62,419 nt of DNA from IMG/VR virus record IMGVR_UViG_3300032285_003500, positions 1-62,419 of that record, one strand, 5' to 3'. This DNA comes from a virus (Duplodnaviria; Caudoviricetes). The position numbers were made by a program, and so were the translations under genes. Within the stretch, counting starts at the first letter, position 1. Every line of letters begins with the position of its first letter. Below the pieces are notes generated by a model. That model was not told where the DNA came from, did no database searches, and saw only the letters and a program-made list of their open reading frames with translations. Shown here piece after piece: positions 1 to 62,419 of this stretch.

Positions 1-80
1 CGCACAAACTCCTTTCTATTTTCTGTTGATAATCTGCTCAGATAACCAGTAAATATGGTAACAATAGACAAGAGGTACAC

Positions 81-800
81 ATGCAAATTTTGATTCCCAT
101 GGCTGGAGCAGGCAGCCGTTTTAGCAGTGCTGGCTACAGCCTGCCCAAACCCCTGATTGATGTGGCTGGTGAACCCATGATCAGTCGTGTCATAGACAAC
201 CTGGGCACCAACCATCAGTATTGGTTCATTGTTCAGGACAGTGTGTATCAGCAATACGGCCCACAGCTTAATGAAGTGGCCAGCAAAACCTATCGTCACC
301 ATTTCCTCAAAACAAATGGGCTCACACAGGGGGCCGCAGAAACTTGTCTGCTGGCAGAGCACCAGTTGGATCCAGAAGAGCCCTTGATGGTGGCTAATTG
401 TGATCAGTGGCAGGATTGGGACCCCCATCATTTTCAAGATTGGTTTATTCGCAACCCCAGCGACGGAACAGTGATCACTTTTTACAGCAACAGCATCAAA
501 AACAGTTATGTGAAAATTGACAGCCTGGGCTGGGTAATTGAAGCCAGAGAAAAGGAAGTGATCAGCAATCTGGCCACCACGGGTGTGTATATTTGGCGCA
601 AGGCCAAGTATTTTATTCAGGCTGCACATGAGATGATTGATCGTAATATCAGAGTCAACAATGAGTTTTATGTTTGTCCAGTTTATAACCAAAATTTGTT
701 CATGGGGCACAAGATCAACACCTATCACATCAACCGCCACTACCCCATTGGCACCCCTGAGGATTTGGACTACTATCTGGCTCAAGGCTTGATCAAATGA
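81..800 (+). CDS. Sugar-phosphate nucleotidyltransferase (GT-A fold)
   Basis: N-terminal ILIPMAGAGSRF...LPKPLI motif, ANCD and NNEFYVCPVYN; SD AGAGG upstream. Confidence 0.85.
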   Translation: MQILIPMAGAGSRFSSAGYSLPKPLIDVAGEPMISRVIDNLGTNHQYWFIVQDSVYQQYGPQLNEVASKTYRHHFLKTNGLTQGAAETCLLAEHQLDPEEPLMVANCDQWQDWDPHHFQDWFIRNPSDGTVITFYSNSIKNSYVKIDSLGWVIEAREKEVISNLATTGVYIWRKAKYFIQAAHEMIDRNIRVNNEFYVCPVYNQNLFMGHKINTYHINRHYPIGTPEDLDYYLAQGLIK

Positions 801-1126
801 AAGAATATGATCCCAGCACCTTTCAGGGTGGTTGGTTTATAGGAAACTTTGAACCCAACATCCTGCGCACAGCCGATTTTGAAGTGGGAGTCAAGACCCA
901 CAAAAAGGGCGAATACCATGAGCCTCACTATCATTCCATTGGCACGGAATACAATTATCTGATCAGCGGCACACTCATCATCAACAGCAGGGCGTTTGTG
1001 GGCCCCACAATATTTGTTGTGGAACCAGGAGAAGCAGTAGTGCCGCAATTTGAAACAGACTGTGTTTTGTGTATAATCAAGACGCCCAGCCTGCCTGGGG
1101 ACAAATATCTATTGGAGACCACATGA
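797..1126 (+). CDS. Cupin-fold protein
   Basis: GWFIGNFEP...HYH...E cupin metal motif; ATGA overlap with the previous gene. Confidence 0.7.
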   Translation: MKEYDPSTFQGGWFIGNFEPNILRTADFEVGVKTHKKGEYHEPHYHSIGTEYNYLISGTLIINSRAFVGPTIFVVEPGEAVVPQFETDCVLCIIKTPSLPGDKYLLETT

Positions 1127-2259
1127 AAATTCTTGTAAACCACAAAGACTTGAACAAGTATTTCTGGGCCACCTATCACGTCAAGAGCAAAACCAATCTC
1201 AACGACGCAGCCCACGAAATTGCTATTGGTCAGAGTATTGGAAATCCCAACAAGCGCAGCCTTTGGGAGACGGACCAAATGATTGAGGACTATGCTGCCA
1301 AGATCCTGGCCACAGAAAACCTGGATCAACAGGAAGGCTCTGTGGAGATTGGCTTCCCCTATGCTCTCATGGACTGGGATGGTGATGGAGTAAGTCAGCT
1401 GCTGTGCATCCTCATGGGAGGACAGATGGACATTGACAATATTCAAAAGTGCCAACTAAACAATCTGGAAATTCATCCTGACATTGAAAACAAGTTCTTC
1501 AAGGGCCCCAAGTATGGAATCACTGGCATCAGAGACTTTGTCAAGAATCCGGATCGCCCCTTGTTTGGAGGTATCATCAAGCCCAAGAACGGCATGACTC
1601 CTCATCAAGTGTTGGACATGACCAAGGAGTTGGTGGAGGGCGGGGTTCATTTCATCAAGGAAGATGAAATCATGAGCAACCCCAGCATCTGCCCACTCAG
1701 TGATCGTGTGCCTCTGATCAGCAAATATCTGGAAGGTAAAAATGTTGTCTACAGCTTTTGTATCAATGCTGACCCCATGCATGTTCTGGACCGTGCCCGT
1801 TTTGTAGCTGCCAACGGCGGCAACAGTGTTCACGTAAACGTGTGGAGCGGATTGGGTGTGTACAAGAGCCTACGGGATCTGGATCTGCCCTTGTTTATCC
1901 ACTATCAGAAGAGCGGTGACCGCACTTTCACCAGCAGCACACATGACTTCAACATTCACTGGGATGTGCTGTGCAAGCTGGCTGGACTGTCGGGTGTGGA
2001 CTTTATCCACGCTGGCATGTGGGGCGGTTATCTGAGCAACACTGATGAAGAACTGCACAAGACACTAGGAGTGCTGCGTTCACATAATGTGATGCCTGCA
2101 CTCAGTTGTGGCATGCACGCTGGATTGGTGCAACCCATCTATGAACGCTTTGGCAAGGACTGGATGGCCAATGTGGGCGGTGCTATTCACAGTGATCCAG
2201 GTGGCACCATGGCTGGCAGCCAGAAGATGCGCCAGGCCATTGAGGACTTGCGCATCTGA
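1123..2259 (+). CDS. RuBisCO-like protein (form IV, RLP)
   Basis: GIIKPK, FIKEDE (carbamyl-Lys motif), DFIHAG, SCG and GGAIH motifs; HIHRA replaced by HYQKS; start taken at ATG 1123 (ATGA overlap, GGAG SD). Confidence 0.9.
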   Translation: MKILVNHKDLNKYFWATYHVKSKTNLNDAAHEIAIGQSIGNPNKRSLWETDQMIEDYAAKILATENLDQQEGSVEIGFPYALMDWDGDGVSQLLCILMGGQMDIDNIQKCQLNNLEIHPDIENKFFKGPKYGITGIRDFVKNPDRPLFGGIIKPKNGMTPHQVLDMTKELVEGGVHFIKEDEIMSNPSICPLSDRVPLISKYLEGKNVVYSFCINADPMHVLDRARFVAANGGNSVHVNVWSGLGVYKSLRDLDLPLFIHYQKSGDRTFTSSTHDFNIHWDVLCKLAGLSGVDFIHAGMWGGYLSNTDEELHKTLGVLRSHNVMPALSCGMHAGLVQPIYERFGKDWMANVGGAIHSDPGGTMAGSQKMRQAIEDLRI

Positions 2260-2261
2260 TC

Positions 2262-2849
2262 ATGAATCATCTGCCTGGCTGGATGACTGATGCAGAGCTT
2301 GCAGCCATCGATGATATCTGCAAGCTGGTACCCCTGGGAGCTCCTGTTTTGGAAATAGGCAGCTTCCTGGGTCGCAGCACCATACAGTGGGCAGCAAGAT
2401 TACCAGCCAGTCGCATCATATGTGTGGATACCTGGCAAGGGTATCCACAGGACTATATTGAAGATTGGTATTTGCAACAATGTAATGGCGATCATAGATT
2501 CTTGCGCAAAGACATCACATTGTTTCGTCAATTTTTGAGAAACACCAGAAGATTCACAAACGTGTATCCCATGCGAGTCAACAGCAGAGAATTTGAATGG
2601 GTGTGGGCTGAACCTCCAGGTGTGATCTTTATTGATGGAGATCACACTGAGGCAGGTGTAAAGGCAGACTTGGAAGCAGTTTATACTCGTTGGAATGCCA
2701 CCAGCGACACCATCATATGTGGGCATGACTACAATAGCCGGTTCAACAACCAAGTCAAACGCATGCTGGAACCCATGGCAGCAGCCTGGAACAAGCACAT
2801 TGAGAATCCCACCAACACCACCATTTTCTTACTCAAAGGAAAACAATGA
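2262..2849 (+). CDS. Class I SAM-dependent methyltransferase (Methyltransf_24-like)
   Basis: LEIGSFLGRST, IFIDGDH and GHDY motifs. Confidence 0.85.
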   Translation: MNHLPGWMTDAELAAIDDICKLVPLGAPVLEIGSFLGRSTIQWAARLPASRIICVDTWQGYPQDYIEDWYLQQCNGDHRFLRKDITLFRQFLRNTRRFTNVYPMRVNSREFEWVWAEPPGVIFIDGDHTEAGVKADLEAVYTRWNATSDTIICGHDYNSRFNNQVKRMLEPMAAAWNKHIENPTNTTIFLLKGKQ

Positions 2850-3307
2850 AACTGATTGCTCACAGAGGACTAGTAAATGGTCCTGATTCCCAACTGGAAA
2901 ATCATCCTGCTCAAATTGCAAAAGTTTTGGATCAGGCCTTGGATACGGAAATTGACGTGTGGTTCAAAGAGGGTGTATGGTGGTTGGGGCATGACAACCC
3001 CACTCATGAGGTCAGTTTTTCCTTTTTGAGTCATCCACAACTGTGGATACATGCCAAAAATTTTGAAGCAGCTGACCAGCTGATAACCTTGAGCCGTCAG
3101 GGACACTCACACAATTTCTTCTGGCATGACAAGGATGATAGAACCCTCACCAGCTGGGGATTCTGGTGGACTTATCCGGGACGTGAACTCAGCAAAAATA
3201 GTGTGGCAGTGATGCCCGAATGGCACACACCCAGGGAAGAGTTTGTCAGCTTGCTGTCCTTGGATTGTCATGCTGTCTGCACAGATTGGATCAATTTATT
3301 GAAATGA
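2846..3307 (+). CDS. GDPD/PI-PLC-like phosphodiesterase
   Basis: IAHRG, EN, EIDV, LGHD, WIHAK and CTD motifs. Confidence 0.75.
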   Translation: MKLIAHRGLVNGPDSQLENHPAQIAKVLDQALDTEIDVWFKEGVWWLGHDNPTHEVSFSFLSHPQLWIHAKNFEAADQLITLSRQGHSHNFFWHDKDDRTLTSWGFWWTYPGRELSKNSVAVMPEWHTPREEFVSLLSLDCHAVCTDWINLLK

Positions 3308-3999
3308 AGGTAGCATTGTGTTTTGGCGGACTGCCACGCTATGTGACCCAAACACATGGGTATTGGCGCAATTGTATCCTGGACAAGTATGACACTGATG
3401 TTTTTGTGCATACTTGGAACGAATACAACTCCTGGCAGGGTGGATCAGGTGAGCAGAGGCTGACTGATCAGATCTGGAGTCTCTACAAGCCCAAGAGCCT
3501 TACTGTGGAACCCTCCATGAGCATTGACACCAGCATCTACAAACACAGAATCTGGCCCCACAGAACCACTCCACATGGTGTGTTGAGTCAATGGTATAGT
3601 GTGGGCCACAGTTTGAAGCAGCGGCAAAGTTATGAACAACACAACCACTTCAAATACGATATTGTGGTGAGGGCCAGATTTGACTGGTATCTGGAAAAAG
3701 TTGATTTTGAAATCAACAACTGTTGGAATATTGCACTCACACCCACCTTGTCAGGCCACAGATTCAAATTGCGTGATCAAATGCTCACTGGCATAAACGA
3801 TCAGTTTGGTTATGCCACCAGCGATGTGGCCACCTCAATGAGTGCATTATTTGACCGCATACCCTATTTGTATCAGAATGAGGGAGTTGATTTTTGTAGC
3901 GAACTGTTCCTCAAAGCGCATTTGGAACTGTGTGGCATACCAGTCAAGGAACATGCATTCCACAACGGAATGGTAAGATGGTGGGGAGTGAATCCATGA
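3304..3999 (+). CDS. Putative glycosyltransferase-like protein
   Basis: MKVALCFGGLPR, DVFVHTW, YDIVVRARFD and NDQF motifs; ATGA overlap. Confidence 0.6.
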   Translation: MKVALCFGGLPRYVTQTHGYWRNCILDKYDTDVFVHTWNEYNSWQGGSGEQRLTDQIWSLYKPKSLTVEPSMSIDTSIYKHRIWPHRTTPHGVLSQWYSVGHSLKQRQSYEQHNHFKYDIVVRARFDWYLEKVDFEINNCWNIALTPTLSGHRFKLRDQMLTGINDQFGYATSDVATSMSALFDRIPYLYQNEGVDFCSELFLKAHLELCGIPVKEHAFHNGMVRWWGVNP

Positions 4000-5078
4000 G
4001 TTTGAAAGTGGCCGTTTATACTGTGGCCTTAAATGAGAGAAAATTTGTGGAACGTTGGGTAAATGCCCACAAGGAACATGCTGCTTATATGGTGGTGGCT
4101 GACACTGGCAGCACAGATGGAACCATTGAGGCGCTTCGTGAACACGGCGTTCAAGTGCATTCCATTCAAATCAAGCCCTGGAGATTTGATGATGCCCGCA
4201 ATGCAGCACTGGCACTGGTTCCCAGCGACGCTGATGTGTGCATAAGCACTGACATGGATGAGCTGATGGCACCAGGCTGGTATGATGCCCTGTGTGCCAA
4301 TTGGGTGCCAGGACAAACAACCCGTTTGCGTTATAACTATGTGTGGAGTTTTGACGGGAATGATAATCCACAGCACAGCTTCATGGGCGACAAGTGTCAT
4401 GCCAGAACTCACTATCGCTGGAGACGTCCTGTTCACGAAACAGTTTTCCACACTGGCGGATCTGCTGAAAGCATTGTGACTGCTCCCCAAGTTGTTATGT
4501 GGCACAAGCAGGATCACAGCAAGAGCCGTGGACAATATCTGCCCTTGCTGGAACAAAGCCACAAGGAAAATCTGGAATGCAGTCAAACACTTTTTTGGTT
4601 GGCCAGGGAATATGCCTACTACAACAAGGGTGAAGAAGCAGTTGCGCATTTCCGCAAGTATCTGGACATGCCACATGCCACTTGGCATGAAGAACGTGCA
4701 GAAGCACAACGCTGGCTCAGCAAACTGCTGCCACATGACAAGCTTTATTGGCTCAGACAAGCCACTGCTACCGCACCCATGAAGCGTGAACCCTGGATGG
4801 ACTTGGCCGATCACTATTATGCAGAAGCTGATTGGTTGAACTGTCTCTGCAATGCTGTGAATGCTCTCAAGATTCTTCACAAAAGCGGAACCTATCTGGA
4901 CAGCCAGGATGCCTGGGGCAGTAAAATCCCTGATCTGGCTGGCATTGCTGCCTACAACATGGGCATGATGGAAGACAGTGTTCGCTATTTTGAACAGGCC
5001 GCATCCTTGAATCCCCAGGATCAGCGGATTCAAAATAATTTGAGGTCTGCACGTAATTCACTGGAGGCTAAAAAGTGA
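3996..5078 (+). CDS. GT2 glycosyltransferase with C-terminal TPRs
   Basis: VADTGSTDGT, PWRFDDARN, DMDE and VHE motifs; helical TPR-like C-terminus. Confidence 0.9.
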   Translation: MSLKVAVYTVALNERKFVERWVNAHKEHAAYMVVADTGSTDGTIEALREHGVQVHSIQIKPWRFDDARNAALALVPSDADVCISTDMDELMAPGWYDALCANWVPGQTTRLRYNYVWSFDGNDNPQHSFMGDKCHARTHYRWRRPVHETVFHTGGSAESIVTAPQVVMWHKQDHSKSRGQYLPLLEQSHKENLECSQTLFWLAREYAYYNKGEEAVAHFRKYLDMPHATWHEERAEAQRWLSKLLPHDKLYWLRQATATAPMKREPWMDLADHYYAEADWLNCLCNAVNALKILHKSGTYLDSQDAWGSKIPDLAGIAAYNMGMMEDSVRYFEQAASLNPQDQRIQNNLRSARNSLEAKK

Positions 5079-5872
5079 AACCAAGGGCAAGTATTTGGAT
5101 TGTCACTTACAGAAACGAACAGGATTTGAATGCCAATCTGGACAGCTTGTTCCAGCACTGGCAGCCAGATCTCATGGACATTCAAGTAAATGTGATCAAC
5201 AATCACACACAGTTTAAATTGAACTCAGCACACTGGGATAAAGTTCAAGTGTGGCACAACAGACTGAGAAGTGATCAGAGTTTGGGCCATTTGAGTCGCA
5301 ACTGGAATCAGGCACTAGTGCAGGGTTTTGACAATCTGGATCATCCACGTGCGGAGTTTGTAATCAACAGCCAGGATGATGTGATCTGGCAGCCTGGCTG
5401 GTGTGCAAGTGTGCTCAAGGAGACAGAAACCTACAACCTGATCAGTCAGGGTGTGGGAGATGCTGTGGTGGTTTACAAAATAGATGCTGTTCGCAATATT
5501 GGATTGTGGGACGAACGTTTTTGTCCCAGCTTTTATCATGACGGAGATTATTTTTTGCGTGCTCTGATCTACAACAAACAATTCAGCAGTATCAATGATC
5601 CAGCACATGGCCGTATTTTAAATCCACTCCCCTATAATTTTGCTGTTGTGCCTGCTGCTAATGCTCCCAGGGTGGATGCAAAGAATTTGAGTTATGGAAA
5701 GGCACACCTGCCCTTTCTGGTATGGAAACAAAAATGGGCCACAAATCCCATACACTGGAGTCAGGAGTTGATTGACAATCCTCCCACAATTAGCCAATGT
5801 TACAATTACGTGCAATATCCACACTTTGAAACCAATCTGGCTGATCTTGCAGCCCGCAACTATCTTGTTTGA
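5075..5872 (+). CDS. GT2-like glycosyltransferase
   Basis: IVTY, SRNWNQAL, QDD and IGLWDERF..DGDYFLR motifs; GTGA overlap. Confidence 0.75.
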   Translation: MKPRASIWIVTYRNEQDLNANLDSLFQHWQPDLMDIQVNVINNHTQFKLNSAHWDKVQVWHNRLRSDQSLGHLSRNWNQALVQGFDNLDHPRAEFVINSQDDVIWQPGWCASVLKETETYNLISQGVGDAVVVYKIDAVRNIGLWDERFCPSFYHDGDYFLRALIYNKQFSSINDPAHGRILNPLPYNFAVVPAANAPRVDAKNLSYGKAHLPFLVWKQKWATNPIHWSQELIDNPPTISQCYNYVQYPHFETNLADLAARNYLV

Positions 5873-5881
5873 GGAACAATA

Positions 5882-6964
5882 ATGAAAATAGCCATCTATG
5901 CTCCAGGATTGAATGAACAGAAACATGCTGCGGCGTGGGCTGACTCATGTGCCGAAGCAGACTATCGTGTAGTGATCGACACAGGCAGCACTGACGACAC
6001 CAAAAAGATCCTTGAGGAAAAGGGTGTATCAGTGTATGACGCCTGGATCCGCCCCTGGCGTTTTGATCTGGCCTACAATGTGGCCATGGCACTTGTACCC
6101 AAGGATGCAGATGTGCTGATCTGTCTACACATGGACGAAAGGTTGGAGGCCGGTTGGAGACAACTGATTGAAAGTCACTGGACTCCACAAACCACCAGAC
6201 TACGTTATACCTATGTGTGGAATTGGGCATCACCTGGAGTTCCCGGACGCATGTGGAGTGGCGATCGTATTCATGCTCGTCAAGGTTTCCTGTGGATGGG
6301 AGCCACGCATGAAGGATTGTGCAGCCGTGTTCCTGAAGTTCAAACACAGTGTCCTCAACTGAGAATTCTTCACTTTCCTGACTGGAAGGACAAAAAGAAT
6401 GATCTTGCACTCCTGGAAGAAGCAGTTCGTGAATCACCTCATGACGCTCGTATGCGAGCCTACCTGGGTCGTGAATACATGTATCAGAACATGAAGGAAA
6501 AGTGCATTGAAACTTATAAAGAGTTTCTCACCATGCCCAGCTGGAATGTGGAACGCGGGTTGGCCATGCAGCATTTGTCCACTGTGGACACTGACAACAA
6601 GGTGTATTGGCTCAAGAGTGCCACCATGGAAACTCCACATCATCGTGAGCCATTAGTGGAGCTGAGTCGCCACTATTATGGACAAGCCAACTGGAGTGAC
6701 ACCTACAAGTATGCCAAAAAGGCCTTGGCGATTGTGAACCATCCCATGGACTATAGCTGCACAGATGAGGCTTGGGGTTGGCTGCCACATGACTTGGCTG
6801 CCATTGGTGCTTGGAATCTGGGAATGCGCAAGGATGCTCTACAACATGCCAAGGATGCCCTAGCCAAGAACCAAGTTGACGAAAGACTTAAGAATAATTT
6901 GAAAACTATTGAAAAATGGTTTGTAGACAACGGTGTGCCCACAGAACCACAGAAGGCTGACTAG
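5882..6964 (+). CDS. GT2 glycosyltransferase with TPRs (paralog of 3996..5078)
   Basis: [26 protein letters not shown] and THE motifs; TPR-like C-terminus. Confidence 0.9.
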
Positions 6965-7203
6965 TCAGCCTTCTTGCTGTGCTGCCGCTTCTGGCGATAG
7001 GTTATTCTGGCTCTAGTCAAATCATAGGGGCTGATTTCCACCGTGACCTGATCCATGTGATGGATGTTTATATTGTGAATTCTCAGCTTACCGCTGAGAT
7101 GTGCTAGAACAACGTGCTCGTTTTCTAGTTTTACTCTGAACAGCGCATTGGGACAAACCTCAATAACTGTGCCATTCATTGTGATGTAATCTTCTTTGCT
7201 CAT
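6961..7203 (-). CDS. infA: Translation initiation factor IF-1
   Basis: [43 protein letters not shown] is the canonical IF-1 sequence. Confidence 0.95.
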
Positions 7204-7285
7204 TCGGTCCTTGTGTGTTTGAATGCAGGACTATTTACATGGATAATTCTGAGCACATGCTGTATTTTGAGTAGTGTAATTCTGC

Positions 7286-7852
7286 TTATGACTGAATTTT
7301 ATCCGCAATGCCCAGTTTCACTGCTTGCTCAGCAGTCAAATACACATCATGCGCTGGCAACAAGTGTGTTTGGATACTTGCATCAGCCAAGCCGCTAAAT
7401 TTACGGTAGTGATCCATCATGCGAGCAGTGGTTTGTTCAAAATCTTGTTGAGCACTTATCAACTCATGCATTTTTCCTGTGGCAGAACCGCTCCATTGAT
7501 GACTCATTATGGTTGTGTTTTTTGTGAGTATTCTTGCATTGGCTGCACCTGCCATGAAAATCATCAAACCAGCTGAGCTGATTTGCCCAATACCCAGTGT
7601 GTGAACTGGAATACCACTATGACGCATGGTATCAATCACAGCAAACGCATCTGTGAGACTGCCACCCTGACTGTTCACCACAAATGTGAGATGCTTTAGT
7701 TTAAATCTCTTGTTGAGATTGTGCGCAAAGATAAACTTGATGGCATCTTCTGCAATGGATGCATCAATTTCCCCAAAAATATGAAATATGCCATGACGCT
7801 GAAGAATTCCATCAACATCCCAATCATTTGTGTCTTCTGGTTTACGTGTCAT
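7286..7852 (-). CDS. clpP: ClpP-family protease subunit
   Basis: NSQGGS, SSAG (catalytic Ser), MSHQ and DVYLTAEQAVKLGIADKI. Confidence 0.9.
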   Translation of the reverse strand: MTRKPEDTNDWDVDGILQRHGIFHIFGEIDASIAEDAIKFIFAHNLNKRFKLKHLTFVVNSQGGSLTDAFAVIDTMRHSGIPVHTLGIGQISSAGLMIFMAGAANARILTKNTTIMSHQWSGSATGKMHELISAQQDFEQTTARMMDHYRKFSGLADASIQTHLLPAHDVYLTAEQAVKLGIADKIQS

Positions 7853-8026
7853 CTTGCAAACAGTCCTCCAAATACTTTGTTTATTTTGTGTTGACTACAA
7901 ACCCTTCAATTTACTGTGGCAATTTTTATGTTTGCTACTACTTGGTTTGGAACTCTCCAAGTGGATATAAGGATTCGCACACTATATAATATAGTCTATA
8001 AAAAATGGAGGGAGAAGTCACGAGCT

Positions 8027-8422
8027 ATGCCAAACTGTATATACTATATCAGCTGGTTCACCTGGCTGGAAGAGGATGCCAACACCAATTGGGATTTTTG
8101 GTACCTCAAACAGGGTAGCCGGCTCAAGCCCAGAAAAACATCAGATCAATCCCACATTGATGCCGATGAGGTTGCTGATGCATTTACAGGAGCTCAGGCT
8201 GCCAAATTGGATAGCCTGGACGCCAATTTCATAAATGATGTGAAACTGCTGGCTTTTGTGGAAGCTGAATCAGATCAGGAGGCAAAGGATCAAATCCTGG
8301 CTGTGTTTCCAGATGCTGAGTTTGACAAATGTGAGCAGATCGATACAGACACACGAAATCAAATCATAGCCATGATAAATCGCACACTGGCCAGAGCAGG
8401 GGCTGATCAGGAAAAAACCTGA
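8027..8422 (+). CDS. Hypothetical protein
   Basis: Open frame with GGAGG/GGAG upstream of ATG 8027. Confidence 0.55.
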   Translation: MPNCIYYISWFTWLEEDANTNWDFWYLKQGSRLKPRKTSDQSHIDADEVADAFTGAQAAKLDSLDANFINDVKLLAFVEAESDQEAKDQILAVFPDAEFDKCEQIDTDTRNQIIAMINRTLARAGADQEKT

Positions 8423-8435
8423 TCAGCCAGTTATT

Positions 8436-8630
8436 TTACTGCTTGAAAGTTTTGGTAGCCCGAATCGCAGCATCCTTGGTGTGTGACACCTGAACAGGTA
8501 CCCAAATCTGGGGTACGGGCAAGCCGTTCTTCAAATACCAGTCACGGTCCACATCAGGAGAATCCATCTCCGCCCAAGTCACATACTTGCCGTCAAACGC
8601 ACGCTGAACAATATCAAAATTACGAGCCAT
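8436..8630 (-). CDS. Hypothetical protein
   Basis: ORF with AGGGAG SD. Confidence 0.6.
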   Translation of the reverse strand: MARNFDIVQRAFDGKYVTWAEMDSPDVDRDWYLKNGLPVPQIWVPVQVSHTKDAAIRATKTFKQ

Positions 8631-8750
8631 AGTCTAAATCTCCCTGTGTCACTCTGGGTGATCACTATTTGGAGGTTGTTCTCAGTATCACATGATACTA
8701 AGATTTGGGCACCATGCCCAAACTTATAATACCCTAAATGGGCATTTGTG

Positions 8751-9476
8751 TCAAGTCCACAAATTCATTCTCACTGCCACCAGCCGCATCAGCATGGCCT
8801 GATCTTCCTCCAAAAACTGTTGTTCCAGAGCATGAATATCGTGGATGATGTTCATGCTGGAATCCTGGGCCTGTGAGTCCAGATCAAAAATATCCTGATT
8901 TGTCTTACAAAAATGATCCCAACCACTTGCCTGGTAGGGATCCACACGACCAGGGCGGACGCTGGTCCACCAGTGGTAGAGTTCCACGATTTCTTTGCGA
9001 GTGATAGTTTGCTGTTCACAGCCTTCCTCCTCCAAAGGCTTCAGCAGATATGCCACACCAGCTTTGGGGTTCCGCACTGCAATCCGCAGCATACGCTTCC
9101 AGCGCGGCTTGAGTTGATTGTACCATTCAGGCAGGAAAATTGTGGCCATGTTGGCACACTCAATTTCCACAAAATCCACCAACAGCTGAAAGTTTGTGTG
9201 GATCATCAGCTCAGGTTTGTCATGATAACCAGGCTCCAAACCTGAGCTCACCACATGATAACGGTTTGTGGTACGATAGCGAATCCACCAGGTAATATTT
9301 TTGAGGGGTCTGCACCCTGCGCGCCAAATGTCCTCAATCCAATCAGGCACTGTTTCCTTGAGCCAAAAAGCCCAGGGCTGTTGCTGCTTGCAAAGCGTTC
9401 TCCAGTCACTCCACTCTTTGTGGGTGGCAGCCTGAGGCTTGTGCAAGTTCCAATAATCTTGGGAGAAAATGTTCAT
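8751..9476 (-). CDS. Hypothetical Trp-rich phage protein
   Basis: 241-aa ORF with ELYHWWTSVRP and LMRLVAVRMNLWT motifs. Confidence 0.65.
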   Translation of the reverse strand: MNIFSQDYWNLHKPQAATHKEWSDWRTLCKQQQPWAFWLKETVPDWIEDIWRAGCRPLKNITWWIRYRTTNRYHVVSSGLEPGYHDKPELMIHTNFQLLVDFVEIECANMATIFLPEWYNQLKPRWKRMLRIAVRNPKAGVAYLLKPLEEEGCEQQTITRKEIVELYHWWTSVRPGRVDPYQASGWDHFCKTNQDIFDLDSQAQDSSMNIIHDIHALEQQFLEEDQAMLMRLVAVRMNLWT

Positions 9477-9507
9477 GTGGTGAACCTATACGGATAGGAT
9501 TATTATG

Positions 9508-10158
9508 TCAATACCAGCCCATCTGTGCAACCATCTGGCTGGCAGAAATAGCATAGGCCATACTAACATTGTGTGACCTGATCACGCCAGATTGTGGAAT
9601 GCTCACAGTCTCAGCCTTGAGTCGCGGGGCACGATCCAAGATACTCTGCGGGATTCCACTGTTTTCGGTTCCCAACGTGAGCATGGGCTTGTAGCCCTGT
9701 GTCTCAATACGCATGATATGAGTATTCCAGTCAAAATTATAAACGTTCTGTCCGCCCTGCTCCACGAAGATGGGTATAACCTTATGAGTGTGGCAGAAGC
9801 CTTCAAAAAGATCAGCATTCAACTCAGCGTTGCAGTCCACGCCCCACACCTTGTCCACGTGTGTATAATGGGCTGCTCCCACCAATCCTCGGTTGTCAAT
9901 CTTGCGACGACCAAACACAACTGCCCGTTCTGCGCCCATCAAGTGTGCGCTGCGGATCACAGTGCTGATGTTCATGTCACTTAGCACATTCAAACAGCAC
10001 ACCCAGAATGGAAACACGTTGTTCTGTGTGATAGCTTTGAGCTCAGCTACACTCAGTCCCTTGAGATGGTCATGCACATTATAACCGCTGTTGTTCTGCT
10101 CAATGAATAGCTCTCTAGTCTCACGAACGTTCAGGTCAATGTGTTTTTCTAAAGCCAT
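9508..10158 (-). CDS. SpoU/TrmH-family RNA 2'-O-methyltransferase
   Basis: N.STVIRSA, LGTENSGIP and VSIPQSGVIRSHNVSMA SPOUT motifs. Confidence 0.85.
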   Translation of the reverse strand: MALEKHIDLNVRETRELFIEQNNSGYNVHDHLKGLSVAELKAITQNNVFPFWVCCLNVLSDMNISTVIRSAHLMGAERAVVFGRRKIDNRGLVGAAHYTHVDKVWGVDCNAELNADLFEGFCHTHKVIPIFVEQGGQNVYNFDWNTHIMRIETQGYKPMLTLGTENSGIPQSILDRAPRLKAETVSIPQSGVIRSHNVSMAYAISASQMVAQMGWY

Positions 10159-10577
10159 GTCAAATTAAACTCCACTTGTGCGGACTCGTCCCAAGGCCAG
10201 GCGATATCGCGCTGCTGCATCCAAGAGGTGATTTCCTCGGTGAGATTTTGTCCGCGGATCCACCAATACTGTGTGCCATAGGCATCTATCACCGCAGGCC
10301 CATCTGTTCTATGCCGGAGGCCGTTTACAATCCACTCCTTTATTCCATTTATATTAGTCACCGCAGGTCCGTCTGTGCGATGCACTTTGTTGTTCACATA
10401 CCATACCTGTGTGCCATTCGCATAAATCCCCGCAGGTCCATCTGTTCGATGCCGTTTTCCGTGTTCATACCACAATTGTGTGCCGTCCGCAAGTATCACC
10501 GATGGTCCATCAGTTCGATGAAACATGCTGTTCACACGCCACGTCTGGATTCCATCAGCTTCTACAGCTAGCACCAT
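10149..10577 (-). CDS. Protein with four 23-aa HRTDGP repeats and a C-terminal F-x-L-x-W motif
   Basis: HRTDGP occurs four times at 23-aa spacing. Confidence 0.75.
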   Translation of the reverse strand: MVLAVEADGIQTWRVNSMFHRTDGPSVILADGTQLWYEHGKRHRTDGPAGIYANGTQVWYVNNKVHRTDGPAVTNINGIKEWIVNGLRHRTDGPAVIDAYGTQYWWIRGQNLTEEITSWMQQRDIAWPWDESAQVEFNLTWL

Positions 10578-10804
10578 TTTAACACGAACTCTGTCATATC
10601 TTCCACAGTGTCAAAATAAAGAATATAATAAAGGTGTGAGGGACCTGAGGGGTATAATACAGCGTTTTGAGATCTGAACCAGTTGATCACTTGCTGGTAA
10701 TCCTCCCATTTACCCACCTCTGAGGCAATTGTTTTGCCAATCTTCCCCCACATATGAGAGCCAAGGTGGACTCTCAGCGGGGGCGGAGTGCCTGTTGCAA
10801 TCAC
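10568..10804 (-). CDS. Small hypothetical protein (C-terminal F-x-L-x-W family)
   Basis: Ends YFDTVEDMTEFVLKWC; overlaps both neighbours. Confidence 0.6.
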   Translation of the reverse strand: MIATGTPPPLRVHLGSHMWGKIGKTIASEVGKWEDYQQVINWFRSQNAVLYPSGPSHLYYILYFDTVEDMTEFVLKWC

Positions 10805-11160
10805 TGCACCAGCTCAATCAGATCACTGTAATAGTTGGCCACTTCGCTCAAGCCTCCACTGTGTCCCATCTGCCAGGCCTTGCTGTAAAGCAAATCTGCC
10901 TTATCATGCCCCTTCATGTGATAAAAGCTTTCCAGATCATCACGGAACTGATTCTCCAGCACTGCACTGCGAGCATGGTAGCTGGCCACCTGATTCAGGT
11001 GTTCTTTCATCACATGATCATAGTTTTCCAGCTGGTCTGCGTAAGCACGAAGTTGAGCTGGTGTGGCATCCCTACCCAGCAAAGGCTTGCGGGGACGCGA
11101 CGGGAAAGTATCACGATTCTGGTATGCATTGCTTTCCAGCTTGGTCCACACATCCTCCAT
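10801..11160 (-). CDS. Hypothetical early protein
   Basis: AGGAG SD and upstream promoter; ends KAWQMGHSGGLSEVANYYSDLIELV. Confidence 0.7.
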   Translation of the reverse strand: MEDVWTKLESNAYQNRDTFPSRPRKPLLGRDATPAQLRAYADQLENYDHVMKEHLNQVASYHARSAVLENQFRDDLESFYHMKGHDKADLLYSKAWQMGHSGGLSEVANYYSDLIELVQ

Positions 11161-11188
11161 GGCTACTTCTCCTGTTTCTTACAGGGTC

Positions 11189-11216
11189 AATATAGCATAT
11201 ATTCAGCCCAGGTCAA
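11189..11216 (-). promoter_or_regulatory. Early sigma70-type promoter TTGACC-N16-TATATT
   Basis: Read directly; TGC precedes the -10; same architecture at 12411, 44495 and 46859. Confidence 0.7.
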
Positions 11217-12385
11217 CACTTATTTTTGATAAGGAACTCTTCTATGGTATTGATTTCATTATCATCAAACCCAAAAATTGTATAAATTTCGGCATCATGC
11301 CAGCTCTTGTTTTCATCCAACAAGGGCATTTGATAGAGTGCTGTGGCATTAAAACCACCGCTTTTGGTGGAATTTACAAAAAATCTATAAGCATTGCTGG
11401 TAAAAAAACTCAGAGCATTTAGAGCTTTTTTCTTACTGGAATATGTGATTTGGAAGGCATTACCACCAGCAACATGAGTATTACTATACAAGATATATCT
11501 GTGTGGCTGATCTGGCTGGTAATAGTAACCACTGTTATTAAAGATCACATTATGACCTTGGAGGCTACTCACATCCTGTTTAGTAAACCAGGTTTCAGTG
11601 CTGCTATGAACCACTGGATTTACAAACTTGCCCTTGCTCTTTTCCGAGAACAAATCGTTCTCCCTGGGATGAGGACTACTATAAAGTCTCTGTAGCAGAG
11701 TTTTGGCAGGAGGAAAAGGACTCCCTTTCATTTTGGAACATATGGTATCAGCCAACTGTGACTCAGCACTGGTGTAAATCTTGTTTCCATCATATGCAGG
11801 TACTCCGTTCTTCTTTACAACAAATGCACAAATGCTTTCGCCCACAGCGAAATAATTGCTCACATCTTTGTTGAGCCACACAATTTGATTGCCAGCCAAA
11901 CAAGCCCGTGCGTCCTTGGCTACAGTAATATCCTGATCCATCCAACTGTTGGGGATCACAAACGCCAGATGCCCCTTGTCCTCCAGCAAATCTAGTCCAC
12001 GTTCTACAAAATTATACCAAATTTTGATACGTTTACTTTCATCACTTTGATAAGGTGGGTTTCCCACAATCACATCAAACTTCATATCACCCCAATCATG
12101 AGTCAAAAAGTCGCTGACCATCAAATGATCACTCACCAACTTTTTGTTGTTCCTGGCATAGTTTACCCTGAGAATGTTGGTTTCACAACCCCAGATTCGC
12201 TGTGCAATATTTGTGTGTGAATGACCAGCCATGCGCAGCCTACGCTCTATTTCCACAAGAAATTGACCACCGCCCATGGCAGGATCCAGGAAGCTGGTGG
12301 TTGAGCTCTGCCACACTTCAGGTGGAAGTTGATCCAGAATCTCAGTGACCAATGGCTGTATTTGGAATTTTAGACGACTGATCAA
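11213..12385 (-). CDS. Orphan DNA adenine methyltransferase (Eco57I/N6-Mtase-like)
   Basis: FLDPAMGGGQF SAM-binding motif and FDVIVGNPPY catalytic motif; TTG start. Confidence 0.9.
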   Translation of the reverse strand: MISRLKFQIQPLVTEILDQLPPEVWQSSTTSFLDPAMGGGQFLVEIERRLRMAGHSHTNIAQRIWGCETNILRVNYARNNKKLVSDHLMVSDFLTHDWGDMKFDVIVGNPPYQSDESKRIKIWYNFVERGLDLLEDKGHLAFVIPNSWMDQDITVAKDARACLAGNQIVWLNKDVSNYFAVGESICAFVVKKNGVPAYDGNKIYTSAESQLADTICSKMKGSPFPPAKTLLQRLYSSPHPRENDLFSEKSKGKFVNPVVHSSTETWFTKQDVSSLQGHNVIFNNSGYYYQPDQPHRYILYSNTHVAGGNAFQITYSSKKKALNALSFFTSNAYRFFVNSTKSGGFNATALYQMPLLDENKSWHDAEIYTIFGFDDNEINTIEEFLIKNKC

Positions 12386-12410
12386 CTCTCGGATCCTTTA
12401 TAATATTTTC

Positions 12411-12438
12411 AATATAGATTGAATTGCTATTATGTCAA
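12411..12438 (-). promoter_or_regulatory. Early promoter TTGACA-N16-TATATT for the MTase
   Basis: Read directly on the minus strand. Confidence 0.65.
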
Positions 12439-12456
12439 CACCTGGTTTATTGGGTA

Positions 12457-12897
12457 GCTGGGATCAGACCTACTCTCCCCACCAAATGGGGAGATAGCAA
12501 TGAAAGGATATTGGTATAGCCATCACAGAGCAGAATTTCTTGGACTGATCCTAGGATCGCAAGCGGTTTCTCGGTACTTGCTGCAAGTGTTGCTTGCACA
12601 TCCACTATCTCGAACACACAGTTCAGAAGCGGCAAAGTTGAACAGACAATTCCACTAACTGTTTCAACTCCTGGTTGTTCACTGAGGACGGTGAGAGCAA
12701 CCCATTTATAACCAAATGCCACACATTTGAAAGATGATTTGAGTGCCCTCTGTTGCTACTGGGGCACATATTCCGGGTTCGCACTGGAGAGTTTTGTCAT
12801 CGGCAACCAGCGGTGCTTCCCGGTCGCTGATAAGCCCAGCATTTTTTTGCGTTCCTGATGGAGACCATCCCTTCCGCCACCAGCAGCCAATAGCTGG
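12457..12897. ncRNA. Candidate large structured ncRNA or structured DNA element
   Basis: No credible CDS; many short inverted repeats plus long-range complementarity between 12457-12467 and 12827-12840. Confidence 0.45.
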
Positions 12898-12958
12898 CAT
12901 ATTCAAGCTTATTATATGTTTTTTCGTTGCTTATTATGTGAGGGATAGGCACAGCATT

Positions 12959-13678
12959 TCAAATGCTGCGCACACGAACCATCAAGTAAGTTGATAGATA
13001 TGGATGTTCAATCACCAAATTTCGCGCTAGAGCATGAACACTGTAATTGCCCTCCAACATCCGTTCCAATCTGAGAGCCTGGCTGTTCACAGTTTCATCC
13101 AAACTGAGACCTTGTTCAGGTAGCTCTTCTGTTATACCCAAATATTCCAGGTTCCATTGCACTGCTTCTCTCATGAATATCAGATCAGCATCGTTCAAAT
13201 AAACATCGCTCAAACTGCTTTCACTCAACCATTCCTTGACCTGCTGATCAGGTTTGGTGGGCACTTGCTTTATGTCCACATACTTGCGCAAATTGTTGGG
13301 AGTTACAACCTCCAATTTGCCCTTGGGTAACCGGAGACTGGTAAACTGCCACTCTTGTACATTTGTGAGTAGTGTGATCTCTTTGAGCAAGGACGTCAAA
13401 CGTTCGGGGAATTGGTCATTGCGCTTGAACTCTGCAAATGTGAGATAGTAGCCTTCCTTGCTGGGTGCAGGTGAAACATCAGTGTCCTGAACCTGTGTGG
13501 GGCTGCGCTCAATAAAGTTGCTCAAATCGTGTGCAGGATTTTCTTCAAAGGCATAAAAGCCCACCACAATCATGCGCTTGTCATCCAACTTGCTGTTGAA
13601 CTCGTCAATGGTGAGCATGGGTAACACCATGCCATCCAGATCACCTGCTCGGAGACCTTCTGTTATAAATTCGCTCAT
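12959..13678 (-). CDS. Jumbo-phage hypothetical protein
   Basis: 239-aa ORF; EGLRAGDL..IDEFNSKL..DL..FIE..DTDVS pattern; ATGA-coupled to 13675..14169. Confidence 0.7.
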   Translation of the reverse strand: MSEFITEGLRAGDLDGMVLPMLTIDEFNSKLDDKRMIVVGFYAFEENPAHDLSNFIERSPTQVQDTDVSPAPSKEGYYLTFAEFKRNDQFPERLTSLLKEITLLTNVQEWQFTSLRLPKGKLEVVTPNNLRKYVDIKQVPTKPDQQVKEWLSESSLSDVYLNDADLIFMREAVQWNLEYLGITEELPEQGLSLDETVNSQALRLERMLEGNYSVHALARNLVIEHPYLSTYLMVRVRSI

Positions 13679-14169
13679 AGTGTGGTGCCCTTTGCCAGCT
13701 GATCTTCTGCCTCGTCAGCATCATCTGCCTCCATGTCATACTGATCCAACATGTCCTGGTTCACAGCTTCCACAAAGCGGCGCGGGATACTCATATATAC
13801 GATCCAAATGGGTTTCTTTTTCATTCGGGGCTTTTTGGTTCCTGGTTCATAGTCACTGGGGCTTTTTACCTCCACTGGAACCTCTTCCTGGGCCTTTTGG
13901 AATTTGATACGAGTGCCATGGGGAGTAAGTCTTAATCCACCCTCAGGATCGGGCATTTGTTCATATTCATACTTGAATGCCACATCCACCCAGTATTTGC
14001 GAACCACAGGGCCTTTTACCAAAACCCCTTTGATCCAATTTTTAAAAACATACAGGTTACTGTCGTCGAGATAAGTCTCAACGTCAATCATGATGTCCAG
14101 CAGGTCGTCTTGACTGCTGAGTTTATCTACAATTTCACTTGCGTCGTTTTCGGTGATGATCTGAGCCAT
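13675..14169 (-). CDS. Jumbo-phage hypothetical protein (late)
   Basis: LD..LYVFKNW..G.LV.GP..KYWV..MPDP.GG.RL pattern; perfect TATAAATA upstream. Confidence 0.75.
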   Translation of the reverse strand: MAQIITENDASEIVDKLSSQDDLLDIMIDVETYLDDSNLYVFKNWIKGVLVKGPVVRKYWVDVAFKYEYEQMPDPEGGLRLTPHGTRIKFQKAQEEVPVEVKSPSDYEPGTKKPRMKKKPIWIVYMSIPRRFVEAVNQDMLDQYDMEADDADEAEDQLAKGTTL

Positions 14170-14193
14170 ATTATCAAGTGTCCACTTTAGGAG

Positions 14194-14201
14194 TATTTAT
14201 A
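14194..14201 (-). promoter_or_regulatory. T4-type late promoter TATAAATA
   Basis: Full consensus here and at 26673-26680(-), 27573-27580(+) and 42865-42872(+); core TAAATA precedes many genes, e.g. 50, 7232(-), 15133, 21734, 22107, 57792(-). Confidence 0.75.
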
Positions 14202-14277
14202 TGGTGTCAGTGGTTACGGATATTGTCGTGTGCCAGGAACGATGCCCATTTATCCCTGGCACACAACAATTCAGGCA

Positions 14278-15033
14278 CTAGTTGCGATACATGTCCAACA
14301 CTGTGTCAATGATTGGATGACGCTCAATATCTGCTGGTTTGAATTCACAAACAGCAATACCAGATCTGCTACGAGCGCGAGCCATCACATCTTTGAGACC
14401 GTTCAGTTCAAAGCCTCTGTCATGCTGCTGTATGTCGCCTGTGACAATGATTTTACTACCGTCTCCAATACGGGTCAGCAGCATTTGCATCTGATTGGGG
14501 GTGCTGTTCTGAAACTCATCTCCAATGATCCAAGCTTCTTTAAAAGTGCGACCTCGCATATATGCCAGTGGCGCAATCTCTATGATTCCATCTTCAATCA
14601 TAGTAAGCACTTGTTTTTTGGTGTAATATTCATAAAAATAATCCAGTATGGGCAGAACCCATGGTTGCATTTTTTCAACTAGTGTTCCAGGAAGGAACCC
14701 ATGTTGTTCATCAACACTAACTGCTGGACGGGTAATAATGATCTTTTTTACGTCACCACGCTTGAGGGCTTGAATTCCTGCAAGTGCAGCAAACATAGTC
14801 TTACCTGTGCCAGCAGGTCCCACAGCAAATACAATATCCAAGCTGGTGTCTTCCAGCTTATCAATATAAAACTCCTGGCTCAAATTTCGGGGCAGGAGTT
14901 GCACTTTGCTCTTGGTGTTTGTCTGGAATTGATCCAGTTCAACAATGTTGTTACGAACATGACGATCTCTGTGCATGTTGCGATCTTCTCTGGGATTTGC
15001 TCGGCTAGAGCGTTTAAATTTCCTGTTTAGAAT
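14278..15033 (-). CDS. phoH: PhoH-family ATPase (start at ATG 14976 or in-frame ATT 15033)
   Basis: GPAGTGKT, RPAV, GFLPG, AYMRGRTF, DE.QN, LTRIG, TGD..QHDR and RHP motifs. Confidence 0.92.
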   Translation of the reverse strand: MLNRKFKRSSRANPREDRNMHRDRHVRNNIVELDQFQTNTKSKVQLLPRNLSQEFYIDKLEDTSLDIVFAVGPAGTGKTMFAALAGIQALKRGDVKKIIITRPAVSVDEQHGFLPGTLVEKMQPWVLPILDYFYEYYTKKQVLTMIEDGIIEIAPLAYMRGRTFKEAWIIGDEFQNSTPNQMQMLLTRIGDGSKIIVTGDIQQHDRGFELNGLKDVMARARSRSGIAVCEFKPADIERHPIIDTVLDMYRN

Positions 15034-15167
15034 GGCGAATCTCCTTGCGAGAGTGGGGCACCAGGTCTATTTAGAACCTTGCCCGGTCAATAATCACACA
15101 CTTTATCCAAATATGTTTGCAGCAGCTATCCATAAATATCACAAACCGCGGACATCTGTTGAACAAT

Positions 15168-18100
15168 ATGACAAGTAACATCAATCCCTTTGCCATCAAT
15201 CCTAATGTGCCTGTTGCAAACAGCGACAACCCCAGTCAGGATCTACGCAATAATTTTCAGGCCATCAGCAATCAGTTTACCGTAGCTGCTCAAGAAATCG
15301 GCAGCTTACAAAATACTACTGTGCGGCTGGATGGTATTGTGCAAAGCGATACAGTTATTCTCACAAGTGATTTGGCCGGCACACTAGTGGTAACACGCTT
15401 GAGACCCAGTGATTTGGTCAATGCTTTTGAAGTGCCTGGAACGGGAGCCATGCGTGTGCCCGTGGGCAGCACATCACAAAGACCCAGCAGCAGCCCCTTG
15501 AAACCAGCCAAGGGTATGATTCGTTATAACACAGACGTGGAAACACTAGAATACTATCAGGGCAACAACTGGGTTCCATTTGGTGTCACAGGACCTATGG
15601 GACCCTCTGGCACAGCAGGCGCTCCAGGTGGACCCACAGGCTCCACAGGTGTAACCGGCCCAGGGGGTTTTGGACCCACAGGAGCCACAGGTGTTGCTGG
15701 CACGGCTGCAAATACTGGGGCCACTGGTGCCAGTGGATCAATTGGACCCACTGGCTATACAGGACCTGCTGGAACGGCAGCCAACACTGGTGCCACAGGT
15801 GCAACAGGTGTGGCTGGACCAGCTGGTGGACCCACAGGAGCTACTGGACCAGTGGGTAATGCAGCCCCTGGTGGCCCCAACCGCAGTGTTCAGTTCAACA
15901 ACAGTGGTGTGCTTGACGGCGACGCTGCTGTGACTTTTGACGGCAACCAACTGTTGGCCGATCAGTTGCTGGTGGATCAAGTGGGCATCAACAATGATGT
16001 GATCACCAATGTGCTCAACACCGGAGTGCTCAACCTCAATGCCAAGGGCCATATCAACAACATTCGTGTAATGAACACTGGAGGTGGATATGTCTCTGTG
16101 CCAAATATTACCATTGCTCCTCCCCCACTGGGAGGTGTGCAGGCCAGTGCAGTGGCCCGAATGGGTGCAGTGGTGGCAGTCCCTTATAATAGAGGTATTG
16201 GATACCTAAAAAATGATGTGCTGACTGTCACTGGTGGTATTCATGCAGTGCCCACTCTATTACAAGTTGACAGCGTTCGAATTGGAACTGCAACTATAAA
16301 TCCCAACAACACAGGCCGTGGTTATAAACCCAATGATTTGTTGACAGTTGTGGGCGGAAGTGGACCTGCTCCCGCCACACTAATTGTAACTCGTATAGGT
16401 CTAGTAGACGCCAATATCGTAAGTCCCGGCAGAGGTTACAAGGATGGCGAATCTGTAACAGTTTTCGGTGGTGGAGCCATCACACCAGCAGTTTGTGTCA
16501 TCAACGCAGAGCCCATCACAATTGAAAGTTGGGATCAAAGCCTTCCAGGCAGCACATCACTCACTTACGATTTGGATTATTTGGCTGCTCCCAGTGTTTA
16601 TACCTATGTGAGTGTTTATGTAAACAGCACTCTCAAAACATATCCCACAGATTACACACTCAGCACAGTGGGTTCGATTACTAGAATAACCTTTGCAGTT
16701 GCACCAGGATTGGGCAACACTGTCACAGGCCGCCTCAACAGTTTTGTGGGATCAGGATTTGCACAAACTTTCAACTTGAGCGGCAACGTGCCTTTGAGTG
16801 AAAGCGAGCAACTGCACGTTACCCTTGACAACGTTACTCAAACATTGAACGTGGATTACACACTTGTGGATCAGGGCATGATCACTCAATTGGTGTTTGG
16901 CACACCGCCTGGCACAAACAAGATCATCAAGGCCACACTGGGAGGACGTGTCACAGCAGTGGAAATTGTCAATCCTGGCAGCTACAGAGACATGCCCAAC
17001 ACTATTGCTAACACAACAGCAGGGGGATCAGGCACTGGCTTACTAGTGGAATTCAACACAACTGTTCAGGAAGTGCTGCTACAGAATCAAGGTCCTTATG
17101 ATCAACTGCCTGCTAATCTCACCAACAACAAAGTAACTGGTGGCAGTGGATTTGGAGCATACTTTGATCTCACCAGCGAGATAAACAGTTGTGTGATATT
17201 GGATCCTGGCAGTTATAGTCTGATACCCACTCTGATTGAAAATAATGTTACCACAACTGGACCTGGTTTGGGAGCCACTGTGAATTTGAGTTACGGTGTA
17301 ATGTATGTGGATGTGACCAATCCTGGAAGCTTGTATGAGCAAAGTCCAGAAGTGACAGTCACAGCAAGTCCCAGCCGTAACAATGCAAGATTGAGTGCTC
17401 AAATGACTGGCGCCAAGGTGCGTATTGGAGACTTGGTTGTGACTGGGTCTGCTGTGGGAACTGCGCCAGTGGTCACCAACGTTATCTATGTGACCATGGA
17501 TGGTGACGACAACAATGATGGTTTGAGTGAAGACAGAGCCAAGAAAACTATCAAGGCAGCCGCAGCCATTGCCAAACCCTATACCACTATCTTTGTACGT
17601 GCAGGAAATTATGTGGAACAAAATCCCATTTATGTGCCTGAACGTGTGGGTATTATTGGAGACAATCTGCGTAGGGTAAATCTCTATTATGGAAACCCAA
17701 CCAAGGACTTCTTTTGGGTAAACAATGCAGTTTATATTGCAGGTGTGAGCTTTCGTGGAGGACGGGCTCCAGGCTACTCCATTGCGTTTCCGCCACTGAG
17801 CAGTCCTTACCTGCCTCCAGGAGTGCGCGGTGGGGCCGGAATAATCAGCACATCCCCTTATGTGCAAAACTGCACTTGCTTTAACGGCACTGGTGGTGGC
17901 ATGAAGGTGGATGGAAATTTGGCCAAAGGCACCAAGAGCATGGTTTTGGACGCATTCACTCAGTTCAACCAAGGTGGTCCTGGTATTCACATTACCAATC
18001 AGGGCTATGCACAGCTGGTGAGTATATTCACAATCTGCACCAATATTGGAACCTGGGTTCAAAACGGAGGCACATGCTCCATCAGCAACTCAAACACCAG

Positions 18101-21100
18101 CTTTGGTGATATTGGTATTTTGGCTGACGGTATCAGTCCTTATTTGTTTGGTGGTAACATCAAAACAGGCACCGGCCGATTCAGAGTAGACAACATAACC
18201 ATCAACGGCATCAACAGCCGCCCTTATGTGGGCCTAGTAGCAACTATTGGTCCAGAATTCAGCTATGTGGAAAGCATTGAAGTTTTGGACGAAGGTCAAG
18301 GATACATCACACAACCAACTGTGGTGGTGGATCCGCCAGTGGGATATGCCTTCCGTCAAGCCACAGCTGAGGCCAATGTTTCTGCTGGAGTTATCAACAG
18401 CTTTACAATCACTGACAATGGGGCTGGCTACACAGGGCAAGCCTATGTGACTGTGTATGACGCAAGTGGTATGGCACCTCCATCCACCACAATTGTTTAT
18501 AGAGCACAAGAAATAACCATCAACAATCCAGGTGCTGGCTATGTGGTTGGTGACCAAATAACCATTGAAGGCGGAATTTATCCTACTGTGAGCGTGGACG
18601 AACCAGTTATTCTTACTGTTACAGGAATCTCTCTCACTGGCGGTGTGACAGCGGCCAATTTTTACAGCACTGGCAACTACAGCTCATTGCCAATTGTCAG
18701 CGGCGCACTCACAAGCACAAGTGGTGTGGGCAAAGGCTTCAGTTGCGGATTGAACTTTGGAATTTATCAAATACTCATGGATCCAGGAGGTGAAGGATAC
18801 ACAACCCCCATAGTCACCATCACAGGAGGTGGTGGAATCACTGCTCGTGCTGTGGCAGATTGGGACTCCAAAACTGGAACAATCAACACAGTGAGTATGA
18901 TCAACCAAGGCAACGGTTATATTTGCAAGCCTGATGTGATCATAACAGGTGGAGGCGGTGTGGGTGCCACAGCAATTTCCAATGTGGAAAACGGAACTAT
19001 CACCAGCGTGAGAGTCACCAATCCTGGTGTAAACTTTAGTAGCACACCCTCTGTATCCTTTACAGGTGGTGGTGGCAGTGGCGCACTCGCAGGAGTTATC
19101 TACTTCAAAACTGTGTATGCAACAGTCAACAACGGTGGTGTAGGATACACCGTAAACAATATTCTCACCATACTGGGTGGCACAGGTGCTCCTACTCGTT
19201 TGAGAGTCACTGCTGTGGACAATTTTGGTTCTGTAACAGAAGTGGAAATAGACAGTCAAGGTAGCTACAGCATGATGCCCAGCGTGGTGGCTGCCCCTGT
19301 GGTGGCTAGCCCCGTGGGGGGAACAGATTGCTTGATAGATCTGAGTCTGGGTCTTAATGACATAAGTTTGACCAGTGGTGGCAGCAGTTATGAAAGCGGT
19401 CCCAAGGTGAGAGTTGTGGGTGGTGGGGCAGAAAGCCGTAGCTTTACACAAGGCAAACTCTACTATGAAGGCTCTGGCACCCTATTGCCCACACAGCCCA
19501 GTATTGTTATCAGTGCCCTGGCTTATGGCAAGACATTGACACAGAGCATTGTGGCAGGAGTTCCTATTCCAACTCCGTTGTATCAGACGAATATTCCGCA
19601 AGTGTTTGATCCTGCCTTGAGTGCTGGCGGTTCATTGCTCACACAAGTGGTTCTGGGAACAAACAATTTTTGGGATATGGTCAGCAACTTTATCAGCACT
19701 TTGGCTCCCAACGGACCCAGTGAAAGTCCTTTTGATAATGCAAGCATGTTGTTGGAAATCAACAAAGCATTTTTACAATCGGAAACAGTTGCGTATGTAA
19801 ATCAAACCTATCCTGGTTTTGTTTATAATGAAGCTCTTTGCTACAGGGATGTGGGATTGATCATAGATGCAGTGAGTGTGGATGTGTTGGGTGGAGGTTA
19901 TGTGAGAAGTATCCGTGCTGGACAAGCCTACTGGAACGGTGTGGCCTCTTTGATTCCTGGAGAAACTACTCAAACATTGGCTGCACTCACCTATCTGACT
20001 GGGTTGTGTGAAGATGTGGTTGCCAACAATGCAGTGGTGCCGTTGCAGAGCATTGTTGCACAAACTATTATACCCTACTTGAGTGGTGGAACAAGAGCCC
20101 AAAGCAATATTGTAACCAGCTTTGGGATTATCAAATACATAATCAACAATGGAACAAGTCTAACAGGATTTGCCGATGCTAGCCAATTGTTGCAGGCCAA
20201 CAAGAACTTCCTGCAAGCAGAAGTGTTGGCATATGTGCTGACTCTCACCGGTCTCAATACAACTGAGTCTCAGCAGTTTGCCAACGATTTGGGTAATGTG
20301 GTGGAGGCTGTGGCTGTGGATGTGACAGCTGGTGGTGGGGTCAAAGCACAAAGCAGAGCCATGATGTATCCCAAGTATTACACTATAAGCAGTGCTACAC
20401 CACTGGTGCCCACAGGAGGAACTTTGGTTCCCAAAACAGCACTCACAGAGAGTCTCACCTATACGGAAGGACAGTCTTACTATAATGGAGCAACTTTGCT
20501 TATTCCCCCTGCACAGTTGACTCCAACTCTTAATGCAATAACTTATGCCAAGGAATGGGGTGCCAATCTTATTCAGGCTATTACCACACCACCAGTTGCT
20601 TATCCTTTGGCACCCTATCAGTTGACTGTGCCTCCTGTGACAAGTGGTAGCCTGTCTGGTGGAAGCATTGCAGAAGATTGTATGCGCACTTTGTTTGACA
20701 ATGTGAGTCGTTTCCTAAACGATGGAATTGACATGACAAATTATGCAAACGCATCAGCAATTTTGATCACTAACGAGACTGCACTAAAAGATGCTGTCAA
20801 GCTGTATGTGCAAACAACATACCCCACACTGCTCACACCCACACAGTTAAACTTGTGTGCCAGGGACGTGGGATACTTGGTGGAAGCAATAGCAGCAGAT
20901 ATCCTAAAGGGTGGAATCAGTCAAAGTTTGCAGGCTGGTAGAGCCTACTGGAGCGGGCTGAACTTGTTGATTACTACCACCCCTGTGGATACTGTGGCAC
21001 CTACACTGGATGCTATTGACTATTTGGCTGACCTGATACTGAATCCCGTCACAGGACTGCTGGTTCCTTATCTGACCCAGGTGGGTGATACTGCCACATG

Positions 21101-21716
21101 TTGCATTTTTGTAATGAAACAAATCATTGGCAATGGTCCAGCACTGGAAGGATTCAATGCTGCCAGTCAGCTGTTGCGTCTCAACAAAACTTTCCTACAA
21201 GCTGAGGTTTTGGCCTATGTTATCACAACCAATCCAGGACTGCTGACGCCTGTTCAACAAGCACTGTTCAGTAAAAATTTGGGTAATATTGTGGATGCAG
21301 TGGCAGGAGACTTGGTGGGTGCAGGATTGAGTCCTGTGGGTTATACAGTGGATAATGAAACCACTGTTGTGTTTGAAGAAGCAACCGATTATGCTCCACT
21401 AGACAACGAAATTGTCAACTTCTATCAAGTGAGTGTGGCAAGTGCAAGTGGACATACATTTGAATATGTGGGAGCAGGCACAGATATCAACACCTGCCTG
21501 CCACAACTGGGTGGGGTGCCGGTGCAGGCTAACGAAGTTGTCATGCGCAAGGGCGGTAGGGTCTACTACACTAGCACAGATCACAAAGGTGACTTCCGTA
21601 TTGGTGAAGGATTGGTTATCAACCAGAACACTGGCACACTCAGCGGACGTGTTTTTGCCAAGAGTTTGTTTGGTATTATCACTCCATTCGTGCTCAGCAT
21701 CGAGAATGCAGGATAA
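15168..21716 (+). CDS. Giant virion structural/fibre protein (~2180 aa) with short collagen, G-x-G-Y repeats, beta-helix-like core and four helical repeats
   Basis: TAAATA promoter; [12 protein letters not shown]-terminal motif; repeated (N/D)xGxGY...P.V units; [18 protein letters not shown]; CYRD/CARD helical repeats. Confidence 0.8.
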
Positions 21717-21766
21717 CATCCTGCATTCCCTTGTAAATAGCTGATCAAAGAAATGGGATTCGGATC

Positions 21767-22102
21767 ATGGCTGTTTTGCCCCTCAATACGTTTAGAACTA
21801 TTACAAAAGAACTTACTGCTACTGCGCAAGAAATTTATGTGTGTCCTACTGGCGTCACTGGAATTGTTCTGCTTGCTCAAGTGGCAAATGTCAGTGAAGG
21901 CACTGCGTTTGTTACATTTAGTCACATGCGTCAAAGAACCGAAACAGAGCTGGTAAAGAATAGCCCCATTCCCACACAGGATGCCAGAGCTGTTTTGACA
22001 GGCAGATTGGTGTTGGAAGAAGGTGACCGTATCAGAGTTTTGAGTGACACCAACGGCGCCCTTAAGATCACTTTGAGCTTGGTAGAAAGCGCCAATCAGT
22101 AA
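21767..22102 (+). CDS. Small virion-associated beta-rich protein
   Basis: IYVCPTGVTGIVLLAQVAN...LVLEEGDRI; late promoter; resembles 39179..39508. Confidence 0.65.
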   Translation: MAVLPLNTFRTITKELTATAQEIYVCPTGVTGIVLLAQVANVSEGTAFVTFSHMRQRTETELVKNSPIPTQDARAVLTGRLVLEEGDRIRVLSDTNGALKITLSLVESANQ

Positions 22103-22126
22103 TGCTTAAATATTCAAACATTTTAG

Positions 22127-26137
<4,011 letters not shown>

Positions 26138-26138
26138 A

Positions 26139-26165
26139 CCTGGGGATCAGCAATTGATCCCCAGG
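26139..26165. terminator. Hairpin between convergent genes
   Basis: 11-bp stem CCTGGGGATCA-gcaat-TGATCCCCAGG. Confidence 0.6.
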
Positions 26166-26193
26166 CCCATACTCCAAAAACTTTGGAGAAGAT

Positions 26194-26661
26194 TTATTCT
26201 CTATTCTTTTTACTGGTGGCTCTCAAGAACCAACCATGCTTGGTGTGTGCTTCTAGACGCCCACCAATAAAGTTTTCCACTCCGCCATCATTGGCAATCT
26301 TGGCTTGCTCCATGGCCTTTTGTAGAGTCACAATCACCTGATCGTTTATTTCCATGAGACGGTCTACCATGCCACTGGCAGTGGGGATCTTTGTGTCCTC
26401 CTGCAGAGTCTGCAACTCTTGAAATCTCTTGTAGCTTCCTGGACTGTACTCGTCCAAGGCGCGAATATGTTCCGCAATCTCATCAATGGCTTCGAACAGT
26501 TCGTTGTAGATATCGCCAAACATCTTGTGTAGCTCGTAGAAGTCTCTACCTTCCACATTCCAATGACATCCCCAAGTTGTTATAAACATACCCATTGTGT
26601 CTGCTAGAACTACCTTTAAACTATTACCCAAGTCGCTCACGTTCGTTTCCTCATAATACAA
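26194..26661 (-). CDS. dps: Dps/ferritin-like protein (start may be GTG 26640)
   Basis: HWNVEGRDFYELHKMF..DEIAEHIRAL..KHGWFL Dps signature. Confidence 0.92.
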   Translation of the reverse strand: MYYEETNVSDLGNSLKVVLADTMGMFITTWGCHWNVEGRDFYELHKMFGDIYNELFEAIDEIAEHIRALDEYSPGSYKRFQELQTLQEDTKIPTASGMVDRLMEINDQVIVTLQKAMEQAKIANDGGVENFIGGRLEAHTKHGWFLRATSKKNRE

Positions 26662-26686
26662 ATAAGTTCTCCTATTTATAAAAGCC

Positions 26687-27187
26687 TTATGTATCCTTGC
26701 TGTCCAAAATATTGGCCACGGATACTAGTTGTGTGCTAATCCCAGCTTCCCTCAGCATCAGCTGGCTTTGCTCAATCTGGTCCTTCCACTTCTGATAAAA
26801 ATACTGGGTGGGATCTAAACACGCTTCATCCACTATCACATGCTTGAGGCCGCTTTGAATGATGGCTCTTGTGCAGTCTGTGCAGGGCCAATGTGTAACA
26901 GCAATAGTGCAACCATCGCAACTGATTCCATTTCGAGCACAACTGTAGATCACGTTCCGCTCAGCGTGTTCAAAGTACCAGTTCTTGAGTGGCTTCTCCA
27001 GTCTGGTAGGTTCACTATCTGATAGTCCACGAGGAATACCATTATAACCAAATCCACGTGGATTGCGGTTATCATCAAAAATCACGGCACCCACTTGCAC
27101 TTGGTCCTTGCTCCATCCCGCCACTTCGTGTGCCAATTTGAGCCAGCGACTTTGCCATTTTTGGTGCATTGTGTTATCCATTGACAT
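26687..27187 (-). CDS. dCMP deaminase
   Basis: GYNG, HAERN and PCTDC zinc motifs. Confidence 0.9.
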   Translation of the reverse strand: MSMDNTMHQKWQSRWLKLAHEVAGWSKDQVQVGAVIFDDNRNPRGFGYNGIPRGLSDSEPTRLEKPLKNWYFEHAERNVIYSCARNGISCDGCTIAVTHWPCTDCTRAIIQSGLKHVIVDEACLDPTQYFYQKWKDQIEQSQLMLREAGISTQLVSVANILDSKDT

Positions 27188-27247
27188 TACCTGTATGATA
27201 CTCTATCTTAAATATCAGTCCAAGTCAAGCATCTGAAGACCAGAGGA

Positions 27248-27505
27248 ATGGCATGTTATAATATTGTGGACCACCGGCATCACTGTAGCGACAGCAAATG
27301 TGATGCGGTCTTTGAACCGGTGGCCCACTCCAAAAAAACCAAAGTCGCAATTGACCTGTGCGATATACAATTTCTGCGCAAAACTACTGTTGCCAAGGCA
27401 ATAGTCAGAGCGCAAACTCTTGCACAAGATGTGACAGTTTGGCTCTATGATAGCGGCAGCATCAGCAAGGACGAGGTACGAGAATGTAAAAAATCCTCTT
27501 CCTAG
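27248..27505 (+). CDS. Hypothetical protein
   Basis: AGAGG SD; TAAATA upstream. Confidence 0.55.
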   Translation: MACYNIVDHRHHCSDSKCDAVFEPVAHSKKTKVAIDLCDIQFLRKTTVAKAIVRAQTLAQDVTVWLYDSGSISKDEVRECKKSSS

Positions 27506-27690
27506 ATTTTGGTCTAGGAATCCTCAAAAGTATTGCTGGCCAGAGCCTCTTGACGCATGAGCACCAAATCTATATAAATAATATTCCACGGCGGGGGAGA
27601 AGGGGGAACCGCTGAGAAGCTCCTTCCAATTGGGCTGAAAGGCCAAGTTGGCAACTGTGTTGTCGCAAACACTGTATAAGGAGTAGAACC

Positions 27691-28116
27691 ATGGATGTTT
27701 TCGAACATTTCATCAAGGATCCCACTGGCACCTATGTGGGAAATCATCTGGTAGTTGACCTTTGGGGAGTGGTAAATCACAACGATCCAAATACTATAAT
27801 GGACTGTTTTACCAAGAGCTGCACAGATGCCGGCGCCACTGTGCTTTTTGAACATTGCCACATGTTTGGTGAGAACGAAGGCTATACTGGTGTAGTGGTG
27901 TTAAGTGAGAGTCATCTGAGCTTCCACACCTATTTTGAAGTAAATTTGGTCAGTTTGGACATTTTCATGTGCGGAACTGCCCATCCTGAACGTGCCATGC
28001 CCAGGATCAGAGATTTTTGGAAACCCAAGAGTGTAGACTACAATCATATTCGTCGGGGCATAGTCAGTGCCCACAAACTGCCTGTTCACCTGGCTGCTCG
28101 TATTCCCAACACCTGA
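27691..28116 (+). CDS. speD: S-adenosylmethionine decarboxylase proenzyme (class 1b)
   Basis: G.HL..DL, GYTGVVVLSE/SH self-cleavage site, HTY.E and DIFMCG motifs. Confidence 0.92.
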   Translation: MDVFEHFIKDPTGTYVGNHLVVDLWGVVNHNDPNTIMDCFTKSCTDAGATVLFEHCHMFGENEGYTGVVVLSESHLSFHTYFEVNLVSLDIFMCGTAHPERAMPRIRDFWKPKSVDYNHIRRGIVSAHKLPVHLAARIPNT

Positions 28117-28128
28117 AAGGAAGTTGCA

Positions 28129-28452
28129 ATGAGTATTTTGGACGAGTCTTTCCAGATCTTGAATTTTTTTGTCAAGGACACAGAAACTGAATTCCGTCTC
28201 TGGGGTCATCTGCAAACTGTTCAAGGAGCGAATGCTGCGTTTTGGAGCCTCAGCGGACAAAAGCACAAGCTGGACTTCAAAAATCACGGCATGTATAGTA
28301 GAGATCTTTTGAATGCCCATGGTAAACGTCATGAAAAAAAGGGATTTACAAAAGTAAGTTTGGAATCTCTAAGGGAGATATGGCCCAATTTTGACATTGT
28401 TTTTGAACAGGAATACACCAGTTTTGTACTTCAAGAAAGTGTGCAACTCTAA
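28129..28452 (+). CDS. Hypothetical protein
   Basis: AAGGAAG SD; 107-aa ORF. Confidence 0.6.
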   Translation: MSILDESFQILNFFVKDTETEFRLWGHLQTVQGANAAFWSLSGQKHKLDFKNHGMYSRDLLNAHGKRHEKKGFTKVSLESLREIWPNFDIVFEQEYTSFVLQESVQL

Positions 28453-28475
28453 ATATCAGAAAACGAGGTAACACA

Positions 28476-29024
28476 ATGGATTTGAGAAGCGCAGTAAATT
28501 TGGTTGAGAGTGCTCAAAAACAAGAGCCCATCAAGATGAGCCCCTTGCCCTATAAAAAGTCAGCTCTGGAGCCTGCTCTCAGTGAACAAAATGTGAATGT
28601 GCATTACAACATTCTCACAAAAAAGTATTTTACCAAATACGCAGAAACAGGTGATCTGTTCCAGAAGGCTGGTGCTCTGTTACACAATGACTACTATTGG
28701 GCTTGTATGCAGCCCTATGATTTAAAGAACAAGCCCAGCACAGAGTTTATGAACAAAATTGAAGCAGCCCATGGCAGCCTCAGCAAAATGCAAGATGCAT
28801 GGCTGGAAGCTGCGCTCAAGATTCAGGGCAATGGCTGGGTGTTTCTGATGACAGATTTGCAAATTCAAACGGTGCAGAATCATGTACTCAAAGCTGGTAT
28901 TATTTTGGCCTACGATCAATGGGAACACAGTCTCACAGACTATGATTTTGACCGTGAGAAAGCTTTGAAACAGTGGTGGAATGTTGTAAACTGGAGTCAT
29001 GTGGAAGAGTTGTCGCTGTCATGA
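28476..29024 (+). CDS. sod: Fe/Mn superoxide dismutase (compact)
   Basis: LPY..ALEP..S, VHY, LHN.YW, QGNGW and DQWEH; all four metal ligands present. Confidence 0.88.
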   Translation: MDLRSAVNLVESAQKQEPIKMSPLPYKKSALEPALSEQNVNVHYNILTKKYFTKYAETGDLFQKAGALLHNDYYWACMQPYDLKNKPSTEFMNKIEAAHGSLSKMQDAWLEAALKIQGNGWVFLMTDLQIQTVQNHVLKAGIILAYDQWEHSLTDYDFDREKALKQWWNVVNWSHVEELSLS

Positions 29025-29353
29025 AACAAGCCATTCAGATTACTGAATCTGCTCAAACACACCTAAATCATCTGATTGTCCTCAATCCTGGGAAGCATAT
29101 ACGTGTGAGTCTCAACAACAAGGGTTGCAGTGGGCACAGTTATGTGTGGGATATAATTGATCAAAGTGACATCAAAAGATTTGATGAAAAGATCAACCTT
29201 GTGGGTGGGTTTTTAGTGATTGAAGCTCATAGTTTACTAAACTTGCTGGGAAGCACACTGGACTGGCAAAGTGCTCAGTTTGGTGAACAGTTTGTTTGGA
29301 GCAACCCCAACGTAAAAAACATGTGCGGTTGCGGAGAAAGTGTAGGTTTTTAA
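29021..29353 (+). CDS. IscA/SufA (HesB) Fe-S carrier
   Basis: GCSG and NPN...CGCGES motifs. Confidence 0.92.
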   Translation: MKQAIQITESAQTHLNHLIVLNPGKHIRVSLNNKGCSGHSYVWDIIDQSDIKRFDEKINLVGGFLVIEAHSLLNLLGSTLDWQSAQFGEQFVWSNPNVKNMCGCGESVGF

Positions 29354-29355
29354 AC

Positions 29356-29949
29356 ATGAAGATTGAATATACCAAGAAGCTGTTTTTCAGGAAGTACAGC
29401 TATAAGCTGACTTTTTTGATTCAGGGCAAGAGTAGTGTTTGGTATAAGGCACCTTCTGAGATCCGAAAAATACCCAAATGGGTGCAAGATAACCTGTGCG
29501 ATAAAGATGTGAAAATCATCAAGAGATATCAGGGCTGGGATGACAACAAGGTTCGGTTTCATCAGTCGGTTTATTGCAAAGATCAGGACACCAAGGACAA
29601 GTTGCTGGCACAGTTTGGGCTACACATATTGGAAATATGCCAGCCCCTGGATAACAACCACAAAGACAACTTGGAAGTAAAAAATATTATTGAAGTGAGG
29701 AAAAATCTTATCTTCAAAAAATATCGTTATGCAGTCTACTTCAAATATGACAAAAAAAATGAAATATTCCATTGGCTGGAAAACTATTTCCAGGGCCATG
29801 CAACAGCCAAAGTCAGCGGAAACAAATGGTGGCCCAAGCTTTATCTGACAGATGAAACTGAAATAATGAGTGTGCGCCTGAGCTGGCAAGAGTGTATTGA
29901 CTACATCAAAACTGTGCGTTGTTTGGACGAGATCAGCATAGCGCCCTGA
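29356..29949 (+). CDS. Hypothetical phage protein
   Basis: TKKLFFRKYSYK N-terminus with an internal repeat of this motif. Confidence 0.65.
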   Translation: MKIEYTKKLFFRKYSYKLTFLIQGKSSVWYKAPSEIRKIPKWVQDNLCDKDVKIIKRYQGWDDNKVRFHQSVYCKDQDTKDKLLAQFGLHILEICQPLDNNHKDNLEVKNIIEVRKNLIFKKYRYAVYFKYDKKNEIFHWLENYFQGHATAKVSGNKWWPKLYLTDETEIMSVRLSWQECIDYIKTVRCLDEISIAP

Positions 29950-29991
29950 TAGCTTAAATATCTGCAAACAGACACGGTTTGCAGATAATCT

Positions 29992-32900
29992 ATGACAAGC
30001 TATCCCTTTTGGGCTACAGAACCTAACCTTGGCACCTTCAACGAGGGCTACAGCTTTACTGAAAATCCTCTAGTGCTGGGGTTTGGGGAAAGTAATCCCA
30101 CACCCTCCAGTACTTTGACCGTGATACAACTCAACGGTAGTTTACCTGAGGGTATAACCTGGTATCAGTCAGGCAATACCATTGTTCTCAGTGGGTATTT
30201 GCGTCAAGTAAGTTCAGATCAAACATACCAGTTCACATTCAGAGTAAGTAATGGCTCTTATGTGAGCGACAGAACTTTCAGCTTGATTCTTGCCAACATA
30301 GCAGTGCAAGAGTTTTATTTTACAACTTCCAATATTAATCCCTTGATCTATTATTATCAGGAAGGAGTAGCCACAGGCACTGTTCAGGCAGTGAGTATTC
30401 CCGAAACCCCCATCACATATGCCGTCTATAACCCTGATCTGCCGCCGCAAGGTATCAGTATAAATGCACAAACTGGGGTGATCAGTGTAGATCTTACTTG
30501 GAAATCCTTGACTGCTTATCGGACTATAATCAGTGTAGAGAGTGACTATGTTATAAACAATGGTCGTCTTTACGTATGTGTGGTGTCTGGTATAAGTGGT
30601 GGTGTGGGTGGGCCGCTGACAGTAGGTTCTGGGATAGTTGACAGTGACTATCCAGCTTGGCAACCTTCCAGGTATTATCCACTCAACTCTGTTGTAACCA
30701 ACGATCTGGGTAAAATTTATGTTTGCACACAATATGGAAACAGTGGCACAAGTGGTCCCACTGGCACTGATGTGAATATTGTAGATGGCGGTGTAAAGTG
30801 GAGTTATTTGGATCAGGCATTGGTTTGGGATCAAGTACCTCCAAACACAAGTCATACAGTGAGTAGATCAATTGTAGCCCAAACAGGCAATGAAACCATT
30901 TACAAAACATTTGATATTGAATTACTGAGTAGGCCCTATGAACCTGTTTGGGTCACTCTTGCTGGTTCTTTACCGGATGGATATACAAATGGAAACTACA
31001 GCTATCAACTGGATGCATTTGATCCTGACTTACTGGCACTATCCTGGAGTAGCAGTAACCTGCCCACCTGGCTGAGTTTGAGTAATGTTGGATTGCTATA
31101 TGGCACGGCGCCTGTGGTAACAGCCACTACAGTATATTCTTTTAGCATTGAAGTCAGCGACGGTACCTATACAATCAGCAGATCCTTTACTATAAGAGTG
31201 GAAGATTTGATCATTGAGTTCAATTGGGTGAGTGATTCCAATCTGGGATTTTTGTTGGATGGCACCTTCTGCAACAAAAAAATTCAAGCTGTGAGTATCC
31301 GACCTTTAGCTCCTGTCAGCTACGGCCTATCTGGGGGAATGCTGCCTGTGGGCGTATTTCTGGATAATCAGTCAGGATTATTGGAAGGATTTGTGGAATA
31401 TCACGGGCAAGATAAAACCTACTTGTTTGAAGTGACTGCCACAGATGGTGTGGATGTGCTGATACGATTGTTTGAAGTTCAAGTAAAAGCCAGGAATCTG
31501 GGGCATTACTGGAGTTTGAGTGTGCCGTTGTTGGGAACAGATAAAGAACAATTCATTGTGGAAAATGGTGAAAATATTGTTCCCTACCAAGGATTGTATC
31601 TTCCCGAACATACTGGATGGGGCAGGGACACTCATCCCAAGGTTACAATTATCAACGGAGTAAAGGGTATCAATGCCGCAGACTTGCGCACATTGATAGC
31701 CAACTATACTCATAATTTCAATATCAGACTACAAGGATATCAGGTTATAGAGGGACAAGACCCCTCCTTCCAGCTTGTGGCAATTCAATGCCGAGACAGT
31801 GACAGTTTACAGATTTGGCAACCCTCCACGGCTTACAGAATAGGAACAAGAGTCAGCAATGCTGATGGCTACAAATATGTGGCTTTGAATTCGGGTATAA
31901 CTGGCAGTGTAATGATAAGAGGAGTGGGCAATTCCCTTACAGATGGTTCCATGATCTGGGCCTGGGATGGAGTACCCAATAGTATCAGCAATGCTTGGAT
32001 GCTGCCCTGGTATCCCTATCGCACCTACAACTTGGGCGATATCATGGAAAATGATGGCAGCAGATGGCAGGTAGTCACATCAGGTCGCACAAGTGGAGGA
32101 TTGGGGCCACAGATTCAAGATATGAATGATCAAGGCAGAGTCACAGATGGTGAAGTGACTTGGAGCCTTTGGAATTACAACACCAGCCCAAATCGTGGCA
32201 CATTTTGGCCCAGCAATGTGTATAACATGCGCAGAGTTCTAGAAACAGTGGGTTATAGTAACGCTTGGGGAACGGGAGCAAACGTGACTGTGACTGTGGA
32301 TTTCACTGGACAAGTGCGCAGTGCAACCATAGTAAGTGCTGGTGAGGGATACTACAATCCACCTGCATATACTCTCACAGGATCTGGAGGAGGAGCAGAG
32401 CTAGAATTTACTGTGGGTATTTTTGGAGCAGTGCCTGGTGCCAACAGCTTGGGTTATGTATTGGGCGAACAGATCCTGGTGGATTTGGGCAATGGCACAC
32501 CTGCAATTTTACAAGTGAGCGAAGTGGGACCATTTGGTAGAGTAGATCAAATATCTATTGTAAATCCTGGAAGTTTTGAGAGAATCCCAGTGGGGCCTAT
32601 TGCGTTAAGCACTGGAGTCAAGAGATTGAGTGTAAACTTTATTGCAGGGTTGAGCACTGTGAGTGTTATGACAGCAGGTTCAGGATATACACAAAACAAC
32701 ACATTTGTAAATGTGAGAGGCAAAGAGTTAAATGGGGATATGAATTATCTCTCCAACACGTTTGATTTGTACTTGCCCTTGGCCTATGCCACACCCCAAG
32801 GTATAGCCTCCTTTGATTTGAATCAGGTCAACCCTTATCAGGGGCAAATTGTGGAAGCCCATTTGTTGCAAGCAACTATTCAGGGTATCGCTTGGGCTGG

Positions 32901-33201
32901 TTACAGTAGATTTGATAATGATCAGGCTGTATTTGATGAGGACAGCACACGCTTTGTGGATGTGGATCCCAGCACCGAAACAACATTTGATCAAAACAAC
33001 ACTATTTGGGAAAATAATACTACCACCTGGGATCTGGCCAAGATAATTTGGCCACGCTGGAGCGACACAGTGTTTGACGGGGACCATACCATGTTTGACT
33101 ATTATCGAACACTATTTGATGGAACCTCACCCAGAACAGACAGTGTTTACAGCAAAACATTCCTGTGGTGGTTTGGCAAGCCCTTTGAAACTAACCAGTA
33201 A
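29992..33201 (+). CDS. Virion/baseplate protein with Ig-like (He_PIG/cadherin-like) and CBM5/12-like W-x-P-x-x-x-Y repeats
   Basis: GSLPEG/LPTWL/GMLPVG Ig-like units; four W..(S/Y)..Y..G..(Y/W) modules; C-terminal TxFD repeats; late promoter. Confidence 0.75.
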   Translation: MTSYPFWATEPNLGTFNEGYSFTENPLVLGFGESNPTPSSTLTVIQLNGSLPEGITWYQSGNTIVLSGYLRQVSSDQTYQFTFRVSNGSYVSDRTFSLILANIAVQEFYFTTSNINPLIYYYQEGVATGTVQAVSIPETPITYAVYNPDLPPQGISINAQTGVISVDLTWKSLTAYRTIISVESDYVINNGRLYVCVVSGISGGVGGPLTVGSGIVDSDYPAWQPSRYYPLNSVVTNDLGKIYVCTQYGNSGTSGPTGTDVNIVDGGVKWSYLDQALVWDQVPPNTSHTVSRSIVAQTGNETIYKTFDIELLSRPYEPVWVTLAGSLPDGYTNGNYSYQLDAFDPDLLALSWSSSNLPTWLSLSNVGLLYGTAPVVTATTVYSFSIEVSDGTYTISRSFTIRVEDLIIEFNWVSDSNLGFLLDGTFCNKKIQAVSIRPLAPVSYGLSGGMLPVGVFLDNQSGLLEGFVEYHGQDKTYLFEVTATDGVDVLIRLFEVQVKARNLGHYWSLSVPLLGTDKEQFIVENGENIVPYQGLYLPEHTGWGRDTHPKVTIINGVKGINAADLRTLIANYTHNFNIRLQGYQVIEGQDPSFQLVAIQCRDSDSLQIWQPSTAYRIGTRVSNADGYKYVALNSGITGSVMIRGVGNSLTDGSMIWAWDGVPNSISNAWMLPWYPYRTYNLGDIMENDGSRWQVVTSGRTSGGLGPQIQDMNDQGRVTDGEVTWSLWNYNTSPNRGTFWPSNVYNMRRVLETVGYSNAWGTGANVTVTVDFTGQVRSATIVSAGEGYYNPPAYTLTGSGGGAELEFTVGIFGAVPGANSLGYVLGEQILVDLGNGTPAILQVSEVGPFGRVDQISIVNPGSFERIPVGPIALSTGVKRLSVNFIAGLSTVSVMTAGSGYTQNNTFVNVRGKELNGDMNYLSNTFDLYLPLAYATPQGIASFDLNQVNPYQGQIVEAHLLQATIQGIAWAGYSRFDNDQAVFDEDSTRFVDVDPSTETTFDQNNTIWENNTTTWDLAKIIWPRWSDTVFDGDHTMFDYYRTLFDGTSPRTDSVYSKTFLWWFGKPFETNQ

Positions 33202-33263
33202 TGAACCTGAACAACGATCTGCACATACTAGATCGATCGCTAAATATGAGATTGAAAATCTAG

Positions 33264-35234
<1,971 letters not shown>

Positions 35235-35239
35235 AGAAA

Positions 35240-35665
35240 ATGGCAGTAATCAGCAGAATAAACCCCAACTTTCCCCTTCCTGGAATTGATCAACCCAGCA
35301 AGGGATTTAGAGACAATTTCACTGTTATAAAGAGTGAAATTGAAGCGTTACAAGGGAAAAAAATTCAATTGGTGGGAGAAGTCACCAGTATTCCTGTGAT
35401 GCTGGATAGTGGATCGGGAGTGGTCGCGATACCCACAGTAACCAAAATATTCAGGCAAAACTTCACCTTTGGCACACTGGTGGGCGGCATACTGACTGTT
35501 ACCCACAATTTGGGTCAACAATTTGTAATTGTGCAGATCAGCAACGAAGTTTATCAAGTGGTGGCTGCTGATAGTATAACTCTTACAAACACAAACACAG
35601 TCACCATTGATCTCACCAGTTATGGAGCATTTAGTGGCACTTGGTGTGTAGTTGTTCGAGGATAA
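35240..35665 (+). CDS. Virion protein with DxxSxGFRDNF N-terminal motif
   Basis: NPNFP.PG.DQPSKGFRDNF; VTHNLG beta module. Confidence 0.7.
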   Translation: MAVISRINPNFPLPGIDQPSKGFRDNFTVIKSEIEALQGKKIQLVGEVTSIPVMLDSGSGVVAIPTVTKIFRQNFTFGTLVGGILTVTHNLGQQFVIVQISNEVYQVVAADSITLTNTNTVTIDLTSYGAFSGTWCVVVRG

Positions 35666-36230
35666 GATCAGCTGCCTGACACAAGTCTTTGACTCTTGTT
35701 ACCAGCGGGTGCCAATCCTTTTGATTGTGCAGTGCTGAGATAAGGTAGCTTTTGTGGCCACATTCAGCACCAGTAATGGCATTCTTTATGTGGTCCTCTA
35801 CCCAAAATCCTGGAGGGTAGTTTTTCAAATATCCACGCTTTTCCTCAAAGTTGTTTGTGCAGTAAATTTCACTGAACACGTTACCAAAACAGGATTTTAA
35901 ATTTTCCTGTCTCATGTGCTGAACACGGTCTGTGGTTCCGCATGCAGTAATCGCTACAAGCTTCCCCACCTTCCGCAGCATTTCAATCGCCTGGGTGGCT
36001 CCTGGCATGGGTTCCAGTTCTGCAAAACCGCGATGGTGATGAAAATCCCAAACCAGCTGATTGGCTTCCCTGCTGCTGATGCCATATCTGGGCGCCAAGT
36101 CAAAGGCATGTTCATCAAACACACCAGCGTCTGCCACATGGGGCAGGTGTTGCTCCATGTAATTTACTAGGCCCTTTTCCCAGTTCAAACAAACACCATC
36201 AATGTCCAAAAGGATCACAGTATCAACCAC
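35631..36230 (-). CDS. HAD-family 5'(3')-deoxyribonucleotidase-like protein (T4 30.2-like)
   Basis: LLDIDGVCLNW, AITA, R..NL..FG and WVEDH..NA motifs. Confidence 0.8.
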   Translation of the reverse strand: MVDTVILLDIDGVCLNWEKGLVNYMEQHLPHVADAGVFDEHAFDLAPRYGISSREANQLVWDFHHHRGFAELEPMPGATQAIEMLRKVGKLVAITACGTTDRVQHMRQENLKSCFGNVFSEIYCTNNFEEKRGYLKNYPPGFWVEDHIKNAITGAECGHKSYLISALHNQKDWHPLVTRVKDLCQAADLILEQLHTKCH

Positions 36231-37158
36231 TTGTGATCATCTCCAGTTCACACAAACAAGCCGCAGCATTGATTTCTGGATCCGCTGCAAAAGCATGGTC
36301 CCGTAGCCTGTTTGCAATCACAACAATGGCCTGATTCTGCTGACGGTCAGTCTTGCCCCACCAGTCCAGATTACGATAGAGCAGTCTGTAAAACTCCTCA
36401 TAATCATTGGCACTCATCTTGCCACTCATCAACTTGCGAGCATCAGTGATCTGACCATTCTTGAATAGTGCCACAGCTTCCACCATGTATTCACTATTAC
36501 CGCCGCTGCTTTCCCCGCTGGGCCGCTTGAGCACACCGCCCACACAGTTCTGTTGCAGCATGTTGATACACTTGCGTAGATCTGGATAGGCCACATCAAT
36601 ATAGTCGTCCAGCACAGCCAAGTTGTCTTCGTTCAGATCCACACCTTCTGTGACCAAGATGGTGGCAATACGCTCCATGTAACGGCTGCGATCAATGGCT
36701 TGAATATCAAAACTCTGACAGCGACTCTTGATGGCTGGATTGATCTTGTGACCTTCGTTGGCAGTAAAGATAAAACGGGCCACACTGCTGTAGGCTTCTA
36801 TCATGTTCTTGAGCCCAGCTTGGCCGTTGGGAGTCACATAATCAAACTCATCAAACACCACATAGCGGAAGTTGCCCATGGGCATGGTGCTCACAAAGTT
36901 CTCCAAGTCACGGACAATGTCAATACCGTTGTCCACACAACCGTTGAGCAGCTTTATGTCGCTCTTGTCCACATCCAACAGTTCCAGGAGCATGAATGCT
37001 AGGCTGGTCTTGCCCACACCAGGACTGCCCACCAGCATGATGTTGGGCAGCTTCTTCTCCTTGACCCAACTTTCCACCTGCTCCTTTTGGTGGTCACTGC
37101 TCCAAACGTAATCCTCCAGCTTCTTGGGTCTGTGCCGTTCCACCCACAAGTCACTCAT
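36223..37158 (-). CDS. Clamp loader AAA+ subunit (T4 gp44/RFC-like)
   Basis: LWVERHRP, GSPGVGKTS, DEFD, SRC and PDLRKCIN motifs. Confidence 0.92.
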   Translation of the reverse strand: MSDLWVERHRPKKLEDYVWSSDHQKEQVESWVKEKKLPNIMLVGSPGVGKTSLAFMLLELLDVDKSDIKLLNGCVDNGIDIVRDLENFVSTMPMGNFRYVVFDEFDYVTPNGQAGLKNMIEAYSSVARFIFTANEGHKINPAIKSRCQSFDIQAIDRSRYMERIATILVTEGVDLNEDNLAVLDDYIDVAYPDLRKCINMLQQNCVGGVLKRPSGESSGGNSEYMVEAVALFKNGQITDARKLMSGKMSANDYEEFYRLLYRNLDWWGKTDRQQNQAIVVIANRLRDHAFAADPEINAAACLCELEMITSG

Positions 37159-37228
37159 ATTGCTATCCTCATGTTCATCATGTTCTGATTTTACAGATAC
37201 AAATGGTTGCGTCAAACTCCCGAGATGA

Positions 37229-37252
37229 TAAATGGGCCCTTAGGCCCATTTA
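37229..37252. terminator. Hairpin after groES
   Basis: TAAATGGGCC-ctta-GGCCCATTTA. Confidence 0.55.
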
Positions 37253-37582
37253 TTCTTGCACCAACATGATGCTTTCGTTTTCAACCATTCTCACTACCAC
37301 AGGTTCTTCGCCATTTCGGTTCACTTTCACTCCCCGTGTCCAACGCCCATGTGCAATGAGCACTCTGTCGCCCACTTTTACATCTGACACGTCGTCGCCC
37401 ACTGCATAAACAGTAGCCCAGCGCGGATGAATACCACGTTCCTTGCCATCGTCATTGCCTATAATCAAGCCGCCTGCAGTTTTTGTTTCACCATATTCCA
37501 TGTCGTAAACCAACACTTTACCACGAAGTGGCTTAAGGTTACCGTCAACACTATGATCGAAAGGTTCAAGTTTATCAGTCAC
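37250..37582 (-). CDS. groES: Co-chaperonin GroES-like protein
   Basis: LKPL..VLV..ETKTAGGLII..VYAVG..VKVGDRVL. Confidence 0.88.
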   Translation of the reverse strand: MTDKLEPFDHSVDGNLKPLRGKVLVYDMEYGETKTAGGLIIGNDDGKERGIHPRWATVYAVGDDVSDVKVGDRVLIAHGRWTRGVKVNRNGEEPVVVRMVENESIMLVQE

Positions 37583-37943
37583 TGTCTACAATTTTCCTCT
37601 TGTTTGGTGCAATGGCACCTTGATTTACTAAATCCTGCACTGTGGGAAAATTCACATCAGCAGCAGGAGTGGCTGGCTGACGTGCAGCACTGGGTCCCAT
37701 TTGATCAGCTTTGAGGTTGGTGCTCTGATTGATCTTTTCCTGCAGGGCACGCTTGGCAGCCCATTCTGCCTCCACTTGTTCCTGGGTTTTGAGAACTGTT
37801 CCGTTATCCCCCAGCAAATCCCCACGCACATTGGTGCGAGTGTTGCCTAGGGTGGGCTGCTTGGAGTTTTGAACTGCCAAAGCGCCAAAATCAATAGTTT
37901 CACCTCTCATGCTGAGAACTGGGCGACGTATAATGCGAGCCAT
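37575..37943 (-). CDS. Hypothetical jumbo-phage protein
   Basis: SMRG..IDF..L..GN..NVRGDLLG..G motif. Confidence 0.7.
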   Translation of the reverse strand: MARIIRRPVLSMRGETIDFGALAVQNSKQPTLGNTRTNVRGDLLGDNGTVLKTQEQVEAEWAAKRALQEKINQSTNLKADQMGPSAARQPATPAADVNFPTVQDLVNQGAIAPNKRKIVDSD

Positions 37944-37945
37944 TT

Positions 37946-38488
37946 TTATTCCTTGGGTAGTTTATTCTTATTTAAGACACGGTCTGGGTCAATTTTAAAG
38001 AACTCAGTCATGCTCAAATCATAGTCTAGAGGATTGATCTTGTTTATACCAATCAGATATAACACAAAACAACTGACACTGCTGCCACGACCCACTCCCC
38101 ATACTCTGTTTTCACTACGCCATTTGTCCACCAAATAGATCAAATGTTTGAAAATGTGCTCTGCTTGTAAATGATCAATTATGGCCAGTTCATCCATGGC
38201 ACGTCTCATCTGCACATCGTTTTTACAACGACTTAGCACATACTCGTTGAGATTGATTTCCTGATAACCGTTGGGAGTAAACCATTTCCTGGCCGCAGCA
38301 TCAGTGCTCTTGAATTCAAAGGGCCAGTTGTCCAAATATCTGCTTACTCTGGCAAATTGATCTTTGCTGACAAGATTCTGCCATTCAAAAATTGCATGAT
38401 CAAGTTTATCCTGATAGGCCAACTCAATAATCCCCTGATTACTCACATGACTTACTCCGGATGAGTCAAACTGCTGTAGCTTGTGCAT
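37946..38488 (-). CDS. Short DNA polymerase III alpha (DnaE)-like fragment
   Basis: R..EL..YLVD..WGVGRGSSVSCFVLYLIGINKINPLDYDL..F matches the DnaE GRGS region; only 180 aa. Confidence 0.8.
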   Translation of the reverse strand: MHKLQQFDSSGVSHVSNQGIIELAYQDKLDHAIFEWQNLVSKDQFARVSRYLDNWPFEFKSTDAAARKWFTPNGYQEINLNEYVLSRCKNDVQMRRAMDELAIIDHLQAEHIFKHLIYLVDKWRSENRVWGVGRGSSVSCFVLYLIGINKINPLDYDLSMTEFFKIDPDRVLNKNKLPKE

Positions 38489-38491
38489 CCA

Positions 38492-38788
38492 CTATGATAC
38501 GGGAGTAAAATTCTTATTGCGAGGATTTTTGTCTTCGGGCACAGGGTCATCAGGCAATGGGTCGGTGTTCACCACAACTGAATTGGGAGTGCTTTTTGTA
38601 TTGAGTGCCAAGAAACGCTCCTCTTGTTCCTGAAGAATGCTATCCAACAACAATTCCAATTGATCCCAAATCTGTGGATTTTCAATACCATTACGACGCA
38701 GGATTTGCATACGTTTCATAATTTCGCTCTTGCGCTTTTCCATCTCTTCAAAGCTGGCAGTCTTCAAGTTACTCTCTAGTGGATGCAT
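38492..38788 (-). CDS. Hypothetical helical protein
   Basis: 98-aa ORF in the operon. Confidence 0.6.
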   Translation of the reverse strand: MHPLESNLKTASFEEMEKRKSEIMKRMQILRRNGIENPQIWDQLELLLDSILQEQEERFLALNTKSTPNSVVVNTDPLPDDPVPEDKNPRNKNFTPVS

Positions 38789-38791
38789 TTT

Positions 38792-39052
38792 TTACCCGCT
38801 TCTTGCACGTTTTGCAGCAAACATGGGATTGGTTATTTTCCAACCACTGCCACATTTACTGCAAAACAATTCAACGTTTTTGAATATGGCATTGTCTATC
38901 TGTAGCTGTGTTTGATTATTACAGTTTACACAGGTGAAGTCAAACTTGCTGTTGGGTGGATTTCCTTGGAGGTCAATGCTTTCTGCCACGTAATTCACCG
39001 TTTCACGACGAATACGCTTTTTACCTCCAGGAAACTCTATGATGTTGTTCAT
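38792..39052 (-). CDS. Zinc-ribbon protein
   Basis: CVNC and CSKC pairs; TAAATA upstream. Confidence 0.65.
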   Translation of the reverse strand: MNNIIEFPGGKKRIRRETVNYVAESIDLQGNPPNSKFDFTCVNCNNQTQLQIDNAIFKNVELFCSKCGSGWKITNPMFAAKRARSG

Positions 39053-39178
39053 GTTGTGTGCCGCATCGCAAATATTTAGAGGCTGATTCACATACAGCCT
39101 GGTAATGGGCTAGTTTTGGCGCTATCTGAAAGTTGTGCTTAGTAGCGTAAATATAGCACATGACCAGCGAGAACTCAC

Positions 39179-39508
39179 ATGACATACACTACACCTAAAA
39201 TATTTGCTCAGGCCAAACCCAGTGACACGCTCAACAGCACCCTCCTTTATAGTGTGCCTGGAGGTGCAAGCGCACAGGTAACACTTTTTGTTTGTAATCA
39301 GAGCAACAGTGCGGAATTCTTCCGCATTGGACTAGTTCCTGCAGGATTTACACTAGCCACACAAAGATACATCGCCTATGACACTGCCATAACAGGCAAC
39401 GGTATATTCAGTGTTGCCAGCATTGGCTTGACTGGTGGTGACGCAATTTGGATACGTAGCAGCAACGGAAACCTGAGCTTCACTGCCACAGGCATGGAGT
39501 TTACCTGA
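39179..39508 (+). CDS. Small virion-associated beta-rich protein
   Basis: LYSVPGG..VTLFVCN..YIAYD..LSFTATG.E; late promoter. Confidence 0.65.
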   Translation: MTYTTPKIFAQAKPSDTLNSTLLYSVPGGASAQVTLFVCNQSNSAEFFRIGLVPAGFTLATQRYIAYDTAITGNGIFSVASIGLTGGDAIWIRSSNGNLSFTATGMEFT

Positions 39509-39559
39509 TCACTGTGAAAACTATTCTAAATATTCAACTATTTTCCTAGGACAAGTTTT

Positions 39560-42160
39560 ATGGACACTGGTAAACTTACCATTCGCGGCACAATAGACGC
39601 AAGCAATAACACTGCCAGCTTTGTTCTGCCCAAAGGCACGACTGCCCAACGCCCCTCCAGCCCCACTGGCGGCATGATGCGTTACAACACAGATATAAAT
39701 CAAATCGAAACATGGGATGGAAGCATTTGGGTGCGAGTGGGCGGCACTGGCACAACTGGTACAACTGGCTCAGGAGCCACAGGAGCCACAGGAGCCACAG
39801 GCTCCACAGGAGCTCCAGGATCTGCTTCCAACACCGGAGCAACTGGTGCCAGTGGAATAGGCCCCACAGGAGCTACAGGAGCCACAGGAGTCCCTGGATC
39901 TGCTTCCAACACTGGGGCAACTGGGGCTACAGGTCCTGTGGGCTGGACGGGTCCCACAGGCGTGGCTGGGGCTGCGGCCAATACTGGTGCAACTGGCTCA
40001 ACTGGAACAACTGGAGGCAGTGGTGCCACAGGAGCCACAGGGGCCAAAGGAGATTCTGGCTCTGCAGGAGTGCCAGGGCCCTCTGGAGTTACGGGCGCCT
40101 CAGGTTCACAAGGTCCATCAGGACCAACTGGAGTGCAGGGCCAAACTGGAGCCACAGGCAACCAGGGGTTGACAGGAGCCACTGGTAGAACAGGCGCCAC
40201 AGGTGCAACTGGCACAAACGGCACTGGGGTTACTGGAGCAACAGGCGCCCCTGGAACAGCCGCCAACACTGGTGCAACTGGGGTCACTGGCCCCACAGGG
40301 GGTGGAGGTGCAAGCCTGCCTATCAGCAGTGCTGATGTGACCTTCTTGCAGGCGGGCACTAGTGCAGTTTCACGCACTGGTCAGTCCAAGTATCGCGATG
40401 TGGTGTCAGTATTGGATTTTGGTGCAGTGGGTGATGGCACAACTGATGACACAACTGCCATACAGAATGCACTGAATACGAAAAAGAATGTTTACCTGCC
40501 ACCTGGAAGATATTTGGTCACATCCGGACTTGCCATGACTTCTAACGGTCAAAGGATGTATGGGGAAAGTGGTTTTGGTCCATTTGCCCTTACTGAGGTG
40601 TCGGCAGCAACAACCGCCTGCACTTTTATTGAATGGGGAGCTCCCAATGACGGTGCGGAAAGAAATGTTATCACCATTGATGAACTAGCACATTGCATAA
40701 TTGAATCCCTTGTTATTCGAAGAAGTCCTGCCCAATTTTCAAATCAGCTTACAAATGGCCACGCTGTGGTGTTTAAGAACTCATACTGTTCCGAAGTGAG
40801 AACATGCAGAATCACAGGCACGGGCAACGGCATTTCCATGTGGGGCACAGGCAATCAGGTGATCGATTGTGAACTGAGGGCGTTTTACGGAAGTTATGGG
40901 GTAAGATATTTTGGCACCGCAGCCAAACCCAGCCTTCGCGGTGTGCTTCAACGAGTTGTTTCAGATCAAGTAGATGCATTTGCTTACGGAGTTCCCACTT
41001 CTTTCACTCATGTGGAATATGACAGTTATGCTCACAGTCTGATCATTGAGGCATGTGCTCTGCTCCAAGGCAACACCGCAATTTATATGCATGATAGCAT
41101 AGGCCTAGCAGACTCCTGGCCCACGTGGATACATGCTTTTGACGTAGAGTGTGATCATCAATATGGCACAGGAATAATTTTAAGTGGAGGGGAAGGTTGT
41201 TTTATTACCACAAGTTGGATTGGCTCCACTTACTTGGGCAATGGCATTGTCACACAAGGAAATTGGCGCGGTGAACTACTGGTCACCAATAGCCGCATTT
41301 TGGGCAATGCCCAGTATGGCATTTTGTTGAATGCTGGCGTTGATGCATGCATAAACAACAATATTATCAGCGCCAACTCCCAACACACCGCAGGTTGTGC
41401 AAATGTGGGAGTGGGAGTCAATGTGAGCAAATTTGCTATCACAGGTAATAAGATTGGTGGCGACATCGTTGGCAACGTGGGTCCACAAACTTATGGTATA
41501 TACATTGTGGGTGGCACAACTGATTATTATCAAATAGTGGGTAATGTTATTGTTGGTAGCACCACTGCCATCTCGGATGGCGCTACTAGTGCCACCAACA
41601 AGATTGTTCAAGACTTTACTGTAAACGGCGGCGGCCTAAAAATGACCGGCAACCTGATTGCTGCCAGTCTTGTTCCACTGGCTGACAATACCTACGATCT
41701 TGGCGGACTGCCTGGATCTCGTTGGGCAAACGTTTATGCTGCCAACGGCACCATCAACACAAGTGACGCATCTTTAAAAACCAACATTTCTCCACTGCCC
41801 ACAGTATTGACAATTATTGAGGACATTGATCCCGTAACCTTCAAGTGGATTTCAGGTGGACTTGTGCAAGAAAAGAGAGTCACCCGGAAACAATTTCCTG
41901 TGCTGGGTGGTGAAGGATTTGTGGAACAAGATGTGGAGGAAACAGTTTATGTGGATAGACCGGGCAAGCGCACCCATTGGGGCTTCCTGGCATCTGATGT
42001 GAAGGCTGCCTTTGACAAAACTGGCATGGACTTTGGTGGTTATGTAAAAGATGAACAGGGCACTGAGCATCTGAGACCAGACCAGTTGATCCCCGTTCTG
42101 TGGAAAGCTGTGCAGGAATTGAAGGCAGAAATAGATATCCTCAAAGCTTCCAAATCGTAA
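39560..42160 (+). CDS. Tail fibre/spike: collagen, pectate-lyase-3-type beta-helix and S74 chaperone
   Basis: [31 protein letters not shown]; [28 protein letters not shown]. Confidence 0.88.
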
Positions 42161-42260
42161 CCATGCCCACTTGGGATGCTGTCTTACCTGACAGCATCCT
42201 GCACATGATCCTTTGCCAATTTGGTGCTGCGGTAAGATCAGAACCTGTAAATAGTCAGTC

Positions 42261-42839
42261 ATGACAGCCTACGTACAGATAATAGTTCCACAAGAATTTA
42301 CTCCACAGCAGATCAAAACTTGGTTTGCTACTGTGGAAAATAATTTGCCCAGTGGATTGATTAGCAGCACCAGCCTTGAACAAAAGGGCCAAGTGCGCAA
42401 CAGTAAGTTTTTTCACAAACAAACTGCCAATAAAAAACATGCATATGTGATCCCCCTTGTGCGCGATCTGGATGCCAGTGAAGTACACAGCATACTAAAA
42501 AACTGGTGCGAAATCTATAGTGATGGAGACTTCACCTTTGACTACAGTCAAAGTGAGGGCATCAAGAGTGCTCCTCCACCCAGCCTAGAACAACACAAGA
42601 TTGATCAAGTGTTGGATGCATGGGCCAAGCATCAGCATCAGGCTTGGATGAAACGCCACACTGATCAGGGTTGGAGATATGGTGTGCGACTCAGCAGCAA
42701 GCACAAGACCCATCCTTGGATACAACCTTGGGAAATATTACCATCCCAGGCACGGGAAATCAACATCAAGGGTGTAAAAGATCTGCTCCATATCCTCAAT
42801 GACTTTGGATATACCCTAGTGCAAAAAGCCGAATCCTAA
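42261..42839 (+). CDS. RyR-domain protein
   Basis: AKHQHQAW..QGWRYG..KTHPWIQPWEILP. Confidence 0.8.
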   Translation: MTAYVQIIVPQEFTPQQIKTWFATVENNLPSGLISSTSLEQKGQVRNSKFFHKQTANKKHAYVIPLVRDLDASEVHSILKNWCEIYSDGDFTFDYSQSEGIKSAPPPSLEQHKIDQVLDAWAKHQHQAWMKRHTDQGWRYGVRLSSKHKTHPWIQPWEILPSQAREINIKGVKDLLHILNDFGYTLVQKAES

Positions 42840-42942
42840 GTAGACAAAATGCGCCTTTATCAGCTATAAATATTCTGTCAGCAAAATGTTGACAGTTTAT
42901 AGTCGTGTGGCAGTCAAGTCCACACAGTGAAAGGCAACAGTA

Positions 42943-43674
42943 ATGAACAATGTTCATATCGCAGCGGCATTCCCTGCACAAAATCTCCACACATTCAAAG
43001 CACACACCGCTGGCAATAACGGAACACTCATCGCAGTTATTCTGGATGAAAGTGGCAGCATGACAAGCTGCCGTGCAGCCACCATTAGCGGCTTCAACGA
43101 GTTTGTGCAAGGTCAACGTAGTGCCAGTGGGGCAGGTGAAGCTTATCTGAGCCTCATCAAGTTTGACGCTCCACATATCAAGAAGGTCTATGAGAACGTG
43201 CATGTGGGCAGTGTGCCCATGTTGAACAATGAAACCTATGCACCCAATGGTGGCACCAACCTCATGGATGCCATTGGTCAAACGCTCAACGGTGTTAACG
43301 CTGTGCTGGCTGGTCACGCACAGGAGGCTAGGCCTGGAGTGCTGGTGGTGATCATCACTGATGGTCAGGAAAACAGCAGCCGTGAATACAACGGTGATCA
43401 GATCAAGAGCATGGTGAAGGCTGCAGAAGAGTCAGACTGGACATTCACCTTCCTGGGCGCCAATGTGGACGCCTTCAGCATGGGCAGCACTTTTGGTATG
43501 AATGCCAGCAACAGCATCAACTACAGCACTTCCAGCATGGCCGCCACCATGGACGTGCTCACCAAAACAACTGTAAATCTGCGCACAGCCAAGATGGCTG
43601 GAACCAGCACTGCTGAAATCTACTCTCAGAGTCTATACAGCAATGCAGATCGCAGCCGCACCATGGGCAAGTAA
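42943..43674 (+). CDS. von Willebrand A domain protein
   Basis: MIDAS DESGSM, T.L.DAIG, ITDGQENSS and FLGAN motifs. Confidence 0.9.
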   Translation: MNNVHIAAAFPAQNLHTFKAHTAGNNGTLIAVILDESGSMTSCRAATISGFNEFVQGQRSASGAGEAYLSLIKFDAPHIKKVYENVHVGSVPMLNNETYAPNGGTNLMDAIGQTLNGVNAVLAGHAQEARPGVLVVIITDGQENSSREYNGDQIKSMVKAAEESDWTFTFLGANVDAFSMGSTFGMNASNSINYSTSSMAATMDVLTKTTVNLRTAKMAGTSTAEIYSQSLYSNADRSRTMGK

Positions 43675-43676
43675 TC

Positions 43677-44438
43677 ATGCGCGACCGTAATCAGCAATAT
43701 GAAGTGGTGGTGCGACCCAAAGGGCGCACACCAGCAGATGAATATCAGCACAGAGGCGAAACCTTTATTGAAGGTCGATCCAACAGCTGGTATGAGATTG
43801 AACTTGTAAACCATACTCATGTTCGTTGTCTAGCTGTACTCAGTGTGGACGGTGTAGGTGTAATTGATGGAGAATCAGCAAGTTATGACAGCAAGGGCTT
43901 TGTTTTGGAGGCCTATGGCCGAACCACAGTGCCTGGCTGGCTCATGAACAGTAAGCAGGCTGCCAAGTTTGTGTTCAGTAGTGTGGGCAAGAGTTATGCT
44001 GAACAATCCGGCAAGGGTGGTAATCCTGGTGTGATTGGTGCAGCATTCTTTCCAGCCAAGCATGACATGGTGACTAGTGCCACACTATTGTACCAAAACT
44101 CCCCTATGACTCAGGGAGTTCCTAACAGCGCAGTGCGTGCTTATAATTTAAGCACCCTTAGCCCAGTGTCCAACTCTTTGAGCAGTAGCAGTGCTAGTGT
44201 AGGCACAGGCTGGGGTGAGAGTGTGATGTTCAACACCACACAAACTCACTTCTCCAAGGCCAGCCACACACCGGCTGCTGTGATGGTGATCAGATACGAC
44301 AGTGCTGACAACTTGCAGGCCATGGGCATACGGTTGCGTGATCGTTACAGTAGTGGCAGTCAGGCATTTCCAGCCAACAGTCCAGGAGGCTACTGTAAGC
44401 CGCCGCCAGTTTGGGTGCGTAACAAAACAGGATCGTAA
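43677..44438 (+). CDS. Hypothetical protein following vWA
   Basis: VLSVDG..V.DG..GFVL..GW..F.F..SYA..GVIGAAFF..GTGWGE pattern. Confidence 0.7.
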   Translation: MRDRNQQYEVVVRPKGRTPADEYQHRGETFIEGRSNSWYEIELVNHTHVRCLAVLSVDGVGVIDGESASYDSKGFVLEAYGRTTVPGWLMNSKQAAKFVFSSVGKSYAEQSGKGGNPGVIGAAFFPAKHDMVTSATLLYQNSPMTQGVPNSAVRAYNLSTLSPVSNSLSSSSASVGTGWGESVMFNTTQTHFSKASHTPAAVMVIRYDSADNLQAMGIRLRDRYSSGSQAFPANSPGGYCKPPPVWVRNKTGS

Positions 44439-44442
44439 CAAG

Positions 44443-44464
44443 AATAGGGCAGAAATGCCCTATT
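44443..44464 (+). terminator. Rho-independent terminator
   Basis: AATAGGGCA-gaaa-TGCCCTATT followed by a T-rich tail. Confidence 0.7.
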
Positions 44465-44494
44465 TTCTCCTGCCTGATCAAACAAATAAAGGTG

Positions 44495-44522
44495 TTGACA
44501 TCTAGTCTATATGTGCTATCAT
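44495..44522 (+). promoter_or_regulatory. Early promoter TTGACA-N16-TATCAT, probably giving a leaderless mRNA
   Basis: Read directly; ATG at 44529 lies 6 nt after the -10. Confidence 0.65.
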
Positions 44523-44528
44523 GAACTC

Positions 44529-45098
44529 ATGAACAGAGAACAACTCCTTCGCGATCCCCTGGTTGTGCGTGCCATTGAATTTGCCACGGCTGCACATGAG
44601 TCAATTGGGCAACGTCGCAAGTATAGCGATGAGCCATACATCGTGCATCCTCTGGATGTAATCGAGATCCTGCTCAAGTTCTCGTCACATCCAGTCACGG
44701 CTGAAATGCTCGCCGCCGCTGCGTGTCATGATGTGGTGGAAGATACGCCTGTGACGCTGGAGCAAGTGCAAGCTGAGTTTGGGCCAGATGTGGCAGTGCT
44801 GGTGGAGGCGCTTACAGATGTGAGCCGTCCTGAGCACGGTAATCGTCGCGCTCGCAAGGCTCTGGATCTGGCTCACACGGCTGCCGCCCCTGTGGCTGCT
44901 AAGACTGTCAAGCTGGCTGATCTTATCAGCAATGCTAGAAGCATTGTGGCGCATGACCCTGGATTTGCAAGGGTGTGGCTGCGTGAAAAGGCTGCCATTC
45001 TGGAGGCATGTGCTGATGCTGATCCTGGACTGTTGGCTGAAGCGCAGCGAGTGCTGAATGTGAGTCTGGCTGCACTTGCCCATCGCAGAGGCAAGTAA
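44529..45098 (+). CDS. HD-domain small alarmone hydrolase ((p)ppGpp hydrolase/MESH1-like)
   Basis: AH..QRRK..PYIVHP, HDVVEDT, LTD and VKLAD..SN motifs. Confidence 0.88.
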   Translation: MNREQLLRDPLVVRAIEFATAAHESIGQRRKYSDEPYIVHPLDVIEILLKFSSHPVTAEMLAAAACHDVVEDTPVTLEQVQAEFGPDVAVLVEALTDVSRPEHGNRRARKALDLAHTAAAPVAAKTVKLADLISNARSIVAHDPGFARVWLREKAAILEACADADPGLLAEAQRVLNVSLAALAHRRGK

Positions 45099-45143
45099 AA
45101 ATCACACCCTTGAGTTCAACATTCGACAGAATAGGAAGCAAAA

Positions 45144-45593
45144 ATGATTTATCTGGAAGGTGATCTAATCCAAGCACCACAGACTGTGATTGTGCATGGG
45201 TGCAACAACCGCGGTGTAATGGGCAGTGGAGTGGCACGACAAATTCGTGCTCGCTGGCCCTTGGCCTATGAAGTTTATAATATTCAGTTTACCCAGGCAG
45301 GTCTGGCACTGGGCTCGCTTGTGAATGTGCAAACTGAGGATGGAAAAATCATTGTCAATGCTATCACACAAGATGGCTTTGGTGGCGATGGTGCCATGTA
45401 TGTGAGCTATGATGCAATTGAGCAATGTTTTATTGCACTCAATGATTACATGAGGGACTGGAACCTGCAAGAGGCAGCCCTTCCGCGCATTGGCGCAGGC
45501 TTGGGAGGTGGTGACTGGCAGGTGATTGAACAGATTATCAATAGCACAGCCACCAACTACACTCCTGTGGTGTATGATTTCGTGCCCTTGTAA
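45144..45593 (+). CDS. Macrodomain protein (ADP-ribose processing)
   Basis: GDL, HGCN..GVMGSGVA, NAITQ and PRIGAGLGGGDW motifs. Confidence 0.9.
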   Translation: MIYLEGDLIQAPQTVIVHGCNNRGVMGSGVARQIRARWPLAYEVYNIQFTQAGLALGSLVNVQTEDGKIIVNAITQDGFGGDGAMYVSYDAIEQCFIALNDYMRDWNLQEAALPRIGAGLGGGDWQVIEQIINSTATNYTPVVYDFVPL

Positions 45594-45640
45594 TATTTGA
45601 GTGATAGGTTTATACACATGCACTTGGAATAAATAAGTGC

Positions 45641-46540
45641 ATGTGTATTATTATTGGCAAATGGTTTCCAGAAACTGGCTGGATTGGAATAAAAAACAGA
45701 GATCGCAACTATATCCCGGAAATCAGTTTCCGTAAAAAGCGCAGTGATGGTATAGAGATACTTTATTTTTGGGATGATGTTACCCAATACTGTGAGGGTT
45801 TGAACAGCGCAGGAGTTTGCGTGCTGAGTGCCAGTCTCATGGTCAAAGACGATGAAAAAGAAATCACGGTTCGTGTCAAGCAGCCCAGCAAAGATGGTGT
45901 AAAGATCAAGAAGGCTCTCAAGTGTGCTGACGTGCGCTCCTGTGCAGAAAGCTTGGTGGAACAAAAGTTGCCTGGAAATACTCTGGTGTTTGATAAAGAC
46001 ACTATGATACTCATTGAGGGTTGCTGGCGCCCAGGTGAATATGACAGCCAAGGGTATGACTACAAAATGCAGGAAATACCCACTCATGAAACGGTTATAA
46101 GAACAAATCATGGAGTTCTGTTGCCCTGGGCTGGTTATCAACGTGGGGATAGCCCTCAACAAACAATGAGCCGTATCAGCAGCGAAAGCAGACGCAATAT
46201 TGCACAACTGGCCTGCCAAGACTGCACTACTGCGCATGACGTGTTGGATAATCTCACAAAAGATTACACAGGTAACGGACAGTTGAATGCACTACGCACC
46301 AGCACAGACAAGAAAAAGATGCGCACCACCAGCCAAATACTAGTAGTGCCCCAAGAATGCACCATGTATGTGCGTCCTGTTCAAAGCAACATGGACTATA
46401 ATTTTTGGAAGTTGAATGACCCTGCACAACAGACCTGGGTTGAGCTACTCAGTAACAGAGTGCTGTATAATCATCTCAACAATGTGGACAGAGATGACAA
46501 GCCCACCTTTAAGAAAAATCTAAACCATAAAACTAAATAA
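45641..46540 (+). CDS. Ntn-hydrolase-like protein (N-terminal Cys)
   Basis: M-C-I-I..KNRD, EGLN..G and RTNH motifs; TAAATA upstream. Confidence 0.65.
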   Translation: MCIIIGKWFPETGWIGIKNRDRNYIPEISFRKKRSDGIEILYFWDDVTQYCEGLNSAGVCVLSASLMVKDDEKEITVRVKQPSKDGVKIKKALKCADVRSCAESLVEQKLPGNTLVFDKDTMILIEGCWRPGEYDSQGYDYKMQEIPTHETVIRTNHGVLLPWAGYQRGDSPQQTMSRISSESRRNIAQLACQDCTTAHDVLDNLTKDYTGNGQLNALRTSTDKKKMRTTSQILVVPQECTMYVRPVQSNMDYNFWKLNDPAQQTWVELLSNRVLYNHLNNVDRDDKPTFKKNLNHKTK

Positions 46541-46633
46541 TTCTGATCCCAAGAACGAAAAATACTGATTGACGTACACATGCACCGATGCTGGAAATCC
46601 AGTCCCATCGGTAATCAGCTTAGGAGATCAGCC

Positions 46634-46846
46634 ATGATTGTTTATAGTGCTAGTCCTGATCAAGCTCTGGTTGTAGAACCAGGCGAACGTTTGGTTTATG
46701 GTGACAGTGAACACCTGCTCCAGGGTTTTGGAGAAGTGCATTTGAGCAGCACAGGACAACTTGTTGTAAATGGACAACCTGTAAACAGTGTGATCCGCCG
46801 TTATGTTTATGTGAGAAAGCTGGGTTATTCACAAAACCGCAGCTGA
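46634..46846 (+). CDS. Small hypothetical protein
   Basis: AGGAG SD before ATG 46634. Confidence 0.55.
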   Translation: MIVYSASPDQALVVEPGERLVYGDSEHLLQGFGEVHLSSTGQLVVNGQPVNSVIRRYVYVRKLGYSQNRS

Positions 46847-46858
46847 GCCCTAAAAAGG

Positions 46859-46886
46859 TTGACAGGTTCACATGTGATGCTATACT
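46859..46886 (+). promoter_or_regulatory. Early promoter TTGACA-N16-TATACT
   Basis: Read directly; TGC before the -10; AAGGAG SD downstream. Confidence 0.75.
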
Positions 46887-46908
46887 CAGGGCACACAAGG
46901 AGATACCC

Positions 46909-48243
46909 ATGAATTCACCAGCTGATGTAATTGAGCTGATTGCGGCCACCAACAGTCGCAATGAAAAGGAAGCTATTCTGCAACAAGCCTGGGACGAGGG
47001 TCAGCTGGAGTTTTTCACTGGTGTGAAAATGGCTCTGGACAACATGATCACTTTTGGTGTTCAGAAAGTTCCCTTGATTGAGGAAGATGATGGCACTGAA
47101 GGGGATTTTTGTTGGGCTGATTTCCAAATGCTGGCAGACAATCTGAGCAGCCGCAAGCTCACAGGCAACGCTGCACGTGATGCTATTCATGATGCTGCCC
47201 TGGTGGCCAATGCACGTGAATGGAATTTGTGGTATCGCCGTTTGCTGCTCAAGGACTTGAAGTGTGGTTTGACAGAAACCACCATCAACAAGGTGCTGGA
47301 TGCCAATGGCAAGTCAGGCAAGCTCTACAAGGTGCCAGTGTTCAGCTGTCAGCTGGCCAAGCCTGCTGACGACAATCCCAAAAAGATGGTGGGTGAAAAG
47401 CTGCTGGATCGCAAGTATGACGGTGTGCGTCTGCTCACAGTGGTCACACGCTCGGGTGATGTTCGTCAGTTCACTCGCAATGGTTTGGAAAACACCAACT
47501 TTGGCCATATTTGTGACATGCTAAAAGGATTGAGCAAGGTGCTCACAGAGGATGTGGTTTTGGATGGTGAAGTTATCAGCCACAACTTCCAAGCTCTCAT
47601 GAAGCAGGTGAATCGCAAAGACGATGTGAACACCAAGGACAGCCGACTCATGCTGTTTGACATTATTCCGCTCAAGGCTTTCCGTGCTGGAGAATACAAT
47701 GTGGCACAGGCTGATCGCCACAATGCATTGTGTGAACTGATCCCGCAATTTCAACAGCTCACAGATGGGGTGGTGAGTGTGGAGCCCAAGCTCAAGGTGA
47801 ATCTGAGCACTGACGCAGGACGCAAAGCCATGTCAGAGTTCAATCGTCAGGTGCTGGAAGAGGGCTTGGAGGGCGTGATGGTCAAGGATCCCACTGCTTC
47901 CTACAAAACCAAGCGCACAGATGGCTGGCTCAAGATCAAGCCCTTTCAAACTTACGACTTGACTATTGTTGCTGTTGAAGAAGGTCAAGGGAAATTTGAA
48001 GGCACCCTAGGCGCAATCGTTTGTGAAGGAGAGGACAACGGCAAACAGATTCGCGTAAACGTGGGCAGTGGCTACAGTGAAGAGCTGCGGGACCAGATCT
48101 GGAAGGCGGGCAAGCAGGTGTTGGGTCGTGTTGTGGAAATAAAGGGCGATGCCCTGACTATGGATCAGAATCAGCACACATGGAGCCTGCGCTTTCCTGT
48201 GTTCCTACAGTTCCGTGGTTGGAATCCGGGAGAGAAGATCTGA
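46909..48243 (+). CDS. ATP-dependent DNA ligase
   Basis: KYDGVR, LDGEV, FDI, EGVMVK, WLKIK, VGSG and LRFPVF motifs. Confidence 0.95.
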   Translation: MNSPADVIELIAATNSRNEKEAILQQAWDEGQLEFFTGVKMALDNMITFGVQKVPLIEEDDGTEGDFCWADFQMLADNLSSRKLTGNAARDAIHDAALVANAREWNLWYRRLLLKDLKCGLTETTINKVLDANGKSGKLYKVPVFSCQLAKPADDNPKKMVGEKLLDRKYDGVRLLTVVTRSGDVRQFTRNGLENTNFGHICDMLKGLSKVLTEDVVLDGEVISHNFQALMKQVNRKDDVNTKDSRLMLFDIIPLKAFRAGEYNVAQADRHNALCELIPQFQQLTDGVVSVEPKLKVNLSTDAGRKAMSEFNRQVLEEGLEGVMVKDPTASYKTKRTDGWLKIKPFQTYDLTIVAVEEGQGKFEGTLGAIVCEGEDNGKQIRVNVGSGYSEELRDQIWKAGKQVLGRVVEIKGDALTMDQNQHTWSLRFPVFLQFRGWNPGEKI

Positions 48244-48470
48244 TGAGCAAGGGAATATGGGAACTATCAGAGAACTGGGGTGTGGCCGAATTACAATTGG
48301 CGCTGTCGTCAGTGTATGACAAGAATTTGTTTGAAGAAATTATTGGCTCAATACACCCTATAGCTGATCTGGCTGCACAAGTGTTGCTGAATACACGTTA
48401 TCAGGATTATCTCTTGCATTTGGCCAAGTATGATTGGGACGTGCCAGCGGCCAATTTGGCATGGAACTAG
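48243..48470 (+). CDS. Small hypothetical protein (ends NLAWN)
   Basis: TGATG-coupled to the ligase. Confidence 0.55.
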   Translation: MSKGIWELSENWGVAELQLALSSVYDKNLFEEIIGSIHPIADLAAQVLLNTRYQDYLLHLAKYDWDVPAANLAWN

Positions 48471-48497
48471 GCTACAAAACTGACCAAGGAGCAAGCA

Positions 48498-48767
48498 GTG
48501 AGAATCCCCCTAGACTTGTTCAGTGACCAGGCCCAGGCTCAAGGGCTGAACGCAAAGATCTGGATGCCCTTTCAGGAGCACATGAGCCAATTACTGCATG
48601 ATCAGCTCAAAGCTGGTGGTGGGGATCTGGAAGATTTTGATACTGCGCTTAGGAAAAAGGTTTTGGCTGAATGGGGAGCAGAAACAGATTGGTTTGATCC
48701 AGAAAGCCCTCTCTATTTTAAAGATCAGGAAAGTCTAGTTCAATTTGTGCTGGCCTGGAGCAAATAA
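48498..48767 (+). CDS. Small F-x-L-x-W family protein
   Basis: AAGGAG SD, GTG start; ends YFKDQESLVQFVLAWSK. Confidence 0.65.
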   Translation: MRIPLDLFSDQAQAQGLNAKIWMPFQEHMSQLLHDQLKAGGGDLEDFDTALRKKVLAEWGAETDWFDPESPLYFKDQESLVQFVLAWSK

Positions 48768-48768
48768 A

Positions 48769-48999
48769 GTGGAGTGTTGGCAAGCAGGCCACCAATGGAT
48801 ATTTAGAGGTAGCACAAAAGCAGAACACGCCCGGCTGGTGCAACTCTGCAGGCAGCTGATGGGCAAGAGTCATGGTGATGTGAGCAGTTGGTGGAGTGGT
48901 CATGTGCTTAACCCAAAAACTGATAATTTTGTTCTAGTGCCAGCGGTGATAGTGCGAGATCCGAATCTGACAGCAATGTTGAGGCTGATGTGGTGCTAG
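48769..48999 (+). CDS. Small hypothetical protein (ends MLRLMWC)
   Basis: In-frame GTG after GGAG; start uncertain. Confidence 0.45.
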   Translation: MECWQAGHQWIFRGSTKAEHARLVQLCRQLMGKSHGDVSSWWSGHVLNPKTDNFVLVPAVIVRDPNLTAMLRLMWC

Positions 49000-49280
49000 C
49001 GGATTCTGCTGTGATCAGCAATAGTTTGTATAACGTGGATAATAAAATGGCACAACTGCCCTTTAAAATTACAGTGGAGAGATACTGTCCACTTGAGCTG
49101 GAGAAGATCATCAGCTGGTGCCATAAACAGTGGCCCTATACTTACGGTGCCACGTGGTATTATGGCTTGCAGTGTGAACCACTCATACGCCCGCACCTTA
49201 CTCCAACTGTGCGTTACACTCAGACTGTGTGTTTTCAAAGAGAAGAAGATGCATTGTGCTTCAGTTTGGCCTGGAGTTGA
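48990..49280 (+). CDS. Small F-x-L-x-W family protein
   Basis: WC..W..CFQREEDALCFSLAWS; start 48990 or 49047. Confidence 0.6.
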   Translation: MVLADSAVISNSLYNVDNKMAQLPFKITVERYCPLELEKIISWCHKQWPYTYGATWYYGLQCEPLIRPHLTPTVRYTQTVCFQREEDALCFSLAWS

Positions 49281-49284
49281 CCCT

Positions 49285-49599
49285 ATGACTATTATAAGAT
49301 ATGAGCACAATGAGCCAGAAATGATGCATGCAGAGTGTTCAGATCTGGTCAAATATGTGCTATCACAGTGTGTATTTGTGGAATATGCACAAATTGAAAA
49401 AATCCCATGCATGGAACAATGGTGTGAGAGCACATTTGGAGAAAAACGTCCAGGATCCATACTGGCTGAAGCCATGGAAGGCATGTTGGATTATTTTGAT
49501 GGAGATTGGAGTTCGTTTTATCATCCCCGAGAACAGGGTATCTTGTTTTGGTTTAGTTCACATGCCCGCAGGGCGCAATTCATGCTCACTTGGTTGTAG
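49285..49599 (+). CDS. Small F-x-L-x-W family protein
   Basis: MEQWCESTFG..W..FWFSSHARRAQFMLTWL. Confidence 0.65.
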   Translation: MTIIRYEHNEPEMMHAECSDLVKYVLSQCVFVEYAQIEKIPCMEQWCESTFGEKRPGSILAEAMEGMLDYFDGDWSSFYHPREQGILFWFSSHARRAQFMLTWL

Positions 49600-49650
49600 A
49601 CATAAGTCACATCCCCTGTAATATATAATCAACAATCTAGGATCACTTTT

Positions 49651-50673
49651 ATGGACCAACGCATTGGCTTTTGTTGCAAGATGCTGCCTGAACAGACCTT
49701 TACTACAAAAAAGGATGCACAGGCCTGGCTGGATCTGCACAACTGCAAAAGCACCACTGTGGCCTATCTGGACAGGCTCAATCGCACTCACGCCATTGAT
49801 AAGATTTGCAGCATTATTCAACACAACCAGCGGGCACTCAGCGCACAGTTCAAGGCTATTGGCAGCTGGCCTCAAGAACTGCGCATGGTGCGTATTGGCA
49901 GTGAAATCCTGCCTGTGCGAACCTTTGAGCGCTACAGGGATGTGTATTTGGAACCAGTTGTGCGCAAGACATTGGAGGGCTTTCATGCTGTGGGCGAATT
50001 GGCACGCAAGCATGATATCCGACTGAGCACACATCCTGGGCAATTTTCGATTATTACAAGCGATAGTGAAAATGTGGTAAATCGAGCCATTGAAGACTTG
50101 GAATATCATGCTGAAATCTTTCGGCTCATGGGCTATGACAGCAGTGACCAACGACAGGAAATCAACATCCATGGTGGTCCACAGAGAGCAGACATGGTGG
50201 AACGATTCAGGGCCAGTGTGCGCCGGCTGTCCACAGACACTCGTCAGTGGTTGAGTGTGGAAAACGATGAATACAGTCATGGACTGGATGATCTGCTGCC
50301 CCTGGCAGACACTGTCAAGATTTGTGTGGACATCAATCACCACTGGATCAAAGAGGGTGTGTATTTGCAGCCGGATGATCCACGCATGACGCGAGTGGTG
50401 GAAAGCTGGCGTGGAGCACGTCCAGAAATTCATGTGGCCTACCCACATGAACTTGTGCTGGCAGGTCATGATGTGGAAACACTGCCTGACATGGCTGTGA
50501 TGGAAAGCAAAAAGATCAAACGTGGTAAACTGCGGGCGCACAGTGATCAAAGCTGGATCCCGGCCATCAGTCGTTATGCACTCACCTTCTGGGGCCTGGC
50601 TGACTTGTGCGTGGAAGCCAAACACAAAAACCTGGCCAGTAAAAATTTGTATAATCTTACCACAAAAGTTTAA
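49651..50673 (+). CDS. uvsE: UV-damage endonuclease (UvsE/UVDE)
   Basis: RIGFCC, RLSTHPGQF, INIH, SVENDE, DINHHW, RAHSD and EAK.KNLA motifs. Confidence 0.92.
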   Translation: MDQRIGFCCKMLPEQTFTTKKDAQAWLDLHNCKSTTVAYLDRLNRTHAIDKICSIIQHNQRALSAQFKAIGSWPQELRMVRIGSEILPVRTFERYRDVYLEPVVRKTLEGFHAVGELARKHDIRLSTHPGQFSIITSDSENVVNRAIEDLEYHAEIFRLMGYDSSDQRQEINIHGGPQRADMVERFRASVRRLSTDTRQWLSVENDEYSHGLDDLLPLADTVKICVDINHHWIKEGVYLQPDDPRMTRVVESWRGARPEIHVAYPHELVLAGHDVETLPDMAVMESKKIKRGKLRAHSDQSWIPAISRYALTFWGLADLCVEAKHKNLASKNLYNLTTKV

Positions 50674-50716
50674 ATACGTCTATTATACTAGTCATCATAC
50701 AAGGAGATATCATGAG

Positions 50717-51100
50717 ATGAGTAAAAACCTACCAAGCTGGGGTAAGCATCTGGTTGTAGATGCAGCAGGAGCCACTGAGGCTATCAATGACAAGGACACT
50801 ATCGTTCGTTTCACCAAGCAACTGGTCAAGGACATTGACATGGTAGCATTTGGTGAACCCCAAGTGGAATGGTTTGCGGACCATGATCCCAACAAGGCTG
50901 GATTTACTCTAGTGCAGATGATCGAAACCAGTGCAATTGTGATTCACTTTGTGCCACGCACTTGGACCCTACACGCGGATATTTTTTCCTGTAAGGACTT
51001 TGACTGTGATACAGTAATCAATCTGTTGAAGGAATATTTCGGCGTCAAGGCTTGGAACACAAAGGTGTTTGAGCGCGAAGCCCCAGATCTTTCAGCTTGA
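50717..51100 (+). CDS. Second AdoMetDC-fold pyruvoyl decarboxylase (phage type)
   Basis: WGKHLVVD, IDMVAFGEP, QMIET/S cleavage site and DIFSCKDF motifs. Confidence 0.8.
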   Translation: MSKNLPSWGKHLVVDAAGATEAINDKDTIVRFTKQLVKDIDMVAFGEPQVEWFADHDPNKAGFTLVQMIETSAIVIHFVPRTWTLHADIFSCKDFDCDTVINLLKEYFGVKAWNTKVFEREAPDLSA

Positions 51101-51102
51101 AA

Positions 51103-51130
51103 AAAAGGGCGGTAGAGATACCGCCCTTTT
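51103..51130. terminator. Bidirectional rho-independent terminator
   Basis: AAAAGGGCGGTA-gaga-TACCGCCCTTTT between convergent units. Confidence 0.85.
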
Positions 51131-51137
51131 CTTTTGA

Positions 51138-51413
51138 CTAGATTTCCTGGATTGACAGCACCAGATCATCACATCCACGGATAATGCGATGATATACTCC
51201 TGCTGGCACACACCAGCTATCGCCGGGCTGGATCATCTGGGGCATTTGGTTGTCCAACTGGAACTGCCAGCCGTCCCCTTGCACTACGGTGATCTTTCTT
51301 GTAGCATAGTCCCTGTGCCACACCAGTTCAGATTCCTGCACATCTAATGGGAAAGTGCGCTCAAATGACTTGGGGGCAGTGGGGTGATCCTGGTAGGGAA
51401 CAACCTCTACCAT
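51138..51413 (-). CDS. Small cupin-like phage protein
   Basis: ELVWHRD..W.FQLDN..P..YHRIIRG; starts in the ATGGTAG overlap. Confidence 0.75.
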   Translation of the reverse strand: MVEVVPYQDHPTAPKSFERTFPLDVQESELVWHRDYATRKITVVQGDGWQFQLDNQMPQMIQPGDSWCVPAGVYHRIIRGCDDLVLSIQEI

Positions 51414-52024
51414 TCTGCATTTCCTTCAAATCCAGCTTCATTTAGTTCGCTGGCACACTTGAGTATGTCACCTGGGTTGGTGGTGCCCTCATACTTCCTT
51501 AATATGATTAGGCATTGGGTTTGTAGTTGATAGCTATATTCATTGTTCACAAACATGTGTATGGTTTTTATAGGCAGCAGGCTCAACATGGCCAAGTGGG
51601 GGCTCCAAGTCACTCCCACCTTTTCTAAATTATCCGGCAAACCTTTTAAACTTTGCAATGGATTGTCCTGCACCCACAGTTGTTGCGCCTGGGGAGCATA
51701 CTCCAGTGATGTGAGTTTACAGCCCCTGGCATAAACTTCCGCTTTGACCACAGCCGGTCCACCAGCAAAGGTGGTGATGGGATTGCTCCTGCACACAAAC
51801 ATACCGCCCACTGTGCGTGGGCACCCTTTCAAAGTCTTGAGGCCTGAGTTGAGTAGGTTGAAGTCTTGGGTGACTGTGCCAAATTGCACAGGAAGTCGAG
51901 CCTTCTTGTGCATGAGTGTCACATTGCCATTCACATTCACCACGCCTGTGTCCTCTATATCAAAATCGCCTTCAATATAAAAATCCTTTTTGAGTGCTGT
52001 TTTGATCATATCTTTGTCTACCAT
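51407..52024 (-). CDS. LRR-array paralog 9 (4 modules)
   Basis: MVD start, LPVQFG, L.SL.G.P repeats, conserved CASELNEAGFEGNAEW tail. Confidence 0.85.
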   Translation of the reverse strand: MVDKDMIKTALKKDFYIEGDFDIEDTGVVNVNGNVTLMHKKARLPVQFGTVTQDFNLLNSGLKTLKGCPRTVGGMFVCRSNPITTFAGGPAVVKAEVYARGCKLTSLEYAPQAQQLWVQDNPLQSLKGLPDNLEKVGVTWSPHLAMLSLLPIKTIHMFVNNEYSYQLQTQCLIILRKYEGTTNPGDILKCASELNEAGFEGNAEW

Positions 52025-52590
52025 TCTGCATTCCCCTCAAATCCCGCTTCATTCAGTTCACTGGCGCAACGTAGTATGTCACCTGGGTTGTTGGTGCCCA
52101 TATATGGCTGCATGATTTTCCAAGCCTTTTCTCCAGCAAAAGTGCCACCATATTTTACTGGATAAGCGAACTTGACGTTTTTGTAGGTTAGTAATCTCAA
52201 CATGGGCAGATGGGGATTCCACATGAGGAAATAAAAACTAGCACCCTGGGGCAGATGTTCCAGTGATTTGAGCTCCGGTGACCTGACTCCAAAAGTTCCC
52301 CGCACAGTGTGGGGAGCACCTTCCAAGCTTTCCAATATTTCGGCTTTGACCAAAAAATCTCCGCCCACATACTGGGGACTACCCACCAAGCTGGTGAGTG
52401 TGGGTTGCTTGCCCAAGTGAAATCCGCGACTGACTTCCAGGAAGGACACTGGCAGCCGGCTAAAGATGTTGATAGCCTCAGCCATGCCCTTGACACTCAC
52501 CAGTCCCTGGTCATTTATTGTGACCTGCTCCATGGTGAGTGTGACGAAATTGGCTTTGAGAGCTGCAAAAATCTTTTCTTTGTCTACCAT
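52018..52590 (-). CDS. LRR-array paralog 8 (3 modules)
   Basis: Same architecture and tail. Confidence 0.85.
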   Translation of the reverse strand: MVDKEKIFAALKANFVTLTMEQVTINDQGLVSVKGMAEAINIFSRLPVSFLEVSRGFHLGKQPTLTSLVGSPQYVGGDFLVKAEILESLEGAPHTVRGTFGVRSPELKSLEHLPQGASFYFLMWNPHLPMLRLLTYKNVKFAYPVKYGGTFAGEKAWKIMQPYMGTNNPGDILRCASELNEAGFEGNAEW

Positions 52591-53210
52591 TCTGCATTCC
52601 CTTCCAATCCGTGTTCGTTGAGCTCACTGGCACATCTTAGTATGTCAGCTGGATTGGTTGTGCCTGCATACTTTTCCAGAATACGCTTGCAATCCCTAAT
52701 CTTCTCCATGGGCTGGGAGGACATGGGGTATGCACTGAGTATGTCAATTTCCTGTGCTGTAAGAGTGCGCAGCAAAGGCAAATGTGGATCATAACTCACA
52801 GTCACCAGCTGCAAGCGTTTGGGAAGTCCTTCCAGGCTGGTCAAGGGATTATTAGCTAGGTATAGGTGCTTGGTTTTGGGGCACCCCTTCAAGTTGGTTA
52901 TTTGGCTGTGGTTGATCATGACTAGACCGCCCACTCGTTGGGGAGCCCCAGTCAAATCTTTGATAGGGTTGTGCGTGCTGGTGAATGCGTTGCCCACATA
53001 TGTGGGGCACCCTTCCAGTGTGGTCAACAAGCCAGTTTCCAGTTTAAAATTGTTGCTCACTCTGCCAAATTTCACAGGCAACTCTGTTATACCGGAAGTG
53101 AGCTCAATGCTGCCTTCACAGCTGACAACACCATCATCATCCACCCTGAGCTCACCAGCATACCAAAACCAACGGCGCACTTCCAGGAGGATTTTCATTT
53201 TGTCTACCAT
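52584..53210 (-). CDS. LRR-array paralog 7 (4 modules)
   Basis: Same architecture; closest to paralog 1. Confidence 0.85.
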   Translation of the reverse strand: MVDKMKILLEVRRWFWYAGELRVDDDGVVSCEGSIELTSGITELPVKFGRVSNNFKLETGLLTTLEGCPTYVGNAFTSTHNPIKDLTGAPQRVGGLVMINHSQITNLKGCPKTKHLYLANNPLTSLEGLPKRLQLVTVSYDPHLPLLRTLTAQEIDILSAYPMSSQPMEKIRDCKRILEKYAGTTNPADILRCASELNEHGLEGNAEW

Positions 53211-53959
53211 TCTGCATTTCCTTCAAATCCTGCTTCGTTTAGTTCACTGGCACAACGAAGTATGTCAGCTGGATTTTGTGTGCCCTTGTATTTGTTGAGT
53301 ATTGTCCATACCGGTTTGGGAGCAGCCATCATGTCCAATTTTTTAGCCTGCAAGGTAATCAGTCGCAATAAAGGCAAATCCTTTTTATAATCGCACTCAA
53401 ATAAATGTCCCACCCTTTCTGGTGCGCCCTCAAAACTTTTAAGTGGGTTGAGCCGACAGTTGTATCTGTCCATGACCTGAGCAGGACCTCCCTCCAAACT
53501 GGTGAGCTTATTACTAGCACAAATGAAGCTGCCTCCCACCCACCTGGGAGCACCTTGCAAGCTTGTTAACTGATTATTGTCGCAGGCAAACCAGTCACCC
53601 ACTTTTTCAGGAGCGCCCTTCAAGCTGGTGAGCTGGTTGGCCATACAGCTGAATCCCCCATGCACTACACGGGGCGCACCCACAAGATCCTTGAGCAGGT
53701 TACCAAAGCAAAAAAAGTCACCATGTATGGTGTGAGGTGAACCTTTGAGACTGGTCACACCTTTTTCGTAACAGGCAAAATCGCCCTGGACTGTGCCAAA
53801 CTGCACATGGAATTGGCCTTGGCTGGCTTCCGCCCCCTTGAATGTCACATTACCCACCACATCCACTTCCCCGTTTTGGGGATTCACCTCAAAGGTGCCC
53901 TTGTTGCTGATTTTAAAATGCTTTCTTACCAATCTGCTGATTTGTTTTACATCTACCAT
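53204..53959 (-). CDS. LRR-array paralog 6 (6 modules)
   Basis: Six 21-aa LTSLxGAPxxVxGxFxCxxNx modules. Confidence 0.85.
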   Translation of the reverse strand: MVDVKQISRLVRKHFKISNKGTFEVNPQNGEVDVVGNVTFKGAEASQGQFHVQFGTVQGDFACYEKGVTSLKGSPHTIHGDFFCFGNLLKDLVGAPRVVHGGFSCMANQLTSLKGAPEKVGDWFACDNNQLTSLQGAPRWVGGSFICASNKLTSLEGGPAQVMDRYNCRLNPLKSFEGAPERVGHLFECDYKKDLPLLRLITLQAKKLDMMAAPKPVWTILNKYKGTQNPADILRCASELNEAGFEGNAEW

Positions 53960-54570
53960 TCTGCATTTCCTTCAAATCCTGCTTCGTTTAGATCGCTGGC
54001 ACACTTGAGTATGTCAGCTGGATTTTTGGTTCCTGCATATTTTCTGATTATATCAGTGACCGAGTCAGGTGCATGTCCAATCCAGGGATGCGGATAAGTG
54101 ATCAATCTTAGCACAGGTAGCTGTGGATTCCAAGTACACCAAAATTCATCCCCCACATGCTCAGGAGCACCCCCCAAGCTGGTGAGCGGGTTATACTCGC
54201 AGTCAAACGTGTCTCCCACATGCTTGGGTGCCCCCATCAAACTGGTGAGTTTATTATGATGACAAATAAAGTCACCACCCACGTGCTGGGGAGCTCCCTC
54301 CAAGCTGGTGAGTTCACTGTTTGAGCAGATGAAATATCCTTTCACATGATGCGGTGCGCCCACCAGGCTGGTGAGAGATGAAAAAATACACCTGAAATTG
54401 CCAGATACAGTGCCAAAAGATACTGGTAGTTGTTTCACGTCGGTGTCCATTAACTGCACATCACCATGCACATTTACCTTGCCATCTGATCCAATATTGA
54501 CTTCACGATCAGGCCCACTTGTGTTGAAATATTTCCAAAACACCTTTTTGATTTGTTTTGTATCTACCAT
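53953..54570 (-). CDS. LRR-array paralog 5 (4 modules)
   Basis: Same architecture and tail. Confidence 0.85.
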   Translation of the reverse strand: MVDTKQIKKVFWKYFNTSGPDREVNIGSDGKVNVHGDVQLMDTDVKQLPVSFGTVSGNFRCIFSSLTSLVGAPHHVKGYFICSNSELTSLEGAPQHVGGDFICHHNKLTSLMGAPKHVGDTFDCEYNPLTSLGGAPEHVGDEFWCTWNPQLPVLRLITYPHPWIGHAPDSVTDIIRKYAGTKNPADILKCASDLNEAGFEGNAEW

Positions 54571-55244
54571 TCTGCATTCCCCTCAAATCCTGCTTCGTTT
54601 AGTTCACTTGCACAACGCAGTATGTCAGCTGGATTTTTGGTGCCTGCATACTTGTTTATTATGTAGTTTACCTTATATCCTCCACCCAAAAGTTGCACAT
54701 GGGGATACATGATGGTTCTCAACAACGGTAAATGTGGGTAGTATGTGCATATGAATTCCTGACCCACTTGCTCAGGTGCCCCTTCCAAACTGGTGAGATT
54801 TGGGCAATTCCTCCAGGAAAAAATCCCTCCCACATAAGTGGGGGAACCCTCCAAGCTGGTGAGTAATTCACCTCCGTCACCACCACCATAAAAACTGCCA
54901 CCCACATGAGCAGGAGCACCCAGCAAGCTCTCAAGTTTATTACCGCCGCATGAAAAATTATCACCCACATAATCAGGGGCGCCTTGCAAAGTGGTTAGTG
55001 CGTTTAACCAACAGGTAAAGCCTCCTCCCACACGACGGGGCGACCCTATCAAGGTGGTCAAAGATCTCTCATGGCACGAAAAAGCATCTGACACATCACC
55101 AAATTGCACAGGTAACTGTTTGACCTTCTTCTTTAGGAAGACTTGCCCCTTAACATCCACCACGCCATCAGGGTGTATGATCACATCACCCAGTATAGTA
55201 AAGTACTTCTGTAGTCTGGCCTTGATTTCTTCCACATCTACCAT
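54564..55244 (-). CDS. LRR-array paralog 4 (5 modules)
   Basis: Same architecture and tail. Confidence 0.85.
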   Translation of the reverse strand: MVDVEEIKARLQKYFTILGDVIIHPDGVVDVKGQVFLKKKVKQLPVQFGDVSDAFSCHERSLTTLIGSPRRVGGGFTCWLNALTTLQGAPDYVGDNFSCGGNKLESLLGAPAHVGGSFYGGGDGGELLTSLEGSPTYVGGIFSWRNCPNLTSLEGAPEQVGQEFICTYYPHLPLLRTIMYPHVQLLGGGYKVNYIINKYAGTKNPADILRCASELNEAGFEGNAEW

Positions 55245-55906
55245 TGTGCATTTCCTTCAAATCCAGCTTCGTTTAGTTCACTGGCGCAACGTAAAATATC
55301 AGCTGGATTTTTGGTGCCTTCATATTTGCTGATTATATCAGACACTGAGCCAGGTGCATCTCTAATCCAGAGATCCTGATAAGTGATCAATCTTAGCACA
55401 GGTAGCTGTGGATTCCAAGTACACCAAAATTCATCCCCCACATACTCAGGTGCACCCTGCAAGCTGGTGAGGTTATTGTGTTGGCAAATAAAATCAGCCC
55501 CCACATGACGAGGTGCGCCTTGCAAGCTGGTGAGCAAATTATTGCCGCAATTAAAATCACCCTCCACATGATCTGGTGCGCCCTTCAAACTGGTGAGCTT
55601 ATTGTTGTAGCAATAAAAACTACCCTCCACGTGAACAGGTGCGCCCTGCAAACTGGTGAGCTTATTTGCGTAGCACTGAAAACTACCCTCCACGTGAACA
55701 GGTGCACCCTGCAAACTGGTGAGCAAATTATGGCTGCAATTAAAATGACCCTCCACATGACCAAATTGCACTGGTAACTGTTTAATCTGACGCTTTAATT
55801 CCACGTCACCTTGCACATCCACCACACCATCAGGGCGTCTGGTCACCTGCCCGCTGATTTTGAAGTATTGCTTGAGTACCTTTTTTATTTGGTTAGCATC
55901 TACCAT
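55238..55906 (-). CDS. LRR-array paralog 3 (5 modules)
   Basis: Same architecture; near-identical 63-bp-period internal repeat. Confidence 0.85.
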   Translation of the reverse strand: MVDANQIKKVLKQYFKISGQVTRRPDGVVDVQGDVELKRQIKQLPVQFGHVEGHFNCSHNLLTSLQGAPVHVEGSFQCYANKLTSLQGAPVHVEGSFYCYNNKLTSLKGAPDHVEGDFNCGNNLLTSLQGAPRHVGADFICQHNNLTSLQGAPEYVGDEFWCTWNPQLPVLRLITYQDLWIRDAPGSVSDIISKYEGTKNPADILRCASELNEAGFEGNAQW

Positions 55907-56601
55907 TGTGCATTCCCCTCAAATCCAGCTTCATTCAGTTCACTGGCACAACGTAAAATATCACCTGGATTTTTGGTGCCCACATAGGGTGCGAATATTT
56001 TTCCGAACTTGCGTATAGTAATAATGGACACAGACGGCCCACCCTTGGCCACACCCATCACAGTCACTCTCCTAGCTTGCAAGGCGGGCAAAAATCCCAA
56101 TTGGGGATCATAGGATAGTTGTATCCAATCAATGTTCTCTGGTATATCTGCCAGACTCTCCAAGGGATTTTCATATACTGTCAATTGAACGTTGTCAGGA
56201 CAATGCTTCAAGTTCTTGAGTTGACAGTCTCTGGCCACCAGTTTACTGCCGATTTGAACACTCACATGTTCCAAACTTGTGATGGGATTTTTATAGCAAA
56301 TATAGTCCTTGCCCACTTGACGCGGCCCTCCTGCCAGTGATGTGACACCACTCCAGCTACAGTCAAATTCACCACCCACAATTTCAGGACAACCTTCCAG
56401 GCTGGATAATTTTGTGGCAATCCTAAAGTCACCTTTCACATGTTTGAATTTTATGGGCAATTGGGGTTCACTACCCCAATACTCCAGGTTACCATCATAG
56501 CTGACCACACCCTGGCTATCAATGCTATAGTCAGCGTTGGGTGTTCTGAATCCTGAGAATTCTTTGTACAACGTCTGCAGAATACGATCTTTGTCTACCA
56601 T
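55900..56601 (-). CDS. LRR-array paralog 2 (5 modules)
   Basis: Same architecture and tail. Confidence 0.85.
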   Translation of the reverse strand: MVDKDRILQTLYKEFSGFRTPNADYSIDSQGVVSYDGNLEYWGSEPQLPIKFKHVKGDFRIATKLSSLEGCPEIVGGEFDCSWSGVTSLAGGPRQVGKDYICYKNPITSLEHVSVQIGSKLVARDCQLKNLKHCPDNVQLTVYENPLESLADIPENIDWIQLSYDPQLGFLPALQARRVTVMGVAKGGPSVSIITIRKFGKIFAPYVGTKNPGDILRCASELNEAGFEGNAQW

Positions 56602-57224
56602 TCTGCGTTTCCTTCAAATCCGTGTTCGTTTAGTTCACTGGCGCAACGTAGTATGTCAGCTGCATTTCCTGTGCCACAATATTTGTTGAGAATCGCTTCA
56701 CATAATTTGGTCTCTTCGTTTCGAGTGTACTTCCCTGGAGTGGAAACATAATACAGAGTAATTTTTTTTGCAACCAGTGCTCGTAGAAGGGGTAGATGAG
56801 CATCGTAAGTTACCAATAGACTTTCCAGGCGTGGAGGAATACCTTCCAGGCTGGTCAAGGGATTATTGACTAGGTTTAGGTACTTGGGTTTGGGGCACCC
56901 CTTCAAGTTGGTTATTTGGCTATTGAACATGACTATACTGCCCACTTGTTGGGGAGCACCAGTCCAATCTTTGATAGGATTGTTAATGCAAATAAACTGG
57001 TTGCCCACATATGTGGGGCACCCCTCCAGGGTTTTGAGTTGATTACTCTCCAGACGAAAGTTCTCGTCTACTCTTTTAAACTGCAAGGGCAATTTGCTCA
57101 TCCTGCTGGTCATCTGCACACTGCCTGCGCAACTGATCAAACCATCACTGTCCACAGTTACAGACCCATTATAGGCAAAATGGCGTCCCAAGTCGCGTAT
57201 TATTTGTTTGCTGTCTACCACCAT
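56595..57224 (-). CDS. LRR-array paralog 1 (4 modules)
   Basis: Same architecture; start ATG 57224 or GTG 57221. Confidence 0.85.
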   Translation of the reverse strand: MVVDSKQIIRDLGRHFAYNGSVTVDSDGLISCAGSVQMTSRMSKLPLQFKRVDENFRLESNQLKTLEGCPTYVGNQFICINNPIKDWTGAPQQVGSIVMFNSQITNLKGCPKPKYLNLVNNPLTSLEGIPPRLESLLVTYDAHLPLLRALVAKKITLYYVSTPGKYTRNEETKLCEAILNKYCGTGNAADILRCASELNEHGFEGNAEW

Positions 57225-57784
57225 TTACCACCACCACTTAGTCCGAGACTTTTACTGTACCTGGGAAGTCTGCACGACCAGTATCTGGCACTCATGCGGT
57301 CATTGGCTTGTTCACAGCGATGACGTGCCGCAAAATTGGCACGGGCTTGTGGATCAGCCAGTTTAACTTTCAAACGTCCAGTGGCATCACCAAAGCTGAT
57401 TTTTTTGACCTTGTCAGTGCTGGGGTTCTTCACATAAACATAAAACTTTTTACTGCCACCACGATGAACTTTGCCCAACTGCACTTTCTTGCCCTTGTAT
57501 TCGGCTTCCAACAGGGCCTCATGCATGTGCTCAGTGAGTGGCACATCCAAGGGCACACGAACACCCTCATAAATGGCCCAAGTGCCTATGTCTGTAAGCA
57601 GCAGTTCCTGATCATCCTCGTGAAACTGGATGCCTTCTGCCATCATGGTTCGTGCATGTTCAAAAAACTGGCACCAGCTGTCGCTCAACATACGGAACAT
57701 GTTATCTTCCAGGGGGATTTCACAGCAGACGTGGTTTTCCAGTAGTGTCTTGTAATCTGTTTGTGTAAGTTCGTGTATCTTCAT
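57215..57784 (-). CDS. Conserved phage protein with basic Cys-containing C-terminal domain
   Basis: EAEYKGKKV.L.K..KKFYVYVKN..VKKISFG..FAARHRC..RYWSC; TAAATA upstream. Confidence 0.8.
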   Translation of the reverse strand: MKIHELTQTDYKTLLENHVCCEIPLEDNMFRMLSDSWCQFFEHARTMMAEGIQFHEDDQELLLTDIGTWAIYEGVRVPLDVPLTEHMHEALLEAEYKGKKVQLGKVHRGGSKKFYVYVKNPSTDKVKKISFGDATGRLKVKLADPQARANFAARHRCEQANDRMSARYWSCRLPRYSKSLGLSGGGKWW

Positions 57785-57825
57785 GGTGTGTTATTTAAAC
57801 ACAAACAGGATTGGTAAATATCATC

Positions 57826-58452
57826 ATGAAGATAGTTGATTTACTCTTACAAGAGTCTCGCTCCACTCCCGTGATCTGTGTGGATGTGCAGCCTGAATAT
57901 AGTGGCATCATGGATGGGGATGAAAGTCCTGTGTTTGAACAGATCATACAATTTGTGAATAACCAAACTGGTCCTGTGCTCATGTTTGTGAACGCCGAAG
58001 ATCAGGGTTTGAGCGGTGATACTGTGGCATCTGTGAAAGAGTATTGGCAAGATAGTGGCTTTGATCCAGATAATTGGCGCAGAGTTACCGTTGTGGACAA
58101 GGGATATGGATACTTGAGAGCCTGGATGGATCAGGGCATTGATGCTAGAGCAATCATTCGCACCATACGTGAGATGTACAAGCAAAAAGTGGATGATAGT
58201 AGACTACTTTTTGATGGTGAAGATTCTGACACCTATCAGGGTGACATGCAAAATCTGTTGGGTGTAGACTATGATGATGTTGTGTTATCAGATCCGTTGA
58301 TTACCCAATGGACCAGCATTGCTCAGCTCAAACGTTTTAGTGGCGCTTACATTGTGGGTGGTGGAAGAGACGAATGCTTGAGAGAGGTGGAACTGCTCAT
58401 GAATGCCTTCAACATAAAATACAAAAGAATTGACAGTTTGGTGTACGGATGA
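57826..58452 (+). CDS. Cysteine-hydrolase (isochorismatase)-like protein
   Basis: VICVDVQPEY, DKGYG and VGGGRDECLREV motifs. Confidence 0.55.
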   Translation: MKIVDLLLQESRSTPVICVDVQPEYSGIMDGDESPVFEQIIQFVNNQTGPVLMFVNAEDQGLSGDTVASVKEYWQDSGFDPDNWRRVTVVDKGYGYLRAWMDQGIDARAIIRTIREMYKQKVDDSRLLFDGEDSDTYQGDMQNLLGVDYDDVVLSDPLITQWTSIAQLKRFSGAYIVGGGRDECLREVELLMNAFNIKYKRIDSLVYG

Positions 58453-60347
58453 AGATACAAGATTTGCTCAACAAGCCCACCATGACTGTGGGTCAGCTCA
58501 GTAAAAAATATCACACAGCTCCCAGCGCAGTGGAAACTGAACTCAGCAAGGGTGTGAAAGTGGAAATGGAGCACACCAATAATATTCAAGTGGCTCGTGA
58601 GATAGCCTTGGATCATTTGGGTGAAGATCTCTACTATTATGACAAGTTGAGCAAGATAGAAAAGCCACTGGCAGAAGCCTTGGACCAATATTCCCCAGTG
58701 GAGGATCCCACACCCAGTGAACTCAAGCTGCTGGCTCGCCGCAACAAATATCATAGTGCTAGATTTGTTGTTTACAAGCCTGACCGTGAAGGTACCACCC
58801 ACTGGATAGCTGCTGATAGTGAACACTTCACACACCACAGCATGGCACCAGCCATGGGAGCTTGGTTGATCAGAGGATATGTGCAATACCTGGGTGATAA
58901 TGAGTACGCCTATCGCAGCATGGAAGTTTACAGCCCCAAAACAGTGGATCATCCCCTGTTCAGAACCTGGGAGCGGGCAGGAATTCAAAATGGCAACCCT
59001 GAAGTTGTAGAATCATATTCCTCTCACCTGAAGGAAAGCGCCATTGATTTGAGCCAGGGTGGTAGAGCTGTCAAGGACCTTAGAGTGGAAGGCGTGGTCA
59101 AGATGGCTCGCAAACAACCAGTGCGAGGGCTAGTGTTTGGCAGACACATTTATTGGTGGCCAGCTTCAAATGCCACTCATGGTGAAGTGGCAGCACAGTT
59201 GGGGTTCACAGATTATGTGGACTACAGACTCATGCTCAGCAAAGAGAACGATGAGTTAAGACTTAGAGGTGATCCTGTGGAGATCCAACAATGGATGCAT
59301 CATGTCAAAGCGTGTCCCCAGCTGAACAAGCTCACCCAATCAGATCAATTATACTTCCATGCAGGCAGCCATGGGTGGGTCACAGGTGCTGAATTTATTC
59401 AGATCGTATCTGATGAACCAGTTTCAGAAGCTTGGAGCAAGAAATACAAAAAGAGCATCAACTGTGCCAACCCCAAAGGATTCAGCCAACGTGCTCACTG
59501 TGCAGGCAGGAAAGCCAGATCAGCACACAGAAAAACTAAATCCACAAGTGTGAGTGAGGCTACCACCAGAACCAGCAAACAAGGCGCACCAGGCACTCTC
59601 AAAGCCAAGATATCAGGCAAAGTCACATGTGACAAAGTGCAAAAACTCAAACACAGAAGAAATGCCACCCCACATGATGTGAGTCAAGCCAACTGGTTTA
59701 TAAACATGCATAATTGTGAAGAATCTGTGCGCTTGAGTGAAATTTTCCAGGAGCCTGCGCAACCGGCAGACTGGAAAAAATTCCAGCACGGCAAATACAC
59801 TTCCTGGGAAACAGAGTTTTATCTACTCAACAAATTGATAAAAGTTGAAGTTCATGGTGATTACAACCAGACTGGCGCACTATTTGTCACACGCAATACA
59901 GATTTGGATTTGCCCAAGACTTATCAAGGATATCAAGTCATATTCAGAGTGGCTGGCAGCACAGAAGTCACCGGCGAAATGGGTGCATCCGCTGCCAAGG
60001 TATTCGAAGATGTGGTGAGCGTGTTCCGAGGGTTTTTTGACACGCATGACTGGGACTATATTCTGTTCACAGGTCAAGAAGGCAGCAGAGATAGTTTATA
60101 CGACAGGATAGCTCAACGGTTGGCCCGTCAAGTGGGTGCCAAAGTGGCCACCTACAGAAGTGAGTTTCTCATATACAAACCTGGTGACGGATTAGCCGAA
60201 CAGGGAGGAGTGGGACTTGTGGTGCCGGGTGTGAACATGCCAGCCGGCATGCATCCAGATGAGATTCGCCGTCAGGCCCGAAAGTTTGGTTTTAAAACAA
60301 CCAAAGATGGTGTACCTCCTGTGACAAGAACTGACGGAAAATATTGA
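58449..60347 (+). CDS. Mosaic multi-module protein, probably head-internal
   Basis: GVKVEMEHT..AREIALDHL.ED..YY.KL module; WSKKYKKSINC.NPKGFSQRAHC module; modules separated by (L/V)xE. Confidence 0.7.
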   Translation: MKIQDLLNKPTMTVGQLSKKYHTAPSAVETELSKGVKVEMEHTNNIQVAREIALDHLGEDLYYYDKLSKIEKPLAEALDQYSPVEDPTPSELKLLARRNKYHSARFVVYKPDREGTTHWIAADSEHFTHHSMAPAMGAWLIRGYVQYLGDNEYAYRSMEVYSPKTVDHPLFRTWERAGIQNGNPEVVESYSSHLKESAIDLSQGGRAVKDLRVEGVVKMARKQPVRGLVFGRHIYWWPASNATHGEVAAQLGFTDYVDYRLMLSKENDELRLRGDPVEIQQWMHHVKACPQLNKLTQSDQLYFHAGSHGWVTGAEFIQIVSDEPVSEAWSKKYKKSINCANPKGFSQRAHCAGRKARSAHRKTKSTSVSEATTRTSKQGAPGTLKAKISGKVTCDKVQKLKHRRNATPHDVSQANWFINMHNCEESVRLSEIFQEPAQPADWKKFQHGKYTSWETEFYLLNKLIKVEVHGDYNQTGALFVTRNTDLDLPKTYQGYQVIFRVAGSTEVTGEMGASAAKVFEDVVSVFRGFFDTHDWDYILFTGQEGSRDSLYDRIAQRLARQVGAKVATYRSEFLIYKPGDGLAEQGGVGLVVPGVNMPAGMHPDEIRRQARKFGFKTTKDGVPPVTRTDGKY

Positions 60348-60379
60348 ATCACTAGCAGTGTTCCCTCACAATTGAGGTA

Positions 60380-61066
60380 ATGCTCAGTATCAAACAACAA
60401 CGGTTACTGGAACTGTCTCAACAGCCCCTGTTACCCCATACTCACGTGCAATATCTGGAACATCTCAAGGCTCAGGGGGTCAACCCCCGGGTTGTTTATG
60501 ATCTGGGTAGTTGTGTGCTACACTGGTATAATGTGGCACATGAAATTTGGCCTGATGCCCAGTATCATGTGCTGGATGCCATGGACAGTGCAGAGTTCCT
60601 GTATCAGGAGCAGCAGTTGCCCTATCACATTGGTGTGCTCAGCAACAGTGATCGCAAAACTGTCACATTCTGGCAAAATGACTATCATCCAGGTGGCAAC
60701 AGCTATTACAGAGAAAATCCTGAGATCAACTTGGAAGTGGACCAGTATTTCAATGACAGCCACAAGCGTGTTTTGCAGTGTAGCACTCTGGACACTATCA
60801 TAAGTGTAAACCATTGGCCTGTGCCGGATTTTGTAAAAATGGATGTGCAGGGTGCAGAGCAGGATGTGTTGTTGGGCATGACCAACACACTAGCCCATGT
60901 GCAACATTTGATACTGGAACTGCAAAATGTGGAATACAACAAAGGTGCTCCGCTCAGCCAGCATGTGATCTCCTGGTTGGAGCGACGTGGATTTGATTGT
61001 GTGGCTCCTTTGTTTAGTAATAATGGTGCTGATGGCGACTATCATTTTACAAGGAAGAGTTCATGA
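60380..61066 (+). CDS. FkbM-family methyltransferase
   Basis: YDLGS, TLD, DFVKMDVQGAE.DVL.G and ILE motifs. Confidence 0.85.
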   Translation: MLSIKQQRLLELSQQPLLPHTHVQYLEHLKAQGVNPRVVYDLGSCVLHWYNVAHEIWPDAQYHVLDAMDSAEFLYQEQQLPYHIGVLSNSDRKTVTFWQNDYHPGGNSYYRENPEINLEVDQYFNDSHKRVLQCSTLDTIISVNHWPVPDFVKMDVQGAEQDVLLGMTNTLAHVQHLILELQNVEYNKGAPLSQHVISWLERRGFDCVAPLFSNNGADGDYHFTRKSS

Positions 61067-62419
61067 AGATAGCATTTGTAGACACTCTGGGATTGCCCTA
61101 TGACGGCAACACCATAAACAATCGTGGATTGGGTGGCAGTGAAAGTGCTGTGATCTATTTGAGTGCAGAGCTGATCAAGTTGGGCATGGATGTGACAGTA
61201 TTTTGTCATTGTAATGCTGATGATGCCAGGCCTGGAGTGTACAACGGAGTCAAATATATACCACTCCCTGAAATAGCCAACCATGCTTGTGATTTTGATG
61301 TGGCCATAGCCAGCCGTAGTGTAGAGACCTGGCTACCCCCAGAATTGCGTGCCAATGTGAGCAGCAAAGTAGATTTGAATATTTTTGATCGTTTGCAGGA
61401 GCGTGCCCGGTTCAAAGTGCTGTGGATGCATGACACCTTTTGCTATGGCGATCAGGTTGTGGAGCATTTGGTTGTGCATGGTTGTATTCATGAGCTGTTT
61501 GTGTTGAGTGATTGGCATCTGAGTTATGTGCTCAACTGTGACCACGGTGCTCGTCGCAACTTTGAAGTGCTCAAGAACAAAACTTTCCTTACTCGCAACG
61601 GCGCCAAGAACTGGCTGCCCTGGATTGATCCCAGCCAAAAAGACCCCCATCAGTTTGTATATAACAGCAGTGTCAGCAAGGGTATGGCTCCCTTGCTGGA
61701 ACAAATTTGGCCACACGTCAAGCAGAACATTCCCGAAGCCAAGCTGAAAATCATTGGTGGCTACTACAGGTTCCGCCCTGAAGATCCGCCTGATGAACAA
61801 GAACAAAAGTGGCGCTTGTTGAAGGACACTTTTGATGGCAAGCAGGGTGTTGAGTTCACTGGAATCATTACTCAACAACAGATTGCACAGACTCTGGCTC
61901 AGAGCAGCCTCATGCTCTATCCTAGTGCGTTTCCTGAAACTTTTGGTATCAGCGCACTGGAAAGCCTGAATGCTCTCACCCCACTGGTAACCTGCAGATT
62001 TGGCGCACTGGAAGAGGTAGCCATTGACCAAGCCTGTTATAAAATGGACTATGCTATTGCACCCAATGGGTTGTTTCCCAACATAAACAGTGAACAGCAG
62101 GTCAAAAAGTATGTGGAATTGGTGTGCTGGGCACACAGCAACAAATATCTGCTGCAACAGAAGCAAAACTTCTGTCGTATTGTTCAGCCCCTGATTGGAT
62201 GGGATACGGTGGCCCTTCAGTGGAAGCAACACTTGTGCAAAGTGTCGGGCAGATATTTGTTGTCACATGAATTTGACAAAGTTTCACATGCAAAACTTCG
62301 CTGGCAGCAAGTGTTTGGTCGCAGATACACAAACCTGGAAGATCATAACACTGTTAGTAAACCACAGCAGCCCATTGTTGTGATCACACCCTTTTACAAC
62401 TGCCAATCATATATTGTAA
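61063..62419 (+). CDS. GT4-type glycosyltransferase fused to the start of a GT2 domain (truncated by the window end; absent from the ORF track)
   Basis: ATG 61063 MKIAFVDTLG..GLGGSESAV, LWMHD, YPSAFPETFGISALE; frame runs off the end as IVVITPFYNC. Confidence 0.88.
   Translation, partial: MKIAFVDTLGLPYDGNTINNRGLGGSESAVIYLSAELIKLGMDVTVFCHCNADDARPGVYNGVKYIPLPEIANHACDFDVAIASRSVETWLPPELRANVSSKVDLNIFDRLQERARFKVLWMHDTFCYGDQVVEHLVVHGCIHELFVLSDWHLSYVLNCDHGARRNFEVLKNKTFLTRNGAKNWLPWIDPSQKDPHQFVYNSSVSKGMAPLLEQIWPHVKQNIPEAKLKIIGGYYRFRPEDPPDEQEQKWRLLKDTFDGKQGVEFTGIITQQQIAQTLAQSSLMLYPSAFPETFGISALESLNALTPLVTCRFGALEEVAIDQACYKMDYAIAPNGLFPNINSEQQVKKYVELVCWAHSNKYLLQQKQNFCRIVQPLIGWDTVALQWKQHLCKVSGRYLLSHEFDKVSHAKLRWQQVFGRRYTNLEDHNTVSKPQQPIVVITPFYNCQSYIV

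Follow-up and report, generated by a model that had tools for sequence, protein, structure and literature searches.

Why should nine genes with widely diverged bodies be joined, one behind another, by the same short sequence? The question is raised by the minus strand of a caudoviricete record (the window, i.e., the whole analysed stretch of 62,419 nt), where nine open reading frames (p1-p9) lie in tandem at 51407-57224 (Table 1), as the first-pass annotation had reported. Our reading, to which we give a probability of roughly 0.8, is that these are nine old leucine-rich-repeat (LRR) paralogs, each with a tail that combines the end of the protein, a Shine-Dalgarno (SD)-like run and the start of the next gene, and that recombination shuffles whole genes. 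It is carried by the anatomy of the array, the family-wide conservation of the junction, an empty site, an excess of synonymous conservation, whole-gene differences between strains, for which the crossovers were mapped, and tails that evolve in concert.

Table 1. Features of the array and its borders (window coordinates).
Feature	Position	Strand	Description
Upstream gene	57215..57784	-	189 aa, C-terminus GGGKWW*; matches phrog_7595
5' outer junction AATGGTGGTAGA	57214..57224	-	upstream-gene stop TAG overlaps p1 start
p1	56595..57224	-	209 aa, LRR protein; ATGGTAG overlap with p2 at 56595-56601
p2	55900..56601	-	233 aa; ATGGTAG overlap with p3 at 55900-55906
p3	55238..55906	-	222 aa; ATGGTAG overlap with p4 at 55238-55244
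p4	54564..55244	-	226 aa; ATGGTAG overlap with p5 at 54564-54570
p5	53953..54570	-	205 aa; ATGGTAG overlap with p6 at 53953-53959
p6	53204..53959	-	251 aa; ATGGTAG overlap with p7 at 53204-53210
p7	52584..53210	-	208 aa; ATGGTAG overlap with p8 at 52584-52590
p8	52018..52590	-	190 aa; ATGGTAG overlap with p9 at 52018-52024
p9	51407..52024	-	205 aa; ATGGTAG overlap with cupin-like gene at 51407-51413
Downstream small cupin-like gene	51138..51413	-	91 aa, MVEVVPY...; start codon from p9 tail
Stem-loop	51103..51130		12 pairs, 6 G-C; T runs on both sides; strong

The array may be read as one minus-strand transcript running from the upstream gene, the first gene of a putative operon, through p1-p9 and the cupin-like gene to a terminator. 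The stem-loop 3' of the cupin-like gene, the one strong terminator found, likely serves both this minus-strand unit and the converging plus-strand gene, and promoter-like or terminator-like sequences show no excess inside the array. All nine sequencing runs found for the locus were DNA contigs. The earlier label "cupin" for the downstream gene rests on Pfam matches that do not reach threshold (Cupin_2 scores 19.7 bits where 27.2 is required, Cupin_1 16.5 where 22 is required).

At all nine junctions between a paralog and the gene behind it, the two frames overlap by the 7 nt ATGGTAG, and AATGGTAGA occurs at each of these junctions (9/9) and nowhere else on either strand of the window. Each paralog ends in ...GF(L)EGNA(E/Q)W* (9/9), encoded as TTT GAR GGR AAY GCA SAA TGG TAG in eight of the nine genes (the exception, p7, has TTG instead of TTT). 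As had been proposed from the letters alone, every tail (9/9) carries both the start codon of the next gene and, before it, an SD-like run (GAAGGA in five tails, GAGGGG in three and GAAGGG in one, at about -14 to -9 relative to the ATG). The tenth junction, between the upstream gene and p1, reads AAATGGTGGTAGA, so that p1 has two possible starts, a GTG (GTGGTAG; 7-nt overlap, MVD) or the ATG 3 nt 5' of it (ATGGTGGTAG; 10-nt overlap, MVVD); an SD-like run was looked for at this junction and none was found. The heptamer TGGTAGA had been claimed for both outer junctions as well, and indeed ten of its 11 minus-strand sites are the junctions, the other being an unrelated in-frame occurrence at 26363 (the plus strand of the window has six sites). 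Elsewhere in the window there are six ordinary 4-nt overlaps, the 7-nt form being confined to the array junctions, while SD-like 4-mers precede 22 of the 59 other genes against a background of 14%, suggesting that the host of the phage uses SD pairing. A search for conserved RNA structure at the junction found none.

The last codons of the shared tail (~27 codons) do three jobs: i) complete the protein's C-terminal cap (...NA-x-W); ii) provide a purine-rich SD-like run 8-9 nt 5' of the next start; and iii) supply the next ATG, in which A is the final base of the penultimate NNA codon and TG comes from Trp. Since stop and start overlap by 7 nt, a ribosome finishing one paralog would sit at the start of the next, and successive paralogs may be translationally coupled. 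The arrangement resembles ATGA/TAATG termination-reinitiation in bacterial and phage operons in its same-strand stop/start overlap and in the SD-like run inside the upstream coding sequence. However the overlap here measures 7 nt ([A/G/T]TGGTRR), against 1 or 4 nt in those systems; it is tied to two conserved residues on either side (W-stop and M-V) and is inherited within the C-terminal tail of a protein family in many phages; the coupling is one that we infer.

The array genes encode, as judged from structure prediction, phage LRR solenoid proteins. The p3 gene contains 5.3 tandem 63-nt LRR units, and its AlphaFold2 model (pLDDT 97.1, pTM 0.91) has an LRR fold. In a VIA-align structure comparison LRR proteins occupied all 50 rows shown, among them internalin C (Z 13.0, rmsd 4.3, 176 residues aligned). 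Foldseek of the p3 model against PDB gave weak E-values (best 5e-3), Pfam LRR_4 on p1 scored 21.3 bits (below the cut-off of 27), and the four other paralogs scanned against Pfam had no LRR profile match; precomputed PF12799 is present in several relatives. The likeness to internalins and to the LRR domains of IpaH/SspH/YopM lies in the predicted solenoid and its N-terminal cap (Z 12-13 over 176-193 aligned residues), whereas sequence identity is only 7-24%, and the phage proteins are without an E3-ligase or anchoring domain and have a family-specific C-terminal cap and tail. Atlas clusters consist to 89-100% of viral hypothetical proteins; the exception is a weaker structure row, 67% bacterial.

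Are the identical junctions simply the inheritance of a recent burst of tandem duplication, without selection? Tandem duplication copies a junction automatically, and p3 and p5 do have a 66-nt identical tract in common. However the bodies are only 37-59% identical to p1 and average ~35% amino-acid identity (0.35) pairwise, and their synonymous sites are about as conserved as codon usage predicts. Moreover p6 has orthologues in related phage loci (L142-L144), which places the paralogs before the split of these phages, and arrays of other phages, in which the tails differ and each of the three stop codons occurs, retain the junction. We find a recent burst scarcely credible as the explanation.

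Almost all nucleotide identity common to the paralogs is held by head, junction and tail, and in 32 of the 36 pairs the longest exact match lies in the tail. Within genomes, identity was 0.32 for the body and 0.81 for the tail (124 pairs); between genomes it was 0.31 and 0.47, respectively (866 pairs). The p6 orthologues in L142 and L144 show the reverse: body identity is 72-75% and tail identity only 30-33% (0.75 and 0.30 for the pair WIN_6/L142_4). By these sequence comparisons the tails are homogenised within each genome, i.e., they evolve in concert.

The junction extends well beyond the window. Among the best 120 relatives listed, 55 have an [NH]AxW C-terminus, and 46 of these 55 start with MV (38 with MVD). 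Of 67 distinct 3' ends of family genes with downstream DNA, 49 enter the next family gene through the 7-nt overlap, a count biased towards conservation because loci behind it were fished with the junction motif itself; unbiased evidence comes from the other junctions inside the fished arrays and from L170, an array found without the motif, where six of the eight internal junctions are overlapped. The overlap takes the forms ATGGTAG, ATGGTAA and ATGGTGA in other phage contigs, and the 49 overlapped ends use TAG (37), TAA (7) and TGA (5). Across these many phage contigs the NAxW-tail subfamily has conserved the stop/start junction, which is a hallmark of the family rather than a relic of recent duplication. 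Variation exists as well: in L165-L167 the junction has drifted and has a spacer.

Such conservation might still concern the protein only: the tail could be kept because it caps the C-terminus, or because it offers a handle to a common partner with which it co-evolves within each genome, with the overlapped start and the purine run as by-products of E-G-N-A-x-W and no special part for recombination. Several observations fit this explanation: i) in the p3 model the tail is ordered, with a helix at 201-213 and a terminal strand at pLDDT 90 or more; ii) three terminal genes with nothing behind them lack the ATG and retain NARW; iii) co-evolution with a partner would also give genome-specific tails; and iv) an overlapped ATG can persist without evident use, since two of the eight internal junctions of L170 start at a separate ATG 6 nt past the stop with the overlapped ATG retained, and at eight further family 3' ends the overlapped ATG or GTG opens a short frame of fewer than 60 codons. 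The ordered tail and the NARW of the ATG-less genes indicate that much of the tail conservation is at the protein level.

The codons, however, argue against a constraint on the protein only. The residue before Trp in NAxW relatives is R, E, K, Q, A or G, each of which has an NNA codon, and the penultimate codon at the 49 overlapped ends is NNA in 48 and AGG in one (giving a GTG start). Arg in this position is AGA or CGA (or the AGG) internally, whereas the three terminal genes, two of them near-identical and hence two independent cases, use CGC or CGT as the codon preceding TGG and lack an SD-like run (0/3). An SD-like run is present at 48 of the 49 overlapped junctions and outlasts changes of the residues that encode it (EG, ED, EE, ER, KE, KD, NR, GG, AE). 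Moreover synonymous sites, for which the first-pass annotation had suggested a comparison of tail and body, are not equally saturated: identical residues have identical codons in 539 of 791 cases in the tail (68%), with the highest value in its last 10 codons (227/288, 79%), and in 1037 of 2274 in the body (46%), for a codon-usage prediction of 36-40%. In invariant-residue columns the values were 0.64 for the tail (n=17) and 0.40 for the body (n=21; Mann-Whitney p=0.0007, the pairs being non-independent). Together with crossovers that map to tail, head and junction (below), this makes a protein-only explanation of the tail's conservation unlikely in our judgement.

How did the array come to its present site? 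It had been suggested that the array was inserted or expanded at an ancestral W*/MV junction, like a duplicated target site, and that relatives with the flanking genes directly joined should be looked for. The empty site was found: in 93 of 98 related loci both the upstream and the cupin-like gene are present on one strand (upstream-gene homologues in 96 of 98), and family genes occur in only three (L142-L144, which are also the three closest cupin relatives). At the empty site of L102 a GTGGTAA overlap directly joins the two genes, and in the cultured Flavobacterium phage immuto_3-5A both are annotated as adjacent, 1 nt apart. The upstream gene family terminates in W-stop in 54 of 55 distinct contexts, almost none of which contains an array, and in 28 of the 55 the cupin-like gene starts within ~60 nt. 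Thus the array sits where genes that are neighbours elsewhere meet, while the likeness to a target-site duplication was not supported.

A mobile insertion, with the TGGTAGA ends duplicated by a recombinase or transposase, would fit the identical 7-mer at both ends of the array, the adjacency of the flanking genes in most relatives and the presence of family arrays in other settings, with neither flanking gene in the fetched DNA. However the 7-mer is within all ten junctions, and so in every repeat unit rather than at the outer two only; the Trp-stop is native to the upstream gene family and present at empty sites; and the array that L142 has at this site shows no overlap at its 5' junction. 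No recombinase had been visible nearby, and in agreement no integrase, transposase or recombinase family was found among 15 neighbouring gene products scanned against Pfam (which matched UvdE, DNA ligase, HD, methyltransferase, glycosyltransferase, collagen or tail-fibre, DUF5661, or nothing), nor any recombinase in a SAM decarboxylase-like gene beside the array, scanned against PHROGs only. The target-site duplication is therefore not supported, and we hold a mobile insertion to be very improbable; the flush 5' junction may have another source, as a sibling strain suggests.

In this sibling (L160-L162) the flanks are 95-97% identical to the window, and the array has four genes instead of nine, in the order p2', p3head/p5', p6', p9', with ATGGTAG at every junction. 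The first array gene of L161 has 95% amino-acid identity to p2; p1, p4, p7 and the body of p8 are missing; the counterpart of p5 is a chimera of p3 head and p5 body; and the p9 orthologue has a p7-type tail. Three joints between the window and L161 were mapped: i) 56591/57212, in the junction core, where 9 nt are shared; ii) 54541/55878, in a gene head; and iii) 52090/53277, in a tail, the crossover that accompanies the loss or gain of p8 being in the p6 and p8 tails. At the first joint the upstream gene of L161 joins p2 through the common 9-mer TGGTAGACA, which bounds a one-gene gain or loss at the 5' outer junction; if the event was a deletion, a flush 5' junction would result. The same three joints recur in run X6, whose contigs span them with a shorter side of 139-255 letters, though X6 and L161 may share a sampling campaign, so that the variant is perhaps one strain seen twice. 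Thus the junction variants expected in populations exist, and crossovers add or remove whole genes with all junctions kept, as had been predicted for the tail; we infer the direction of each gain or loss.

Recombination at head, junction and tail would then remove, add or swap whole genes in register and also homogenise the tails within a genome. Because the tail holds the ribosome-binding site and start of the next gene, whole genes may be gained or lost with the chain unbroken. The array resembles tandem multigene families with concerted evolution by unequal crossing-over or gene conversion, including the "genomic accordions" of large DNA viruses, in its copy-number difference between close strains (nine versus four), its in-register crossovers in shared segments and the homogenisation of one segment per genome. 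It differs in that only the ~80-nt tail and a short head are homogenised, the bodies being ~35% identical, and in that the homogenised segment also contains the translation start signals of the neighbouring gene.

More tentatively, the head-junction-tail module could be a recombinase-free cassette system, with the tail as a homology address, for a fast-evolving repertoire of LRR binders, a possibility that we rate well below even. If so, the phage and co-infecting relatives would add, drop and swap LRR binder genes in register, and any new arrangement would be expressed immediately, since a cassette supplies the ribosome-binding site and start codon for the gene that comes to lie behind it; the binders would serve host recognition or the neutralising of host defence proteins, and array turnover could be read directly from metagenomes. 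Integrons and other cassette arrays offer a likeness in the exchangeable row of genes behind a promoter-proximal gene and in the repeated boundary sequence, whereas here no integrase was found among the 15 neighbouring products scanned, an attC-like structured site is absent, the boundary falls within coding sequence, and the cassettes are all members of a single protein family.

The nine tandem LRR paralogs (p1-p9) end in TTT/TTG GAR GGR AAY GCA SAA TGG TAG, and AATGGTAGA is found at all nine junctions between a paralog and the next gene and at no other site in the window. TGGTAGA has 11 minus-strand sites; apart from the ten junctions there is an unrelated in-frame one at 26363, where ATGGTAGA encodes an internal M-V-D of another ORF and was taken as chance. 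Thus the ATGGTAG stop/start overlaps and the TGGTAGA at both array ends, as described by the first-pass annotation, are real and far beyond chance. Its claim of ten junctions sharing TGGTAGA held. The tenth junction (upstream gene to p1) reads AAATGGTGGTAGA, slightly different from the other nine, and has no purine run; the start codon of p1 is either a GTG or the ATG that lies three bases upstream. Overlaps of 7 nt occur in the window only in the array, the usual gene overlap being 4 nt (six cases). Since SD-like 4-mers precede 22 of the 59 other genes against a background of 14%, it is reasonable to read GAAGGA or GAGGGG as SD sequences.

Two other explanations of the junction were considered: i) an RNA hairpin that hides the start was unsupported, as RNAalifold on the nine junctions returned -4.2 kcal/mol, the covariation term was unfavourable and compensatory change was seen in only one of 13 pairs, i.e., no conserved structure was found; ii) fusion of adjacent paralogs via frameshift or read-through was rejected, as direct reading of GCA GAA TGG TAG found no slippery heptamer.

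The array is part of a run of eleven minus-strand genes in the same direction, from 57784 down to 51138 (see table). Promoter-like and terminator-like sites within the array were no more frequent than in shuffled sequence; together with the strong stem-loop at the 3' end, this makes the eleven genes look like one transcription unit. All 9 runs found with the locus are DNA contigs. CheckV completeness of the window record (62,419 bases, a complete IMG/VR virus record) was 14%; the window thus covers only a piece of a large phage genome.

Features of the array, its surroundings and its strain variant (positions in the window)
Feature	Position	Strand	Remarks
Upstream gene	57215-57784	-	matches phrog_7595, function unknown
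LRR paralogs p1-p9	51407-57224	-
Small cupin-like gene	51138-51413	-	Pfam Cupin_2 match below threshold
Strong stem-loop	51103-51130		12 pairs; after the cupin-like gene
Tandem LRR units of p3	55427-55763		5.3 copies of a 63-nt unit, 77% matches
Identical tract, p3	55378-55443		66 nt; 140 nt before the stop
Identical tract, p5	54093-54158		66 nt; 140 nt before the stop
Variant joint	56591/57212		620 letters skipped, 9 shared
Variant joint	54541/55878		1336 letters skipped, 8 shared
Variant joint	52090/53277		1186 letters skipped, 8 shared
UvdE UV endonuclease and S-adenosylmethionine decarboxylase-like genes	49651-51100		Pfam 124.7 bits (UvdE); phrog_3125 (decarboxylase-like)
632-aa protein	58449-60347	+	DUF5661 match
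Tail-fibre-like genes	15117-26137, 29992-35234, 39560-42160		very large (2199, 1332 aa); many PHROG tail-fibre matches
Collagen repeats	33273-35234, 39560-42160		Pfam
Beta-helix and endosialidase-chaperone domain	39560-42160		Pfam

Codon choice was compared between the tail (the shared C-terminal ~27 codons) and the body (the rest of the gene). Where a pair of paralogs agreed in a residue that has synonymous codons, identical codons were used in 539 of 791 cases (68%) in the last 27 codons and 227 of 288 (79%) in the last ten, vs 1037 of 2274 (46%) in the body, these being paralog pairs that are not independent; from codon usage, 36-40% would be expected in the tail and the body, and about 44-45% in the last ten codons. 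A column test, which does not rest on pairs, gave a mean pairwise codon identity at invariant-residue columns of 0.64 in the tail (n=17) vs 0.40 in the body (n=21; one-sided Mann-Whitney p = 0.0007). Thus synonymous sites are more conserved in the tail than in the body, in line with the nucleotide-level constraint expected from the first-pass annotation.

Of 8000 candidates scored in a profile search, 2003 were relatives. Among the best 120 of the 2003, 55 have an [NH]AxW C-terminus, 46 of which start with MV (38 with MVD), and the residue before Trp in them is R, E, K, Q, A or G, each of which has an NNA codon. When viral contigs were scanned with the junction motif, 61 stretches were obtained, 23 of which contain family genes, the largest arrays having eight genes or more. 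Pooled over all loci, downstream DNA was available for 67 distinct family 3' ends, which were classified as follows, with a count biased towards conservation as loci were fished with the junction motif: i) 49 enter the next family gene via the 7-nt overlap, with TAG (37), TAA (7) or TGA (5) as stop, NNA (48) or AGG (one, giving a GTG start) as penultimate codon, and an SD-like run in 48; ii) from the overlapped start of six, another frame of at least 60 codons is opened (five cupin-like genes and one contig-cut family gene); iii) eight keep the start, which opens only a short frame; iv) four are without ATG or GTG, i.e., one internal junction with TTG and three terminal genes (two near-identical, thus two independent cases), whose TGG follows CGC, CGC and CGT and whose purine run is replaced by GAAAAAAAT or GACAAGAAC.

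An array found by body peptides alone (L170) has nine genes and overlaps at six of its eight internal junctions, while the other two use a separate ATG 6 nt past the stop with the overlapped ATG still there. In a more distant array (L165:4200-4260 and L166:740-770) the junction has drifted to GCA TGG TGA gccc ATG, with a 4-nt spacer, and the overlapped ATG opens a 4-codon frame only; a more distant tandem LRR subfamily (L171 and L172) is without the Trp tail and the overlap junction. Before the first array gene (MVNVKEIE; L035:2470-2500 and L044:140-165, strand-oriented), a frameshifted family-tail relic was present, which reads tttgaaggaatgcaagATGGTAA, one A fewer than the usual GGAAATGCA. 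As in-frame stops lie ahead of it, the relic appears to be what is left of an upstream paralog, its junction still in use.

No match to the region turned up among 50,697 phage records by megablast, and a viral-contig scan with the patterns of alignment A1 gave no relative. A match in a 735-kb uncultured phage record (H3) was set aside, as it lies inside a 1032-aa protein and not in a tandem family gene. Full-text literature searches and passages from a preprint on phage Goslar yielded no description of the LRR family or the junction.

Tail and body identities were then compared across eight arrays: within-genome pairs (124) averaged 0.32 in the body and 0.81 in the tail, and between-genome pairs (866) 0.31 and 0.47, respectively. 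For the clear orthologues WIN_6 (the window's p6) and L142_4 (from the related locus L142), identity was 0.75 in the body and 0.30 in the tail; thus the tail follows the genome, not the gene. The longest exact nucleotide match (11-39 nt) falls in the tail for 32 of the 36 paralog pairs, which, together with mapped crossovers, points to recombination; the pattern could owe something to co-evolution with a shared partner as well.

The crossovers were mapped in a sibling strain (three metagenome contigs, L160-L162), whose flanks are 95-97% identical to the window and whose array has four genes only: p2', a gene that joins the first ten residues of p3 to the p5 body, p6', and a p9 orthologue with a p7-type tail. 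At the first joint, which is exact, the upstream gene continues via ...AAATGGTGGTAGACA into p2, TGGTAGACA being the sole sequence common to both parental junctions; the second joint lies within AAAAAGGTG of the gene heads. Contigs of a lake-water metagenome run (X6) show these three joints too, the shorter side spanning 139-255 letters, and were counted with L161 as one variant since both are possibly from one campaign. Joints in three further runs (X1, the probable source run, X2 and X3; 18-35 letters on the shorter side) fall in repeated tails where contigs break, and were therefore read as assembly ambiguity, not variants; uncovered parts of X2, X3 and X6 were not counted as absence. As p1, p4, p7 and p8 are old paralogs, it is simpler to assume that the four-gene strain lost them. 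Head, junction and tail are in-register crossover sites that change gene number and swap tails. Thus the proposed junction variants exist in L160-L162, where whole genes were changed in register and ATGGTAG was retained at every junction.

Searches with both flanking proteins yielded 98 loci (L062-L159), 93 of which have both flanking genes on one strand. Of 55 distinct junction contexts, 54 have an upstream gene that closes with Trp-stop, and in 28 the cupin-like gene starts within about 60 nt; the other 27 have 0.18-3.2 kb of other DNA between the flanking genes, and the boundary appears to be generally variable in many aquatic phages. L142, with five paralogs, is the only locus with LRR family genes between the flanking genes, while arrays in L143 and L144 run into the cupin-like gene in loci that end short of the upstream gene; these three loci hold the three closest relatives of the cupin-like gene. 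In L102 GTGGTAA directly links the flanking genes and offers no ATG, and in the cultured Flavobacterium phage immuto_3-5A they are annotated next to each other, with 1 nt between them. Such empty sites bear out the proposal that the array lies at an ancestral gene junction. The analogy to a target-site duplication was not supported: the Trp-stop of the upstream gene is native and not brought by the array, and the first paralog in L142 starts 3 nt past the upstream stop, so a flush 5' junction is not universal. A Pfam scan of 15 neighbouring gene products found no recombinase family, as the first-pass annotation had noted of the vicinity. In L142 (2740-2790) the upstream gene ends ...SPINAQWW* (AAT GCA CAA TGG TGG TGA), its closest homologues ending ...GGG(K/T)WW* instead, and contains AATGCACAATGG, with which the p2 and p3 tails of the window also close; recombination may have brought a family tail into this neighbouring gene.

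By these comparisons, the tail is a dual-coding sequence kept by the family. A ribosome that ends at TAG, TAA or TGA would restart at the ATG four bases back, aided by the purine run 8-9 nt upstream of the start, and the paralogs would thus be made in step from one transcript. Comparative and population evidence lends good support to this modular, self-coupling reading, of which the coupling itself is inferred. Coupling of overlapping genes and tandem families under concerted evolution are known; here they are combined, in an unnamed phage LRR family. The junction is a clear natural case of dual coding, in which ~25 nt form the protein end and would also serve as the ribosome-binding site and start of the next gene, conserved over a large family (more than 2000 relatives, with the tail in part of the best 120). 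It would explain how the LRR genes of a phage can change in number and order while their expression is kept. Moreover, NA-x-W-stop over M-V is a sequence signature for finding arrays and following their turnover in metagenomes, and if the LRR proteins are host-range or counter-defence factors, the array offers a compact system for studying repertoire evolution.

Tail aside, the paralogs are 37-59% identical to p1; the tail itself (~27 residues, GTxNPADILRCASELNEAGFEGNAEW) is nearly invariant among them. Pfam gave a sub-threshold LRR_4 match only. In the AlphaFold2 model of p3 (pLDDT 97.1, pTM 0.91) a repeat solenoid follows an N-terminal cap, and the tail forms a C-terminal helix with an ordered end. 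Structure comparison gave Z of 12-13 to internalins and the LRR domains of IpaH, SspH1 and YopM, all 50 of the rows shown being LRR proteins; Foldseek E-values were weak (best 5e-3). In the ESM Atlas, the nearest clusters consist of hypothetical proteins and are 89-100% viral, except for one weaker structure row that is 67% bacterial. LRR repeat number varies among the paralogs (190 to 251 aa), a second level of modular length change. The identical tract within the p3 and p5 bodies far exceeds any other body match in length, which suggests recent gene conversion between the two.

Around the putative operon, the UvdE and decarboxylase-like genes converge on the likely array terminator, and the gene of the 632-aa protein adjoins the operon on the opposite strand; in a family relative (P0069), the precomputed Pfam list has DUF5661 fused to LRR_4. 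The window also holds very large tail-fibre-like genes, with collagen repeats in two of the regions.
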